A DNA stretch of 43,773 nt, taken from IMG/VR virus record IMGVR_UViG_2718218402_000005, one strand, 5' to 3'. Shown one piece after another: positions 1-43,773 of this stretch. The notes under the pieces are model-generated. The model saw only the letters and a program-made list of their open reading frames with translations. It had not been told where the DNA came from and did not search any database. Made by a program: the position numbers and the translations under genes. How positions within the stretch are numbered: the stretch's first letter is position 1; the number at the start of each line of letters is the position of its first letter. Source of the stretch: a virus (Duplodnaviria > Heunggongvirae > Uroviricota > Caudoviricetes).

Positions 1-168
1 TATCGCGTCCTCAACAATGAATTTTGTGATGCAGTGCCTGGTGCCTCCAGGTGACGTTAACCAGTTAACAATTAACGCCGGATACAGAGAATCCACCCAT
101 AACACTGTTTTTGGTTTTAACTGTTCCGCGTGCGCTCAGCCGCATTCACCGCATCACAAAATTCACTT

Positions 169-227
169 TAAAAAGGGCGGCAGAGCAGTCACGGAGTAAA
201 ACTGATACCGCCAAACGTCACCAGAAA
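169..227 (-). ncRNA. dicF: DicF-type small regulatory RNA with intrinsic terminator
   Basis: Reverse complement of 174-227 reads TTTCTGGTGACGTTTGGCGGTATCAGTTTTACTCCGTGACTGCTCTGCCGCCC followed by a T-run (169-173), matching DicF as I recall it; lies downstream of the ydfC-like gene on the same strand, as in Qin. Confidence 0.6.
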
Positions 228-567
228 ATTGATAACAGAGGGCGTTGCAGCGGGGTTGTCACTTAAGCGTATGGTCAACCTGACAACCCGGTGTCCTCAA
301 CGGGGAAGGAATAACCCCGCCATACTTACCGCCGCGCCATTTCGCGGATTGCCACAACCGGAAGCGCACGGTCGACGAAAATTTAACGACAGGCTATCTA
401 TGAACCAGCTACCTCGCCGTGCGCTTTCGCGTTATGGTCTGACTTTTCAGGGAAATATCCTTTCAGTAAACTGTCAGTGCCGGATGCTCACCCGTGTCCG
501 GCGCACGCACTCCACCTCACCCGTGGAGAACTCCTTAATTACTAACCTTAGCTTTGTTGATTAGCTA

Positions 568-786
568 CTAACGCGGGTATGTAATCATTCTGGCAATGCT
601 TAATGCCGCTGCTTTTTCCAGATTGGTGATATCCTGCTCCAGAGCGGACAGATTTTCAGCCTGCTTAGCCCTGGCTTCATTGGCCCATTTCAAATCCTGC
701 GCTGCATTAATTTTCTGGCGCATCCACTCATAAAGTTCATCATCGGTATAGTCTGGCGCGATGATGACGGGTTCTCGTTTCTGCAT
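568..786 (-). CDS. ydfC: YdfC-like small prophage protein (72 aa)
   Basis: 72-aa ORF nearly identical to the + strand ORF 38824-39042 that follows dicA-ydfA-ydfB; position and size fit Qin ydfC. Confidence 0.5.
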   Translation of the reverse strand: MQKREPVIIAPDYTDDELYEWMRQKINAAQDLKWANEARAKQAENLSALEQDITNLEKAAALSIARMITYPR

Positions 787-815
787 ACTGATTCCTCGCG
801 GTGCTGTTTCGCTTA

Positions 816-944
816 TCAGCCGTTAGATTTTGCCGAACTGGAAAGCGCCTGTTTAAATTCGTTGAAGCCGAGAGCTTCTTCGCCGTCGGCAAGACCTTCG
901 AAGTATTCTTCGTAAGCCTTTTCCATGATTGTGTCGAAATCCAT
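816..944 (-). CDS. ydfB: YdfB-like small protein (42 aa)
   Basis: Minus-strand ATG at 944 to stop at 816 encodes MDFDTIMEKAYEEYFEGLA...; paralog of 38666-38794; below the 60-aa cutoff of the ORF track; the 801-998 + strand ORF is a shadow. Confidence 0.5.
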   Translation of the reverse strand: MDFDTIMEKAYEEYFEGLADGEEALGFNEFKQALSSSAKSNG

Positions 945-945
945 A

Positions 946-1101
946 TCACTCACCTGAGTTTCTTTCCAGCCAGCGACGGGCACCATTTTCGGTTTTAAAC
1001 GTTTTGCTTTTGGTATACGTCATCGCGGTGAATGTGCCGTCCTGGTTGGGAAACACGCCGTACACCAGAGATTCGTTGTTGCCAAGACCGATAGTATCCA
1101 T
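946..1101 (-). CDS. ydfA: YdfA/YdaF-like DUF1391-type small protein (51 aa)
   Basis: Internal Met of ORF 946-1182 gives MDTIGLGNNESLVYGVFPNQDGTFTAMTYTKSKTFKTENGARRWLERNSGE; paralog 38509-38664; stop abuts ydfB-like start. Confidence 0.5.
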   Translation of the reverse strand: MDTIGLGNNESLVYGVFPNQDGTFTAMTYTKSKTFKTENGARRWLERNSGE

Positions 1102-1286
1102 GTTGACCTCATTTCCCCTTAACGCCGGGGTAGCGGAACAAAAACCTGCTGCATAGTTATTAAAGTTGAACCCTGCCGTCATGTTCTTACGCCTCGGGCT
1201 GGCTACTTAACCCCTGACCACTGCCTGGTAACTCGAAGTATTGCCCTGCGTTCTGCGGGACGGGGTGGGTTGGTATGAAAGAAAGG

Positions 1287-1325
1287 ATACCCATGGGTAT
1301 TTAAAAAGTAAATACCCATGGGTAA
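1287..1325. promoter_or_regulatory. Two copies of palindrome ATACCCATGGGTAT (putative repressor operator) between repressor gene and ydfA-like gene
   Basis: Perfect 14-bp palindrome 1287-1300 and 13/14 copy 1312-1325; related GGGTAT half-sites recur in the divergent promoter region 1801-1860. Confidence 0.45.
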
Positions 1326-1368
1326 TTTTTTTTGATGTGTCTTAACTGGTGACTGGTTGTTTGGTGAG

Positions 1369-1788
1369 TTATGATGCGTTTTGTGCTTTCTTTTTACGGA
1401 TTTCTTCGTAGATCATATTGTAATACTGTTTTTTCTCTTCAAGAGTTTTTAATAAGTTATCCGCTTCACTTTCTGGCAGTTCGTCTAAGAGATCTAAAAA
1501 AATACGTTGTCGTGGCGTTAGAACCCTTGTTTCATAACTGGAGGCTGTGTTCGTTGATGATGAAACGATACCATCCATCCATCCCCGGGGTAACCCAAAG
1601 GACTCTTCTATAATCTCCACCATATCATCAGCGATCCGTTTTTTTCCTTTTTTCCCCTCTGGGTACAACATTCTTGATACATAAGAAGGCTCGCGACCGA
1701 TCTTTCTGGCCACGTTAACCGCTTTACCATCGCATTTCTCATCACGAATTTTGATGAGTTGTTGTCGTCTAAATTCATATTTGTCCAT
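1369..1788 (-). CDS. CI/DicA-position HTH transcriptional repressor (139 aa)
   Basis: Helix-turn-helix-like stretch KAVNVARKIGREPSYVSRML; divergent from a cro-like gene; followed on the same strand by ydfA/B/C-like genes and DicF, the DicA operon layout. Confidence 0.55.
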   Translation of the reverse strand: MDKYEFRRQQLIKIRDEKCDGKAVNVARKIGREPSYVSRMLYPEGKKGKKRIADDMVEIIEESFGLPRGWMDGIVSSSTNTASSYETRVLTPRQRIFLDLLDELPESEADNLLKTLEEKKQYYNMIYEEIRKKKAQNAS

Positions 1789-1800
1789 AGGTAAATAATA

Positions 1801-1888
1801 GATGCGATTACCGCAAGGTAAACAACCTAGGGGTATTGACTTTTGTTTACCTGTGGGTATTCTTTGCTGTGTTTACTAAGGAGTAGCT
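1801..1888. promoter_or_regulatory. Divergent immunity promoter/operator region
   Basis: Intergenic between divergent repressor and cro-like genes; TTGACT 1837-1842 plus GGGTAT half-sites; SD-like AAGGAG before ATG 1889. Confidence 0.4.
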
Positions 1889-2170
1889 ATGGAAGAATTA
1901 AGAATATTTCTCAATTCTCTTTCGTCAGATGAACAGCGTATGTTTGCATGTGAGTGTGGTACTAGCATCGGTTATCTAAGAAAGGCATTGAGTAAAGGTC
2001 AAATCTTAGGGGCATCGTTATGTGTCCTTATTGAGCGAGCCAGTAATGGTGAAGTTACACGTCAGCAACTAAGGCCTTTTGATTGGATGAATATTTGGCC
2101 CGAGCTGGAAGATACCAAAACGTTAACACAACCACTTACTAGGAGCTTGATTCATGAAAATCAAGCATGA
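1889..2170 (+). CDS. Cro/YdaS-like small HTH regulator (93 aa)
   Basis: Divergent from repressor; HTH-like GTSIGYLRKALSKGQ; typical lambdoid immunity-region geometry. Confidence 0.45.
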   Translation: MEELRIFLNSLSSDEQRMFACECGTSIGYLRKALSKGQILGASLCVLIERASNGEVTRQQLRPFDWMNIWPELEDTKTLTQPLTRSLIHENQA

Positions 2171-2579
2171 ACACATCCGCATGGCGATGAATGCCTGGGC
2201 GCGTCCTGATGGCGAAAAAGTTCCAGCAGCTGGAATAACCCAGGCTTATTTTGAGTTGGGTATGACGTTTCCTGAACTGTATGACGACAGCCATCCGGAA
2301 GCCCTGGCTCGCAATACCCAGAAAATTTTCCGCTGGGTAGAGAAAGACACCCCTGATGCAGTTGAAAAAATTCAGGCGTTGTTACCAGCGATCGAAAAGG
2401 CAATGCCACCTTTGCTGGTGGCCAGAATGCGCAGCCACAGTTCAGCTTATTTTCGGGAGCTGGTGGAGACGCGGGAGCGATTGGTGAGAGACGCTGATGA
2501 TTTTGTCGCAGTGGCAATCGCCGGTTTCAATCAGATGAACCGTGGTGGCCCGGCAGGAAATGCTGTGGCAGTACATTGA
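2154..2579 (+). CDS. YdaT-like protein (CII-position, 141 aa)
   Basis: Follows the cro-like gene with overlap; weak similarity to the 173-aa ORF 37116-37637 at the equivalent position in Unit 2 (shared ALLPAIEKAM / ALVPAIMEAI). Confidence 0.4.
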   Translation: MKIKHEHIRMAMNAWARPDGEKVPAAGITQAYFELGMTFPELYDDSHPEALARNTQKIFRWVEKDTPDAVEKIQALLPAIEKAMPPLLVARMRSHSSAYFRELVETRERLVRDADDFVAVAIAGFNQMNRGGPAGNAVAVH

Positions 2580-2643
2580 CTGACAATAGCCATATCGAAT
2601 CGCTTCCGGCAACTCGTGAGTAAAAAGATTCGGTATGAAGTGG

Positions 2644-3812
<1,169 letters not shown>

Positions 3813-3903
3813 TGGAGCACCTGTGTTGTTCTGAGGTGAGCATATCACCTCTGTTCAGGTGGCCAAATTCAGTGTGCCACTTCAAGTATCAGAAGAGGTG
3901 AGT

Positions 3904-4974
3904 ATGGCTAACGCTTGGCTCAGATTATGGCATGACATGCCAAATGACCCTAAGTGGCGAACAATTGCCAGGGTGTCAGGGCAGCCAATTGCAACAGTGA
4001 TGGCAGTGTATATCCACCTCCTGGTGAGCGCGTCACGAAATGTCACGCGAGGTCACATTGATGTCACGACAGAAGATTTGGCAAGTGCGCTCGACGTGAC
4101 AGAAGAGGTAATTGATTCAATTTTGCAGACGATGCAGGGGCGGGTACTTGATGGTGATTTAATCACTGGATGGGAAAAACGCCAGGTGCTTAAAGAGGAC
4201 AACGGCAATATTTCGCAAACCGCAAAATCTCCTGCAGAGCGCAAGAGGGCGCAGCGAGAGAGGGAAAGAAAGCGGGAACAAAATGGCGATTGTCACGGCG
4301 CGTCACGAAATGTCACGCACATGTCACGACGAGTAACGACAGATAAAGATACAGATAAAGATACAGATCAAGAAGATCAAAACACTATGGTCCATGGCGT
4401 AAAAAACGCCACGAACCAGGCAGGGGATGTTCAGACCGTCAATCTTGGTCAGCCAGCAGGCACGACACCGGAAGCCGATTCAGCGTATGCGCTGAAAGCC
4501 GATTCGGGCGCTGTGCAGCAGGTGATGACCGCAAGGCCGGAGCAATCACACCAACTGCAGCAGCCTGAAGCCGATTCCGCCATTCTGCGGGAAGCCGATC
4601 GGGTAGTCCCGGAAAACACCGGGCAGTCTGTGGGACGAGTGGATTATCCGGATGTGTTCGAACAGGTCTGGCGGGAGTACCCGTTGCGTGCCGGAGCAAA
4701 CCCGAAGAAATCCGCTTTCAGTGCCTGGAAGGCCAGATTACGCGAGGGGGTGCCACCAGAGGCCATGCTGGATGGCGTGAGGCGTTACGCAAGATACCTA
4801 GCGGTTACCGGGAAAACGGGAACGGAATTTGTTCAGCGAGCGACGACGTTTTTTGGACCGGACCGGAATTTTGAAAACCCCTGGTTGCTCCCGGTAAACG
4901 GCACGAACAACCAGCGTTGTGTGAATCATATTTCTGAACCGGATACCGAAATTCCGCCGGGCTTCAGGGGGTAA
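3904..4974 (+). CDS. Phage replication initiation protein (O-like replisome organizer) with internal iterons
   Basis: ATG 3904 preceded by GAGGTGAG; N-terminus MANAWLRLWHDMPNDPKWRTIARVSG; GTCACG direct repeats inside the gene; C-terminal 20 aa identical to the Unit 2 rep protein. Confidence 0.6.
   Translation: MANAWLRLWHDMPNDPKWRTIARVSGQPIATVMAVYIHLLVSASRNVTRGHIDVTTEDLASALDVTEEVIDSILQTMQGRVLDGDLITGWEKRQVLKEDNGNISQTAKSPAERKRAQRERERKREQNGDCHGASRNVTHMSRRVTTDKDTDKDTDQEDQNTMVHGVKNATNQAGDVQTVNLGQPAGTTPEADSAYALKADSGAVQQVMTARPEQSHQLQQPEADSAILREADRVVPENTGQSVGRVDYPDVFEQVWREYPLRAGANPKKSAFSAWKARLREGVPPEAMLDGVRRYARYLAVTGKTGTEFVQRATTFFGPDRNFENPWLLPVNGTNNQRCVNHISEPDTEIPPGFRG
4030..4333 (+). repeat. Putative origin iterons: two clusters of TGTCACG direct repeats inside the rep gene
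   Basis: 4030-4071 and 4291-4333 each carry four GTCAC(G/A) repeats, sharing GCGTCACGAAATGTCACGC; followed by GATAAAGATACA tandem at 4343-4366. Confidence 0.55.
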
Positions 4975-5014
4975 GTGTTTATTTCAGGTCATGAGGTAAT
5001 TTTCAGGAGGACTT

Positions 5015-5437
5015 GTGGCAAAAGTATTTACACAAGAAGAGCGAGAAAAAATTAAAGGGCAGGTTGTTGAACTCGTACGCCAGAGTGGGCGTGAGACGTT
5101 ACGGCAACTGGAAGTCAAGACAGGTGCGACAAGATATCTGATGAGCGTTCTCGCAAGAGAGCTGGTTGCCAGCGGCGATGTATACAACTCTGGTTACGGG
5201 TTGTTCCCGTCTGAACAGGCGCGTAAGGACTGGCAAAACGCCCGCAAAAAACTCTCAAGGGCAAATCTGAAGAAACCATCTGTGGTTGATCCTGACCTTA
5301 TCTGGTCATTACCAGACGGAGAAATACGCCGCTACGACAGGCGTCAAAACATAATCTGTAGCGAGTGCCGGAAGAGCGAAGCTATGCAGCGTGTACTGGC
5401 TTTCTATCAGGGTAATTTTCAGAAGGTGCTGTTGTGA
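5015..5437 (+). CDS. Hypothetical protein co-inherited with rep (possible replication partner, 140 aa)
   Basis: Near-identical paralog at 35683-36105 (-) in the same position after the Unit 2 rep gene; no Walker motif seen. Confidence 0.4.
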   Translation: MAKVFTQEEREKIKGQVVELVRQSGRETLRQLEVKTGATRYLMSVLARELVASGDVYNSGYGLFPSEQARKDWQNARKKLSRANLKKPSVVDPDLIWSLPDGEIRRYDRRQNIICSECRKSEAMQRVLAFYQGNFQKVLL

Positions 5438-5786
5438 GCCAAATTAACAATCGGAACTTCGTGAAGAGAAAGCATAATCCAAATCTGAATAATTAAGTTC
5501 AGCACTGTAAATAAAATTTAATCCTTAACTGGAGGTATATCTATGTCAAATACACAGAAAATTATTAACACTGAAAAATATAACGAGTGGGTGAAAAATT
5601 CTCTGAGCAGATTTTTAAAATTACTGGCGACGAGAATGTGGCAAAAAATGAATTAGAACCGTGGACACCTGAAGGAAACGCACCAAATTATTGCTGGTGG
5701 GAGGTTGATCCGGTTGATGCTGCAAATGAAGCCATGAGTTACCACAACGATTAATGTCGGGAGGCCGCCCGAAAGGGCGGTAAGAA

Positions 5787-6005
5787 ATGACTACATTATT
5801 CAGAAAAGAATATCCGCAAAAAAGTAGGGCGACAGAATTTTTGTTTCTCATTCTGTTTATCGTATTGATGATACCGATATCCCCTCTAATTTTTGTCTGG
5901 GCAATCGGGAAAATAATTGAGCCAGTTACTGAATTGTATACCGACGTTGTATGGGCGTCGTTCAACACACTGCACAATAAAATTAATCCGTATAAGGAAA
6001 ACTGA
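5787..6005 (+). CDS. Small membrane protein (72 aa)
   Basis: Hydrophobic stretch FLFLILFIVLMIPISPLIFVWAIG; nin-like variable region. Confidence 0.3.
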   Translation: MTTLFRKEYPQKSRATEFLFLILFIVLMIPISPLIFVWAIGKIIEPVTELYTDVVWASFNTLHNKINPYKEN

Positions 6006-6006
6006 T

Positions 6007-6270
6007 ATGGCAACTTTGACAAAAAAAGAACGGGCATGGTTGAACGAATTACAGGAAGTTCTTGATCGCTGTCCATCACCGAAAAAAATTGGCTTTTACA
6101 CCATTGGCGATAAAAGCATTTACCTGTATGACCTACGCCGCATGGATGAAATCATGGAGGCTCTTGATAATCGTTCGTCGATGGATTGGTGTGTTGCTGT
6201 TCATGATATGAATGCAGGGTTTGATGAAAAGATTTTGTTCCCCTCATCAGTTGAAAGCACTGCGGGTTAA
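6007..6270 (+). CDS. Hypothetical protein (87 aa)
   Basis: Internal Met of ORF 5917-6270 (MATLTKKERAWLNEL...) preceded by AGGA. Confidence 0.35.
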   Translation: MATLTKKERAWLNELQEVLDRCPSPKKIGFYTIGDKSIYLYDLRRMDEIMEALDNRSSMDWCVAVHDMNAGFDEKILFPSSVESTAG

Positions 6271-6280
6271 GGAGTAACAC

Positions 6281-6934
6281 ATGACCACTATTACCAAAGA
6301 ACGTATTGAATTGTTCATTAAAAATCCGCTTGAAAACGGGCTTACCCGTGGTGAACAAATGGAACTGGCACGGATTGCGCTGGCATCGCTGGAAGCAGAG
6401 CCGGTGGCAAAGATTATAGCTCATTACCCATTAGGAGTTGACGTAGGCAAACAAAAGTTCGTACAGGCCATTGGAGAGCTTCCTGACTTTGGCGGATATC
6501 TATTTGCCGCCCCTCCAGCGCCGATAGTGCCGGAAGAAATGTATTGGCAGGATGCGCCAGTTGAAGGCAGCAGCAAAGCGGCTGCATACGCTACAGGCTG
6601 GAACGATTGCCGCGAAGCCATGCTTCAGTCCGGAAACTTTCGGGAAAATAAAGATTCGTCAACCAATAATTTTCGGAAAATCCCGGAAGCGTCAACCAGC
6701 TCTCCGGTAACTCCGGCTCTTCTGCCTGGTGGTTTCACCATTGAGGATGCGAAGGATTTACATGAAGACCTGGTGCGCAGCCACATAAGCCAGGCTTTAA
6801 GTAGCGAAAAGATGAAAAAGAAAGATCGCGATGCTGATTTGCGTTGGATCCATGGCGTTATAGTTCAGGCAGCGTGGTTTGTGAAAGCATCACTGGAAGC
6901 GTTGCCTGAACTGTCGCAGGAGGTGAATCAATGA
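6281..6934 (+). CDS. Hypothetical protein (217 aa)
   Basis: Long ORF with SD-like AAGGAG upstream; no family recognised. Confidence 0.4.
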   Translation: MTTITKERIELFIKNPLENGLTRGEQMELARIALASLEAEPVAKIIAHYPLGVDVGKQKFVQAIGELPDFGGYLFAAPPAPIVPEEMYWQDAPVEGSSKAAAYATGWNDCREAMLQSGNFRENKDSSTNNFRKIPEASTSSPVTPALLPGGFTIEDAKDLHEDLVRSHISQALSSEKMKKKDRDADLRWIHGVIVQAAWFVKASLEALPELSQEVNQ

Positions 6935-7225
6935 CCTGGCCTGAGGCATTCACAACGGTAGGAATTGCGATGGCGGTGACGCTGGTGGTGTATTCGATTT
7001 GCCGCTGGGGATAAAAACGGTTTGCGGGAAAAGGAGAGTTAAGTAGAATTGCTGCGGGTGCTTGAGGCTATCTGTCTCAGGCATGAACACCAAAAGGCAG
7101 ATAGAGAAAAGCCCCAGTTAACATTACGCGTCCGGCAAGACGCTTAACATTAATCTGAGGCCATATCTATGCTCTACACACGTAGGTTAGCCTCTTACGT
7201 GCCGAAAGGCAAGGAGAAGCAGGCT

Positions 7226-7381
7226 ATGAAGCAGCAAAAGGCGATGCTTATCGCCCTGATCGTCATCTGTTTAACCGTCATTGTGACGGCACTGGTAACG
7301 AGGAAAGACCTCTGCGAGGTACGACTCCGAACCGGCCAGACGGAGGTCGCTGTCTTCACAGCTTACGAACCTGAGGAGTAA
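7226..7381 (+). CDS. hok: Hok/Gef-family type I toxin (51 aa)
   Basis: MKQQKAMLIALIVICLTVIVTALVTRKDLCEVRLRTGQTEVAVFTAYEPEE; the 70-aa ORF 7169-7381 is an in-frame upstream extension. Confidence 0.85.
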   Translation: MKQQKAMLIALIVICLTVIVTALVTRKDLCEVRLRTGQTEVAVFTAYEPEE

Positions 7382-7450
7382 GAGACCAGGCGAGGGAGAA
7401 ATCCCTCGCCACCTCTGATGAGTCAGGCATCCTCAACGCACCCGCACTTA

Positions 7451-7477
7451 ACCCGCTTCGGCGGGTTTTGTTTTTTC
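7451..7477 (+). terminator. Intrinsic terminator after hok
   Basis: ACCCGC-TTCG-GCGGGT hairpin followed by a T-rich run. Confidence 0.5.
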
Positions 7478-7548
7478 CTGGCATTCTGGTTTACAATTCG
7501 CACGTCAGCCTGAACACCTGACACCTGCTGCGCCAGCAGAGAAAACAG

Positions 7549-7821
7549 ATGGCGCACAAAACCAAATTTCACAATTCTGATACCGACCTTGCCATCCGGC
7601 ATGGGCGGCGTTCACACGCATTTAAAACCGACTGGTACCAACACCCACCATGTACTGAAGAACAGGCCGAATGGCTAATTCATAACTACCGCAGACGCGG
7701 ATACGAGATTAAGAAAGCCCTCAGCCTCGATTATCGTCACTGGATAATCTATGTCAGGCTCCCTTATTCCGAACGCCCACCGCGCCCATCCCGCACATAC
7801 CAGCAACGGATCTGGAGGTAA
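7549..7821 (+). CDS. Hypothetical small protein (90 aa)
   Basis: Paralog at 31131-31409 (-) in the same position upstream of the ydfU-like gene. Confidence 0.35.
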   Translation: MAHKTKFHNSDTDLAIRHGRRSHAFKTDWYQHPPCTEEQAEWLIHNYRRRGYEIKKALSLDYRHWIIYVRLPYSERPPRPSRTYQQRIWR

Positions 7822-8872
7822 CGTGCGGATATTACTTCGACCTGTTCTGGTACCGGAACTCGGGCTTGTGGTCCTTAGGCCGGGCTGTGAATCCATGCAA
7901 GTATTTCATAACCCTCGAGTGCTGGTGGAGCCTGAACCGAAAAGCATGCGCGGTCTGCCGTCCGGAGTCGTCCCTGCCGTTCGCCAGCCGCTGGCGGAGG
8001 ATAAATCATTACTGCCATTTTTCAGCGATGAGCGTGTGATTCGTGCTGCTGGCGGCGCTGGCGCACTGTCTGACTGGCTCCTGCGTCATGTTAAATCCTG
8101 CCAGTGGCCTCATGGAGACTATCACCACAGTGAAACCGTCATACATCGTTACGGTACCGGCGCAATGGTGTTGTGCTGGCACTGCGACAACCAGCTGCGC
8201 GACCAGACATCCGAATCACTCGGGCAGCTTGCTCAACAAAATCTGACAGCCTGGATGATTGACGTCATACGTCACGCAATAAGTGGTGCACAGGAACGGG
8301 AATTATCGCTGGCTGAATTATCCTGGTGGGCGCTCTGCAATCAGGTAGCGGACGCACTACCGGAGGCAGTATTACATCGTTCTCTGGGGTTACGCGCGGA
8401 AAAAATCCACTCAGTATACCGCGAGAGTGACATCATACCGGGAGAACAGACAGCCATCAGCATACTGAAGCAGCGCACAAAAAATTTTGCGCCGTTGCCT
8501 CACGCCCACCAGCAACAGAACCCACCACAGGAAAAGACGGTGGTCAGCATTGCCGTTGATCCGGAGTCACCGGAATCATTCATGAAGCGGCCTAAACGTC
8601 GCCGCTGGGTGAATGAGAAATACACGCGCTGGGTAAAGACACAGCCGTGTACATGTTGTGGTAAGCCAGCAGACGATCCCCATCACCTGATTGGTCACGG
8701 TCAGGGCGGAATGGGGACAAAATCTCACGATATTTTCACGCTACCGCTGTGTCGGGAGCATCACAACGAGCTTCATGCGGATCCGCTGGCGTTCGAAGAA
8801 AAGCATGGTTCTCAGGTTGATTTAATTTTTCGTTTTCTTGATCACGCCTTTGCAACTGGCGTGCTTGGGTAA
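7822..8872 (+). CDS. DUF968-type prophage protein with C-terminal HNH-like Cys/His motifs (YdfU-like)
   Basis: Aligns with the 349-aa paralog 30080-31129; likely GTG start at 7822 after GGAGG; C-terminus CTCCG...HHLIGHG...CREHHNELH. Confidence 0.55.
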
Positions 8873-8884
8873 AAGAGGTGACTG

Positions 8885-9244
8885 ATGCTCATAGATTTGG
8901 TTTTACCTTACCCGCCGACGGTGAACACTTACTGGCGACGCCGTGGCAGCACATATTTTATCTCGGAGGAGGGAAAGCGTTATCGCCGGGCTGTGGCGCT
9001 TATTGTTCGCCAGCAGCGGCTGAAATTAAGCCTGTCCGGAACGCTGGCGATAAAGGTGATTGCAGAGCCACCGGATAAGCGTCGTCGCGACCTGGACAAC
9101 ATTCTGAAAGCACCGCTGGATGCGCTGACGCATGCGGGAGTGCTCATTGATGACGAGCAGTTTGATGAAATCAATATTGTACGTGGTCAGCCAGTATCTG
9201 GTGGACGGCTGGGTGTGAAGATTTACAAAATTGAGAGTGAGTGA
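8885..9244 (+). CDS. rusA: RusA-family Holliday junction resolvase (119 aa)
   Basis: MLIDLVLPYPPTVNTYWRRRG...DLDNILKAPLDALTHAGVLIDDEQ; paralog 29708-30067. Confidence 0.8.
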   Translation: MLIDLVLPYPPTVNTYWRRRGSTYFISEEGKRYRRAVALIVRQQRLKLSLSGTLAIKVIAEPPDKRRRDLDNILKAPLDALTHAGVLIDDEQFDEINIVRGQPVSGGRLGVKIYKIESE

Positions 9245-9804
9245 GCGTAAATATGATATATCCGGAAATTACAGGCAAAAGCGGCGAACATTTACGCCTG
9301 AACACGCTGGAAGCAGTCTGGATCCAGGGGAAATTACGGATGTGGGGGCGGTGGTCGTATATCGGTGGGGGTAAATCCGGAAATATGTTTAACCGGTTAC
9401 TGGTTTCGAAAAAGCTGACGAAAACAGCAGTTAATGAGGTTTTACGCAGAATGAAGAAATCCGGGCTGGAAAAACCGGAACTTGAGGCATTTTTTCGGGA
9501 TATGACAAGAGGAAAGCAGAAGAGCTGGTTGTCACATTGTACAGACACAGAGGCGTTGATTATTGATCGCGTTATCAGTGAGGTGCTTGGGGAATATCCC
9601 GGGCTAATCAATGTTCTCCGGCAAAGGTACGAAGGACGGGGAATGAGCAAACTGAACATGGCCGAAAGGTTAAATGCAGATCATCCTGATTGGTCGTTGG
9701 TTACGTGCAGACGCCGAATTGATCAATGGTTGGGGGTATCTGAATTTATGTTATATGCCCCCATGCGCATGGCTTTTGTTACAGAGAAAAATGTTGCAAA
9801 CTGA
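9241..9804 (+). CDS. Putative late-gene antiterminator (Q-position protein, 187 aa)
   Basis: Immediately downstream of rusA and followed within about 80 nt by an intrinsic terminator; alternative ATG at 9253; family not recognised. Confidence 0.35.
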   Translation: MSVNMIYPEITGKSGEHLRLNTLEAVWIQGKLRMWGRWSYIGGGKSGNMFNRLLVSKKLTKTAVNEVLRRMKKSGLEKPELEAFFRDMTRGKQKSWLSHCTDTEALIIDRVISEVLGEYPGLINVLRQRYEGRGMSKLNMAERLNADHPDWSLVTCRRRIDQWLGVSEFMLYAPMRMAFVTEKNVAN

Positions 9805-9883
9805 TCAATAAACTGCTTCAATCCGTATAAGCTTCGCAAAGCTGTATCGCGAGGCGAAACGCAAGTTTTTTTCGCACAAGGAA

Positions 9884-9906
9884 GCCACCGGAAGGTGGTT
9901 TTTTTG
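9884..9906 (+). terminator. Intrinsic terminator downstream of Q-position gene (tR'-like)
   Basis: CCACC-GGAA-GGTGG hairpin followed by TTTTTTT. Confidence 0.55.
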
Positions 9907-10028
9907 TGTCCGCGATATACAGTAGCGCAATAAATTCGCTGGTGGTTATTAATACCGTTCTTTCAGCTTGCTGGCTTTTTCGACAAGAGTTATTGGTGTG
10001 TCACGTTAACCGGAAAAGGGAAAAAGAC

Positions 10029-10226
10029 ATGCTAAAACAGCAGGATATGACAGAAACCGCCAGAGTGGTGTTTAATGAATTAAGCGTTACCGAACCGGCG
10101 ACAGTCGGGGAGATAGCGCAGAATACTTACCTTTCACGCGAACGCTGCCAGTTAATACTGACCCAGCTGGTTATGGCGGGTCTGGCAGACTATCAGTTCG
10201 GTTGTTACAGACGCCTTCCGCAGTGA
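10029..10226 (+). CDS. Hypothetical small protein (65 aa)
   Basis: Internal Met of ORF 9906-10226 (MLKQQDMTETARV...). Confidence 0.3.
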   Translation: MLKQQDMTETARVVFNELSVTEPATVGEIAQNTYLSRERCQLILTQLVMAGLADYQFGCYRRLPQ

Positions 10227-10376
10227 AGGCTTTTTTATTTGTGGTAAATGGGCGGCTGGTGGGTGTTAGGGGCACCCACCAGCCATCTGCTCATGCGTTG
10301 GGTTCACAAGCAAACCTCAGGCCCACTGCTTTGCGCAAAAGCAGAATGAGCCTATCAGAGACAGGCTTAATGATCC

Positions 10377-11426
10377 ATGCTTAATACTGTAAAAATATCC
10401 AGTTGTGAGTTAATCAACGCCGACTGCCTGGAATTTATCCGGTCGTTACCCGAAAATTCTGTTGACCTGATAGTCACGGACCCGCCGTACTTTAAAGTGA
10501 AGCCTGAGGGCTGGGATAACCAGTGGAAGGGCGACGATGATTACCTGAAGTGGCTGGACCAGTGTCTGGCGCAGTTCTGGCGGGTGCTGAAACCTGCCGG
10601 AAGTCTTTACCTGTTCTGTGGTCATCGCCTGGCATCTGATATCGAAATCATGATGCGTGAACGCTTCAGTGTGCTGAACCATATTATCTGGGCGAAGCCG
10701 TCCGGACGCTGGAACGGATGCAACAAGGAAAGCCTGCGGGCGTATTTCCCCGCCACAGAGCGCATTCTGTTCGCGGAACATTATCAGGGGCCGTATCGCC
10801 CGAAAGATGCCGGGTATGAGGCGAAGGGCAGGGAACTGAAACAGCATGTGATGGCCCAGCTGATTTCTTACTTTCGTGATGCACGCGCGGCCCTGGGGAT
10901 AACGGCAAAACAGATTGCAGATGCCACAGGAAAGAAAAACATGGTGTCGCACTGGTTCAGTGCCAGTCAGTGGCAGCTACCGAACGAAAGCGATTATCTG
11001 AAATTACAGTCGCTGTTTGCCCGGGTGGCAGAAGAGAAACATCAGCGGGGAGAACTGGAAAAGTCCCATTACCAACTGGTCAGCACATACAGTGAGCTGA
11101 ACCGGCAGTATATGGAACTGCTGAGTGAATATAAAAATTTGCGGAGGTATTTCGGTGTGACGGTGCAGGTGCCGTACACCGATGTGTGGACGTATAAACC
11201 GGTGCAGTACTATCCAGGGAAACATCCGTGCGAAAAACCGGCAGAAATGCTGCAGCAGATAATCAGCGCAAGTAGTCGTCCTGGTGATCTGGTTGCGGAT
11301 TTTTTCATGGGGTCGGGTTCAACGGTAAAAGCGGCGATGGCACTGGGGCGTCGTGCGATTGGTGTTGAGCTGGAGACCGGACGTTTTGAGCAGACAGTCA
11401 GGGAAGTTCAGGATTTAATCGTTTGA
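10377..11426 (+). CDS. Orphan DNA methyltransferase (amino-MTase, DPPY motif before FxGxG motif)
   Basis: LIVTDPPYF near the N-terminus and FFMGSGST near the C-terminus; no adjacent restriction endonuclease ORF. Confidence 0.7.
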   Translation: MLNTVKISSCELINADCLEFIRSLPENSVDLIVTDPPYFKVKPEGWDNQWKGDDDYLKWLDQCLAQFWRVLKPAGSLYLFCGHRLASDIEIMMRERFSVLNHIIWAKPSGRWNGCNKESLRAYFPATERILFAEHYQGPYRPKDAGYEAKGRELKQHVMAQLISYFRDARAALGITAKQIADATGKKNMVSHWFSASQWQLPNESDYLKLQSLFARVAEEKHQRGELEKSHYQLVSTYSELNRQYMELLSEYKNLRRYFGVTVQVPYTDVWTYKPVQYYPGKHPCEKPAEMLQQIISASSRPGDLVADFFMGSGSTVKAAMALGRRAIGVELETGRFEQTVREVQDLIV

Positions 11427-11475
11427 AACGGATGAGATTGCAGAATTAATTACGCACCATTATTATTCTGCTCCC

Positions 11476-11551
11476 GGCCCTTTAGCTCAGTGGTGAGAGC
11501 GAGCGACTCATAATCGCCAGGTCGCTGGTTCAAATCCAGCAAGGGCCACCA
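11476..11551 (+). tRNA. tRNA with anticodon CAU (Met/Ile2-type)
   Basis: Cloverleaf by eye: acceptor GGCCCTT/AAGGGCC, anticodon loop CTCATAA, TTCAAAT T-loop, CCA end. Confidence 0.75.
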
Positions 11552-11558
11552 TCACATA

Positions 11559-11635
11559 CCGCCATTAGCTCATCAGGAAAGAGCGCCAGCTTTCGAAGCT
11601 GGTTGCGCGGAGTTCGGGTCCCCGAAGGCGGTCCA
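11559..11635 (+). tRNA. tRNA-Arg (anticodon UCG), possibly impaired copy
   Basis: Anticodon loop TTTCGAA; one acceptor-stem and one T-stem mismatch compared with the copy at 28652-28728. Confidence 0.55.
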
Positions 11636-11648
11636 TTATCTGTATCCT

Positions 11649-11725
11649 GCGTTGTTAGCTCAGCCGGACAGAGCAATTGCCTTCTAAGCAATCGGTCACT
11701 GGTTCGAATCCAGTACAACGCGCCA
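11649..11725 (+). tRNA. tRNA-Arg (anticodon UCU)
   Basis: Acceptor GCGTTGT/ACAACGC, anticodon loop CTTCTAA, TTCGAAT T-loop, GCCA end. Confidence 0.75.
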
Positions 11726-12016
11726 CACTTATTTTCCCTGGCTCGCTTTTGCGGGCTTTTTTTTTAAATGTCTCACAATTCAGGCGGTTGACTGTTGTCT
11801 GGTTTGCGGGGAGTTTGTTAAAAGAAACTGGCATGGTGAATCCCCCTGTGCGGAGGGGCAATCAGCGAGTAGGTATATGGGATAATCGCGGATTCAGGTG
11901 CTGGTACTGAATTCACCGGGAGGCACCCGGCACCATGCAATGGCACATAGCGCCACTCTCCAGCCCCTCTCCGGAGGGGCTGTTTATATTGATTTTGTCA
12001 GATGTGAGTAAACTCC

Positions 12017-12352
12017 TTATGGACTTTGCTGTTTTAGTCCATAAGGACATATTTGCAGAGTGCAACGGTTATTAAAGCATTCATTCAATACGTTATCTGT
12101 ATTTGTAGGGCATTCCTGGCTGTTTTTGATTAAATTCCAGAATGTTTTATTGAATGGTACTACGTTGTAAATGGTTACAGGTAGCACTTTGTTATTGAGC
12201 ATGATACCTGTGTGAGTCAGTGTAAATATACTTTCAGGAGGTAAGAAAGCATCCGATTGATACCAGATTATTAATTTTATTTTACTCCATATGACTGAAA
12301 AAGATATTCCGCATGATGGCTGGATAACTGTATCAATCACAATCCACTTCAT
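12017..12352 (-). CDS. Hypothetical protein encoded on AT-rich DNA (111 aa), moron candidate
   Basis: AT-rich ORF antisense to the late operon, between the tRNAs and the late genes; stop lies inside a perfect 12-bp inverted repeat. Confidence 0.3.
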
Positions 12353-12603
12353 TTAGTTTCCTTGTTTATGCCTTGCTGGTGTTGTTCTGAAAAGTATAAA
12401 TGATAATTTTGAATGTAAACCATAGGGCAGAATTATTTTTCTGATGTTGTTTATTATTTATTTAAATGCAGGGTGGTTTATACCTCGTCTTGTAGTTTAT
12501 CCATGCATATCTGCTTTATGATGAGGTTTTTATTTAAGGTGTGGTTTTGTGTATTACATGTCAGGTATCTTAAAGAATTATTTTTTAGATGGTGGAAAGA
12601 ACC

Positions 12604-12822
12604 ATGGCATTTAAACACTATGATGTTGTCAAGGCGGCGTCGCCGTCAGAGCTTGCGGAAAAGCTGACACACAAACTGAAAGAGGGCTGGCAGCCGTTTG
12701 GTAGTCCGGTGGCCATAACCCCTTATACCCTGATGCAGGCGATTGCCGCGGAGGGGGATGTGACCACGCCAGTGGTTGTGCCCGGCACGGGGGATGGTGG
12801 CCAACGGACGGGAAATCAGTGA
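12604..12822 (+). CDS. Small conserved late-region protein
   Basis: MAFKHYDVVKAASPSELAEKLTHKLKEGWQPFGSPV...; overlaps the start of the next gene (ATGA); resembles DUF1737-type proteins from memory. Confidence 0.4.
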   Translation: MAFKHYDVVKAASPSELAEKLTHKLKEGWQPFGSPVAITPYTLMQAIAAEGDVTTPVVVPGTGDGGQRTGNQ

Positions 12823-13472
12823 CAACGCTGCTTTATTACCGTGCAACAGAGTCAGGTGGTTTACTGAATCCGCAGGGATGGGGAGCTGAAGGAGGGCGTG
12901 CATTGGTAGTTGATGATGCAGGTGCTGCAGGAGGTAAGGCGCTGAGGTGGACCAAACAGACAGGAAGTTCCTCGTGGTTTATGCAGCATGATGCCGGTAA
13001 TGGCGCAGACCTGCTGGAGAAGGGCGGGCTTATCAGTTGTCGTTTTAAAGTTGATGGCATACTGACAGCTAATCAGTACGCACTGGCGCTGTACTGGCCG
13101 GTTTCTTCACTGCCTCAGGGCGTCACACTGGAAGGTAATGCCGGTCATAACCTGCTGGCGTCGTTTTACGTACAGAGCGATGCCACAGACCTTAATGTGA
13201 TGTACTACAAGGGAAATGCTGGTCAGAACACGAAGCTGGGGTCATTCGGCGCATTTGATAACGAATGGCATACGCTGGGCTTCCGTTTTGCCGGTAACAA
13301 CAGTATTGAGGTGACGCCGGTCATTGATGGTAAGGACGGGACGCCGTTCATGCTGTCACAGTCACCGGTCGGCACGTTTACGGCAGACAAATTGCGCGTG
13401 ACCGATATCACTAGCGGTGCGACATATCCGGTGCTGATTGAAAGTATAACAGTGGAAGTGAATAACCCGTAA
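12819..13472 (+). CDS. Hypothetical late-region protein (217 aa)
   Basis: C-terminal 90 aa paralogous to the ORF ending at 16257. Confidence 0.45.
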   Translation: MTTLLYYRATESGGLLNPQGWGAEGGRALVVDDAGAAGGKALRWTKQTGSSSWFMQHDAGNGADLLEKGGLISCRFKVDGILTANQYALALYWPVSSLPQGVTLEGNAGHNLLASFYVQSDATDLNVMYYKGNAGQNTKLGSFGAFDNEWHTLGFRFAGNNSIEVTPVIDGKDGTPFMLSQSPVGTFTADKLRVTDITSGATYPVLIESITVEVNNP

Positions 13473-13890
13473 GCAGGAAAAAAAGGCCGCCGGGGCAGGG
13501 AAAACAAGGAGCCAGAACCGGCGGCAAATGTCGTTATATCCAAAGCAAAACATGCAGGACACTTTTTTAACCAACAGGTATTAACGATGTCAACACCATA
13601 TCAATAACCGGGAGGGATAATGAGATTTGTACAGCTTATTTTATTGTATTTCTGCACGGTGGTGTGCACGTTATATCTGGTAAGTGGCGGGTATAAGGTT
13701 ATCCGGAACTATATACGCAAAAAGATTGATGCCGCGGCGGCGGAAAAAATCAGCGCCAGCCAGTCAGCCGGAACAAAACCCGAAGAGCCTCTCATTTCGT
13801 AGCAACTTTCTTAACAACACCTTTCAACGAGAAAATCGTAACCGGCTCATTTAAACCGTCTGGTCTGTTTCCTCCGGCTCTACAAAAATA

Positions 13891-14568
13891 ATGTCCATCA
13901 TTTTTAATGGACACTATCGTATGAAACACCGGACCTGGATCACTGAAGCTTTACGTCTTCACTTTGAAGAACATTTACCCCGGGTTGTGGCCGGGCGTCG
14001 CCTGGGTGTACCAAAATCAACAGTTTGTAGTATGTTCGTGCGCTTTCGGAGAGCTGGCCTTTCGTGGCCTTTGCCCGCAGGCATGTCGGAGCAGGAACTT
14101 GATGCCTGCCTTTACGGACAATTTTCCACGGTACCAGTCGTACGTCCTGAAAGCACCGTTATATCCGAAGCCCCCGTGGTAAAAAAACGTCCCCGGCGGC
14201 CCAACTTCCCTTATGAGTTTAAAATCGCCTTAGTGGAGCAGTCACTGCAGCCCGGAGCCTGTGTGGCGCAGATCGCCCGGGAAAACGGAATCAACGATAA
14301 CCTGCTCTTCAACTGGCGCCATCAATACCGGAAAGGTGGCCTGCTGCCTTCCGGAAAAAATATGCCGGCACTGCTTCCCGTGACGTTAACGCCGGAGCCG
14401 GATAATAAAATCCCGGCCCCCGCACAGGAACCAGAGCAGATAAATACACCGTCCGACAGTCTGTGTTGTGAGCTGATTCTGCCGGCCGGAACTCTCAGGC
14501 TTAAAGGTAAACTGACGCCGGCGTTATTACAGACACTTATCCGCGAAATGAAAGGGAGCAGCCACTGA
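13891..14568 (+). CDS. IS66-family accessory protein (Orf1/TnpA-like) with N-terminal extension
   Basis: C-terminal half has the IS66 orf1-type motif [37 protein letters not shown]; stop overlaps an ATG (TGATG) that begins MISLP like IS66 TnpB. Confidence 0.5.
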
Positions 14569-14602
14569 TGATATCTCTCCCTGCCGTTCTCTGGGATGTG
14601 AT

Positions 14603-15742
14603 GTGTCAGAGCAACTGGAGCTTATCAGCAGCGCCTTTAAGGTTATCGAAACACAACGTCCGAAACTGGCCTGTTGCCGGTGCGACCATATCGTGCAGGC
14701 ACCGGTGCCTTCAAAACCCATTGCACGCAGTTATGCCGGAGCGGGGCTCCTGGCCCATGTCGTCACCGGAAAATATGCAGACCATCTGCCGTTATACCGC
14801 CAGTCAGAGATATACCGCCGTCAGGGTGTGGAGCTGAGCCGTGCCACACTGGGGCGCTGGACTGGTGCCGTTGCTGAACTACTGGAGCCGCTGTATGACG
14901 TCCTGCGCCAGTATGTGCTGATGCCCGGTAAAGTCCATGCTGATGATATCCCCGTCCCGGTCCAGGAGCCGGGCAGCGGTAAAACCCGGACAGCCCGGCT
15001 GTGGGTCTACGTCCGTGATGACCGTAACGCCGGTTCACAGATGCCCCCGGCGGTCTGGTTCGCGTACAGTCCGGACCGGAAAGGTATCCATCCACAAAAT
15101 CACCTGGCCGGTTACAGCGGTGTGCTTCAGGCCGATGCTTACGGTGGTTACCGGGCGTTATACGAATCCGGCAGAATAACGGAAGCCGCGTGTATGGCTC
15201 ATGCCCGGAGAAAAATCCACGATGTGCATGCAAGAGCGCCCACCGACATCACCACGGAAGCCCTGCAGCGTATCGGTGAACTGTATGCCATCGAGGCAGA
15301 GGTCCGGGGCTGTTCAGCAGAACAGCGTCTGGCGGCAAGAAAAACCAGAGCCGCGCCACTGATGCAGTCACTGTATGACTGGATACAGCAACAGATGAAA
15401 ACACTGTCGCGTCACTCAGATACGGCAAAAGCGTTCGCATACCTGCTGAAACAGTGGGATGCACTGAACGTGTACTGCAGTAATGGCTGGGTGGAAATCG
15501 ACAACAACATCGCAGAGAACGCCTTACGGGGAGTGGCCGTAGGCCGGAAAAACTGGATGTTCGCGGGTTCCGACAGCGGTGGTGAACATGCGGCGGTGTT
15601 GTACTCGCTGATCGGCACATGCCGTCTGAACAATGTGGAGCCAGAAAAGTGGCTGCGCTACGTCATTGAACATATCCAGGACTGGCCGGCAAACCGGGTA
15701 CGCGATCTGTTGCCCTGGAAAGTTGATCTGAGCTCTCAGTAA
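14603..15742 (+). pseudogene. IS66-family transposase TnpC lacking the N-terminal region
   Basis: Matches the central and C-terminal parts of IS66 transposases (RPKLACCRC..., [23 protein letters not shown]) but starts at an internal GTG; tnpB reduced to its first five codons. Confidence 0.6.
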
Positions 15743-15782
15743 ATATCAATACGGTTCTGACGAGCCGCTTACAGAAAATCCC

Positions 15783-15974
15783 ATGTCAGAAATAAAATCT
15801 CTGGTCACTGCTGAAGCAGTGAAGGACGTCCTGCGCTCTGAAGAAGTCAGAAGCGCACTGAAACAGCAACTCCGCCAGAATCTTGAGGCGCGTCTTGATG
15901 CTGAAGTGGATGCCATTCTGGATGAGCTGCTGGGGGGATCCGTTCCTGATGTCGTACTTCACTCAGACCACTGA
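15783..15974 (+). CDS. Hypothetical small protein (63 aa) just downstream of the IS66 insertion
   Basis: ATG 5 bp after the IS right end; possibly the frameshifted 5' part of the following paralog. Confidence 0.3.
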   Translation: MSEIKSLVTAEAVKDVLRSEEVRSALKQQLRQNLEARLDAEVDAILDELLGGSVPDVVLHSDH

Positions 15975-16257
15975 CGGCAGAGTGAATCTGATGCATCACA
16001 GGAAAGCCGGAAACACGAAGCTGGGGGAGTTCGGCGATTACGGTAACGACTGGCAGACGCTGGAGCTGGTGTTCACCGCCGGCAGTGCCACGGTTACTCC
16101 GAAACTGAATGGAGTGGCTGGCCCGGCATTCCAGGTTATAAAAGACAGTCTGACACTGGGACTGAATGCGCTGACGCTGACGGATGTTACAAAAAATGCA
16201 GCGTATGGCGTTGAGATAGAAAGTCTGATGCTGGAGATAAATGCACCGGCAGCATAA
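15949..16257 (+). CDS. Truncated or frameshifted paralog of the 12819-13472 protein
   Basis: MSYFTQTTDGRVNLMHHRKAGNTKLGEFGDYGNDW... aligns with the C-terminal 100 aa of the 217-aa protein. Confidence 0.35.
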   Translation: MSYFTQTTDGRVNLMHHRKAGNTKLGEFGDYGNDWQTLELVFTAGSATVTPKLNGVAGPAFQVIKDSLTLGLNALTLTDVTKNAAYGVEIESLMLEINAPAA

Positions 16258-16549
16258 TAAAAAAAGCCAGCGCCCACTCTGAAGGACGCTGGCTAAAACG
16301 GGTAGATGTACTTCACATGATACTTATATTTAGCAGTACATTTTCTGACAGACAGTGACGGATGTTGTCAAGATATTGTGTCATTTATAACCTGAATCAG
16401 GGGTTGGTCGGAATGTTATCTGGCATTTTTAGCAGAGCCTGAATGCCATAATCACGGCTCCCGGAGTTGGCCGTCAGTGGGTGACACTGGCGGCTTTTTG
16501 TTTTCCTTTACTTTCATTTTCTGTCGGCGGTGACGGAGACATACATCAG

Positions 16550-16756
16550 ATGGAAAAAATCACAACGGGTGTGTCATACACCACGTCAGCGGTGGGGACG
16601 GGATACTGGTTACTGCAGCTGCTGGACAAAGTCTCTCCGTCCCAGTGGGTGGCAATAGGTGTACTGGGGAGTCTGCTGTTTGGCCTGCTGACGTATCTGA
16701 CTAACCTGTATTTCAAAATCAGGGAGGACCGCCGTAAGACGGCGCGGGGAGACTAA
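16550..16756 (+). CDS. Class II holin, phage 21 S-type pinholin (68 aa)
   Basis: [68 protein letters not shown] closely resembles S21 from memory. Confidence 0.8.
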
Positions 16757-16760
16757 AGCG

Positions 16761-17750
16761 ATGAAGAAAAAATACGAACTGGTTGTTAAAGAGATAAATA
16801 ATTACCCGGATAAGATTGCTGTTACTGTGGCACTTGAAATTGGCGGGCATCCGTCGTTGTTGTTGCCACATGTGGCGATTAGTCTTGACCGTACTGAAGG
16901 TGCCACGCTGGAGTTCTACGAAGCTGAGGCGAAAAAACAGGCGAAGCAGTTTTTCATGGATATTGTTGCCGGGTTATGCGAAGGGGATGAACCGTCACCG
17001 GAAAAGCGCCCCGTAATTTTAGATGCGCAGGATGTATTGATAACCTACAAAGGAAAGCTACCGGGAAGAATTACTTGTTCTCTGAAGATGCCGCCGTCAA
17101 CACTGCGGTCAGAAAAAGATGATGTTGAATCGCGTATTGAAAAACTGGAGTGCTATATCGCTGAATTGAAAAAAAGCACCCCAACAAAAAATGAGGTGCT
17201 TGCAGCAGACGAAATGAAAGAAGCTATTCCTGATCGCGCGGCGAATCTAAGCTGCGCTTCATGGTTGAAAGAGCATCTTCAGCAGCCTGAAAAAAAACGC
17301 CGCGATGAGCAGTTTGCTGCGTTTTACGATTATTGCCGGAAAGTGATGAGCAGAAATCTCGCAGAGTGTTTCAGTATTCATAATGATAATTTCAGTGACC
17401 TGGAATGGGAGTGTAACCGGCCATCCTTTGTTGTATCCGGTGATGCTGGGAAAATAACCATCTCAGAAAATGGAAAAGTAACACCGCCATCGCACCAGCA
17501 TAGTGAGGAGCTCATTGAATTTGCCATTGATTACCTGAAGAACAATAAAAAGCAGGGGCTGATGAAGTGCATTGGTCGTTGCATGGGATATCTGCAGATA
17601 GCTGCTGAGATTGAAGCGCTGGCCAGTGGTGCGGACAAGGATGCAGTTGTGCGGGAGGCTCTTCTTCGTGATTTTGATAATCCGCCCTTTAAAAAAGTGC
17701 CGGCTTACTGGTTTCATCCAGGACTGACTTATCTTAAAGGACGTATATAA
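16761..17750 (+). CDS. Hypothetical 329-aa protein inserted between holin and endolysin
   Basis: ATG 4 nt after the holin stop; no recognisable family; charged and Cys-containing. Confidence 0.5.
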   Translation: MKKKYELVVKEINNYPDKIAVTVALEIGGHPSLLLPHVAISLDRTEGATLEFYEAEAKKQAKQFFMDIVAGLCEGDEPSPEKRPVILDAQDVLITYKGKLPGRITCSLKMPPSTLRSEKDDVESRIEKLECYIAELKKSTPTKNEVLAADEMKEAIPDRAANLSCASWLKEHLQQPEKKRRDEQFAAFYDYCRKVMSRNLAECFSIHNDNFSDLEWECNRPSFVVSGDAGKITISENGKVTPPSHQHSEELIEFAIDYLKNNKKQGLMKCIGRCMGYLQIAAEIEALASGADKDAVVREALLRDFDNPPFKKVPAYWFHPGLTYLKGRI

Positions 17751-17792
17751 GCTGGCTCGTTATCTGTTGCCGATAAATCCTGATAAATATCC

Positions 17793-18326
17793 ATGAACAC
17801 CAAAATCAAATACGGCCTGTCGGCTGCCGTTCTGGCGCTGATTGCCGCTGGTGCGCCTGCGCCTGATATTCTCGACCAGTTTCTGGATGAAAAGGAAGGT
17901 AACCACACCACGGCATACCGTGATGGTGCGGGGATCTGGACCATCTGCCGTGGTGCCATCATGGTGGATGGTAAACCTGTTGTTCCAGGCATGAAGTTGT
18001 CGAAGGCAAAATGCGCTCAGGTTAACGCCATTGAGCGTAATAAGGCGCTGGCATGGGTGGAGAAAAACATCAAAGTGCCATTGACCGAACCACAGAAAGC
18101 GGGGATTGCGTCATTCTGTCCGTACAACATTGGCCCCGGTAAGTGTTTCCCGTCGACGTTTTATAAACGAATTAATGCAGGCGATCGCAGGGGGGCGTGT
18201 GAGGCGATTCGCTGGTGGATTAAGGACGGTGGCAGAGACTGCCGTATTCGCTCAAACAACTGTTACGGTCAGGTATCCCGTCGCGACCAGGAGAGTGCGC
18301 TGGCGTGCTGGGGAATTGACAGGTAA
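17793..18326 (+). CDS. SAR endolysin (phage lysozyme, R21-type)
   Basis: N-terminal Ala/Gly-rich signal-anchor LSAAVLALIAAGAPA, then lysozyme motifs TAYRDGAGIWTICRG. Confidence 0.8.
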   Translation: MNTKIKYGLSAAVLALIAAGAPAPDILDQFLDEKEGNHTTAYRDGAGIWTICRGAIMVDGKPVVPGMKLSKAKCAQVNAIERNKALAWVEKNIKVPLTEPQKAGIASFCPYNIGPGKCFPSTFYKRINAGDRRGACEAIRWWIKDGGRDCRIRSNNCYGQVSRRDQESALACWGIDR

Positions 18327-18421
18327 GCAGAATATTTTGCTGAAAAATGCGGTTTGCTCACACGGACGGATAACACGAAATCCTGCGAACTGACAAAAAC
18401 TAAGTGAATAAAAGTAAAAAC

Positions 18422-18455
18422 CCCGTTTGTTGGCTGCAAGCGGGGTTTTGTGTTT
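18422..18455 (+). terminator. Intrinsic-terminator-like hairpin between endolysin and Rz
   Basis: CCCCG-(14 nt)-CGGGG followed by TTTTGTGTTT. Confidence 0.4.
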
Positions 18456-18485
18456 CCTGACTCTGGAAAAGTCAAAGGAGAAAGT

Positions 18486-18623
18486 GTGTTTGATTTTAGC
18501 AAACTGATTCGGGAGATTCGAGTGATGGCTGAAAAATTATCCACCTGGAAGTTCATTCTTATCTGGCTGGTGTTTGTGATTATGGCCTCCGGTTATTTCA
18601 TCGGTCAGATACGCTGGTGGTGA
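18486..18623 (+). CDS. Possible small membrane protein (45 aa) coupled to Rz
   Basis: GTG start 5 nt after AGGAG; hydrophobic WKFILIWLVFVIMASGYFIG; stop 1 nt before the Rz start. Confidence 0.25.
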   Translation: MFDFSKLIREIRVMAEKLSTWKFILIWLVFVIMASGYFIGQIRWW

Positions 18624-18624
18624 A

Positions 18625-19092
18625 ATGAACCGCGTACTGTGCGTGGTCATCATTGCCCTGCTGGTGGCCTGTGGTGCGCTTAGTCTGGGGCTGAATCATT
18701 ACCGTGATAACGCCATAACCTACAAAGAGCAGCGCGATAAAAAAGTCAGTGAGCTGGAGCAGGCAAATGCAACCATTACTGATATGCAGCAGCGCCAGCG
18801 TGATGTTGCTGCACTTGATGCCAGATACTCGAGGGAATTAGCCGATGCGAGAGCTGAAAATGAAACTCTTCGCGCTGACGTTGCCGCTGGTCGTAAGCGC
18901 CTGCGGATCAACGCCACCTGTCCAGGCTCCGTGCGTGAAGCCCCCACCACCTCCGGCGTGGATAATGCAACCGGCCCCCAACTGGCAGACACCGTTACAC
19001 GGGATTATTTCACCCTCAGAGAGCGGCTGATGACGATGCACAAGCAACTGGAAGGGGCACAGGACTATATCCGCACTCAGTGCCTGAAATAA
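18625..19092 (+). CDS. Rz i-spanin
   Basis: N-terminal TM helix then coiled-coil-like periplasmic domain; contains the embedded Rz1 frame. Confidence 0.75.
   Translation: MNRVLCVVIIALLVACGALSLGLNHYRDNAITYKEQRDKKVSELEQANATITDMQQRQRDVAALDARYSRELADARAENETLRADVAAGRKRLRINATCPGSVREAPTTSGVDNATGPQLADTVTRDYFTLRERLMTMHKQLEGAQDYIRTQCLK
18860..19030 (+). CDS. Rz1 o-spanin lipoprotein, embedded in Rz in another frame
   Basis: MKLFALTLPLVVSAC lipobox then Pro-rich sequence; wholly inside Rz. Confidence 0.7.
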   Translation: MKLFALTLPLVVSACGSTPPVQAPCVKPPPPPAWIMQPAPNWQTPLHGIISPSESG

Positions 19093-19716
19093 GTTTTGTT
19101 GATGCGCCGTATCGTCGCTGTATTCCCTCATTAACAGAGACCGCAGCCCGACAGGGAGACTCCTCTGCGCGAGTGTGCGGGGATAATCAAAAACGATACA
19201 CACCGGGGTTTACCGCGTTAACGGAGCGCGGCGTTGTCCCCTCATAGTCGCCTGTCCGGTGCGATGGTGGAAGAAGCCGGATGTTTATCACTATTAATTG
19301 ATGACACAGAAATGGATTCATTGAATTTCAGCACGTTTTTGTATTCGTGTTATTGAACATCTGTTTATTTTACTTTTAACATATTGATAATAAAAAGAGC
19401 TGTAAATCTTTAGATGAGTCGATTTTGTCCGGGGAAGTTCAAATGGATTTTATGCTGACGGTTTCTGGTGTGGTTATCCTGTCCATTGCTTATACTGCAG
19501 ATAAATATGGCTGCCATTTGTTATCACGTATTGGCGCTTATTGTTCGTTGATGCTGATTTTCTCGTCGCTTTTTTTTTGAGTAAGTTATATTAATTATAA
19601 CAAATAATTTTCTGTGTTATTTTTTCAGGCTATCCCGTCAGAGGGGAAGCCTGTACTGCCGGGGAGCGAATGGAAAACTGATGTGTCCGGTAACTGCGTG
19701 TTCTGTGAACACCATG

Positions 19717-19902
19717 TTACTTAATTATGTAATTCATACCCGAACTCTCTGTTGACAGCCTTCTTCTGCAGGCTTCAATAACCCACGCTGAAAAGTTTCC
19801 TGAACCTTTCAGATCAAGAGCGATGTTAATTTGTTCAATCATCTGGTTTGGAAATCGGATGTTGCGGGTTGTTGTTCTGCGGGTTCTGTTCTTTGATGAC
19901 AT
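19717..19902 (-). CDS. Ribbon-helix-helix (Arc/CopG-like) small protein, antisense in the late region
   Basis: RFPNQMIEQINIALDLKGSGNFSAWVIEACRRRL fits the RHH pattern. Confidence 0.4.
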   Translation of the reverse strand: MSSKNRTRRTTTRNIRFPNQMIEQINIALDLKGSGNFSAWVIEACRRRLSTESSGMNYIIK

Positions 19903-20069
19903 AATGTTTCCCCATATTCAGTGTTGCTGATTTGTATTATCTGAAGTTGCTTTTACGTTAATTTGACGCAGATCAATTAATACGATACCTGCGTCATAAT
20001 TGATTATTTGACGTGGTTTGATGGCGTAGATGCACGTTGTGATATGTAGATGATAATTATTATCATTTT

Positions 20070-20290
20070 GCGGGTCCTTTCCGGCGATCCGACAGGTTAC
20101 GGGGCGGCGACCTCGCGGGTTTTCGCTATTTATGAAAATTTTCCGGGATCCATGTCCGGTTTCTCTTCAAGTTAACTATATGAAAAATATAAAAACAGGT
20201 CTTCTGTGAACCGGACATGAACAAAAAACAGACATGTAAACCGGACATGACCGGTTTTGTTGTGATTGTGAGGTGAGAGTTTTTGCGAGG
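20070..20290 (+). other. cos site: cosQ, cosN (cohesive end GGGCGGCGACCT at 20102-20113), cosB
   Basis: CCGGCGATCCGACAGGTTACG|GGGCGGCGACCTCGCGGGTTTTCGCTATTTATGAAAATTTTCCGG matches the lambda cos junction from memory; three CCGGACATG elements at 20151-20159 (inverted), 20210-20218 and 20239-20247. Confidence 0.75.
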
Positions 20291-20296
20291 TGAGGA

Positions 20297-20806
20297 GTGG
20301 CTACGCAGACTGAAGTTGCCAGGCATTTAAGTCTGACCGATCGCCAGCTTCGCAGATTGCAGAAATTGCCGGGTGCCCCGATATCGAATAAGCGAGGGCA
20401 ACTGGATCTGGATGCCTGGCGCGATTTTTACATATCGTATCTGAGGAGAAGTAAAAACGATGTGCCTGATGGCGATAGCGAAGACGACTATGAGGAGAAA
20501 TTGCTTATTGCCAGATGGGAACTGACAGCAGAACAGGCTGTTACACAGCAGTTAAAAAATGAGGTGTCAAAAGGAAAACTTATTGACACCGGGTTCTGTA
20601 TTTTTGCCCTCAGTAAGCTGGCAATGGCGTTATCCAGTACGCTTGATTCCATCCCTTTATCCATGCAGCGACAGTTTCCTGATTTAACACCGCGCCATCT
20701 TGACCATCTGAAAACCCTTATTGCTAAGGGGGCAAATCAGTGTGCGCGGGCAGGGGATAAATTACCGGATTTACTCGATGAATATATCAGAGCAACAACT
20801 GAATAA
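20297..20806 (+). CDS. Terminase small subunit (Nu1-like)
   Basis: GTG start after GAGGTGAGGA; C-terminal half close to lambda Nu1 (TGFCIFALSKLA...LPLSMQRQFPDL...). Confidence 0.8.
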   Translation: MATQTEVARHLSLTDRQLRRLQKLPGAPISNKRGQLDLDAWRDFYISYLRRSKNDVPDGDSEDDYEEKLLIARWELTAEQAVTQQLKNEVSKGKLIDTGFCIFALSKLAMALSSTLDSIPLSMQRQFPDLTPRHLDHLKTLIAKGANQCARAGDKLPDLLDEYIRATTE

Positions 20807-22706
20807 TATGATGGCTGCCGTTTCGGTTGCGCTGCAGCCTCTGGTCAGGGTTGTACCAATGACGGCAGTTGAATGGGCTGATCAAAATTATTATCTGCCT
20901 AAAGAATCCTCATACGGTGAGGGCGAATGGAAAACGCTGCCATTCCAGATCGCCATTATGAACTGTATGGGTAACGACCAGGTTCGCACGGTTAACCTGA
21001 TTAAATCTGCCCGTGTTGGCTATACAAAGATGTTGCTGGGGGTGGTCGGGTATTTTATTGAGCATAAATCCCGAAACAGTCTGCTTTTTCAGCCCACGGA
21101 TTCTGCCGCTGAAGATTTTATGAAGTCTCACGTGGAGGCGACGATTCGGAACGTGCCATGCCTGAAAGACCTTTCCCCATGGCTGGGTCGTAAACATCGT
21201 GACAATACTCTCACGCTGAAACGCTTTTCATCGGGCGTCGGTTTCTGGTGCCTGGGCGGCGCTGCCGCCAAAAACTACCGTGAAAAATCCGTGGACGTGG
21301 TCTGCTATGACGAACTTTCCTCGTTCGAGCCGGATGTCGAAAAAGAGGGCTCGCCAACCCTGCTGGGGGATAAGCGTATTGAGGGGTCGGTGTGGCCAAA
21401 ATCCATTCGCGGCTCGACGCCTAAAATCAAAGGCACCTGCCAGATCGAAAAAGCCGCTAACGAGTCGGCGCATTTTATGCGTTTTTATGTGCCCTGCCCG
21501 CACTGTGGGGAGGCGCAGTATCTGAAATTTGGCGATGAGTCCACGCCTTTTGGGCTTAAATGGGAGAAGGACAGCCCTGAAAGTGTTTTCTACCTCTGTG
21601 AACATCATGGCTGCGTGATCCATCAGTCTGAGCTTGACCAGAGCAACGGGCGGTGGATCTGTGAAAACACGGGCATGTGGACCCGTGACGGTCTGACGTT
21701 TTTCAGCGCCCGGGGTGATGAAATTCCGCCGCCGCGCTCCATCATGTTCCATATCTGGACGGCGTACAGTCCGTTCACCACCTGGGTACAGATTGTCTAT
21801 GACTGGCTGGATGCACTGAAAGATCCCAACGGCCTGAAAACCTTTGTGAACACCACGCTGGGCGAGACCTGGGAAGAGGCCGTGGGCGAAAAACTCGATC
21901 ACCAGGTACTGATGGATAAGGTTGTGCGTTACACGGCGGCGGTGCCTGCCCGGGTGGTTTATCTGACGGCGGGCATTGACTCGCAGCGAAACCGTTTTGA
22001 GATGTATGTCTGGGGATGGGCTCCGGGAGAGGAAGCCTTTCTGGTGGATAAAATCATCATTATGGGGCGTCCCGATGAGGAAGAGACGCTGTTACGTGTG
22101 GATGCGGCGATCAACAAAAAATACCGCCATGCAGACGGAACCGAAATGACCATTTCCCGTGTCTGCTGGGACATCGGGGGGATCGATGGCGAAATCGTTT
22201 ATCAGAGGTCAAAAAAACACGGTGTTTTCCGGGTGCTGCCGGTAAAAGGCGCATCTGTCTATGGCAAGCCGGTGATCACCATGCCAAAAACCCGCAATCA
22301 GCGGGGCGTGTATCTGTGTGAAGTGGGGACGGACACCGCAAAAGAAATTCTCTATGCCCGTATGAAAGCCGATCCCACGCCTGTGGATGAAGCCACGTCG
22401 TATGCCATCCGTTTTCCTGATGATCCGGAGATTTTTTCGCAGACAGAGGCGCAGCAACTGGTCGCGGAAGAGCTTGTGGAGAAGTGGGAAAAAGGAAAGA
22501 TGCGTCTGCTGTGGGATAACAAAAAGCGGCGTAACGAAGCGCTGGACTGCCTGGTGTATGCCTACGCGGCATTACGTGTGTCCGTGCAACGCTGGCAGCT
22601 TGATCTGGCTGTACTGGCAAAATCCCGGGAAGAAGAGACGACCCGGCCAACCCTGAAAGAACTGGCAGCGAAGCTGTCCGGAGGAGTGAATGGTTACAGT
22701 CGCTGA
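20778..22706 (+). CDS. Terminase large subunit (gpA-like)
   Basis: MNISEQQLN...TAVEWADQNYYLPKESSYGEGEWKTLPFQ... closely matches lambda A; start overlaps the Nu1 end. Confidence 0.9.
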   Translation: MNISEQQLNNMMAAVSVALQPLVRVVPMTAVEWADQNYYLPKESSYGEGEWKTLPFQIAIMNCMGNDQVRTVNLIKSARVGYTKMLLGVVGYFIEHKSRNSLLFQPTDSAAEDFMKSHVEATIRNVPCLKDLSPWLGRKHRDNTLTLKRFSSGVGFWCLGGAAAKNYREKSVDVVCYDELSSFEPDVEKEGSPTLLGDKRIEGSVWPKSIRGSTPKIKGTCQIEKAANESAHFMRFYVPCPHCGEAQYLKFGDESTPFGLKWEKDSPESVFYLCEHHGCVIHQSELDQSNGRWICENTGMWTRDGLTFFSARGDEIPPPRSIMFHIWTAYSPFTTWVQIVYDWLDALKDPNGLKTFVNTTLGETWEEAVGEKLDHQVLMDKVVRYTAAVPARVVYLTAGIDSQRNRFEMYVWGWAPGEEAFLVDKIIIMGRPDEEETLLRVDAAINKKYRHADGTEMTISRVCWDIGGIDGEIVYQRSKKHGVFRVLPVKGASVYGKPVITMPKTRNQRGVYLCEVGTDTAKEILYARMKADPTPVDEATSYAIRFPDDPEIFSQTEAQQLVAEELVEKWEKGKMRLLWDNKKRRNEALDCLVYAYAALRVSVQRWQLDLAVLAKSREEETTRPTLKELAAKLSGGVNGYSR

Positions 22707-22896
22707 ACTGCAGGCGCTGCGTCAGGCGCGCCTTGATTTATTAACCGGTAAACGGGTGGTGTCTGTCCAGAAAGATGGTCGCAGAATTGAATATACGGCG
22801 GCCTCTCTGGATGATCTTAACCGGGCGATCAATGATGCGGAGTCAGTGCTGGGGACAACAAGCCGCCGCCGTCGTCCGCTGGGAGTGAGGTTATGA
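22690..22896 (+). CDS. Head-tail joining protein (gpW-like)
   Basis: LTGKRVVSVQKDGRRIEYTAASLDDL matches lambda W. Confidence 0.8.
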   Translation: MVTVAELQALRQARLDLLTGKRVVSVQKDGRRIEYTAASLDDLNRAINDAESVLGTTSRRRRPLGVRL

Positions 22897-24485
22897 AACG
22901 AACGCCTGTCCTGATTGATGTGAACGGTGTTCCGCTTCGGGAGAGCCTCAGCTACAACGGGGGCGGTGCAGGATTTGGCGGGCAAATGGCGGAGTGGTTG
23001 CCACCGGCGCAGAGTGCCGATGCGGCCCTGTTGCCCGCGTTGCGTCTGGGCAATGCCCGTGCAGATGATCTGGTGCGCAATAACGGGATAGCGGCCAATG
23101 CGGTGGCACTGCATAAGGATCATATTGTCGGGCATATGTTTCTGATCAGCTACCGTCCGAACTGGCGCTGGCTGGGGATGCGGGAGACTGCAGCAAAAAG
23201 TTTTGTCGATGAGGTGGAGGCGGCCTGGTCGGAATACGCCGAAGGGATGTCTGGCGAGATCGACGTGGAAGGGAAACGCACGTTTACGGAATTTATCCGT
23301 GAAGGTGTGGGCGTTCATGCGTTTAACGGCGAAATCTTTGTGCAGCCGGTCTGGGATACGGAGAGCACGCAACTGTTTCGTACGCGTTTTAAAGCCGTGA
23401 GTCCGAAACGGGTGGACACGCCAGGACACGGTATGGGGAACCGTTTTCTGCGGGCCGGGGTGGAGGTCGATCGATATGGCCGTGCCGTTGCGTACCATAT
23501 CTGTGAGGATGATTTTCCGTTCTCTGGTAGTGGACGATGGGAACGGATCCCGCGTGAACTACCCACCGGGCGTCCGGCCATGCTGCATATTTTCGAGCCG
23601 GTGGAGGACGGGCAGACCCGTGGGGCTAATCAGTTTTACAGCGTCATGGAACGGCTGAAGATGCTGGATTCCCTGCAGGCAACACAGCTTCAGTCGGCCA
23701 TTGTGAAAGCCATGTATGCAGCGACGATTGAAAGTGAACTTGATACCGAAAAGGCCTTTGAATATATCGCCGGTGCGCCGCAGGGGCAGAAGGATAATCC
23801 GCTTATTAATATTCTGGAGAAGTTCTCCAGCTGGTATGACACGAATAACGTGACGCTGGGCGGTGTCAGAATTCCGCACCTTTTCCCCGGGGATGATCTG
23901 AAACTGCAGACTGCGCAGGATTCAGACAATGGATTTTCGGCGCTTGAACAGGCGCTGCTGCGGTATATCGCCGCCGGTCTTGGCGTTTCCTACGAACAGT
24001 TGTCCCGTGATTACTCGAAGGTCAGTTATTCAAGTGCCCGCGCCTCCGCCAATGAGTCGTGGCGCTATTTTATGGGGCGGCGAAAATTTATTGCGGCCCG
24101 GCTGGCCACGCAGATGTTTTCCTGCTGGCTGGAAGAGGCACTTCTTCGGGGGATTATTCGTCCGCCACGGGCGCGTTTTGATTTTTATCAGGCGCGATCA
24201 GCCTGGTCACGGGCAGAGTGGATTGGTGCCGGAAGAATGGCCATTGACGGGCTCAAGGAAGTCCAGGAATCAGTGATGCGCATTGAGGCCGGACTGAGCA
24301 CGTATGAGAAAGAGCTGGCGCTGATGGGCGAGGATTATCAGGACATTTTCCGCCAGCAGGTCAGGGAATCTGCTGAGCGGCAAAAAGCCGGACTCTCACG
24401 TCCGGTGTGGATAGCGCAGGCGTATCAGCAGCAGATAGCGGAGAGTCGCAGGCCGGAAGAGGAGACAACACCCCGTGAGACGTAA
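22893..24485 (+). CDS. Portal protein (gpB-like)
   Basis: Strong similarity to lambda B across its length (ADDLVRNNG, VEDGQTRGAN, LQSAIVKAMYAATIESELDT). Confidence 0.9.
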   Translation: MKRTPVLIDVNGVPLRESLSYNGGGAGFGGQMAEWLPPAQSADAALLPALRLGNARADDLVRNNGIAANAVALHKDHIVGHMFLISYRPNWRWLGMRETAAKSFVDEVEAAWSEYAEGMSGEIDVEGKRTFTEFIREGVGVHAFNGEIFVQPVWDTESTQLFRTRFKAVSPKRVDTPGHGMGNRFLRAGVEVDRYGRAVAYHICEDDFPFSGSGRWERIPRELPTGRPAMLHIFEPVEDGQTRGANQFYSVMERLKMLDSLQATQLQSAIVKAMYAATIESELDTEKAFEYIAGAPQGQKDNPLINILEKFSSWYDTNNVTLGGVRIPHLFPGDDLKLQTAQDSDNGFSALEQALLRYIAAGLGVSYEQLSRDYSKVSYSSARASANESWRYFMGRRKFIAARLATQMFSCWLEEALLRGIIRPPRARFDFYQARSAWSRAEWIGAGRMAIDGLKEVQESVMRIEAGLSTYEKELALMGEDYQDIFRQQVRESAERQKAGLSRPVWIAQAYQQQIAESRRPEEETTPRET

Positions 24486-25980
24486 TCTTTCACACATTAT
24501 TGCCGCAGCATTCAATGAACCGCTGCTTCTGGAGCCCGCCTATGCGCGGGTTTTCTTTTGCGCGCTCGGGCGCGAGATGGGGGCAGCAAGTCTTTCGGTA
24601 CCACAGCAGCAGGTACAGCTTGATGCTCCCGGAATGCTGGCTGAAACGGACGAGTACATGGCCGGAGGTAAACGACCGGCCCGTGTTTACCGGGTGGTGA
24701 ACGGTATTGCTGTACTGCCGGTGACCGGCACGCTGGTGCACCGGCTGGGTGGTATGCGGCCATTTTCCGGAATGACAGGCTATGACGGCATTGTCGCCTG
24801 TCTTCAGCAGGCAATGGCGGATAGCCAGGTGCGGGGCGTACTGCTGGACATTGACAGTCCGGGCGGGCAGGCCGCCGGCGCGTTTGACTGCGCTGACATG
24901 ATTTACCGCCTCCGTCAGCAGAAGCCGGTCTGGGCACTGTGCAATGACACGGCCTGTTCTGCAGCCATGCTGCTGGCGTCGGCCTGCTCCCGACGGCTGG
25001 TTACCCAGACATCCCGTATCGGCTCCATTGGCGTGATGATGAGCCATGTCAGCTATGCCGGTCATCTGGCGCAGGCCGGTGTGGATATCACGCTGATTTA
25101 CTCAGGGGCGCACAAGGTGGATGGCAATCAGTTTGAAGCCTTACCGGCAGAGGTTCGCCAGGACATGCAGCAGCGCATTGATGCGGCGCGCCGGATGTTT
25201 GCCGAAAAAGTGGCCATGTTTACCGGTCTGTCTGTTGATGCCGTCACGGGAACAGAGGCCGCCGTTTTTGAAGGTCAGTCCGGCATTGAGGCCGGGCTGG
25301 CGGATGAATTAGTCAATGCGTCGGATGCCATCAGTGTGATGGCCACGGCGCTGAACAGTAATGTCAGAGGAGGCACTATGCCGCAATTAACTGCAACGGA
25401 AGCCGCCGCGCAGGAGAACCAGCGAGTGATGGGGATCCTGACATGCCAGGAAGCGAAAGGACGTGAACAGCTTGCCACGATGCTGGCAGGACAACAGGGC
25501 ATGAGCGTTGAACAGGCCCGGGCGATTCTGGCCGCGGCGGCACCGCAGCAGCCGGTGGCATCCACGCAGAGTGAAGCCGATCGCATTATGGCGTGTGAAG
25601 AAGCGAACGGTCGTGAACAACTGGCGGCAACGCTGGCGGCGATGCCGGAGATGACGGTGGAAAAAGCCCGCCCGATCCTGGCTGCTTCACCGCAGGCGGA
25701 TGCCGGACCCTCACTCCGTGATCAGATCATGGCACTGGATGAGGCAAAAGGGGCTGAGGCGCAGGCTGAACAGCTGGCTGCCTGCCCGGGAATGACTGTG
25801 GAGAGCGCCCGGGCTGTGCTGGCTGCGGGATCAGGTAAGGCAGAACCGGTCTCTGCATCCACAACCGCCCTGTTTGAACGCATCATGGCGAACCATTCAC
25901 CGGCTGCGGTACAGGGTGGCGTGCCACAGACGTCAGCAGACGGTGATGCGGACGTGAAAATGCTCATGGCCATGCCATGA
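24475..25980 (+). CDS. Head maturation protease/scaffold (gpC-like, S49 family) with expanded C-terminal repeats
   Basis: GTG start; N-terminal two-thirds match lambda C; C-terminus has three tandem copies of a roughly 40-aa motif. Confidence 0.85.
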   Translation: MRRNLSHIIAAAFNEPLLLEPAYARVFFCALGREMGAASLSVPQQQVQLDAPGMLAETDEYMAGGKRPARVYRVVNGIAVLPVTGTLVHRLGGMRPFSGMTGYDGIVACLQQAMADSQVRGVLLDIDSPGGQAAGAFDCADMIYRLRQQKPVWALCNDTACSAAMLLASACSRRLVTQTSRIGSIGVMMSHVSYAGHLAQAGVDITLIYSGAHKVDGNQFEALPAEVRQDMQQRIDAARRMFAEKVAMFTGLSVDAVTGTEAAVFEGQSGIEAGLADELVNASDAISVMATALNSNVRGGTMPQLTATEAAAQENQRVMGILTCQEAKGREQLATMLAGQQGMSVEQARAILAAAAPQQPVASTQSEADRIMACEEANGREQLAATLAAMPEMTVEKARPILAASPQADAGPSLRDQIMALDEAKGAEAQAEQLAACPGMTVESARAVLAAGSGKAEPVSASTTALFERIMANHSPAAVQGGVPQTSADGDADVKMLMAMP

Positions 25981-26016
25981 AGTCAGTGCTGACCATCAAC
26001 AGGAGGTTTTTACAAT

Positions 26017-26364
26017 ATGGTAACGAAAAACATCACTGAACAGCGTGCGGAAGTACGTATTTTTGCCGGTAATGATCCGGCTCATACCGCCACAGGCAGC
26101 AGCGGGATTTCCTCGGCAACACCGGCACTGACGCCCCTGATGCTGGATGAAGCCAGCGGGAAACTGGTGGTCTGGGACGGACAGAAAGCCGGTAGTGCAG
26201 TTGGCATACTGGTACTGCCGCTTGAAGGCACAGAGACGGTACTGACGTATTACAAGTCGGGGACCTTTGCGACGGAGGCAATCCGCTGGCCTGAAAGTGT
26301 GGATGAACACAAAAAGGCAAATGCCTTTGCCGGCAGTGCCCTGAGTCACGCGGCGCTGCCGTAA
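26017..26364 (+). CDS. Head decoration protein (gpD-like)
   Basis: DPAHTATG...TPLMLDEASGKLVVWDG...GILVLP...YYKSGTF matches lambda D. Confidence 0.85.
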   Translation: MVTKNITEQRAEVRIFAGNDPAHTATGSSGISSATPALTPLMLDEASGKLVVWDGQKAGSAVGILVLPLEGTETVLTYYKSGTFATEAIRWPESVDEHKKANAFAGSALSHAALP

Positions 26365-26421
26365 CACGTTATCAGGCCACCGCGGTGGCCTGACTGATTT
26401 CTGAATGAAAGGAACTGATTT

Positions 26422-27081
26422 ATGGGATTGTTTACGACCCGCCAGTTACTCGGTTATACCGAACAAAAAGTGAAATTTCGTGCGCTGTTTCTGGAGCTGT
26501 TTTTCCGCCGTACGGTGAATTTCCATACCGAAGAGGTGATGCTGGACAAAATTACCGGAAAAACGCCGGTGGCGGCCTATGTCTCCCCGGTTGTTGAAGG
26601 AAAAGTGCTGCGTCATCGCGGTGGTGAAACCCGCAATGAAATCACACAGACGGTCAGTAAAACGCTGGAAGACCAGAGCGCCACCATTCAGCAGATACAG
26701 CGCGTGCAGAAGGACACAAATGATGACCTGGCTGCGCTGTACATGCTGAAGGTTCAAAAAACGAAAGACGGCATTCCCTATGTGGCCGGGATTGGTGCAG
26801 GGATTGAGGATACTGATGGCCATCCACTGAGCAACATACTGCTGCTGGCTGACCGTATCGCGATGATAAATCCGGAGAGCGGCAACAGCACTCCGTTATT
26901 TGTGGCGCAGGGGAATCAGCTGTTCATGAACGACGTGTTCCTGAAGCGTCTGTTTGCGGCGAGTATCACGTCATCCGGCAACCCCCCGACGTTTTCCCTG
27001 ACGCCGGAAGGGAAGCTGACAGCCAGGAACGCGGATACCGTTATGAGTTCACGGATCACCTGGGCGGCATTGTCGCGCTGA
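26422..27081 (+). pseudogene. Major capsid gene E, 5' fragment fused to unrelated sequence
   Basis: First 70 codons match lambda E; remainder does not and runs into the lom fragment. Confidence 0.6.
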
Positions 27082-27473
27082 GTTATGCATCGGTGAAGAA
27101 AAGTGACACGATGAAGACGGGTGAAAATACCTTCCATTATGAAAGCCTGCGCGGTCGTTATGTCAGTCTGATGGCCGGCCCTGTCTGGCAGCTCAGTGAG
27201 CGGGTCAGTCTCTATGGCATGGCCGGGATGGCGTACACCCGCTGGTCTGACAGTGTTCAGGATTACCGGCGTGATGAAGTGAAACCGGGGTATGTGAAGG
27301 AGACCACCACCGCCAGTGATGGTCATACTGCGCGTCATCTGTCGCCGGCCTGGAATGCCGGGATTCAGTTCAGTCCCGTAGAGACGGTGGTTATTGACCT
27401 TGCTTATGAAGGTTCCGGCAGTGGCGACTGGCGCACTGACGGTTTCATCGTGGGTGTCGGCTATAAATTCTGA
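26990..27473 (+). pseudogene. lom (Ail/Lom outer membrane protein) 3' fragment
   Basis: [18 protein letters not shown] ... LAYEGSGSGDWRTDGFIVGVGYKF matches the C-terminal two-thirds of lambda Lom; no N-terminal signal peptide region; tail genes absent between E and lom. Confidence 0.65.
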
Positions 27474-27537
27474 TTAGCCAGGTAACACAGTGTTATGACA
27501 GCCCGCCGGTTCAGGCGGGCTTTTTTGTGGGGTGAAT

Positions 27538-28416
27538 ATGGCAGTAAAGATTTCAGGTGTACTGAAAGACGGCACAGGAAAACCGGTACAGAACTGCACA
27601 ATCCAGCTGAAAGCAAAACGTAACAGCACCACGGTGGTGGTGAACACGCTGGCCTCAGAAAATCCGGATGAAGCCGGGCGTTACAGCATGGACGTTGAGT
27701 ACGGTCAGTACAGCGTTATTCTGTTGGTGGAAGGGTTCCCGCCGTCACATGCCGGGACCATCACCGTGTATGAAGATTCTCAGCCGGGTACGCTGAATGA
27801 TTTTCTCGGTGCCATGACGGAGGAGGATGCCCGGCCGGAGGCACTGCGCCGTTTTGAACTGATGGTGGAAGAGGTGGCGCGTCACGCTGAGGAGGCGAAG
27901 AAGAATGCCGGAGAGGCGGAGACGTCAGCGAGGAATGCCGGCATATCAGCCAGTCAGGCAGAAGAGAGCGCTGCAAATGCTGACACTTCAGCAGGGGAGG
28001 CATCGGAGTCAGCCCGGCAGGCGGCAGAAAGTGCAGCCTCAGCAAAGCAGTCAGAGGATGCGTCCTCGTCCTCGGCTTCTGCGGCCGCTCAAAAAGCCAG
28101 TGAGTCATCACAAAGTGCAGCAGAAGCTGAATTGTCAAGAAAGACGGCAGAAAGTGCAGCCGGTAATGCAGCCAGGGATGCAACGACCGCAACAGAAAAA
28201 GCCCGGGAGTCAGCAGAAAGCGCACAGTCAGCGGAACAAAGCAGGATAGCGGCGGAAGAGGCCGTAAACCGAATCCCCACCGTGGTGGGACCTCCCGGGC
28301 CAAAGGGGGAAACCTGTGCCAGATCGCGTTTTTCAAACTTTTTAATTTCCGTTGCCGCTCTGCGGGCTTTTTTTACCAAAAATACCAAACATCGTGACGT
28401 TCCTTTGGGTGGGTGA
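27538..28416 (+). pseudogene. Side tail fibre gene stf, 5' fragment
   Basis: MAVKISGVLKDGTGKPVQNCTIQLKAKRNSTTVVVNT... matches the lambda Stf N-terminus; becomes non-protein-like after about codon 260. Confidence 0.7.
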
Positions 28417-28561
28417 GCCAACGCCCGGGAGCGATCTGCCCACAGAGAAAGTCACACTGACCACTCCATAAGCTCCCCCCGAAAGGCTCTGTGGTTGGTA
28501 TGCGCCGGGCGTGGTGCGGATACAAAAAAGGTCCGCAAAAGCGAGCGAGGGAAAATAAGTG

Positions 28562-28638
28562 TGGTGCGTTGTACTGGGTTCGAACCAGTGACCGATTGCT
28601 TAGAAGGCAATTGCTCTGTCCGGCTGAGCTAAAAACGC
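28562..28638 (-). tRNA. tRNA-Arg (anticodon UCU), second copy
   Basis: Reverse complement matches 11649-11725 with one acceptor-stem mismatch (T6 opposite C67). Confidence 0.6.
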
Positions 28639-28651
28639 AGAATACCGATAA

Positions 28652-28728
28652 TGGACCGCCATCGGAGACTCGAACCCCGCGAAACCAGCTTCGAAGGCTG
28701 GCGTTCTATCCCGATGAGCTAATGGCGG
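28652..28728 (-). tRNA. tRNA-Arg (anticodon UCG), second copy
   Basis: Fully paired acceptor stem CCGCCAT/ATGGCGG; anticodon loop CTTCGAA. Confidence 0.7.
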
Positions 28729-28735
28729 TATGTGA

Positions 28736-28811
28736 TGGTGGCCCTTGCTGGATTTGAACCAGCGGCCTGGCGATTATGAGTCGCTCGCTCTCACCACTGA
28801 GCTAAAGGGCC
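28736..28811 (-). tRNA. tRNA with anticodon CAU (Met/Ile2-type), second copy
   Basis: Reverse complement nearly identical to 11476-11551. Confidence 0.75.
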
Positions 28812-28930
28812 GGGCGCAGGATAATAACGTTACGAAATCAATGTTGCAAGCATTCAAGAATCACCTGGTTAAAAATTACCCTTGCTTCCTCCACCAGCGC
28901 ATTCACCATGTCTATCCGAGATAAGTGGCA

Positions 28931-28962
28931 CAAAAAAACCCGCTTGTGGGCGGGTTTTGTTT
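28931..28962 (-). terminator. Bidirectional intrinsic terminator downstream of the Unit 2 Q-position gene
   Basis: A-run, CCCGC-TTGTG-GGCGGG hairpin, T-run. Confidence 0.5.
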
Positions 28963-29021
28963 GCTTTTGCCATCACGTACAAAATCGGCAAAATATCAGA
29001 TTTGCATGAAATATATGCCTT

Positions 29022-29717
29022 TCAATCTACTTTTGCAACACTTTGCTTTGAAAATGCCGCCTTTTGTTTTGAACGCGTTCTCATTACAAACAATAAAGCC
29101 TCACTATCCAGTCGGTGAAAAATGTGTTTCATTGCAACCCAGTGACGAGTAAATGTTTTGGACCAGTTTTTAGTTGTCACTCCCACCAGTAATGCCAGCT
29201 CCTTGTATTCATAACCTTCCCCACCAAAAAGTTCTGCTTTTACTGCCTGCGCCGCCAGCCAGATTAATTTTTTCAGGCGTTCCTGCGTTTTCCCTGCAAT
29301 TTTTCTGGTACCGGATTGAGTATTAAATTCATTCCACGCCCACTGTGTTATCGCGATCTGATATTCCCAACAAATACTCCCGCTGTAACACCACAACAAC
29401 CAGGCTTTATGATGTTCTTCAAGAGACAGAACAGCCCGCCGCCACGATGATGTCGAAAACTCAATCGGACTGACCAGAGGAATTGACGTCCCCTTCGCCA
29501 GCGATTGCTTTCCCGGGATTGGTGGATTATCCCGCGTTATCATTTTTCCAGTCACTTCATCGCGGTACCGGATTTTTTTACGCCTGTAACGCCCTGTATC
29601 GAACATGGCATTCTCCTGCCAGGCTTCAAGCTGACCTTTTGTTGCCCCACTCAAATCAGCGGTGGCGATAATGAGCTGCTCACGCACAAACTGTAAATAC
29701 TGGTTATTCATGCGCAC
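29022..29717 (-). CDS. Putative late-gene antiterminator (Q-position protein, 231 aa)
   Basis: Downstream of rusA and upstream of terminator and tRNAs; unrelated in sequence to the Unit 1 Q-position protein. Confidence 0.4.
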   Translation of the reverse strand: MRMNNQYLQFVREQLIIATADLSGATKGQLEAWQENAMFDTGRYRRKKIRYRDEVTGKMITRDNPPIPGKQSLAKGTSIPLVSPIEFSTSSWRRAVLSLEEHHKAWLLWCYSGSICWEYQIAITQWAWNEFNTQSGTRKIAGKTQERLKKLIWLAAQAVKAELFGGEGYEYKELALLVGVTTKNWSKTFTRHWVAMKHIFHRLDSEALLFVMRTRSKQKAAFSKQSVAKVD

Positions 29718-30067
29718 CCCAGTTCTGTGATTTTTATCCCCAACCGCCCACCAGGAACAAGCTGACCGCGCACAATATTAATTTCATCAAACTGCTCGTC
29801 GTCTATGAGCAGCCCCGCATGCGTCAGTGCATCCAGTGGTGCCTTCAGGATATTGTCCAGGTCACGACGGCGCTTATCCGGTGGCTCTGCAATAATTTTT
29901 ATTGCCAGCCTTCCGGACAGGTTTAATTTCAGTTGCTGCTGGCGAACAATAAGCGCCACATCACGGCGATAACGCTCACCGACTTTTGATACAAAATATG
30001 TGCTGCCACGACGCCGCCAGTAGGTGTTCACCGTTGGCGGGTAAGGCAAAACAAACTCTATACGCAT
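29708..30067 (-). CDS. rusA: RusA-family Holliday junction resolvase
   Basis: Paralog of 8885-9244. Confidence 0.8.
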   Translation of the reverse strand: MRIEFVLPYPPTVNTYWRRRGSTYFVSKVGERYRRDVALIVRQQQLKLNLSGRLAIKIIAEPPDKRRRDLDNILKAPLDALTHAGLLIDDEQFDEINIVRGQLVPGGRLGIKITELGCA

Positions 30068-30079
30068 CAGTAACCTCTT

Positions 30080-31129
30080 TTACCCGAGCACGCCGGTTGC
30101 AAAGGCGTGATCAAGAAAACGAAAAATTAAATCAATCTGGGAACCATGCTTTTCTTCGAACGCCAGCGGATCCGCATGAAGCTCGTTGTGATGCTCCCGA
30201 CACAGCGGTAGCGTGAAAATATCGTGGGATTTTGTTCCCATCCCTCCCTGACCGTGACCAATCAGGTGATGGGGATCGTCGGCTGGCTGACCACAACACG
30301 CACACGGCTGTGTCTTCACCCAGCTCGTATATTTCTCATTTACCCAACGGCGACGTTTAGGTCGCCTCATGAAAGATTCCGGAGACTCCGGATCAACGGT
30401 AATGCTGACCACCGCCTTTTCCTGTGCTGGGTTCTGTGGCTGGTGGGTGTGAAGCAACGGCGCAAGATTTTTTGTGCGCTGCTTCAGTATGCTGGTGGCG
30501 GTCTGCTCTCCCGGTACGATGTCGCTTTCGCGGTACAAGGAGCGGATTTTTTCCGCACGCAACCCCAGTGAACGACGTAATACAGCTTCCGGTAGCGCGT
30601 CCGCCACCTGATTGCGGACCGCCCACCAGGATAATTCAGCCAGAGATAATTCCCGCTCCTGTGTGCCATTCATTGCATGGCGTATGACGTCAATCATCCA
30701 TGCTGACAGGTTTTGATGAGCAAGTTGCCCGAGTGATTCAGAGGTCTGGTCACGCAGCTGGTTGTCGCAGTGCCAGCACAACACCATCGCGCCGGTACCG
30801 TAACGATGTATGACGGTTTCACTGTGATGATAGTCACCATGAGGCCACTGGCAGGATTTGACATGACGCAACAGCCAGTCAGACAGTGCACCAGCGCCGC
30901 CAGCAGCACGAATCACCCGCTCATCGCTGAAAAATGGCAGTAATGATTTATCCTCCGCCAGCGGCTGGCGAACGGCAGGAACGACTCCGGACGGCAGACC
31001 GCGCATGCTTTTTGGTTCCGGCTCCACCAGCACTCGAGGGTTATGAAATACCTGCATGGATTCACGGCCCGGCTTAAGGACCACCAGCCCAAGTTCCGGT
31101 ACCGGAACAGGTCGAAGTAATACCCGCAC
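30080..31129 (-). CDS. ydfU: DUF968-type prophage protein with C-terminal HNH-like motifs (YdfU-like, 349 aa)
   Basis: 349 aa, same length class as Qin YdfU; paralog of 7822-8872. Confidence 0.6.
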   Translation of the reverse strand: MRVLLRPVPVPELGLVVLKPGRESMQVFHNPRVLVEPEPKSMRGLPSGVVPAVRQPLAEDKSLLPFFSDERVIRAAGGAGALSDWLLRHVKSCQWPHGDYHHSETVIHRYGTGAMVLCWHCDNQLRDQTSESLGQLAHQNLSAWMIDVIRHAMNGTQERELSLAELSWWAVRNQVADALPEAVLRRSLGLRAEKIRSLYRESDIVPGEQTATSILKQRTKNLAPLLHTHQPQNPAQEKAVVSITVDPESPESFMRRPKRRRWVNEKYTSWVKTQPCACCGQPADDPHHLIGHGQGGMGTKSHDIFTLPLCREHHNELHADPLAFEEKHGSQIDLIFRFLDHAFATGVLG

Positions 31130-31130
31130 G

Positions 31131-31409
31131 TTACCTCCAGATGCGTTGCTGGAATGTGCGGGACGGACGCGGTGGGCGTTCGGAATAAGGGAGCCTGACG
31201 TAGATTATCCAGTGACGATAATCGAGGCTGAGGGCTTTCCTAAACTCATACCCACGCCTGCGGTAGTTCTGAATCAGCCATTCGGCCTGTTCTTCAGTGC
31301 ATGGGTCATGCTGGTACCAGTCATATTTGAATGCATGAGAACGCCGCCCGTGCCTGCTGGCAAAGACGGCTGAATTATCAGAATTGTGTGGTCTGGAATT
31401 TTGCGCCAT
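31131..31409 (-). CDS. Hypothetical small protein (92 aa)
   Basis: Paralog of 7549-7821. Confidence 0.35.
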   Translation of the reverse strand: MAQNSRPHNSDNSAVFASRHGRRSHAFKYDWYQHDPCTEEQAEWLIQNYRRRGYEFRKALSLDYRHWIIYVRLPYSERPPRPSRTFQQRIWR

Positions 31410-31475
31410 CGGTTTTCTCCGGTGGCACAGTGTTACTCAACAGGGGTTCAGCCCTGTGCTGAATTGTAGATGAAT

Positions 31476-31739
31476 TTACTCATCTTCAAAAGCAGAAAAA
31501 CCAGCCTTAAGCCCAGCTTCTTTCAGAGACTGCAATGATGTGACAAATTCATTTTCACGCAAAATAAAACCATCTGTCACAAGTTCATCCACAAAATAAA
31601 TTAACGCAGCTCCACTCTTCCTTTGTTTAGATTGTAAACATTTAATACGGCAGTGACTGACAATAGCACCATTCTCAACGCGCACAGTATAGAGGCCATC
31701 TTCAGTAAAAATTTCACGTAATTCTTCGATTTTCATCAA
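31476..31739 (-). CDS. Hypothetical small protein between ydfU-like and hok (rem-position, 87 aa)
   Basis: Position matches rem of Qin; no counterpart in Unit 1. Confidence 0.35.
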   Translation of the reverse strand: MMKIEELREIFTEDGLYTVRVENGAIVSHCRIKCLQSKQRKSGAALIYFVDELVTDGFILRENEFVTSLQSLKEAGLKAGFSAFEDE

Positions 31740-31861
31740 CAGAATCCTTCCAGATAAATAGCACTCCCCTGTTCGGGGTCCATCCCTCTTATCCCTGCGC
31801 GCTACTTAAGTATTTTTGATTCTATTCCGGCACCGCCCAGAACTTCAAACGCGTTGAAAAT

Positions 31862-31888
31862 AAAAACAAAAACCCGCCGAAGCGGGTT
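31862..31888 (-). terminator. Intrinsic terminator after hok (second copy)
   Basis: Reverse complement of the 7451-7477 hairpin. Confidence 0.5.
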
Positions 31889-31956
31889 AAATGCGGGTGC
31901 GTTGAGAATGCCTGACACATCAGAGGTGGCGAGGGATTTCTCCCCCGCCGGGTCTC

Positions 31957-32112
31957 TTACTCCTCAGATTCGTAAGCTGTGAAGACAGCGACCTCCGTCT
32001 GGCCGGTTCGGATTCGTACCTCGCAGAGGTCTTTCCTCGTTACCAGTGCCGTCACTATGACGGTTAAACAGATGACGATCAGGGCGATTAACATCGCCTT
32101 TTGCTGCTTCAT
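31957..32112 (-). CDS. hok: Hok/Gef-family type I toxin (51 aa)
   Basis: MKQQKAMLIALIVICLTVIVTALVTRKDLCEVRIRTGQTEVAVFTAYESEE; upstream leader homology to about 32300. Confidence 0.85.
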   Translation of the reverse strand: MKQQKAMLIALIVICLTVIVTALVTRKDLCEVRIRTGQTEVAVFTAYESEE

Positions 32113-32854
32113 AGCCTGCTTCTCCTTGCCTTTCGGCACGTAAGAGGCTAACCTACGTGTGTAGAGCATAGATATGGCCTCAGATTAATGTTAAGCGTCT
32201 TGCCGGACGCGTAATGTTAACTGGGGCTTTTCTCTATCTGCCTTTGGTGTTGATGCCCGAGGCAGATAGCCTCAAGCACCCGCAGCAATTCTACTTAACT
32301 ACCGTTACCTCGCCAATATGAAATCAATCAGAAAGGTGATCCATAAGAACAACAGCAAGACAATAAATTGCCATTACAGCAGCAATAGCCAGCGCACATT
32401 TGAGAACCAGCACCACAACCTCCTGTATTGGACGTACACCAGTCCTGATAAATATGAGGCTGTCTCGTCAGTGATTCAATACAACTACTGGGTATAGTTT
32501 CTATGATTTTGTTCTGTGGAAATGGAAAACAGCAACCAGTCACCACCAGCACTTCTTTAAACATGCCAAGTCACACGCAAGCCAACATTATAGTTCCCTT
32601 TGAGCGAGCAGATGAAGCTAGCAAAAATATTGATCACTTAGGATGCATTACTAACGTTGCTATGTGTTAACGAACAGGGAGTGGGTCATCAGCATAAATA
32701 TTTATGCAGTAGGTTTCTTTTAGGACTAGATTAATCAAAAACATTTAGATAAAATTATAAAATCAAGAAATTGGTGGCAATTAATCTTTAATTGTGCCAG
32801 CTGAATTTCGTTATTATAGAAGATTAGCTTTTTTTTGAGTGTTTGGAGAGTAAA

Positions 32855-33550
32855 ATGTTAGAACCACCAAAGAGTTATAATGAAATGTTGCCTATGCTCC
32901 ATAAGGCGACTTTTATTACTACATTTATATTTTACCTATCATTAGTCATTTATGGCTACATGCCATTGGTTGGCATTAATGCCAAGTATATCCCCCCCGT
33001 TAAAGACTACGAGGAATTTATTAAATGGATATTAACCTTTGGCATATTACCAATTGCATCTTCAGTTTTTTGGTCAGTAATTAGTGGAGCTTTAGATCTA
33101 CATAATAATGTAGCAAAAATTATTGGAATAAGGAAGATGTGGGATAGTCATTTAATTATTAAACCATTAGCAAAAATTGCAGGCGTTACGAGAAAATTAA
33201 CTACTGATGAATCTCACAAGGTAATGAGTAAACTGTATTACCCAGAAGTTAAAGAGTTAAAAGACAAACATTACGTTGAACTTTTCTGGAACAAAGTTTA
33301 TTACTTTTGGGTTTTCTTTGAACATACAGTAATCGCATTTGTTACTATTTTAATAATAAGTATCGCCAAATTAACAAATATATTCTCTGTTACTGGCTCT
33401 TTAATTAATCTTTGGTTGTGGATTATTTCTCTTGTCGCATTTGACTTCCTTATTTTCATAGCATCAGTTAAACCAAGAACAGAAAGCCAAGTAAGACAAA
33501 TACCTGATAGCAAAATAAAAGAATTCTTTAACAATAACAATATTTTTTAA
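32855..33550 (+). CDS. Predicted 4-TM membrane protein of AT-rich cargo island (231 aa)
   Basis: ATG 32855 after GGAG; four hydrophobic helices; AT-rich. Confidence 0.5.
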   Translation: MLEPPKSYNEMLPMLHKATFITTFIFYLSLVIYGYMPLVGINAKYIPPVKDYEEFIKWILTFGILPIASSVFWSVISGALDLHNNVAKIIGIRKMWDSHLIIKPLAKIAGVTRKLTTDESHKVMSKLYYPEVKELKDKHYVELFWNKVYYFWVFFEHTVIAFVTILIISIAKLTNIFSVTGSLINLWLWIISLVAFDFLIFIASVKPRTESQVRQIPDSKIKEFFNNNNIF

Positions 33551-33556
33551 ACGAGG

Positions 33557-34216
33557 TTGATTTTGAATTACAAAATAAATGGAATAAACATACGTTCAGA
33601 AAATGCAGCGAAACCGCACACTATGCCATCTAACTATCTCTGTAAACAGATTGAAAGCACTAATAAAAATGGCAATGCCCTTGATTTTGGATGTGGAAAA
33701 CTTAGATATTCAGAACAATTAGTAAATAAATTTGAAACTGTGACATTTTTAGATTCCAGAAGACAACTAGAAAGAGTGCAAATTATCAGAGGTGTACAAA
33801 CCACGATTCCAGATTACGTGATAAATAACTATAAGAATGCTAATATTGTTTCTTATGAAAATATAGATAAAATAACAAATCATTATGATTTCATACTTTG
33901 CGCAAACGTGCTTTCCGCAATTCCATGTGAATCCACAATTCACAAAGTCCTCAGTGCGATTAGAGAATTATTAAAGAGTGATGGTGAAGCACTGATTGTC
34001 AATCAATACAAAAGTTCTTATTTCAAGAGGTACGAGAGCGGTATTAAACATTTGCATGGGTATATATACCAAAACTCTCGCAATGCTTTCTACTATGGTT
34101 TATTAGATGTGGATACTGTAAGTAAAATATGCTCAGATAATAATTTAGAAATAATAAGATCATGGAGCAAAGCAGGTAGTTCATATGTGGTTGTTGGTAA
34201 ACATATACATATTTAG
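33557..34216 (+). CDS. Class I SAM-dependent methyltransferase-fold protein (about 218 aa)
   Basis: Glycine-rich motif LDFGCGKLRY followed by FLDS; TTG start (33557 or 33563) 7-13 nt after the upstream stop. Confidence 0.45.
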   Translation: MILNYKINGINIRSENAAKPHTMPSNYLCKQIESTNKNGNALDFGCGKLRYSEQLVNKFETVTFLDSRRQLERVQIIRGVQTTIPDYVINNYKNANIVSYENIDKITNHYDFILCANVLSAIPCESTIHKVLSAIRELLKSDGEALIVNQYKSSYFKRYESGIKHLHGYIYQNSRNAFYYGLLDVDTVSKICSDNNLEIIRSWSKAGSSYVVVGKHIHI

Positions 34217-34530
34217 TTTATTTCAACAAATTATTAGAAAGAGTGATTTGCTTGTTAATTATTAGCTCGGCAGTGCCGGATCAACATGACCCTGCCACTT
34301 AGGCCATTGCCGGTTTACCTACTTTTGTAAGGTTCAGCATGAAGTTTTTATATACTCTTCCTAATATCAATAGTGATGCTCGCTTATGTTAGCTGCTTCT
34401 TGTACATAGTAGCCTTCTCCGACAGTACTGCAATGAGCGGAGAGTAAAAGTCGATAAACAATAAGGAGGTTCACAATAAATATTTCTCGGTGAAACTTTC
34501 AAAGCATTCTCTGTTTTGCTAAATCGACAA

Positions 34531-35430
34531 TTATAAATCAACAACATTTAGTGTTATATCAATATTATTTAGCCTTGCAATCTCTGATGAATCACTTGCT
34601 ATTTTAGCTTTTAATTTATCAATATTAATCATATCTTCATGGCTTATATAAACCATATCACCTTGGTTAACTTTAGATTTGTTCACTATGGCTTGAATAA
34701 CAGACAAATCATCCATTACACCTCTCATAAATTTCACCATGCTTTGATCTTTGAAGTCAGATATCGATTTTGAACGTTGCTTACGTTGAATTGTTCCTTT
34801 TGTAATTACTTCATTAATTTCTTTTAAACCAGTGAGCATATCAGACAGACTGCCTTCGCAACTCATCCGATGTTTTATTGCATTGCGATTAATAATATTG
34901 AGTATAATTTCGAGTGAATCTTTATCACTCCATGGATGTAATGATGTATAATCATGATGGCGTCGAATGGCGTCAATCATATCCTGGACCATATCTTCAT
35001 CTGCTTTATCGCAAAGTTCATTCACGAAATAGCTGGGGTCGATTATTTTACAATAACTTGGAGTTAGGTATCTTGAGGCTTTACAAAAACCAAAAATATA
35101 TAAAGTAGAGTATTTATCTTTCAGACTCTCTCCTATTTCATTTATTTTCTCAAAAGATTCGATAGTTTTTTTAATTTTTGCTGGACTTGCATTCGTAGTA
35201 ACTTGAACTGCTATCATGTTTTTATTATCAGCTAAATCAATGGCGGGAAAATTAACTTTAATCTGATTCATGTTTACCAGTTCACCCATTTTCAGCGCGC
35301 GAAACATAAAGATGGTCAATGACTCAATTATTCTTTCCATGTCATGAAAGCCTGCCTGTTTGCGTTGCGCGATATAAAGCTGGAGTAGTGCAATATCACT
35401 CTGTAAGTTTCTAATAAGTGGATCAATCAT
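34531..35430 (-). CDS. Hypothetical 299-aa protein with conserved-looking N-terminal motif and a C-terminal R-x4-H motif
   Basis: FPAIDLADNKNMIAVQVTTNASPAKIKKTI block resembles SMEK-type N-terminal domains from memory; RNAIKH fits a HEPN-like R-x4-H pattern; AT-rich; convergent with the preceding two genes. Confidence 0.45.
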   Translation of the reverse strand: MIDPLIRNLQSDIALLQLYIAQRKQAGFHDMERIIESLTIFMFRALKMGELVNMNQIKVNFPAIDLADNKNMIAVQVTTNASPAKIKKTIESFEKINEIGESLKDKYSTLYIFGFCKASRYLTPSYCKIIDPSYFVNELCDKADEDMVQDMIDAIRRHHDYTSLHPWSDKDSLEIILNIINRNAIKHRMSCEGSLSDMLTGLKEINEVITKGTIQRKQRSKSISDFKDQSMVKFMRGVMDDLSVIQAIVNKSKVNQGDMVYISHEDMINIDKLKAKIASDSSEIARLNNIDITLNVVDL

Positions 35431-35682
35431 AGCTAATAATCCTTTTCAATGAAGCTGGAGGTGTGTTTAACTATTAGTTAAATTTCTATTTTTATAGAAA
35501 CAAGCTTTACAACTTCATCAAAGTTTCTCAAATCCTAATCCACTTTGCAAATCCACTAACCATGCTGAATGCTTTCTGTTGTTAAACATATCCGCTGCTG
35601 GCACCAAGCAGACAAACACACTAACTCTACCCTACTCCACAAAAGAGCCAATCAATATCTGAACTAATAAACTTTAATCTCA

Positions 35683-36105
35683 TCACTTCAATAAATATCG
35701 AGCATTTCCCTGATAGAATGCTAGTATGCGCTGCATAACTTCACTCTTCCGGCACTCGCGACAGATTATGTTCTGACGCCTGTCGTAGCGACGTATTTCT
35801 CCGTCAGGTAATGACCAGATAAGGTCCGGATCAACCGCAGATGGTTCCTTCAGCTTTGCCCTTGAGAGCTTTTTACGGGCATTTTGCCAGTCCTTACGCG
35901 CCTGTTCAGACGGGAATAACCCGTAACCAGAGTTGTATACATCGCCGCTGGCAACCAGCTCTCTTGCGAGAACGCTCATCAGATATCTTGTCGCACCTGT
36001 CTTGACTTCCAGTTGCCGTAACGTCTCACGCCCACTCCGGCGTACGAGTTCAACAACCTGCCCTTTAATTTTTTCCCGCTCTTCTTGTGTAAAAACTTTT
36101 GCCAC
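35683..36105 (-). CDS. Hypothetical protein co-inherited with rep (second copy, 140 aa)
   Basis: Paralog of 5015-5437. Confidence 0.4.
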   Translation of the reverse strand: MAKVFTQEEREKIKGQVVELVRRSGRETLRQLEVKTGATRYLMSVLARELVASGDVYNSGYGLFPSEQARKDWQNARKKLSRAKLKEPSAVDPDLIWSLPDGEIRRYDRRQNIICRECRKSEVMQRILAFYQGNARYLLK

Positions 36106-36145
36106 AAGCCCTCCTGAAAATTACCTCATGACCAGAAATTAACAC

Positions 36146-37135
36146 TTACCCCCTGAAGCCCGGCGGAATTTCGGTATCCGGCTCAGAAATATGATTCACA
36201 CAACGCTGTACAGACGAACGCCCCAGGCGGATAACCAGTTCATCCCATTTTTCGCGAAGCTTTGACGGACTCATGATATTTTTTACCCAGAATGGATCCC
36301 GCTGCACCCGACCAAACATTTCACAAATTTGTCTGTGAGTTCTGCCATCCAGCATCCGCATTGTGCGCACGTCGTTGGCCCATGCGGTCCAGTTGGGTTC
36401 TTTCGGTCGCGAAATCTCGCCATCATCGCTGGCGGCCTGCTCGTAAAGACTCACGATTCGCCCCCAGATCCACTGCGCACACGCCAAATCTTCCTGGCTG
36501 CCCCACTGGCGTTTTTTCGCACTGAACACAACCGCGTCAGGGTGTCGGGTTAAAAAATCCTGTTCAACCGTCTGCGGGTCCGGTTGCGAAGCTTCCGGAC
36601 GAGAAGTCTTTTTATTCTCTGTAGTAATCTCTGTTGTATTCTCTGTAGTAATCTCTGTTGTATTCTCTGTAAGATCATCAGGCCATTTTGACCCGATGAC
36701 ATTGAGTCGTTTTGAACCAATGGAGCGTTTCATTTTGACCTCTTCCATCGTGTCATTTTGACCTGATGGAGCGGCGCATTTTAAACCGATGGATTCGCTC
36801 AATTTGCCACCATCTAAAAGCTCGCTCCCGTAGTTGATCGTGTAGAAATTGGTCATATCGCGCTTTGATTTATTGAGCTTTTCACAACGCAAAAGCCCCA
36901 GCGTTTTCAGACTTGCAAACGCGCGCTTTAACGTTGACTCTGACCAGAATGGGAACTGTTCCAGCCATTGTTCCGTTGTGTTATAAATCCAGCGAACACC
37001 ATCACATTCCATGCCGGAGTTGGTATCTCTCAACCAGTAGTGCAGTTGTTGCAAAACAATGGCTTCGTTTAAGCCAATTTTCATTGCCAGCTGCGTGTTT
37101 ATAACCAGTGGGCGTTCAGCAAAAAGAAGACTCAT
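36146..37135 (-). CDS. Phage replication initiation protein (Unit 2) with internal iterons
   Basis: ORF 36146-37189; likely start at Met 37135 (MSLLFAERPLVINTQLAMKIGLNEA...); internal tandem repeats encode TENTTEITTENTTEITTEN; C-terminal 20 aa identical to the Unit 1 rep protein. Confidence 0.55.
   Translation of the reverse strand: MSLLFAERPLVINTQLAMKIGLNEAIVLQQLHYWLRDTNSGMECDGVRWIYNTTEQWLEQFPFWSESTLKRAFASLKTLGLLRCEKLNKSKRDMTNFYTINYGSELLDGGKLSESIGLKCAAPSGQNDTMEEVKMKRSIGSKRLNVIGSKWPDDLTENTTEITTENTTEITTENKKTSRPEASQPDPQTVEQDFLTRHPDAVVFSAKKRQWGSQEDLACAQWIWGRIVSLYEQAASDDGEISRPKEPNWTAWANDVRTMRMLDGRTHRQICEMFGRVQRDPFWVKNIMSPSKLREKWDELVIRLGRSSVQRCVNHISEPDTEIPPGFRG
36615..36795 (-). repeat. Putative origin iterons inside the rep gene
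   Basis: 24-bp unit TTCTCTGTAGTAATCTCTGTTGTA repeated twice plus a partial copy (36615-36673), then five spaced copies of CATTTTGACC-like elements (36684-36787). Confidence 0.55.
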
Positions 37136-37637
37136 AATTCCATCCAGCTTTTTGTTGGTATTGCTGTCGATACGCAAGCTTGAAAGCAATTGCTTTTTCT
37201 ATAAGTTCGTCAGTTTCACGATCTACAACGGCAGGATCTGCAAAAAGCAGTCCGGATTCCACCACATCGCCATATTCTTTATTTAACCCGGCGATCATGT
37301 ACGTAATACTTTTTCCATCACTGATCTCACGATACAACCTGAAATCACTAATCCGGATAGCCTCCATAATCGCAGGCACTAGCGCCGTGAACTTTTCACG
37401 CTTATCCCTGGTGTCGATAGCCTTCCAGCGTTCGAATATCTTCACTCGATTAACGCCAAGCGCTCGCTGATCAACCGCGCCACCTTCATCTGTGACACGC
37501 TGAACATCGATGTTCGGGCGCTCTTTCAAAGCCCAGAATGCTTCAGTGATTAATATCGTCGCCTGCTCCTGTGTCATTCCTGGTCGACATATCCAGGCAT
37601 CCAGAGCCTCACGAGCCTGTTCAGGAGTGATTTTCAT
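37116..37637 (-). CDS. YdaT/YdfX-position protein (173 aa)
   Basis: Follows dicC on the same strand; weak similarity to 2154-2579. Confidence 0.4.
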   Translation of the reverse strand: MKITPEQAREALDAWICRPGMTQEQATILITEAFWALKERPNIDVQRVTDEGGAVDQRALGVNRVKIFERWKAIDTRDKREKFTALVPAIMEAIRISDFRLYREISDGKSITYMIAGLNKEYGDVVESGLLFADPAVVDRETDELIEKAIAFKLAYRQQYQQKAGWNYESSFC

Positions 37638-37851
37638 TGTTCAACCGCCCCGCCCGCTTCGTCTTACGATATTCATCATAAACTTTGGGATCATACTGAA
37701 GCTCCCCGCCAGATGCCTCCTGTAGACGCATCGCGCGACCTTCGGGAACTAAATCCCCTTTCCAGCTATAAAGCGAAGCCAAACGAATACCTGCTGCTTG
37801 TGCAAGTTTTGTTTTTGAACCGAAATACAAAAGAGCGTCAGTTTTAAGCAT
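37621..37851 (-). CDS. dicC: DicC (Cro-like regulator, 76 aa)
   Basis: 76-aa ORF divergent from dicA; sequence consistent with DicC from memory. Confidence 0.6.
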   Translation of the reverse strand: MLKTDALLYFGSKTKLAQAAGIRLASLYSWKGDLVPEGRAMRLQEASGGELQYDPKVYDEYRKTKRAGRLNNENHS

Positions 37852-37864
37852 TTAAAACACCTTT

Positions 37865-37884
37865 ATTGTTAGTCATGACTAACA
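37865..37884. promoter_or_regulatory. 20-bp perfect palindrome TTGTTAGTCATGACTAACAA in the dicC-dicA intergenic region (putative DicA operator)
   Basis: Perfect inverted repeat; related TTAGC...GCTAA half-sites at 37916-37931. Confidence 0.55.
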
Positions 37885-37934
37885 AAATAGATGTTAACAA
37901 AAACATAGTCAATACGATTTAGCATTAGCTAACT

Positions 37935-38342
37935 ATGGAAACAAAAAATTTAACTATCGGCGAACGCATTAGGTATCGTCGGAAAAACCTCAAACACACC
38001 CAAAGGTCTCTTGCTAAAGCCCTGAAAATCTCCCATGTGTCTGTATCACAATGGGAACGGGATGATAGTGAACCTACAGGGAAGAACCTTTTTGCCCTCA
38101 GCAAAGTATTGCAATGCTCACCAACATGGATTCTATTTGGCGATGAAGACAAGCAACCAACACCACCTGTTGAGAAGCCAGTTGCCTTATCCCCCAAAGA
38201 ACTAGAGCTCCTTGAGCTGTTTAATGCACTGCCAGAATCAGAACAGGATACCCAGCTCGCCGAAATGCGAGCTCGAGTAAAAAACTTCAATAAACTCTTT
38301 GAAGAATTACTAAAAGCCCGTCAGCGGACAAATAAAAGATAA
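37935..38342 (+). CDS. dicA: DicA (CI-like HTH repressor, 135 aa)
   Basis: METKNLTIGERIRYRRKNLKHTQRSLAKALKISHVSVSQWERDDSEPTGKNLFALSKVL... matches DicA from memory. Confidence 0.7.
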   Translation: METKNLTIGERIRYRRKNLKHTQRSLAKALKISHVSVSQWERDDSEPTGKNLFALSKVLQCSPTWILFGDEDKQPTPPVEKPVALSPKELELLELFNALPESEQDTQLAEMRARVKNFNKLFEELLKARQRTNKR

Positions 38343-38412
38343 CATCATCAATGAGTTATCTTTTACCACATCAATCATGTTAGCAATAACATACAAAATC
38401 ACTTGACCTATA

Positions 38413-38428
38413 TGTTAGCCATGGCTAA
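38413..38428. promoter_or_regulatory. Palindrome TGTTAGCCATGGCTAA between dicA and ydfA
   Basis: 14-bp perfect palindrome TTAGCCATGGCTAA at 38415-38428 at the same relative position as the Unit 1 palindromes. Confidence 0.45.
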
Positions 38429-38508
38429 TCTTATTTGCATCAACACACCGCACGGTGTTCTCAGCAAACAGTTCCGCTACCCCGGCGTTAAGGGGAAATG
38501 AGGTCAAC

Positions 38509-38664
38509 ATGGATACTATCGATCTTGGCAACAGCGAATCTCTGGTATGTGGCGTGTTCCCCAACCAGGACGGTACGTTCACCGCGATGACGTATACCAA
38601 AAGCAAAACGTTTAAAACCGAATCTGGAGCGCGTCGCTGGCTGGAAAGAAATTCAGGTGGGTGA
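38509..38664 (+). CDS. ydfA: YdfA (DUF1391-type, 51 aa)
   Basis: MDTIDLGNSESLVCGVFPNQDGTFTAMTYTKSKTFKTESGARRWLERNSGG; GAGG 7 nt upstream. Confidence 0.55.
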   Translation: MDTIDLGNSESLVCGVFPNQDGTFTAMTYTKSKTFKTESGARRWLERNSGG

Positions 38665-38665
38665 T

Positions 38666-38794
38666 ATGGATTTCGACACAATCATGGAAAAGGCTTACGA
38701 AGAATACTTCGAAGGTCTTGCCGAAGGCGAAGAAGCTCTCAGCTTCAGCGAATTTAAACAGGCACTTTCCAGTTCGGCAAAATCTAACGGCTGA
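38666..38794 (+). CDS. ydfB: YdfB (42 aa)
   Basis: MDFDTIMEKAYEEYFEGLAEGEEALSFSEFKQALSSSAKSNG; not in the ORF track because shorter than 60 aa. Confidence 0.55.
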   Translation: MDFDTIMEKAYEEYFEGLAEGEEALSFSEFKQALSSSAKSNG

Positions 38795-38823
38795 TAAGCG
38801 AAACAGCACCGCGAGGAATCAGT

Positions 38824-39042
38824 ATGCAGAAACGAGAACCCGTCATCATCGCGCCAGACTATACCGATGATGAACTTTATGAGTGGATGCGCCAGAAAAT
38901 TAATGCAGCGCAGGATCTGAAATGGGCCAATGAAGCCAGGGCTAAGCAGGCTGAAAATCTGTCCGCTCTGGAGCAGGATATCACTAATCTGGAAAAAGCA
39001 GCGACATTAAGCATTGCCAGAATGATTACATACCCGCGTTAA
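38824..39042 (+). CDS. ydfC: YdfC (72 aa)
   Basis: Follows dicA-ydfA-ydfB on the same strand; paralog of 568-786. Confidence 0.55.
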   Translation: MQKREPVIIAPDYTDDELYEWMRQKINAAQDLKWANEARAKQAENLSALEQDITNLEKAATLSIARMITYPR

Positions 39043-39071
39043 TAGCTAACCAACGAAGCTAAGGTTGGTAA

Positions 39072-39890
39072 TTAAGGAGTTCTCCACGGAGGGCGCATTA
39101 CAGAAATGGTGGTCTGTTCTACCGTTCTTCAAGAGACGGTTATGGTTTTGAGGAAGACTGGGCAGAAGTTTATACCTCGAAAAATCTTCCACCAGAAAGC
39201 TACCCAGTCGGCGCACCAATCCCGTGGCCATCAGATACCGTTCCGTCTGGCTATGCCCTGATGCAGGGGCAGGCTTTTGACAAATCTGCATACCCGAAAC
39301 TTGCAGCGGCTTATCCGTCAGGCGTGATCCCTGATATGCGTGGCTGGACGATTAAGGGCAAACCTGCCAGTGGTCGGGCCGTATTGTCTCAGGAACAGGA
39401 CAGCATTAAATCGCATACCCACAGCGCCAGCGCATCCAGTACGGATTTGGGGACGAAAACCACATCGTCGTTTGATTACGGCACTAAATCCACGAATAAC
39501 ACTGGTGCGCATACCCATAGTTTAAGTGGCAGCACGAATGCAGCTGGTAATCACAGCCATAGAGATGGCCGTCGATTTAACCCCAGTGTTTTTAAAGATA
39601 CTTATCAATATGGTTATACAAGCTCAGGTCAAAATACCTGGGGTGTACAAGGCTCAGTAGGTATGTCTACGGGGTGGTTAGCGAATACCAGTACAGATGG
39701 TAATCATAGCCATTCACTGTCCGGCACAGCAGCATCTGCAGGTGCACACGCGCATACTGTCGGTATTGGTGCTCATACGCACTCCGTTGCGATTGGTTCA
39801 CATGGACACACCATCACCGTTAACGCTGCTGGTAACGCGGAAAACACCGTCAAAAACATCGCATTTAACTATATTGTGAGGCTTGCATAA
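39072..39890 (+). pseudogene. Side tail fibre gene stf, 3' fragment
   Basis: Frame open from 39072; PIPWPSD...[47 protein letters not shown]...[11 protein letters not shown] matches the lambda Stf C-terminus; no N-terminal part adjacent. Confidence 0.7.
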
Positions 39891-40465
39891 TGGCATTCAG
39901 AATGAGTGAACAACCACGGACCATAAAAATTTATAATCTGCTGGCCGGAACTAATGAATTTATTGGTGAAGGTGACGCATATATTCCGCCTCATACAGGT
40001 CTGCCAGCAAACAGTACCGATATTGCACCACCAGATATTCCTGCTGGCTTCGTGGCTGTTTTCAACAGTGATGAGGCATCGTGGCATCTCGTTGAAGATC
40101 ATCGGGGAAAAACCGTCTATGACGTGGCTTCCGGCGACGCGTTATTTATTTCTGAACTCGGTCCGTTACCGGAAAATGTTACCTGGTTATCGCCGGGAGG
40201 GGAATATCAGAAGTGGAACGGCACAGCCTGGGTGAAGGATACGGAAGCAGAAAAACTGTTCCGGATCCGGGAGGCGGAAGAAACAAAAAACAGCCTGATG
40301 CAGGTAGCCAGCGAGCATATTGCGCCGCTTCAGGATGCTGCAGATCTGGAAATTGCAACGGAGGAAGAAATCTCGTTGCTGGAAGCATGGAAAAAGTATC
40401 GGGTATTGCTGAACCGTGTTGATACGTCAACTGCACAGGATATTGAATGGCCAGCACTGCCGTAG
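39890..40465 (+). CDS. tfaQ: Tail fibre assembly protein (Tfa)
   Basis: ATG overlaps the stf stop (TAATG); [49 protein letters not shown]... typical Tfa. Confidence 0.8.
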
Positions 40466-40562
40466 GGTAAAACATATAAATTCTATAATTAGATGTATCT
40501 TTCCATTTACGGCAAGGAAGGGGGCTTGGAAGACGTAAAGCATCTCACACCGAGATTATTTT

Positions 40563-41153
40563 TTATATGTCAGGTGTCTGAAGTTTTGCTTTGGCTCTTA
40601 AAATGGTTTGCCGCGAGGTTTTGAATTCCCGGGCAATGGCACTTATACTTACACCTGACTTAATTCGTTCGAATACCGCCTGTTTCTGTTCTTCATTTAA
40701 CACAGGTGGTCGACCAAAACGTTTCCCTGCGCCGCGGGCTCTTACTATCCCGGAATGAGTGCGTTCAAGTAAAAGGTCTCGTTCAAATTCAGCGACTGCT
40801 GAAATTACTTGCATCATCATTTTTCCTGTTGGACTGGTCAGGTCAATGCCCCCCAATGCTAAGCAATGCACTCTGATACCTGTTTCGGTCAGTTGTTCCA
40901 CTGTTTTCCTGATATCCATTGCATTACAACCAAGGCGATCCAGTTTTGTCACAATCAATTGATCACCACATTTTAGGCGAGCAAGCAACCGGTTAAAACC
41001 AGGACGCTCACTGGTTGCTGCTGAGCCGCTAATGTGTTCTTCGATTATTTGCTGAGGTTTGATTTTAAAACCTGCACTTTCGATTTCCCGGCGTTGATTT
41101 TCGGTGGTCTGATCCAGCGTTGATATCCGACAGTAAGCAAAAATTTGAGACAT
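40563..41153 (-). CDS. pinQ: Pin/Gin/Hin-family serine DNA invertase
   Basis: N-terminal catalytic motif [14 protein letters not shown] and C-terminal HTH; 196 aa. Confidence 0.85.
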
Positions 41154-41469
41154 AGTGAGACTCTATACGAAATTGGTGTTCATATCATAATGCATCTCAG
41201 AAAATAATTATGATTATTTTTGTGCATATTTGTATGTACACGTTCGAAAATAAACGAATGCGTATGCAACCCCGTAATTTTGGTGAGACCCAAAATCGAT
41301 TTTGTGAAAAATGGCTTTAACTCGGTTTGTTTTTCGAGTTCCGGGCGGACTCAAGGAAGAAGAATAGTGTTGCGTGTTATTTTAACCAGATTTCAAGTTG
41401 TTTGGTCGTGGAAAAGTGGAGCAAAATGTTGTTAAAGTGGAAAAATGATAAAAAAGTAAGTTTATTATA

Positions 41470-41703
41470 TTACATTTTACCATTTAAATTTTGGTTGTCT
41501 TTAAGAACTGATATCGCTGTTTGTAATAATTCTTTGTTATCCAGCCATGATTTTTTCTTTATGTTTCCTTCAATGTAATCAAGCAATGTTCTGGTATTGA
41601 TAGGTCTTCCCTGTTTTGCTACTTCCACTACAGCATCCCCTAGGATAATTCTTACTTCAGGAAGCTGCGCAGGGAACCACTTTAGGGTGTCTTTTGATTT
41701 CAT
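41470..41703 (-). CDS. ydfK: YdfK/YnaE-like small prophage protein (77 aa)
   Basis: Internal Met gives MKSKDTLKWFPAQLPEVRIILGDAVVEVAKQGRPINTRTLLDYIEGNIKKKSWLDNKELL..., consistent with YdfK from memory; adjacent to pin. Confidence 0.6.
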   Translation of the reverse strand: MKSKDTLKWFPAQLPEVRIILGDAVVEVAKQGRPINTRTLLDYIEGNIKKKSWLDNKELLQTAISVLKDNQNLNGKM

Positions 41704-42489
41704 GAAGATATTCCTTAAAATATTATTGATTTTCATTGCGATATTGTATGTCTGATTCAGGATATGTTGACTTATACATCGGTTTTGTCTGGGTTATTGG
41801 ATATGCCAATCCCTAATTTTATTAGGGCATGACTAAAAATGCTGAATATGATAAGGAGAGATGTGATTATCAGTATGCTGTTCATATAGCCTCGAATTAG
41901 TAATGTGTTATATATGATATAGTTGACAATTTTTATCTTGGGTGTTCTTAAAGTTCGTAGATAAACATTGTCGTTTCAGGTATACAGGAATGCTAACAGG
42001 TGGCAGCAAAAATCAGGCGGTTTATGGCGCAAGCTGAAGCGGCAACTGCAAACTATCTTATGCAGAGACTCTACACGGATTGGGTTTAAAAGTATACATA
42101 GATAACAGTTTTTATCTGAAAAAGAAAAATATCAAGGTGATATAGCCTATATGCCTTTGATGCGGAGGAATGAATGTGATGGGAGTGATGTATCTGAATA
42201 GTTGAAAAACCGCAGACACGCCTTATGCAAGAACGTGCTGCGATTGGCTGGTAAATTTTTCGATAGTGTGAGTATTGAATGATTTCCAGCCGTTCTTGAT
42301 TTTACGCATAAATCCATGAAAAAACTACTTATCTGTTGGGGAGTTTTTTTGGGGCATATATGGGACAGAAATAGGCCCCAGATAGACACTGAGATCGAAC
42401 TTAGGATGCTTTTTAAAAAAATGCAACTATCTGAAAAAACCTAGAAAACGCCAAGGAAACCACAGGATGGGAAAAAACACCTGTGAATT

Positions 42490-43773
42490 ATGGATTTCCA
42501 GTTATATTCGCTCGGCGCAGCGTTGGTGTTTCATGAAATATTTTTTCCTGAATCATCAACGGCAATGGCGTTAATTCTGGCAATGGGAACCTACGGTGCA
42601 GGTTATGTCGCGCGTATTGTCGGAGCATTTATTTTCGGCAAAATGGGCGACAGAATAGGGCGTAAAAAAGTGCTCTTTATTACCATCACCATGATGGGGA
42701 TCTGTACCACCTTAATTGGTGTGTTACCGACCTATGCACAGATTGGTGTTTTTGCCCCCATCTTGCTGGTGACGCTGCGTATTATTCAGGGGTTGGGTGC
42801 AGGTGCGGAAATTTCCGGTGCCGGTACGATGCTGGCGGAATATGCACCAAAAGGTAAGCGCGGAATTATCTCCTCATTTGTAGCTATGGGAACTAACTGC
42901 GGAACCTTGAGCGCAACGGCAATCTGGGCCTTTATGTTCTTCATTCTCAGTAAAGAGGAACTGCTGGCGTGGGGATGGCGTATACCGTTCCTGGCGAGCG
43001 TTGTCGTGATGGTCTTTGCTATCTGGTTACGTATGAATCTGAAAGAAAGCCCGGTCTTTGAGAAGGTTAATGACAGCAACCAACCCACAGCAAAACCTGC
43101 ACCTGCTGGTAGCATGTTCCAGAGCAAATCCTTCTGGCTGGCAACAGGGCTGCGTTTTGGTCAGGCGGGTAACTCCGGGTTAATTCAGACTTTCCTTGCA
43201 GGCTATTTAGTGCAGACGTTATTGTTTAACAAAGCAATTCCAACAGATGCATTGATGATTAGTTCGATTCTCGGCTTTATGACCATTCCGTTCCTTGGTT
43301 GGTTATCCGATAAAATTGGTCGCCGGATCCCGTATATTATTATGAATACCTCCGCGATTGTGCTGGCATGGCCAATGCTTTCTATCATTGTAGATAAAAG
43401 CTATGCCCCGAGCACCATTATGGTTGCACTGATTGTGATTCATAACTGTGCGGTGCTGGGATTATTTGCTCTGGAAAACATTACCATGGCAGAAATGTTC
43501 GGCTGTAAAAACCGCTTTACCCGGATGGCTATTTCTAAAGAAATTGGTGGTCTTATCGCTTCCGGTTTTGGTCCTATCCTGGCGGGTATTTTCTGCACCA
43601 TGACGGAATCCTGGTATCCGATCGCCATTATGATCATGGCATATTCAGTAATTGGTTTAATCTCTGCGCTGAAAATGCCAGAGGTGAAAGACCGTGATTT
43701 AAGTGCGCTGGAAGACGCTGCGGAAGATCAACCGCGTGTTGTAAGAGCTGCGCAACCTTCCAGAAGTCTGTAA
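42490..43773 (+). CDS. ydfJ: MFS-family transporter (YdfJ-like), probable host gene at the prophage boundary
   Basis: 427-aa ORF with many TM helices; stop is the last codon of the window; preceded by AT-rich non-coding DNA. Confidence 0.7.
   Translation: MDFQLYSLGAALVFHEIFFPESSTAMALILAMGTYGAGYVARIVGAFIFGKMGDRIGRKKVLFITITMMGICTTLIGVLPTYAQIGVFAPILLVTLRIIQGLGAGAEISGAGTMLAEYAPKGKRGIISSFVAMGTNCGTLSATAIWAFMFFILSKEELLAWGWRIPFLASVVVMVFAIWLRMNLKESPVFEKVNDSNQPTAKPAPAGSMFQSKSFWLATGLRFGQAGNSGLIQTFLAGYLVQTLLFNKAIPTDALMISSILGFMTIPFLGWLSDKIGRRIPYIIMNTSAIVLAWPMLSIIVDKSYAPSTIMVALIVIHNCAVLGLFALENITMAEMFGCKNRFTRMAISKEIGGLIASGFGPILAGIFCTMTESWYPIAIMIMAYSVIGLISALKMPEVKDRDLSALEDAAEDQPRVVRAAQPSRSL

What the first reader, a model, noticed from the sequence alone, without database searches (positions are those of the whole stretch)
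1287..1888. Unit 1 repressor with its own operator palindrome ATACCCATGGGTAT, distinct from the DicA-type sites of Unit 2
Unit 1 has a 139-aa CI-like repressor in the DicA position, with two copies of ATACCCATGGGTAT downstream of its gene and GGGTAT half-sites in its divergent promoter. Unit 2 has DicA with TTGTTAGTCATGACTAACAA (37865-37884) in its promoter and TTAGCCATGGCTAA (38415-38428) at the same position preceding ydfA. Both site types share a CATG core but differ in flanks, consistent with two heteroimmune switches in one locus, each also regulating or terminating before its ydfABC operon.
Basis: partly seen in the sequence, partly recalled or inferred. Interest (0 to 1): 0.5.

Follow-up and report, generated by a model that had tools for sequence, protein, structure and literature searches.

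The report
Prophage repressor and its operator sites
The two palindromes are binding sites (left operators) for a phage repressor, placed on the promoter of a cell-division-inhibitor operon, and three more copies sit in the repressor/cro control region: an ordinary lambda-type immunity switch of a specificity nobody seems to have written up.

Summary
ATACCCATGGGTAT is exact at 1287-1300. A 13/14 copy lies at 1312-1325. GGGTAT occurs at 1831-1836 and 1855-1860.

The core TACC-N4-GGTA occurs four times in the 43.8-kb window (0.29 expected), and all four flank the 139-aa repressor gene. A fifth, one-mismatch copy lies between two of them.

The sites form a lambda-like layout:
- OL2 and OL1 sit on a candidate PL promoter (TTTACT-17-TATCCT, minus strand) that reads into ydfA-ydfB-ydfC-dicF.
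- OR1, OR2 and OR3 lie over PR and PRM.

The comparative evidence is decisive:
- The repressor's N-terminal domain is 45-80% identical to that of S24-type CI repressors such as phage mEp043 cI.
- In loci from 41 species, most carry the motif at about -73, -48 and -33 from the repressor start codon, and about half (22) as a 25-bp-spaced pair on a downstream promoter.
- The cro gene travels with this set.
- Only the C-terminal domain differs. Here it is DicA-like with no S24 peptidase, so induction is probably independent of RecA cleavage.

The Unit 2 sites are the published DicA/DicC operators. The two motif sets do not overlap, which supports heteroimmunity. The shared CATG centre is not a conserved feature. 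A second role for the OL pair as a terminator hairpin is not excluded.

Verdict: a new member of a known kind, of modest interest.

The parts
1287..1300 (.). OL1 operator, ATACCCATGGGTAT (perfect 14-bp palindrome). It fills the spacer and the first 3 bp of the -10 of the candidate PL promoter.
   Evidence: Same position as OL1 in mEp043 and CharmingMan and in 22 species loci.
1312..1325 (.). OL2 operator (minus strand TTACCCATGGGTAT), abutting the -35 of PL. It lies 25 bp centre-to-centre from OL1.
1284..1312 (-). Candidate PL promoter, the analogue of dicBp: -35 TTTACT at 1312-1307, 17-bp spacer, -10 TATCCT at 1289-1284. The inferred start near 1277 reads into ydfA-ydfB-ydfC-dicF.
   Evidence: Read. 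It scores 8 of 12 to consensus, the same as the experimentally known dicBp of Unit 2. The last T of the -10 hexamer is conserved in 22 of 22 related OL pairs, and TTGA/TTTA follows OL2. The start site is inferred.
1326..1333 (.). A8 tract (minus strand) just upstream of OL2, which reads as T8 on the plus strand. It is an A-rich, UP-element-like tract and also the T-run of the plus-strand terminator-like call.
   Evidence: A-rich tracts lie upstream of OL2 in most related loci.
1369..1788 (-). 139-aa repressor gene. The N-terminal HTH DNA-binding domain (about residues 1-75) is of the mEp043-cI type. The C-terminal helical domain (about 86-136) is of the DicA type. There is no S24 peptidase domain.
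1795..1822 (-). Candidate PRM: -35 TTTACC at 1822-1817 and -10 TATTAT at 1800-1795. The -10 ends 6 nt before the ATG at 1788, which implies a leaderless repressor mRNA.
   Evidence: A -10 placed 6-7 nt before the ATG recurs in nearly all related loci. Leaderless start is inferred.
1808..1821 (.). OR3 operator, TTACCGCAAGGTAA, over the -35 and spacer of PRM.
1823..1836 (.). OR2 operator (minus strand ATACCCCTAGGTTG). It has one core mismatch, GGTT, the same degenerate form as OR2 in most relatives. It abuts the PR -35, and its centre is about -41.5 from the inferred PRM start.
1847..1860 (.). OR1 operator (minus strand ATACCCACAGGTAA), in the spacer and -10 of PR.
1836..1863 (+). Candidate PR promoter, TTGACT-16-TATTCT, driving cro and ydaT.
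1889..2170 (+). cro analogue (93 aa, YdaS-like), 73% identical to mEp043 Cro. It is inherited together with the repressor's DNA-binding domain and the operators.
2154..2579 (+). YdaT, the CII equivalent, near-identical to PDB 3c4r and 8bt1. Its published recognition motif is present at 2147-2164 (TTGATTCATGAAAATCAA).
175..1182 (-). The regulated operon: ydfA (1101-946; a longer form starts at 1182), ydfB (944-816), ydfC (786-568) and DicF sRNA (226-175).
37866..38431 (+). Unit 2 comparison set: the DicA/DicC operator Oc at 37866-37885, a second TTAG..CTAA site at 37919-37932, dicA at 37935-38342, and dicBp (-35 at 38403-38408, -10 at 38426-38431) with the operator TTAGCCATGGCTAA at 38415-38428.
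   Evidence: Papers PMC3441716, PMC10448788, PMC11430063.

Best explanation
Region 1287-1888 is the immunity region of a lambdoid prophage. It works like lambda's CI/Cro switch.

The repressor. The 139-aa protein is a dimeric HTH repressor. Its N-terminal domain recognises 14-bp sites with the core TACC-N4-GGTA.

The left operators. Two sites, OL2 and OL1, lie 25 bp apart just downstream of the repressor gene. They sit on a sigma-70 promoter (PL, the analogue of dicBp). OL1 covers the spacer and part of the -10, and OL2 abuts the -35. Bound repressor should therefore exclude RNA polymerase and keep the toxic ydfABC-dicF(-dicB) operon silent.

The right operators. Three sites lie in the divergent region. 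OR1 and OR2 cover PR, which drives cro and ydaT. OR3 covers PRM. OR2 is intrinsically weak and centred near -42 of PRM, the position from which lambda CI activates its own leaderless transcript. Cro (the YdaS-like protein) is expected to use the same sites in the reverse order.

The C-terminal domain. The repressor carries a DicA-type helical domain instead of an S24 self-cleavage domain. It should therefore not be cleaved through RecA and is probably inactivated some other way, for example by an antirepressor, as Rem does for DicA.

Heteroimmunity. Unit 2 is the classical DicA/DicC switch, with a different DNA-binding domain and TTAG-N6-CTAA sites. The two switches should be heteroimmune.

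Shown here: the sites, their geometry, their conservation and the domain architecture. Inferred: binding, start sites, activation and the induction route.
For: 1. Motif clustering. TACCNNNNGGTA occurs 4 times in the window and only around this gene. A repeat finder independently groups 1289, 1314, 1825 and 1849.
2. Homology of the DNA-binding domain. Residues 1-~75 are 45-80% identical to the N-termini of S24/LexA-family CI repressors. The putative recognition helix EPSYVSRMLY is nearly invariant.
3. Same layout in real phages. mEp043 and CharmingMan have three TACC-N4-GGTA sites between cI and cro, and two on the annotated or putative PL with identical geometry.
4. Same layout across species. 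Among 41 species-level loci (Enterobacterales, Aeromonas, Neisseria, Burkholderiales, Xanthomonadales), most carry the motif at about -73, -48 and -33 from the start codon, and 22 also carry it as a 24-26-bp-spaced pair downstream. There are 59 exact hits in 6,150 bp upstream against 40 in 125,922 bp elsewhere, and most of those 40 are the OL pairs.
5. Promoter signals around the OL pair are conserved. The -10 TA..T has its final T in 22 of 22 pairs, and TTGA/TTTA follows OL2.
6. Cro is co-inherited, at 73% identity to mEp043 Cro.
7. Same geometry as a proven case. The DicA site lies in the spacer and -10 of dicBp. dicBp is repressed 22-fold by DicA (PMC10448788).
8. Mosaic boundaries. DNA homology to phage Tritos and to Unit 2 resumes just downstream of PL, so the operators belong to the immunity-specific patch.
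9. Fold. The AlphaFold model (pLDDT 83.6) has a four-helix N-terminal domain with an HTH. Its nearest PDB folds are Xre-type HTH proteins and the non-cleavable SPC32H Rep repressor.
Against: - There is no binding or transcription experiment for this protein or these sites.
- The PL hexamers are weak (8 of 12), and the consensus scan did not call them.
- Foldseek matches are marginal (best E = 1.8e-3, TM about 0.45), and Pfam finds no domain in the protein.
- The two OL sites also form a 16-bp hairpin with flanking A and T runs. The terminator scan calls it on both strands, so part of the sequence constraint could come from RNA.
- Heteroimmunity is inferred from non-overlapping motifs only. The two repressors share a C-terminal domain (33% identity over 46 aa), and its partner specificity is unknown.
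Confidence: 0.85

Rival explanations
1. Dual use. The OL2-OL1 pair is an operator on DNA. In read-through RNA from PRM and the repressor gene it is also an intrinsic terminator hairpin. That would insulate the toxic ydfABC-dicF-dicB operon from repressor-gene transcription. On the plus strand it would be a T8 terminator against antisense transcripts. This reading is compatible with the best explanation.
For: - The minus-strand RNA folds into a 16-bp stem at -24.5 kcal/mol (z = -6.6), followed by UCCUUUCUUU. The plus strand folds at -30.7 kcal/mol and is followed by U8.
- No other terminator lies in the 44 bp between the stop codon and OL2. mEp043 and CharmingMan, by contrast, have a separate canonical terminator before OL.
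- PL transcripts would start downstream of the hairpin, so only read-through RNA contains it.
- Natural variants often keep the two central 4-mers reverse-complementary while breaking each palindrome: CACA/TGTG in L131, CACG/CGTG, CATA/TATG.
- Mean Watson-Crick pairs of 4 are 2.75 against 2.27 in shuffles (p about 0.02) in the ydfA-type group, and 1.97 against 1.57 (p about 0.008) in the others.
Against: - Any two copies of a palindrome can pair, so the hairpin comes free with two operators.
- The minus-strand U-tract is interrupted.
- Several variants break pairing (CATG/CACA, CACG/TATG), and many family members score 0-1 of 4.
- The shuffle test ignores relatedness. Quasi-palindrome templated mutation could produce apparent compensation without selection.
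- Unit 2 has no hairpin between dicA and dicBp, so insulation is not a general need.
- The A-tract is conserved as an upstream promoter feature even where no hairpin is possible.
Confidence: 0.25
2. The pair at 1287-1325 is only a bidirectional rho-independent terminator between the repressor gene and ydfA. It is not a protein-binding site.
For: The terminator-like call on both strands and the stable hairpins.
Against: - The same 12-bp core recurs three times in the divergent promoter region, where no terminator makes sense.
- Across the 41 species loci the invariant bases are TACC and GGTA in each copy, at fixed distances from the promoter hexamers. Inter-copy pairing of the centres is frequently lost.
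- Phages with a separate terminator still have the pair.
Confidence: 0.03
3. The sites are recognised mainly by the Cro/YdaS-like protein, or by YdaT, and not by the 139-aa protein.
For: - Cro is co-inherited with the sites.
- In CP-933P both PaaR2 and YdaS footprint the same region (PMC8630535).
Against: - In lambda-type switches both proteins share the operators, so this reading is not exclusive.
- The sites track the repressor's N-terminal domain across fusions to two different C-terminal domains.
- YdaT has a different published motif. It is present separately at 2147-2164.
Confidence: 0.05

Closest known systems
DicA/DicC/dicBp switch of the Qin prophage (E. coli K-12), which is Unit 2 of this window
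   Same: - Gene order is the same: cro-like gene | repressor -> promoter with an operator in the spacer and -10 -> ydfA-ydfB-ydfC-dicF-dicB.
- The C-terminal repressor domain is homologous (33% identity; NF007257 positions 81-131).
- The repressor is short with no S24 domain.
- The 14-bp palindromic operator is placed identically on the promoter.
   Different: - The N-terminal DNA-binding domain is unrelated at sequence level: there is no HTH_3 hit, and only 23.9 bits against the 101-bit DicA cut-off.
- The operator arms differ (TACC/GGTA against TTAG/CTAA).
- The Cro family differs (YdaS-like against P22_Cro-like DicC).
cI/cro immunity region of lambdoid phage mEp043 (NC_019706), and Escherichia phage CharmingMan
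   Same: - The repressor N-terminal domain is 65% identical, and Cro is 73% identical to mEp043 Cro (49% to CharmingMan Cro).
- The layout is the same: three sites at OR, two sites at OL/PL, and a -10 placed just before the ATG.
- The operator core is the same, TACC-N4-GGTA.
   Different: - Those repressors carry a C-terminal S24 peptidase domain and so are probably SOS-cleavable. This one has the DicA-type domain.
- They have a separate terminator before OL.
- PL drives N, not ydfABC.
- I found no paper describing their operators.
Phage lambda CI/Cro with OR1-3 and OL1-3
   Same: - Divergent PRM and PR with three operators.
- A weak OR2 centred near -42 of PRM.
- A leaderless repressor mRNA.
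- Operators on a leftward promoter downstream of the repressor gene.
- OR1-OR2 spacing of 24 bp.
These points rest on established knowledge of lambda.
   Different: - Sites are 14 bp, not 17 bp.
- There are two sites at OL, not three.
- OR2 and OR3 are only 15 bp centre-to-centre.
- There is no S24 domain.
- OL and OR are about 0.55 kb apart, not 2.4 kb.
PaaR2/YdaS/YdaT switch of prophage CP-933P (E. coli O157:H7)
   Same: - YdaT is near-identical to the crystallised protein, and its TTGATT-N6-AATCAA site is present.
- Logic is the same, with PR, PRM and PL operators and a leaderless repressor.
   Different: - The CP-933P repressor PaaR2 recognises GTTTAGTAA-type repeats and heads a toxin-antitoxin operon.
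- No solved-structure chain resembles the repressor studied here.

Membership tests
Lambda-type immunity switch (CI/Cro with OR and OL) | Divergent repressor and cro genes with multiple repeated operators over two back-to-back promoters | tested here: met
   OR1, OR2 and OR3 lie at 1847-1860, 1823-1836 and 1808-1821, over PR (1836-1863) and PRM (1822-1795)..
Lambda-type immunity switch (CI/Cro with OR and OL) | The same operators on a second promoter (PL) downstream of the repressor gene | tested here: met
   OL2 and OL1 lie on TTTACT-17-TATCCT. The geometry is conserved in 22 related loci and in two phages..
Lambda-type immunity switch (CI/Cro with OR and OL) | Repressor with a C-terminal S24 (LexA-like) self-cleavage domain | tested here: not met
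   There is no PF00717 hit. The C-terminus aligns with DicA instead. Relatives with the same N-terminus do have S24..
Lambda-type immunity switch (CI/Cro with OR and OL) | Sequence-specific binding of repressor and Cro to the operators, and bistability | not testable with these tools
   Needs EMSA or footprinting and reporter assays.
DicA family (NCBIfam NF007257 / PRK09706) | Full-length match above the curated cut-off (101 bits), with an HTH_3 N-terminal domain | tested here: not met
   Score is 23.9 bits, covering residues 86-136 only. There is no HTH_3 or any other Pfam hit..
DicA family (NCBIfam NF007257 / PRK09706) | Homologous C-terminal helical domain, and position immediately upstream of ydfABC-dicF | tested here: met
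   BLASTP gives 33% identity over 46 aa (E = 1e-7).
mEp043-type repressor DNA-binding domain with TACC-N4-GGTA operators (unnamed; phrog_5736 / phrog_27486) | Conserved N-terminal domain MDKYE..REPSYVSRMLYPEGKKGKKRIAD..LPRGW | tested here: met
   Identity is 45-92% to 19 relatives, with 29 invariant positions..
mEp043-type repressor DNA-binding domain with TACC-N4-GGTA operators (unnamed; phrog_5736 / phrog_27486) | Operator cores at about -72, -47 and -32 from the start codon, plus a 25-bp-spaced pair on a downstream promoter, and a co-inherited Cro | tested here: met
   In the window the cores lie at -71, -47 and -32, and the pair at 1288/1313..
Rho-independent terminator | Stable G+C-containing stem-loop followed directly by a U-run | tested here: inconclusive
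   The stem is 16 bp, at -24.5 kcal/mol on the minus strand and -30.7 on the plus strand. The tail is U8 on the plus strand but an interrupted UCCUUUCUUU on the minus strand, which is the strand of the repressor gene..
Rho-independent terminator | Pairing maintained by compensatory changes among relatives | tested here: inconclusive
   Some variants compensate and some break the pairing. Shuffle p is about 0.02 and 0.008, but it is not corrected for relatedness..

The most novel reading that the evidence does not exclude
Two linked ideas remain open.

1. The OL operator pair may be a dual-purpose element. On DNA it would be a repressor-binding site. In read-through RNA it would be a terminator hairpin that shields the toxic dicBF operon from repressor-gene transcription.

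2. This common cryptic prophage is present in 813 of 5,426 complete E. coli genomes. It carries a non-cleavable version of the same DNA-binding domain that SOS-inducible phages such as mEp043 use, with a near-identical putative recognition helix. It could therefore give its host SOS-proof immunity against that whole group of phages.
Probability: 0.25. Interest if true: 0.5.

Novelty: new member of a known kind. Interest (0 to 1): 0.3.

Why it matters
- It assigns a repressor, a Cro and five operator sites to an immunity type that is common in E. coli but annotated only as 'hypothetical protein' or 'transcriptional regulator'.
- It defines a DNA-binding domain family that Pfam does not cover, and gives its recognition motif, TACC-N4-GGTA. 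The motif is conserved from Enterobacterales to Neisseria and Xanthomonas.
- It shows that immunity specificity at the ydfABC-dicF-dicB operon is swapped as two matched patches: (a) cro, OR and the DNA-binding domain; (b) OL. These patches lie on either side of a conserved C-terminal domain.
- It predicts which prophages control which copy of the DicF/DicB cell-division inhibitors in strains that carry several copies.
- It predicts cross-immunity to mEp043-like phages.
- None of this changes the known paradigm.

Tried and rejected
- Pfam and PDB sequence searches found no family or solved relative for the repressor. The weak ADAR Z-alpha match (E = 0.08) was set aside as chance.
- CP-933P PaaR2 was considered as the repressor's identity and rejected. 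Its operators are GTTTAGTAA repeats, and no solved-structure chain matches the repressor. Only YdaT is shared.
- The first viral-contig scan returned only copies 99-100% identical to the window's repressor and gave no diversity.
- The first genome scan failed because the alignment was too divergent. It worked after DicA and Tritos were removed.
- A literature search for the operator strings found only unrelated primers. The papers that mention mEp043 do not appear, from their titles and abstracts, to deal with its operators; I did not open them.
- The inverted repeat GGTAAACAA-N17-TTGTTTACC (1816-1851) was considered as a separate site. It is explained by the outer halves of OR3 and OR1.
- The shared CATG core as evidence of common ancestry or a shared contact was rejected. 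The centre is variable in the family, and perfect palindromes within the Y-R-Y-R pattern leave only four possible centres.

Full report
**What is in the sequence**

The minus strand of 175-1788 encodes, in transcription order, a 139-aa protein (1788-1369), YdfA (1101-946, or a longer form starting at 1182), YdfB (944-816), YdfC (786-568) and the DicF sRNA (226-175). On the plus strand a 93-aa YdaS-like Cro analogue (1889-2170) and a YdaT/CII analogue (2154-2579) diverge from the repressor gene.

ATACCCATGGGTAT is exact at 1287-1300. A 13/14 copy, ATACCCATGGGTAA, lies at 1312-1325. GGGTAT occurs at 1831-1836 and 1855-1860.

Unit 2 (37.6-39.0 kb) is a true DicA/DicC/ydfABC unit.

**The sites are a family of five, placed on promoters**

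The core TACCNNNNGGTA occurs only four times in 43,773 bp (0.29 expected): at 1288, 1313, 1809 and 1848. A one-mismatch copy at 1824 lies between the last two. A repeat finder groups the same copies without being given the motif.

Reading the minus strand, the downstream pair sits on TTTACT (1312-1307)-17 bp-TATCCT (1289-1284). OL1 fills the spacer and supplies the TAT of the -10. OL2 ends where the -35 begins.

This is the geometry of TTAGCCATGGCTAA on dicBp in Unit 2 (TTGACC-17-TAATCT). dicBp is a proven promoter, repressed 22-fold by DicA (PMC10448788).

In the divergent region:
- OR1 (1847-1860) lies in the spacer and -10 of PR (TTGACT-16-TATTCT).
- OR2 (1823-1836) abuts the PR -35.
- OR3 (1808-1821) covers the -35 of a PRM candidate (TTTACC-16-TATTAT).

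The PRM -10 ends six bases before the ATG, which implies a leaderless mRNA as for lambda cI.

**What the repressor is**

Pfam finds nothing in the protein. NCBIfam matches only residues 86-136, to the C-terminus of DicA, at 23.9 bits against a 101-bit cut-off. BLASTP against Unit 2 DicA gives 33% identity over 46 residues.

The N-terminal ~75 residues are 45-80% identical to the N-termini of 220-240-aa S24/LexA-family repressors, including cI of lambdoid phage mEp043.

The protein is therefore a mosaic: an mEp043-type DNA-binding domain joined to a DicA-type C-terminal domain.

An AlphaFold model (pLDDT 83.6) shows four N-terminal helices with an HTH (helices 23-30 and 34-41), a disordered linker and a C-terminal helical hairpin. 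Foldseek's nearest solved folds are Xre-type HTH proteins and the non-cleavable Rep repressor of a Salmonella phage. The scores are marginal.

**Comparative test**

mEp043 and phage CharmingMan have three TACC-N4-GGTA sites between cI and cro. They also have two on the annotated or putative PL, with the same relation to the -35 and -10.

In 41 loci from different species found with the N-terminal domain, most have the core at about -73, -48 and -33 from the start codon. There are 59 exact hits in 6,150 bp upstream against 40 in 125,922 bp elsewhere. Most of those 40 are pairs spaced 24-26 bp downstream of the gene.

Position by position:
- TACC and GGTA are essentially invariant.
- The central four bases vary, roughly Y-R-Y-R.
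- OR2 usually carries the same GGTT defect as here.
- The base that closes the -10 hexamer after OL1 is T in 22 of 22 pairs.

The upstream regions align from OR1 to the ATG across these taxa.

Cro travels with the set: Unit 1 Cro is 73% identical to mEp043 Cro. This evidence is independent of the window, and it is why I regard the operator assignment as settled short of an experiment.

**Mosaic boundaries**

A DNA alignment of Unit 1, a Salmonella relative, phage Tritos and Unit 2 shows three things:
- The C-terminal domain coding region is conserved between Unit 1 and Tritos.
- The OL/PL stretch differs by immunity type.
- Homology resumes just downstream of PL.

Tritos has a third kind of DNA-binding domain and GTAC-type repeats at the same place. 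Specificity therefore lies in two patches, one holding cro, OR and the DNA-binding domain and the other holding OL. A shared segment lies between them.

**Unit 2 and heteroimmunity**

- TTAGNNNNNNCTAA occurs three times in the window, all around dicA.
- The first of these is Oc, shown in vivo to bind DicA (PMC3441716).
- The DicC ChIP-seq motif is TT(A/C/T)G...C(G/A/T)AA (PMC11430063).
- Neither motif occurs in the other unit.
- The DNA-binding domains and the Cro proteins are unrelated.

Heteroimmunity is the natural inference but is not shown. The common CATG centre carries no weight, because the centre is variable in the Unit 1 family and K-12 Oc itself has CATA.

**The terminator question**

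The consensus scan calls 1288-1324 a terminator on both strands. The RNA folds at -24.5 kcal/mol on the minus strand and -30.7 on the plus strand. Two copies of a palindrome must pair, so this comes free with two operators.

Three facts keep a second role open:
- No other terminator separates the repressor gene from the toxic operon, whereas the S24-type phages have one.
- PL transcripts would start downstream of the hairpin.
- Natural variants often keep the two centres reverse-complementary while losing each palindrome (CACA/TGTG, CACG/CGTG, CATA/TATG). The excess over shuffles is modest (p about 0.02 and 0.008).

Against it:
- Several variants break the pairing.
- The test ignores relatedness.
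- Quasi-palindrome templated mutation could mimic compensation.
- The minus-strand U-run is interrupted.
- Unit 2 manages without a hairpin.
- The A-tract upstream of OL2 is conserved as a promoter-upstream feature across the family.

I give the dual-use reading about 0.25.

**Comparison with known systems and novelty**

The system works like lambda CI/Cro and like DicA/DicC/dicBp. It is not a DicA-family member by the curated model, and it lacks the S24 domain of classical CI. Its closest relatives are the undescribed mEp043-type switches.

I found no paper giving these operators, and the papers that mention mEp043 do not appear from their titles and abstracts to cover them. RefSeq labels the repressor 'hypothetical protein'.

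The module is common: 813 of 5,426 complete E. coli genomes hold at least 80% of 1100-2600.

This is a new member of a known kind. It is useful for annotation and for predicting which repressor controls which DicF/DicB copy, but it is not surprising. Interest 0.3.

Noticed in passing
window 2147-2164: There is an exact match to the published YdaT recognition motif TTGATT-N6-AATCAA (TTGATTCATGAAAATCAA). It spans the ydaT start codon at the end of cro and is the only match in the window. This is the same position as the OM site of CP-933P.
   Followed up: partly
window 2644-3848 (minus strand): An IS3-family insertion sequence (orfA 3510-3848, orfB 2644-3483) sits between ydaT and the replication gene of Unit 1. 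It is absent from the otherwise 99.8% identical prophage of O55:H7 DEC5B (L001), so the early-right operon here is interrupted.
   Followed up: partly
window 7056-7231(+) / 32107-32281(-); 11476-11722(+) / 28565-28811(-); about 39090: The window holds two lambdoid right arms facing each other, with mirrored sok RNAs and tRNA triplets. Unit 2's left arm is cut directly after ydfC by tail-fibre genes. No complete RefSeq E. coli genome contains that junction. This suggests an inter-prophage rearrangement.
   Followed up: no
window 1369-1530 and L003 2180-2340: The C-terminal domain coding region of the repressor is conserved at DNA level between Unit 1 and phage Tritos. The DNA-binding domain, OR, cro and the OL/PL stretch all differ. 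Three heteroimmune repressor types (Unit 1, DicA, Tritos) share one C-terminal domain in front of the same ydfABC-dicF-dicB operon.
   Followed up: partly
L131 1464-1502; L133-L252: In related E. coli prophages the two OL sites are often non-palindromic but exact reverse complements of each other, for example TACCCACAGGTA and TACCTGTGGGTA. This points to a higher-order dyad. Possible causes are an RNA or DNA hairpin, tetramer symmetry, or templated quasi-palindrome correction.
   Followed up: partly
L127 1615-1850 (Serratia odorifera): A relative with the same DNA-binding domain and OR sites has no TACC-N4-GGTA pair within about 1.2 kb downstream of the gene. Instead, the roughly 250 bp after its stop codon holds a canonical terminator followed by several TAGCTA/AGCTAA repeats. 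This may be a recombinant left arm under a different regulator.
   Followed up: no
window 1795-1788 and loci L085-L125: The PRM -10 hexamer lies 6-7 nt before the repressor ATG, with no Shine-Dalgarno sequence, in nearly all 41 species loci. Leaderless repressor mRNA appears to be a conserved trait of this switch family.
   Followed up: partly

Follow-up and report, generated by a model that had tools for sequence, protein, structure and literature searches.

The tail fibre (stf) region of this prophage DNA is probably a composite scar of three lambdoid prophages and not one gene with an insertion. In the window, that is, the whole 43,773-nucleotide stretch of DNA analysed here, two stf pieces on the plus strand flank a 10,779-bp early region that is inverted relative to Unit 1 (Table 1). 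A preliminary description had read these pieces, placed up to about 28315 and from about 39072, as one split gene; the strand and layout were confirmed and the ends refined to 27538-28311 and 39091-39890, and the pieces proved to come from two different stf genes, a 437-aa gene of the EPEC/EHEC type and a 3,399-nt gene of the StfQ type. The locus is a case of ordinary prophage decay, and its notable detail is that the right join lies at the end of an insertion sequence found in a sister strain.

Table 1. Features of the window, with positions counted from its first nucleotide
Feature	Position	Strand	Content or basis
Unit 1, early region of left-hand prophage P_W	1-11766	+	DicF, ydfCBA, dicA/dicC-like, ydaT, rep, DUF977, hokD/sok, DUF968, rusA, DUF1133, methylase, 3 tRNAs
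DicF (within Unit 1)	175-226	-	
IS911 copy, 1,250 bp	2636-3885	-	target duplication GTA; ends TGAAGTGG...CCACTTCA; HTH_Tnp_1 and rve domains
ISCro1 (IS66-family) copy with internal deletion	13838-15772	+	DDE_Tnp_IS66, E=6e-104; ISCro1 matches in two pieces
capsid'-J' fusion ORF	26422-27081	+	product of deletion D1
lom, 5'-truncated	27093-27473	+	remnant of deletion D2
stf 5' fragment	27538-28311	+	PF08400 phage_tail_N; first 258 codons of the 437-aa tail fibre gene of P_W
J_left	28311-28312		blunt join of stf nt 774 to the interior of the P_B TerB pseudogene (TerB'); three-way comparison and BLAST end points
Unit 2, internal piece of serU-type prophage P_B	28312-39090	-	from 77 nt inside TerB' to 48 nt past ydfC; near-identity to donor prophages
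Unit 2 tRNAs Arg/Arg/Ile(CAT)	28562-28811		
Unit 2 Q	29022-29711		
Unit 2 rusA	29708-30067		
Unit 2 DUF968	30080-31129		
Unit 2 hokD	31957-32112		
Unit 2 cargo island	32855-35430		hypothetical, SAM methyltransferase, SMEK
Unit 2 DUF977, rep-like, ydaT, dicC	35683-37851		
Unit 2 dicA	37935-38342	+	
Unit 2 ydfA/B/C	38509-39042	+	
J_right	39090-39091		P_B, 48 nt past the ydfC stop, joined to stf 3'
stf 3' fragment, Qin remnant	39091-39890	+	Collar and Phage_fiber domains; last 800 nt of a StfQ-type gene
Qin right end and chromosomal flank	39890-43773	+	annotation of collinear L003, L015, L023
tfaQ	39890-40465		annotation of collinear L003, L015, L023
pinQ	40563-41153	-	Resolvase domain; annotation of collinear relatives
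ydfK, ynfT (Qin right end)	between pinQ and ydfJ'		annotation of collinear L003, L015, L023
ydfJ' (truncated)	42490-43773		annotation of collinear L003, L015, L023

Sources of the three pieces

The 5' fragment keeps the first 774 nt of a 1,314-nt stf (phage_tail_N match, E=3.9e-69), with one mismatch to the 1,314-nt gene of strain 382634_2f (L002) and three to those of L017 and L005. Its frame stays open to 28416 through 34 junk codons supplied by antisense TerB'. In the L017 scaffold, which carries the window's two upstream deletion scars, the 437-aa stf is complete, with fiber_C and NleB downstream of it. Together with the truncated lom and J, the fragment is 99.7-99.9% identical to tails of the P_B/L002 type; nucleotide 774 is a base unlike that of the 19KM2326N-type stf, and beyond it the two alleles are identical. 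Further to the left, Unit 1 is 99.7-99.8% identical to the serU-yodB prophage of 2013C-4465, in which the ISCro1 site is empty. The IS911 copy, which sits 18 nt in front of the replication gene of Unit 1, shows by its presence that IS elements were not stripped from the sequence.

The 3' fragment is the final part of a StfQ-type gene at the Qin locus, which is intact in L003 and L015. From 39090 to 43773 the window is 99.98% identical to 19KM2326N, in which stfQ is truncated by IS_x, a complete IS3-family element of 1,258 bp with ends 5'-TG...CA-3'.

The gene order and strand given for Unit 2 in the preliminary description, from the tRNAs through ydfABC, were confirmed, as was its assignment to the early region of a related lambdoid prophage; this is P_B, to which the near-identity is collinear. 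All 10,779 bp match, in one piece and at 99.7-100% identity, an internal stretch of the serU-integrated prophages of ECO2947 (a single ungapped match, 99.99%), 19KM2326N (99.96-100%, aside from one IS in that strain) and IAL7252 (99.73%). These donor prophages continue normally past Unit 2, with TerB, esterase and lysis genes on one side and dicB, exo, int and serU on the other. The idea that Unit 2 is a partial inverted duplicate of Unit 1 was rejected: the two share inverted homology in only six blocks, which measure 74-1,640 nt, are 86-97% identical and add up to about 3.55 kb (33% of Unit 2), whereas the whole matches P_B. In every complete genome examined, prophages of the Unit 1 type and of the P_B type lie at serU-yodB, with Qin about 0.4 Mb away in the same orientation; in CD45, P_B and a Unit-1-like prophage form a natural tandem at serU.

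What marks a split gene, namely a contiguous uninterrupted allele and either a shared frame or a target duplication, was not found here. A query made of the fused 5' and 3' pieces had no place covering >=80% of it in 5,426 complete E. coli genomes, the joined pieces are out of frame (774 nt, or 258 codons, plus 800 nt, or 266.67 codons), and there are no duplicated bases at the joins.

It is correct that the locus is a dead prophage, as had been proposed, but the tail module was not disabled by the interruption of stf. It was destroyed by two separate deletions that are older than, and independent of, the stf joins. D1, a 12.5-kb loss between the major capsid gene and the 3' part of J, shows a 9-nt microhomology at 26626-26634 (L005 position 21359 joined to 8831); two drafts (GCA_003358185.1 and GCA_007648515.1) and two metagenome scaffolds encode exactly the same 219-aa capsid'-J' product. 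D2 removed 768 bp from J to lom, with an overlap at 27035-27037. Both scars are common to L016, L017 and L019. No part of the structure is expected to work as a tail fibre, and as the tail module had already been destroyed, the joins have no evident functional consequence for the cell.

Structure of the two joins

At J_left (...GGGGGAA followed by ACCTGTGCC; in longer form, ...CCAAAGGGGGAA followed by ACCTGTGCCAGATCG) the two sides share 0 nt of microhomology, and at J_right (...CTCCACGGA followed by GGGCGCATT, also written ...GAGTTCTCCACGGA followed by GGGCGCATTACAG) they share <=2 nt. Both joins are thus illegitimate, as had been suspected. The accompanying claim that neither lies inside the homology blocks fails at the right junction, which cuts a block: the last base of repeat I2 is 39089, and the intact donor prophage stays homologous to Unit 1 (window 1-1139, 97.5%) for a further 520 nt. 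The P_B side of J_right is a SNP base, then 214 nt identical to Unit 1. Homologous recombination places its crossover in sequence common to both partners, but here the break cuts the Unit 1/P_B block and the partner is stf. The TerB' side of J_left is not at any repeat edge visible here, and in other genomes the sites at which P_B was broken do not recur as breakpoints or IS sites. Neither J_left, J_right nor the fused 292/294-aa ORF occurs elsewhere in complete E. coli genomes, GTDB representatives, metagenomes, IMG/VR or the gene-position index, so that the structure rests on one sequence.

The first base of the 3' fragment is, to the nucleotide, the one directly after the right end of IS_x in 19KM2326N. 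In L006-L013 the element ends ...CCACTACA and is followed by GGGCGCATTACAG, and in the window ...CACGGA is followed by the same GGGCGCATTACAG. The G at 39091 is common to the window and all IS_x-bearing contigs, against A in three intact alleles. The junction of IS_x with stf is present in one of the 5,426 complete genomes; its query matches four places in 19KM2326N, where the IS_x transposase is annotated as intact. Of the two joins, only J_right falls at a terminal IS nucleotide. No copy or fragment of IS_x was found in the window, J_right included, and a search for an intermediate in which IS_x adjoins P_B or stf nt 774 found none. Since J_right coincides with the end of an element that is itself missing from the window, the right join was probably made at an IS end. 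The start of the 3' fragment also lies <=3 nt from a natural module boundary between stf variants, which counts against this reading.

Possible histories of the locus

The sequence shows where each piece comes from, and the order of events given here is the probable one. The left piece is a serU/yodB-type remnant of P_W, with Unit 1, lysis and head genes, the two old tail deletions and its own 437-aa stf up to nt 774; the middle piece is an internal stretch of a second serU-type prophage, P_B; and the right piece is the Qin right end at ydfJ, where IS_x had probably earlier cut stfQ to its last 800 nt. Two non-homologous end joins hold the three together. The break behind the right join falls precisely where IS_x ends on its right side, and transposase cleavage is its most likely cause. 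Loss of IS_x may correspond to an IEE-type excision with adjacent deletion, after which the exposed stfQ flank would have been ligated to P_B DNA; the left join would be a blunt ligation of P_W stf nt 774 to TerB'. Because the serU-yodB prophages and Qin lie about 0.4 Mb apart, at least two further rearrangements, which are not visible from the window, are needed. The union may have involved an inversion of about 0.4 Mb between the loci and then a second local inversion or deletion, or else DNA captured from a replicating P_B. A more specific version, in which excision or cleavage of IS_x left a double-strand break and a 10.8-kb fragment of (replicating) P_B was captured as filler through two microhomology-free joins, is speculative and on balance unlikely.

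An assembly or scaffolding mis-join is also conceivable, in which P_W, P_B and the IS_x-truncated Qin are separate and Unit 2 was misplaced between two contigs ending in stf. As both junctions are unique to this sequence among all assemblies searched, this explanation keeps a small but appreciable probability. Three of the four junction sides are at repeat edges: the stf 3' side at an IS end, the P_B side of J_right at the SNP before the 214-nt Unit 1 repeat, and stf nt 774 at a difference from the 19KM2326N-type gene after which the two are identical; moreover, a real arrangement requires large unseen rearrangements. However, a de Bruijn-graph join is expected to leave a repeat remnant (a k-mer overhang of IS_x or of the 214-nt repeat), and there is none at the joins, whereas the draft contigs L007-L013 carry 100-140 nt of IS_x. 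Long-read misassemblies sit inside repeats and not at the first unique base, the TerB' side has no repeat edge visible here, and the clean assembly of the 1,250-bp IS911 and of the ISCro1 copy suggests that repeats were resolved. The interruption of one resident hybrid stf (EPEC-type 5' part, StfQ-type 3' part) by an inverted fragment of a related prophage, with some stf lost, would suit the two flanking stf pieces, which agree in strand and stand in the correct order, as well as the illegitimate joins; stf genes are often mosaic, and modules meet at the 3' boundary. It is nonetheless improbable, given that the closest relatives of the left flank have the complete 437-aa stf, then fiber_C and nleB, that in the closest relative of the right flank the same boundary is preceded by Z'-IS_x, and that the pieces lack a common frame, a target-site duplication and a contiguous version among the 5,426 genomes.

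Alternatively, a pair of simple deletions may have fused two convergent prophages, after which the inverted early regions may have flipped. Crossing over at the inverted blocks would turn the window into an isomer, and back again; in that isomer the early genes of P_B point towards a P_W in reverse, and each join looks like a deletion. D1 and D2 show that deletions accumulate in this lineage. But the prophages found at serU-yodB, single or in tandem (CD45), all have one orientation, so a convergent pair would still need a prior inversion, and deletion alone, leading from serU to Qin, would cost the chromosome about 0.4 Mb; we regard such a fusion as rather unlikely. Of the two alternatives offered earlier, the fusion of different prophages is closer to the truth than insertion. 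Finally, the PinQ invertase could have joined an stf crossover site (candidate ...GATGAAGGCGCATT) to a pseudo-site in the other prophage: pinQ is only 0.7 kb further downstream, and the constant and variable modules of stf meet at the 3' boundary, the position that gix/cix-type sites occupy in Mu and P1. This is contradicted by the sequence and scarcely credible. Neither junction has a AAACCNNGGTTT-type core nearby (two matches occur in the window, away from the junctions and as many as chance would give), the stretch between tfaQ and pinQ contains no inverted-repeat partner, and the boundary is accounted for by the IS end. Paired 26-bp inverted sites with an AAACC-NN-GGTTT core, such as flank the segment inverted by Din-family enzymes (Pin/Gin/Hin), were not found.

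Comparison with known systems and implications

The right part of the window resembles Qin (Kim) of E. coli K-12 in its chromosomal site, in its right end (tfaQ, pinQ, ydfK, ynfT and a truncated ydfJ), in an stfQ cut to a 3' remnant and in early genes of the dicA/dicC/ydfABC type. It differs in that the remnant here adjoins the ydfC end of a reversed serU-type prophage, and in that the truncation point is an IS3-family end common only to 19KM2326N. In O157, large inversions arise by recombination between homologous prophage regions, as part of the lambdoid rearrangements of EHEC and EPEC. As there, several near-identical lambdoid prophages have been rearranged in one chromosome (compare the tandem serU prophages of CD45), but those crossovers lie inside homologous blocks, whereas both joins described here lie outside usable homology.

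Transposase and IEE together are documented to excise IS3-family elements, with deletion of adjacent DNA (Kusumoto et al. 2011, as summarised in PMC9943667). Such deletions range from a few nt to >40 kb, and >30% of E. coli assemblies carry IEE (PMC9943667). The present locus is similar in that an IS3-family element is absent, the nucleotide directly after the IS end forms one side of the join, and the other is an arbitrary site with <=2 nt of microhomology. It is different in that no TSD-restoring excision is seen, the left join has no IS link, and the partner DNA derives from a different prophage, is oriented as in an inversion and is not simply the sequence next to the IS. If the capture of a P_B fragment is true, IS_x has been replaced by foreign phage DNA, which would be natural IS-excision-coupled DNA capture in a bacterial chromosome. 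With a classic split gene the locus shares two same-strand fragments of one gene family around foreign DNA; unlike in that case, the fragments belong to two different genes, no target duplication is present, and the insert has neither mobility functions nor defined ends.

The main value of these results lies in a correction: fragments of the same family and on the same strand around foreign DNA need not be a split gene. Here the uninterrupted partner of each fragment was traced in close relatives, and the partners are different genes. The locus exemplifies how non-homologous joins, of which one lies at the end of a lost IS, stitch together defective lambdoid prophages in E. coli of pathogenic type, and this is of relevance to prophage annotation and IS-based strain typing.

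Layout of the locus and the two joins

The window is E. coli DNA; at its right edge lie tfaQ, pinQ, ydfK, ynfT and a truncated ydfJ, which form the right flank of the site of the Qin prophage. The left early region (Unit 1) is followed by lysis, terminase, portal, protease and decoration genes, then by a capsid'-J' fusion, a truncated lom and a 5' piece of the tail-fibre gene stf; next come the inverted early region (Unit 2), a 3' piece of stf, tfaQ and pinQ. Six inverted blocks of 74-1,640 nt with 86-97% identity link the two units, covering about one third of Unit 2. The gene content of Unit 2 in the preliminary description is correct, and the junctions that it placed at about 28315 and 39072 were near those refined here (J_left and J_right). 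The two stf pieces that it reported are real at the sequence level, but its reading of them as one split gene is wrong, since they have different native partners.

Coordinates of the features in the window
Feature	Position	Strand	Remark
Unit 1	1-11766		early region with three tRNAs
DicF sRNA	175-226	-	downstream of Unit 1 ydfC
IS911	2636-3885		complete, 1,250 bp; GTA duplication; 18 nt upstream of Unit 1 replication gene; absent here in 2013C-4465
sok, Unit 1	7056-7231		hokD/sok kept in both units
CAT-anticodon tRNA, Unit 1	11476-11551		'Met' by ARAGORN; identical genes annotated tRNA-Ile (lysidine type) in RefSeq
STnc100 (Rfam)	11802-11991	+	just after Unit 1 tRNAs
ISCro1 (IS66-family) copy	13838-15772		internal deletion of about 0.77 kb; between DUF1378/DUF826 genes and holin region
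Head region	19760-26634		mosaic by SNP pattern
Span of D1 and D2 scars	26422-27473
D1 overlap	26626-26634		9-nt microhomology
D2	27035-27037		J into lom
J_left	28311/28312		stf into TerB pseudogene
Unit 2	28312-39090		10,779 bp
CAT-anticodon tRNA, Unit 2	28736-28811		as for Unit 1
sok, Unit 2	32107-32281		as for Unit 1
Cargo island, Unit 2	32855-35430		hypothetical protein without Pfam hit, class I SAM methyltransferase, SMEK-domain protein
J_right	39090/39091		48 nt past ydfC stop into stf
IS009 sRNA (Rfam)	40233-40431	+	inside 3' part of tfaQ

The joins were placed with the end points of megablast matches and by a three-way comparison that included the uninterrupted partners. J_left reads ...CCAAAGGGGGAA/ACCTGTGCCAG and leads from stf nt 774 into the interior of the TerB pseudogene (TerB') with no shared base, while J_right reads ...GAGTTCTCCACGGA/GGGCGCATTACAG with at most two. 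Native stf continues from nt 775 as CAGGGGCCCGCGG..., and the distal part of TerB reads ...GGCGTTAATCACC; in P_B, the donor prophage of Unit 2, the uninterrupted continuation is ...CACGGATGAGGTGGAG and the dicB side is TGAGGTGGAGTGCG. These join sequences exclude homologous recombination as the origin of the joins. Nor do the sequences support Pin-mediated recombination: a crossover-site core is lacking near the joins, as is a paired inverted repeat or site by pinQ.

Neither junction was matched elsewhere: not in complete E. coli genomes by junction-spanning megablast, not in GTDB representative genomes, JGI metagenomes or IMG/VR by exact 40-mers, and not by exact-product look-up of the fused ORF from either possible start. 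The TerB break site of P_B is spanned in all 701 matching records, which indicates no recurrent break or IS there. The site 48 nt past ydfC is no recurrent break or IS site either: it is spanned in 3,020 of 3,053 records, and among the matches listed the weakest partial match ends off the break. At z = -0.9, the hairpin CTCCAC-GGATGAG-GTGGAG that lies at the P_B break does not stand out.

Native partners of Unit 2 and of the stf pieces

Unit 2 is matched in one ungapped piece by serU-integrated prophages, namely those of ECO2947 (99.99% identity), 19KM2326N (CP151038; 99.96-100%, apart from an IS inserted there) and IAL7252 (99.73%). In these donor strains the match is flanked on one side by TerB, DUF3927, esterase, holin, lysozyme and late genes, and on the other by dicB, ydfD, exonuclease, integrase and serU. 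Because the prophage continues normally on both sides, Unit 2 is an internal fragment of a distinct prophage, P_B, and the proposal that it duplicates Unit 1 does not hold. DicF is missing from Unit 2 (39043-39090 side), as the unit is cut 48 nt after ydfC. The cargo island, between hokD and the replication genes, may be defence-type or moron cargo; close upstream of the equivalent island, 19KM2326N has an inserted IS3-family element.

Unit 1 and the head genes, which belong to the left prophage remnant P_W, match the serU-yodB prophage type of 2013C-4465 and MFDS1001074 at 99.0-99.8%; the head region is a mosaic of P_A and P_B, assignable to neither. Two older deletions, D1 (12.5 kb, from the major capsid gene into J) and D2 (768 bp), together removed the whole tail module. 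Both scar products, a 219-aa capsid'-J' fusion and a 126-aa Lom', recur exactly in the drafts GCA_003358185.1 and GCA_007648515.1 and in metagenome scaffolds; no complete genome with the ISCro1 insertion site, D1 or D2 was found. On scaffold L017 the scars are followed by a complete stf of 437 aa, with fiber_C and an NleB effector downstream. The 5' piece of the window differs from this type of stf at one position in 774 nt, so its natural partner is the 3' half of the 1,314-nt gene and not the sequence from 39091. Scaffolds L016 and L017 carry an extra deletion equivalent to window 24635-26185 (S49 protease gene). Draft contig L016 starts 68 nt inside the right end of ISCro1, hence this relative has ISCro1 at the same site.

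The 3' piece has another origin. From its start through the truncated ydfJ, the window is 99.98% identical to 19KM2326N, and the piece comprises the final 800 nt of an StfQ-type gene of 3,399 nt, which strains 1190 and 90-9280 carry intact. The sum of 774 and 800 nt is not divisible by three, and a synthetic fusion of both pieces found no contiguous match among 5,426 complete genomes.

A probable IS end at the right join and possible routes

Among the records it read, a look-up of the 209-aa ORF called in the 3' piece gave 19KM2326N and 13 more contigs from drafts or metagenomes, and in all eight contigs with sequence returned an IS3-family element precedes the stf remnant. This element (IS_x; 1,258 bp, ends 5'-TG...CA-3', inverted repeats beginning TGTAGTGG) terminates in ...TTGACCACTACA directly followed by GGGCGCATTACAG, and in the window the same GGGCGCATTACAG comes after ...CTCCACGGA. 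The first base past J_right (G, 39091) is common to the window and all IS_x-bearing contigs and is A in three intact alleles. Among the 5,426 complete genomes, the IS_x/stf junction occurs in one, which is also the nearest genome to the window in both Unit 2 and the Qin flank. We conclude that the stfQ truncation point was probably inherited from an IS_x-bearing ancestor, the right join having arisen at the end of the IS, which was lost in the process. A documented route is the excision of IS3-family elements, which depends on transposase and IEE, brings deletions of the adjacent DNA (from a few nt to over 40 kb) and leaves ends joined with little or no microhomology (PMC9943667). No IS link was found for the left join. 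IMG/VR had no match to IS_x abutting stf nt 774, TerB' or the site 48 nt past ydfC; the positive control, IS_x joined to the stf 3' piece, is likewise absent there, so this collection is uninformative on IS_x intermediates. The stf 3' start (39088-39092) is also a natural module boundary: variants of Z1323PEC0011 and strain 1190 (L028, about 3000; L003, about 6000) are wholly different upstream of ...TGAAGGCGCATTACAG and almost identical beyond it. The IS_x insertion, the window join and this boundary all lie within 3 nt.

An assembly mis-join could also produce such a structure, and it would account for the absence of both junctions from the other assemblies searched. Some sides of the junctions border on repeated DNA: that of stf 3' is an IS end; at J_right the P_B side is a SNP base, after which P_B and Unit 1 are identical for 214 nt; and stf nt 774 is a mismatch to the 19KM2326N-type stf, beyond which the two sequences agree. 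However, none of those repeats has left a remnant at the joins, the TerB' side does not lie at a repeat edge, and the IS911 and ISCro1 copies are cleanly resolved within the window, and we regard a mis-join as unlikely.

For a genuine rearrangement, P_B and the Unit-1-type prophage lie at serU-yodB in every complete genome examined; Qin shares their orientation at a distance of about 0.4 Mb. In CD45 (NZ_CP182220.1, 2103000-2135000), P_B (stf, fiber_C, nleB, espK) and a Unit-1-like prophage form a tandem pair of one orientation, the integrase and early region of the latter coming directly after P_B; this is a plausible precursor configuration. On paper, the locus could have arisen by an inversion with one end in P_B shortly after ydfC and the other at the IS_x end in Qin, with a second inversion or deletion joining TerB' to P_W stf; by two deletions joining convergent prophages, then a flip between the inverted early regions; or by repair of a break left by IS_x with a captured piece of replicating P_B DNA.

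A probable scar of three prophages

The locus is, as far as its sequence can tell, a scar of three prophages formed by non-homologous joins, one of them apparently at a lost IS end. The tail module had already been deleted in the prophage that bears the scar. Prophage decay of this kind is already known, and the scar adds one more case.

What the first reader, a model, noticed from the sequence alone, without database searches (positions are those of the whole stretch)
32570..35460. AT-rich three-gene cargo island in the variable nin-like slot of Unit 2: candidate undescribed defence or toxin module
Between the replication genes and hok, Unit 2 carries about 2.9 kb of visibly AT-rich DNA (not computed) that has no counterpart in Unit 1, whose equivalent slot (5440-7040) holds unrelated genes. 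The island encodes a 4-TM membrane protein (32855-33550), a tightly linked protein with a SAM-methyltransferase glycine motif LDFGCGKL (33557-34216), and a convergent 299-aa protein (34531-35430) with an N-terminal FPAIDLADNKNMIAVQVTT block and an R-x4-H (HEPN-like) motif. Foreign base composition, a variable prophage slot, and a membrane effector beside possible nucleic-acid-modifying or nuclease-like domains are what unassigned anti-phage or abortive-infection systems look like. I cannot assign it to a named system.
Basis: partly seen in the sequence, partly recalled or inferred. Interest (0 to 1): 0.75.

Follow-up and report, generated by a model that had tools for sequence, protein, structure and literature searches.

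The report
Two stacked prophage defence cargo modules
A 3-kb AT-rich insert in an E. coli prophage carries two separate modules: a single-gene anti-phage nuclease validated in 2026 (DS-27), and an uncharacterised membrane-protein plus methyltransferase operon that stays paired across distant bacterial phyla and is a good candidate for a new defence system.

Summary
Window 32612-35598 is 32.6% GC against 47-49% in the flanks. It sits in a variable cargo slot between the DUF977 replication-region gene and hokD/sok, and it encodes the three ORFs described.

The island is not one three-gene system.

ORF3 (34531-35430, -) is 296/299 identical to the protein cloned alone as DS-27 in DefensePredictor (Science 2026), which cut RB69 plating about 700-fold. 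It therefore defends against phage, works alone, and is already described. Its N-terminus is a SMEK/Mrr-type nuclease domain. The proposed HEPN assignment is not supported.

ORF1 and ORF2 (32855-34216, +) form a separate conserved operon: a 4-TM protein and a small-molecule-type SAM methyltransferase. They were adjacent in 14 of 14 assessable species-representative genome loci and 32 of 34 assessable metagenome loci. The loci span Proteobacteria, Planctomycetota and Bacillota, and neither search was designed to select for the pairing. The pair occurs without SMEK at several prophage cargo sites. It lies next to Hachiman and probably Lamassu in Pseudomonas, and once the 4-TM protein is fused to a TIR domain.

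The pair matches no PADLOC model, and I found no paper on it. Its function is inferred, not shown.

The parts
32612..35598 (.). AT-rich cargo island in the DUF977 | hokD-sok slot of lambdoid prophage Unit 2
   Evidence: GC is 0.326 against 0.47-0.49 in the flanks. Homology to phages Tritos, Evi and 204576 stops at 32611 and resumes at about 35591-35599. The whole island is present in 151 of 5426 complete E. coli genomes.
32855..33550 (+). ORF1: 231-aa four-TM inner-membrane protein (called TM4 here). Predicted N-in/C-in, with a basic cytoplasmic helical insert (residues 81-147) and a basic C-terminal tail.
   Evidence: GGAG lies 6 nt before the ATG. The AF2 model has pLDDT 89.2. It hits no Pfam, NCBIfam or PADLOC family. 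The family has 189 representatives of 50%-identity clusters at E<=1e-3, with Y8, H83, Y129 and W152 invariant and R93, D97 and E156 kept in at least 90%.
33563..34216 (+). ORF2: 217-aa class I SAM-dependent methyltransferase of the small-molecule type. It starts 12 nt after the ORF1 stop and has its own GAGG.
   Evidence: Methyltransf_12 2.4e-8 and Methyltransf_23 2.9e-8. The best solved relative is TehB 2xva at E 9e-4. Invariant features are the SENAAKP N-terminal motif, LD[FY]GCGKLRY (motif I), D66 and NVLSAIP. An orthologue with 40% identity (E 4e-53) lies next to a TM4-TIR fusion.
34217..34530 (.). Convergent intergenic region between the two modules
   Evidence: About 70% conserved among diverged copies of the island. 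Rfam finds nothing here. The consensus scan finds no terminator-like site here. Its function is unknown.
34531..35430 (-). ORF3: 299-aa SMEK-domain protein, equal to the single-gene anti-phage system DS-27
   Evidence: 296/299 identical to WP_087896215.1. That protein is listed as defensive and replicated, and it lowered RB69 plating by 2.85 log (PMC13092281).
34993..35418 (-). ORF3 residues 5-146: SMEK_N / Mrr-type PD-(D/E)xK-fold nuclease domain
34534..34992 (-). ORF3 residues 147-299: helical C-terminal domain of unknown family, with conserved H158, H165, D169, R182, H187, E192, K221 and K274
   Evidence: The AF2 model has helices at 145-156, 169-182, 195-210, 229-251 and 264-287. No Pfam family hits this region in any of 45 members. 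Structure searches give only generic helical-bundle matches.

Best explanation
The island is a cargo slot holding two independent modules that have been inherited together in E. coli.

Module A is ORF3, the single-gene defence system DS-27.
- Shown: a 99%-identical allele, cloned alone with its predicted native promoter, protects E. coli MG1655 against phage RB69.
- Shown here: its N-terminus is homologous to the Mrr/SMEK nuclease effector domain of short-Argonaute Mrr-APAZ systems. Its C-terminus is a conserved helical domain of no known family.
- Inferred: the C-terminal domain keeps the nuclease off until it detects infection. The nuclease then cuts DNA, either phage DNA directly or indiscriminately as abortive infection.

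Module B is ORF1 plus ORF2, a tightly coupled operon.
- Shown here: a 4-TM membrane protein and a dedicated small-molecule-type SAM methyltransferase are adjacent in almost every locus that could be assessed, across distant phyla and in either gene order. They sit at prophage cargo sites and beside known defence systems. In one variant the membrane protein carries a cytoplasmic TIR domain.
- Inferred: this is a two-component anti-phage or mobile-element conflict system. I propose that the membrane protein is the resident sensor or effector, acting through its cytoplasmic insert and C-terminal tail, and that the methyltransferase is its obligate enzymatic partner. The partner would either methylate a small molecule or the membrane protein itself to arm or trigger it, or act on a phage-derived substrate.
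- The outcome I think most likely is infection-triggered membrane or metabolic shutdown, in the manner of RexAB.
For: Module A:
- Identity to the DS-27 protein is 296/299.
- Table S6 lists it as a single CDS with 'defensive TRUE'. Table S8 lists 'replicated TRUE'. Table S7 gives RB69 titres of 7e6 falling to 1e4 PFU. The assay design is described.
- Homologues stand alone beside SLATT_5, Abi_alpha, SymE, AbiGi, integrases and Mrr_cat genes.

Module B:
- The ORF1 stop and ORF2 start are 12 nt apart with a GAGG between them. Orthologous pairs commonly overlap by 4-20 bp.
- Starting from the methyltransferase, the species-representative genomes gave 15 loci. A TM4 gene was adjacent in 14 of 14 assessable loci, from Enterobacter, three Pseudomonas, Saccharophagus, Planctomycetota, Deltaproteobacteria, Christensenella, Bacillota, Hellea, Sphingomonas and Erythrobacter.
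- Starting from a TM4-only DNA motif, metagenomes gave 38 loci. The methyltransferase was adjacent in 32. One more locus kept a remnant, one was a decayed TM4 without it, and four were cut by contig ends.
- Locus L047 encodes an ORF2 orthologue (40% identity, E 4e-53). A TM4 protein with a C-terminal TIR_2 domain (2e-20; PADLOC PDC-S66 and ThsB-like) starts 3 nt after its stop codon.
- The pair sits after ogr in P2-like prophages, between gpS and gpV in another, in a relaxase-bearing element, and in lambdoid prophages that lack SMEK.
- Neighbours include a complete Hachiman system and a complete Lamassu system, each scored by PADLOC at E of 0 to 1e-70. There are also a type II methyltransferase, two SIR2_2 proteins, Eco57I, DUF4062, integrases, resolvases and transposases.
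- The basic central insert (K+R = 13) and tail (K+R = 5) place them, and the fused TIR, in the cytoplasm.
Against: Module B:
- No experiment bears on it. The defence role rests on context and on a single TIR fusion.
- Many neighbours are housekeeping genes such as ABC transporters, GNATs and FMN reductases. I could not compute a proper genome-wide defence-association statistic.
- The methyltransferase's nearest relatives are TehB-type enzymes, which fits detoxification or metabolite modification equally well.
- Structure search gave no informative match for ORF1.
- The pair matches no PADLOC model.
- The pair was not among the 94 units cloned in DefensePredictor. In the truncated stored tables, only the SMEK gene of an ECOR contig that carries the same SMEK protein (NZ_QOXY01000081.1, Table S5) is listed as predicted defensive.

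Linkage within E. coli:
- The three genes are completely linked, at 151, 151 and 151 genomes, including five genomes with a copy only 80-90% identical. Functional cooperation between the modules is therefore not excluded.

Module A:
- The canonical lysine position of (D/E)xK is a threonine (Q76-V-T78). Catalysis would need K85, which is invariant. Nuclease activity is unproven for this protein.
- DS-27 is not discussed in the paper's main text, so no mechanism has been published.
Confidence: 0.6

Rival explanations
1. All three genes form one defence system. The membrane protein would be the effector, with the methyltransferase and the SMEK nuclease as its partners.
For: Within E. coli the three genes are always together. 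The pair, SMEK and the whole island each occur in 151 genomes, and five genomes carry a copy only 80-90% identical. Diverged trios at 83-91% amino-acid identity recur in IMG/VR prophages L035-L038, L041 and L045.
Against: SMEK homologues in six other genomic contexts never have ORF1/ORF2 nearby. The pair occurs without SMEK in more than 50 loci. The genes are convergent, with a 314-bp gap between them. DS-27 protected as a single cloned gene. Co-inheritance in one prophage slot explains the linkage.
Confidence: 0.08
2. The ORF1-ORF2 pair is not an immune system. It would be a small-molecule or membrane modification and detoxification module, like TehA/TehB tellurite and selenite methylation or a lipid or quinone methylation step, carried by mobile elements as a fitness or lysogenic-conversion factor.
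For: The closest relatives of ORF2 are TehB and other small-molecule methyltransferases. TehB is also encoded next to a membrane protein; that rests on my own knowledge of the tehAB operon. Many neighbours of the pair are metabolic or transport genes. The pair hits no defence model.
Against: ORF2 scores 29 bits against the TehB equivalog cut-off of 303. ORF1 shows no match to TehA or any transporter family. A detoxification role does not explain the TIR fusion, the prophage cargo positions, or the adjacency to Hachiman, Lamassu and DS-27. Distribution is patchy, at 2.8% of E. coli genomes.
Confidence: 0.22
3. The ORF1-ORF2 pair is an addiction (toxin-antitoxin-like) module. The membrane protein would be a toxin and the methyltransferase would neutralise it, stabilising the mobile element rather than sensing phage.
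For: The two genes are strictly co-inherited and tightly spaced or overlapping, as in toxin-antitoxin pairs. The pair lies beside hok/sok, and related SMEK loci lie beside SymE toxins. The locus that lost the methyltransferase also has a decayed membrane gene (L096).
Against: No similarity to any known toxin or antitoxin family was found. Gene order is not fixed. Many toxin-antitoxin pairs also act in defence, so this rival overlaps the main explanation rather than excluding it.
Confidence: 0.15

Closest known systems
DS-27 ('SMEK') single-gene defence system, DefensePredictor, Science 2026 (PMC13092281)
   Same: ORF3 is the same protein, 296/299 identical and the same length. It is also from an E. 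coli accessory region.
   Different: There are three substitutions (K95E, I96T, M189V in the validated allele). At position 189 the window allele carries the family-consensus Met (kept in at least 90% of homologues); positions 95-96 are variable in the family. No mechanism has been published.
SPARMA / Mrr(SMEK)-APAZ short-Argonaute systems (Kordia jejudonensis; PDB 26bh; Kim et al. 2020, as cited in bioRxiv 10.1101/2025.04.08.647717 and PMC10810196)
   Same: The N-terminal nuclease effector domain is homologous (E 6e-13) and shares the NFPAIDLAD...QxT...K signature.
   Different: ORF3 has no APAZ domain and no Argonaute partner. The nuclease domain is joined to an unrelated helical domain of about 150 residues, so the trigger cannot be guide-RNA target recognition.
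RexAB of phage lambda, and Kiwa (KwaA/KwaB)
   Same: All are two-gene operons of a small 4-TM membrane protein plus a cytosolic partner. RexAB is likewise carried by a lambdoid prophage. This is a resemblance in architecture only, and the RexAB comparison rests on my own knowledge. The Kiwa architecture is described in PMC11785009.
TehA/TehB tellurite-resistance pair
   Same: ORF2's nearest solved relative is TehB (E 9e-4), and both methyltransferases are encoded beside a membrane protein.
   Different: ORF2 falls far below the TehB equivalog cut-offs (28-29 bits against 218-303). ORF1 is a 4-TM protein with no match to TehA. The pair lies in mobile-element and defence contexts.
TIR-domain membrane-linked defence proteins (TIR-TM, ThsB-like, PADLOC candidate PDC-S66)
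   Same: One distant member of the ORF1 family has a C-terminal TIR domain that matches these models (6e-59 to PDC-S66). The conserved WxxxE glutamate is visible in its sequence.
   Different: The window's ORF1 has no TIR domain. In the fusion locus the methyltransferase is still present, so the TIR domain is an addition and not a replacement.

Membership tests
DS-27 (SMEK single-gene anti-phage system) | Sequence identity to the validated protein WP_087896215.1 | tested here: met
   296/299 identical with no gaps. The sequence was taken from Table S8.
DS-27 (SMEK single-gene anti-phage system) | Acts as a stand-alone gene | tested here: met
   It was cloned as a single CDS.
DS-27 (SMEK single-gene anti-phage system) | Anti-phage phenotype | not testable with these tools
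   Reported for the 99%-identical allele only: RB69 plating down 2.85 log, replicated.
SMEK_N / Mrr-type PD-(D/E)xK nuclease domain | Profile match above the curated cut-off | tested here: met
   PF21941 scores 79.9 bits against a cut-off of 27. NF033859 scores 105 bits against a cut-off of 30. All 45 homologues match.
SMEK_N / Mrr-type PD-(D/E)xK nuclease domain | Restriction-endonuclease fold | tested here: met
SMEK_N / Mrr-type PD-(D/E)xK nuclease domain | Complete catalytic D...(D/E/Q)xK motif | tested here: inconclusive
   D65 and Q76 are invariant, but the K position is T78. An invariant K85 follows in the next helix, and the Kordia domain has the same pattern. Whether the site is active cannot be decided from sequence.
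Short-Argonaute Mrr/SMEK-APAZ (SPARMA) system | APAZ domain fused to the nuclease | tested here: not met
   The PADLOC hit covers only model positions 9-143 of 463. Residues 147-299 form a helical domain with no family match.
Short-Argonaute Mrr/SMEK-APAZ (SPARMA) system | Adjacent short pAgo gene | tested here: not met
   The neighbours are the methyltransferase and the DUF977 gene. No Argonaute gene appears in any related locus.
HEPN ribonuclease domain (ORF3 C-terminus) | R-x4-6-H motif | tested here: met
   The motif R182-NAIK-H187 is present. R182 is invariant and H187 is kept in at least 90% of homologues.
HEPN ribonuclease domain (ORF3 C-terminus) | Profile match to any HEPN family | tested here: not met
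   None of 45 members hits a HEPN Pfam model, even at E<=10. NCBIfam and PADLOC also give none.
HEPN ribonuclease domain (ORF3 C-terminus) | HEPN fold with the motif at the start of the last core helix | tested here: inconclusive
Class I SAM-dependent methyltransferase (ORF2) | Profile match and SAM-binding motifs | tested here: met
   Methyltransf_12 scores 35 bits against a cut-off of 30, and Methyltransf_23 scores 34 against 27. Motif I D43-x-G45-x-G47 and the acidic D66 are invariant.
DNA methyltransferase of a restriction-modification or BREX-like system (ORF2) | (D/N/S)PP(Y/F/W) or C5 PCQ/ENV catalytic motifs and a target-recognition domain | tested here: not met
   Motif IV is NVLSAIP. 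No N6_Mtase, N6_N4_Mtase or DNA_methylase model hits ORF2. At 217 aa there is no room for a target-recognition domain.
TehB tellurite methyltransferase (ORF2) | NCBIfam equivalog score | tested here: not met
   ORF2 scores 29 and 27.9 bits against cut-offs of 303 and 218.
Known methyltransferase-containing defence systems in PADLOC v2 (MADS, PD-lambda-5 and others) | Match to the system's protein models | tested here: not met
   The only hit is mad2 at 19.3 bits over the generic methyltransferase core. ORF1 and nine distant relatives give no hits.
SLATT membrane effector family (ORF1) | Profile similarity | tested here: not met
   No Pfam hit. hhalign of the TM4 family against a SLATT_5 protein gives a probability of 0.3%.

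The most novel reading that the evidence does not exclude
The ORF1-ORF2 pair is a new, phylogenetically widespread anti-phage system whose core enzyme is a small-molecule-type SAM methyltransferase working with a dedicated 4-TM protein. In that reading, immunity runs on methylation of a non-DNA substrate (a metabolite, a nucleotide-derived signal, or the membrane partner itself). This differs from the DNA methylation used by restriction-modification, BREX or MADS systems, and effector add-ons such as TIR domains would be optional.
Probability: 0.25. Interest if true: 0.8.

Novelty: new variant of a known kind. Interest (0 to 1): 0.58.

Why it matters
For ORF3, the result mainly tidies the record. 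The gene is the recently validated DS-27. This work places it in a defined prophage cargo slot and links its nuclease domain to the Mrr/SMEK effector of short-Argonaute systems. It also shows that the HEPN idea does not hold, which directs mechanistic work to D65, Q76 and K85 and to the conserved His/Arg/Glu cluster of the C-terminal domain.

The more valuable result is the neighbouring pair. It is an unannotated two-gene operon with no Pfam family for the membrane protein and no defence model. The two genes stay together from E. coli prophages to Planctomycetota and Bacillota, sit beside Hachiman, Lamassu and DS-27, and once carry a TIR domain.

If the pair is an immune system, it would add a methyltransferase of non-DNA type to the known repertoire of immune enzymes. 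It can be tested directly in E. coli with the native 1.6-kb fragment.

The case also shows that stable linkage within one species (151 of 151 genomes) can wrongly suggest a single system.

Tried and rejected
- Three-gene system: rejected from the genomic contexts of homologues.
- Possible orthology of the Pseudomonas SMEK neighbours (219 aa and SLATT_5) to ORF2 and ORF1: BLASTP found no similarity. hhalign of the TM4 family against SLATT_5 gave a probability of 0.3%.
- PDB sequence search with ORF2 alone: no hit.
- Searches for further TM4 fusion proteins with a family profile: none beyond P0285.
I replaced it with a hand-made degenerate DNA motif. That motif found nothing in viral contigs and 38 loci in metagenomes.
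- Sequenced phage records: none carries ORF1. For ORF3 there is only a distant SMEK_N match in a Klebsiella phage.
- Literature: no hits for the three RefSeq protein accessions, for phrases pairing a methyltransferase with a TM protein, or for Methyltransf_23 together with phage and defence terms.
- PD-lambda-5 (which contains a methyltransferase): considered and rejected, because ORF2 hit no PD-lambda-5 model in the PADLOC scan.
- Promoter and terminator scan of the island: uninformative, with fewer promoter-like sites than in shuffled sequence.
- Rfam: only the known sok RNA, which lies outside the island.
- P0170 context: the contig was too short to use.
- Confirming Lamassu in L053 through PDB: no hit. 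The assignment of Lamassu to that locus rests on the PADLOC census plus gene sizes.

Full report
**Source and setting.** The window is E. coli strain D1 (dog isolate), chromosome NZ_CP010134.1 from position 5021436 (100% over 24 kb). Window coordinates equal those of locus L102. It holds two Qin/Stx-like lambdoid prophage units in opposite orientation. In Unit 2 the order on the minus strand is dicA/dicC, ydaT, a replication gene, the DUF977 gene (35683-36105), then the island, then sok/hokD, DUF968, rusA and Q. The sok RNA is confirmed at 32107-32281 (Rfam, 114 bits).

**Check of the observation.** GC falls to 0.30-0.35 in every 500-bp window from 32501 to 35500. It is 0.326 over the island against 0.494 and 0.466 in the flanks. 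The three ORFs are present and match PGAP's calls. ORF2 most likely starts at TTG 33563, because a GAGG lies 6 nt upstream and homologues begin MNY. Homology to sequenced lambdoid phages ends at 32611 and resumes at about 35591-35599. Phage Tritos carries a different 444-aa gene between the same flanks. Unit 1 carries unrelated small genes there.

**Distribution in E. coli.** The whole island occurs in 151 of 5426 complete genomes. The ORF1-ORF2 segment alone and ORF3 alone are each found in 151 genomes, with the same split of 146 at 99% identity or more and 5 at 80-90%. Within E. coli the three genes are therefore completely linked. IMG/VR prophages hold diverged trios at 83-91% amino-acid identity (L035-L038, L041, L045). 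On these data alone one would call it a single system.

**The wider contexts separate the genes.** Full-length ORF3 homologues of about 300 aa at 45-83% identity are common in Proteobacteria. In Pseudomonas, Cupriavidus, Vibrio, Enterobacter, Yersinia and an unnamed assembly the gene stands alone. Its neighbours change each time:
- a weak HEPN-like protein with SLATT_5;
- a helicase and DUF87 cluster with SymE;
- Abi_alpha;
- integrases and resolvases;
- an N6_N4 methylase with AbiGi;
- an Mrr_cat protein.

It is never next to ORF1 or ORF2. In the other direction, ORF1 homologues are always followed by an ORF2 homologue and often have no SMEK nearby. Examples are:
- after ogr in P2-like prophages of Providencia and Enterobacter;
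- between gpS and gpV of another P2-like phage;
- in a relaxase-bearing element beside a reverse transcriptase;
- in lambdoid prophages where other genes replace SMEK (L039, L040, L042).

**ORF3 is DS-27.** ORF3 carries SMEK_N (PF21941 2e-22; NF033859 1e-30). It also matches the N-terminal nuclease part of PADLOC's Argonaute-associated REase model. A profile of 45 homologues hits one solved structure, the Mrr domain of the Kordia jejudonensis Mrr-APAZ short-Argonaute system (26bh_D, E 6e-13), with nearly the same NFPAIDLAD...QxT...K signature. The literature describes SMEK/Mrr as the nuclease effector domain of such systems (PMC10810196; bioRxiv 10.1101/2025.04.08.647717).

The supplementary tables of DefensePredictor (Science 2026, PMC13092281) list a transcription unit named 'SMEK':
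- it is a single CDS, WP_087896215.1, 299 aa, from an ECOR strain;
- it is marked 'defensive TRUE', named DS-27, and 'replicated TRUE';
- RB69 titre fell from 7e6 to 1e4 PFU on the low-copy plasmid used for the paper's native-promoter screen (assay design).

That protein is 296/299 identical to ORF3. The defence role of ORF3 is therefore known, and it works alone. The paper's main text does not discuss it, so its mechanism remains open.

**ORF1-ORF2 is a conserved operon.**

*ORF1.* It matches no family in any library. Hydropathy and the AF2 model (pLDDT 89.2) give four TM helices, a basic cytoplasmic helical insert (residues 81-147, K+R = 13) and a basic C-terminal tail. This implies N-in/C-in topology. 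An exhaustive profile search found 189 representatives of 50%-identity clusters at E<=1e-3. Nearly all are 220-250 aa and share LH(D/N)xxS/A...IRxx(F/W)D...FYxY...WxW(F/Y)WxxxE.

*ORF2.* It is a class I SAM methyltransferase with intact motif I and the acidic D66, an invariant N-terminal SENAAKP motif, and NVLSAIP as motif IV. It has no DNA-methyltransferase motifs. Its nearest solved relative is TehB at E 9e-4, but it falls far below the TehB equivalog cut-offs.

**The pairing holds from both starting points.**

*TIR fusion locus.* One distant TM4 member, P0285, carries a C-terminal TIR domain (TIR_2 2e-20; PADLOC PDC-S66 6e-59 and ThsB-like). In its metagenome contig its start codon lies 3 nt after the stop of a clear ORF2 orthologue (40% identity over the full length, E 4e-53).

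*Starting from the methyltransferase.* Peptide patterns scanned over one genome per species gave 15 loci. A TM4 gene was directly adjacent in all 14 that could be assessed, in Gamma-, Alpha- and Deltaproteobacteria, Planctomycetota and Bacillota.

*Starting from TM4.* A degenerate DNA motif for KLHDR[IV]SDxxxIRxx[FY]D gave 38 metagenome loci. The methyltransferase was adjacent in 32. One locus kept a methyltransferase remnant, one had a decayed TM4 with no methyltransferase, and four were cut by contig ends.

*Other features.* Both gene orders occur, and the genes often overlap by 4-20 bp.

**Context of the pair.** Among neighbours of 14 non-E. coli loci (13 species-representative genome loci plus the metagenome locus L047) there is one complete Hachiman system and one complete Lamassu system.
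- HamA scores 2.6e-118 and HamB scores E = 0. The 839-aa helicase directly upstream in Pseudomonas L052 matches solved HamB.
- LmuA, LmuB and LmuC score from 1e-155 to 2e-70. By gene sizes they are the three genes upstream of the pair in P. simiae L053, which is an inference.
- There are also a type II C5 methyltransferase and two integrases, alongside many housekeeping genes.

In 16 metagenome loci the neighbours include two SIR2_2 proteins, Eco57I, DUF4062, a UvrD helicase, transposases, a resolvase and an integrase. This looks like variable, defence-rich DNA, but my sample is small and I could not compute a background rate.

**Interpretation.** I conclude with fair confidence that the island holds two modules stacked in one cargo slot. 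For the pair I commit to a two-component conflict or defence system. The membrane protein would be the sensor or effector, and the methyltransferase would be its obligate enzymatic partner acting on a non-DNA substrate. I put the defence role at roughly 55%. My specific RexAB-like shutdown picture is less likely than that. The rival readings are:
- a detoxification or modification module of TehAB type;
- an addiction module;
- the original three-gene system, which is least likely.

**What is known and what is new.** ORF3 is already described as DS-27. The pair matches nothing in PADLOC v2. It was not among the 94 units cloned in DefensePredictor. My literature searches found nothing on it, although subscription-journal papers and newer databases were out of reach.

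Noticed in passing
window 32107-32281 (-) and 31957-32112 (-): A sok antisense RNA (Rfam RF01794, 114 bits, E 2e-26) lies next to hokD and forms the left border of the cargo slot. This is a known hok/sok type I toxin-antitoxin locus.
   Followed up: yes
window 5438-7225 (Unit 1 equivalent slot): The same DUF977 | hokD slot in Unit 1 holds different cargo: DUF4014, small hypothetical genes, and a 176-aa gene that PGAP calls dTDP-6-deoxy-L-hexose 3-O-methyltransferase (6404-6934). GC there is 0.38-0.44. This is a second methyltransferase, unrelated in annotation, in the paralogous slot.
   Followed up: partly
L104 (phage Tritos OV696610.1 33876-35210): Phage Tritos has a single 444-aa hypothetical gene on the opposite strand in the same slot between the DUF977-like gene and hokD. 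The slot therefore behaves as a cargo hotspot in lambdoid phages.
   Followed up: no
window 34217-34530: The convergent intergenic region is about 70% conserved among diverged islands, with a well-kept block near 34440-34490. A 7-codon ORF on the minus strand (MYKKQLT in the window) is retained in 3 of 4 copies. L037 has a run of about ten TTCTGAG repeats inserted here.
   Followed up: no
L002 6958-9736; L003 2667-5445: In Pseudomonas the SMEK homologue is followed on the same strand by a 219-aa protein with a weak HEPN_RiboL-PSP hit, a SLATT_5 membrane protein and a 309-aa unknown protein. This may be a separate candidate system.
   Followed up: partly
L073 180-1586 (-): The TM4 and methyltransferase profiles both hit one 469-aa stop-to-stop ORF, while the TM4 C-terminus lies in another frame. 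This is either a natural fusion or a frameshift in the assembly.
   Followed up: no
L047 748-1878 (+): A 376-aa protein with no Pfam hit lies 180 bp upstream of the methyltransferase and TM4-TIR pair, on the same strand. It could be a third component of that variant.
   Followed up: no
window 12001-12500 and 41001-42000: There are two further AT-rich patches. One has GC 0.33 around the iraM gene. The other, at GC 0.34-0.36 near the window end, lies beyond the retrieved annotated locus L102 (which stops at the end of the circular genome record, window 39090), so its genes are not known here.
   Followed up: no
L001 7561-7989 (same prophage type in strain ECO2947): A TerB-family tellurite-resistance pseudogene lies near the Q/tRNA region of the related prophage. 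I note it only because ORF2's nearest relatives are TehB-type enzymes. No link was established.
   Followed up: no
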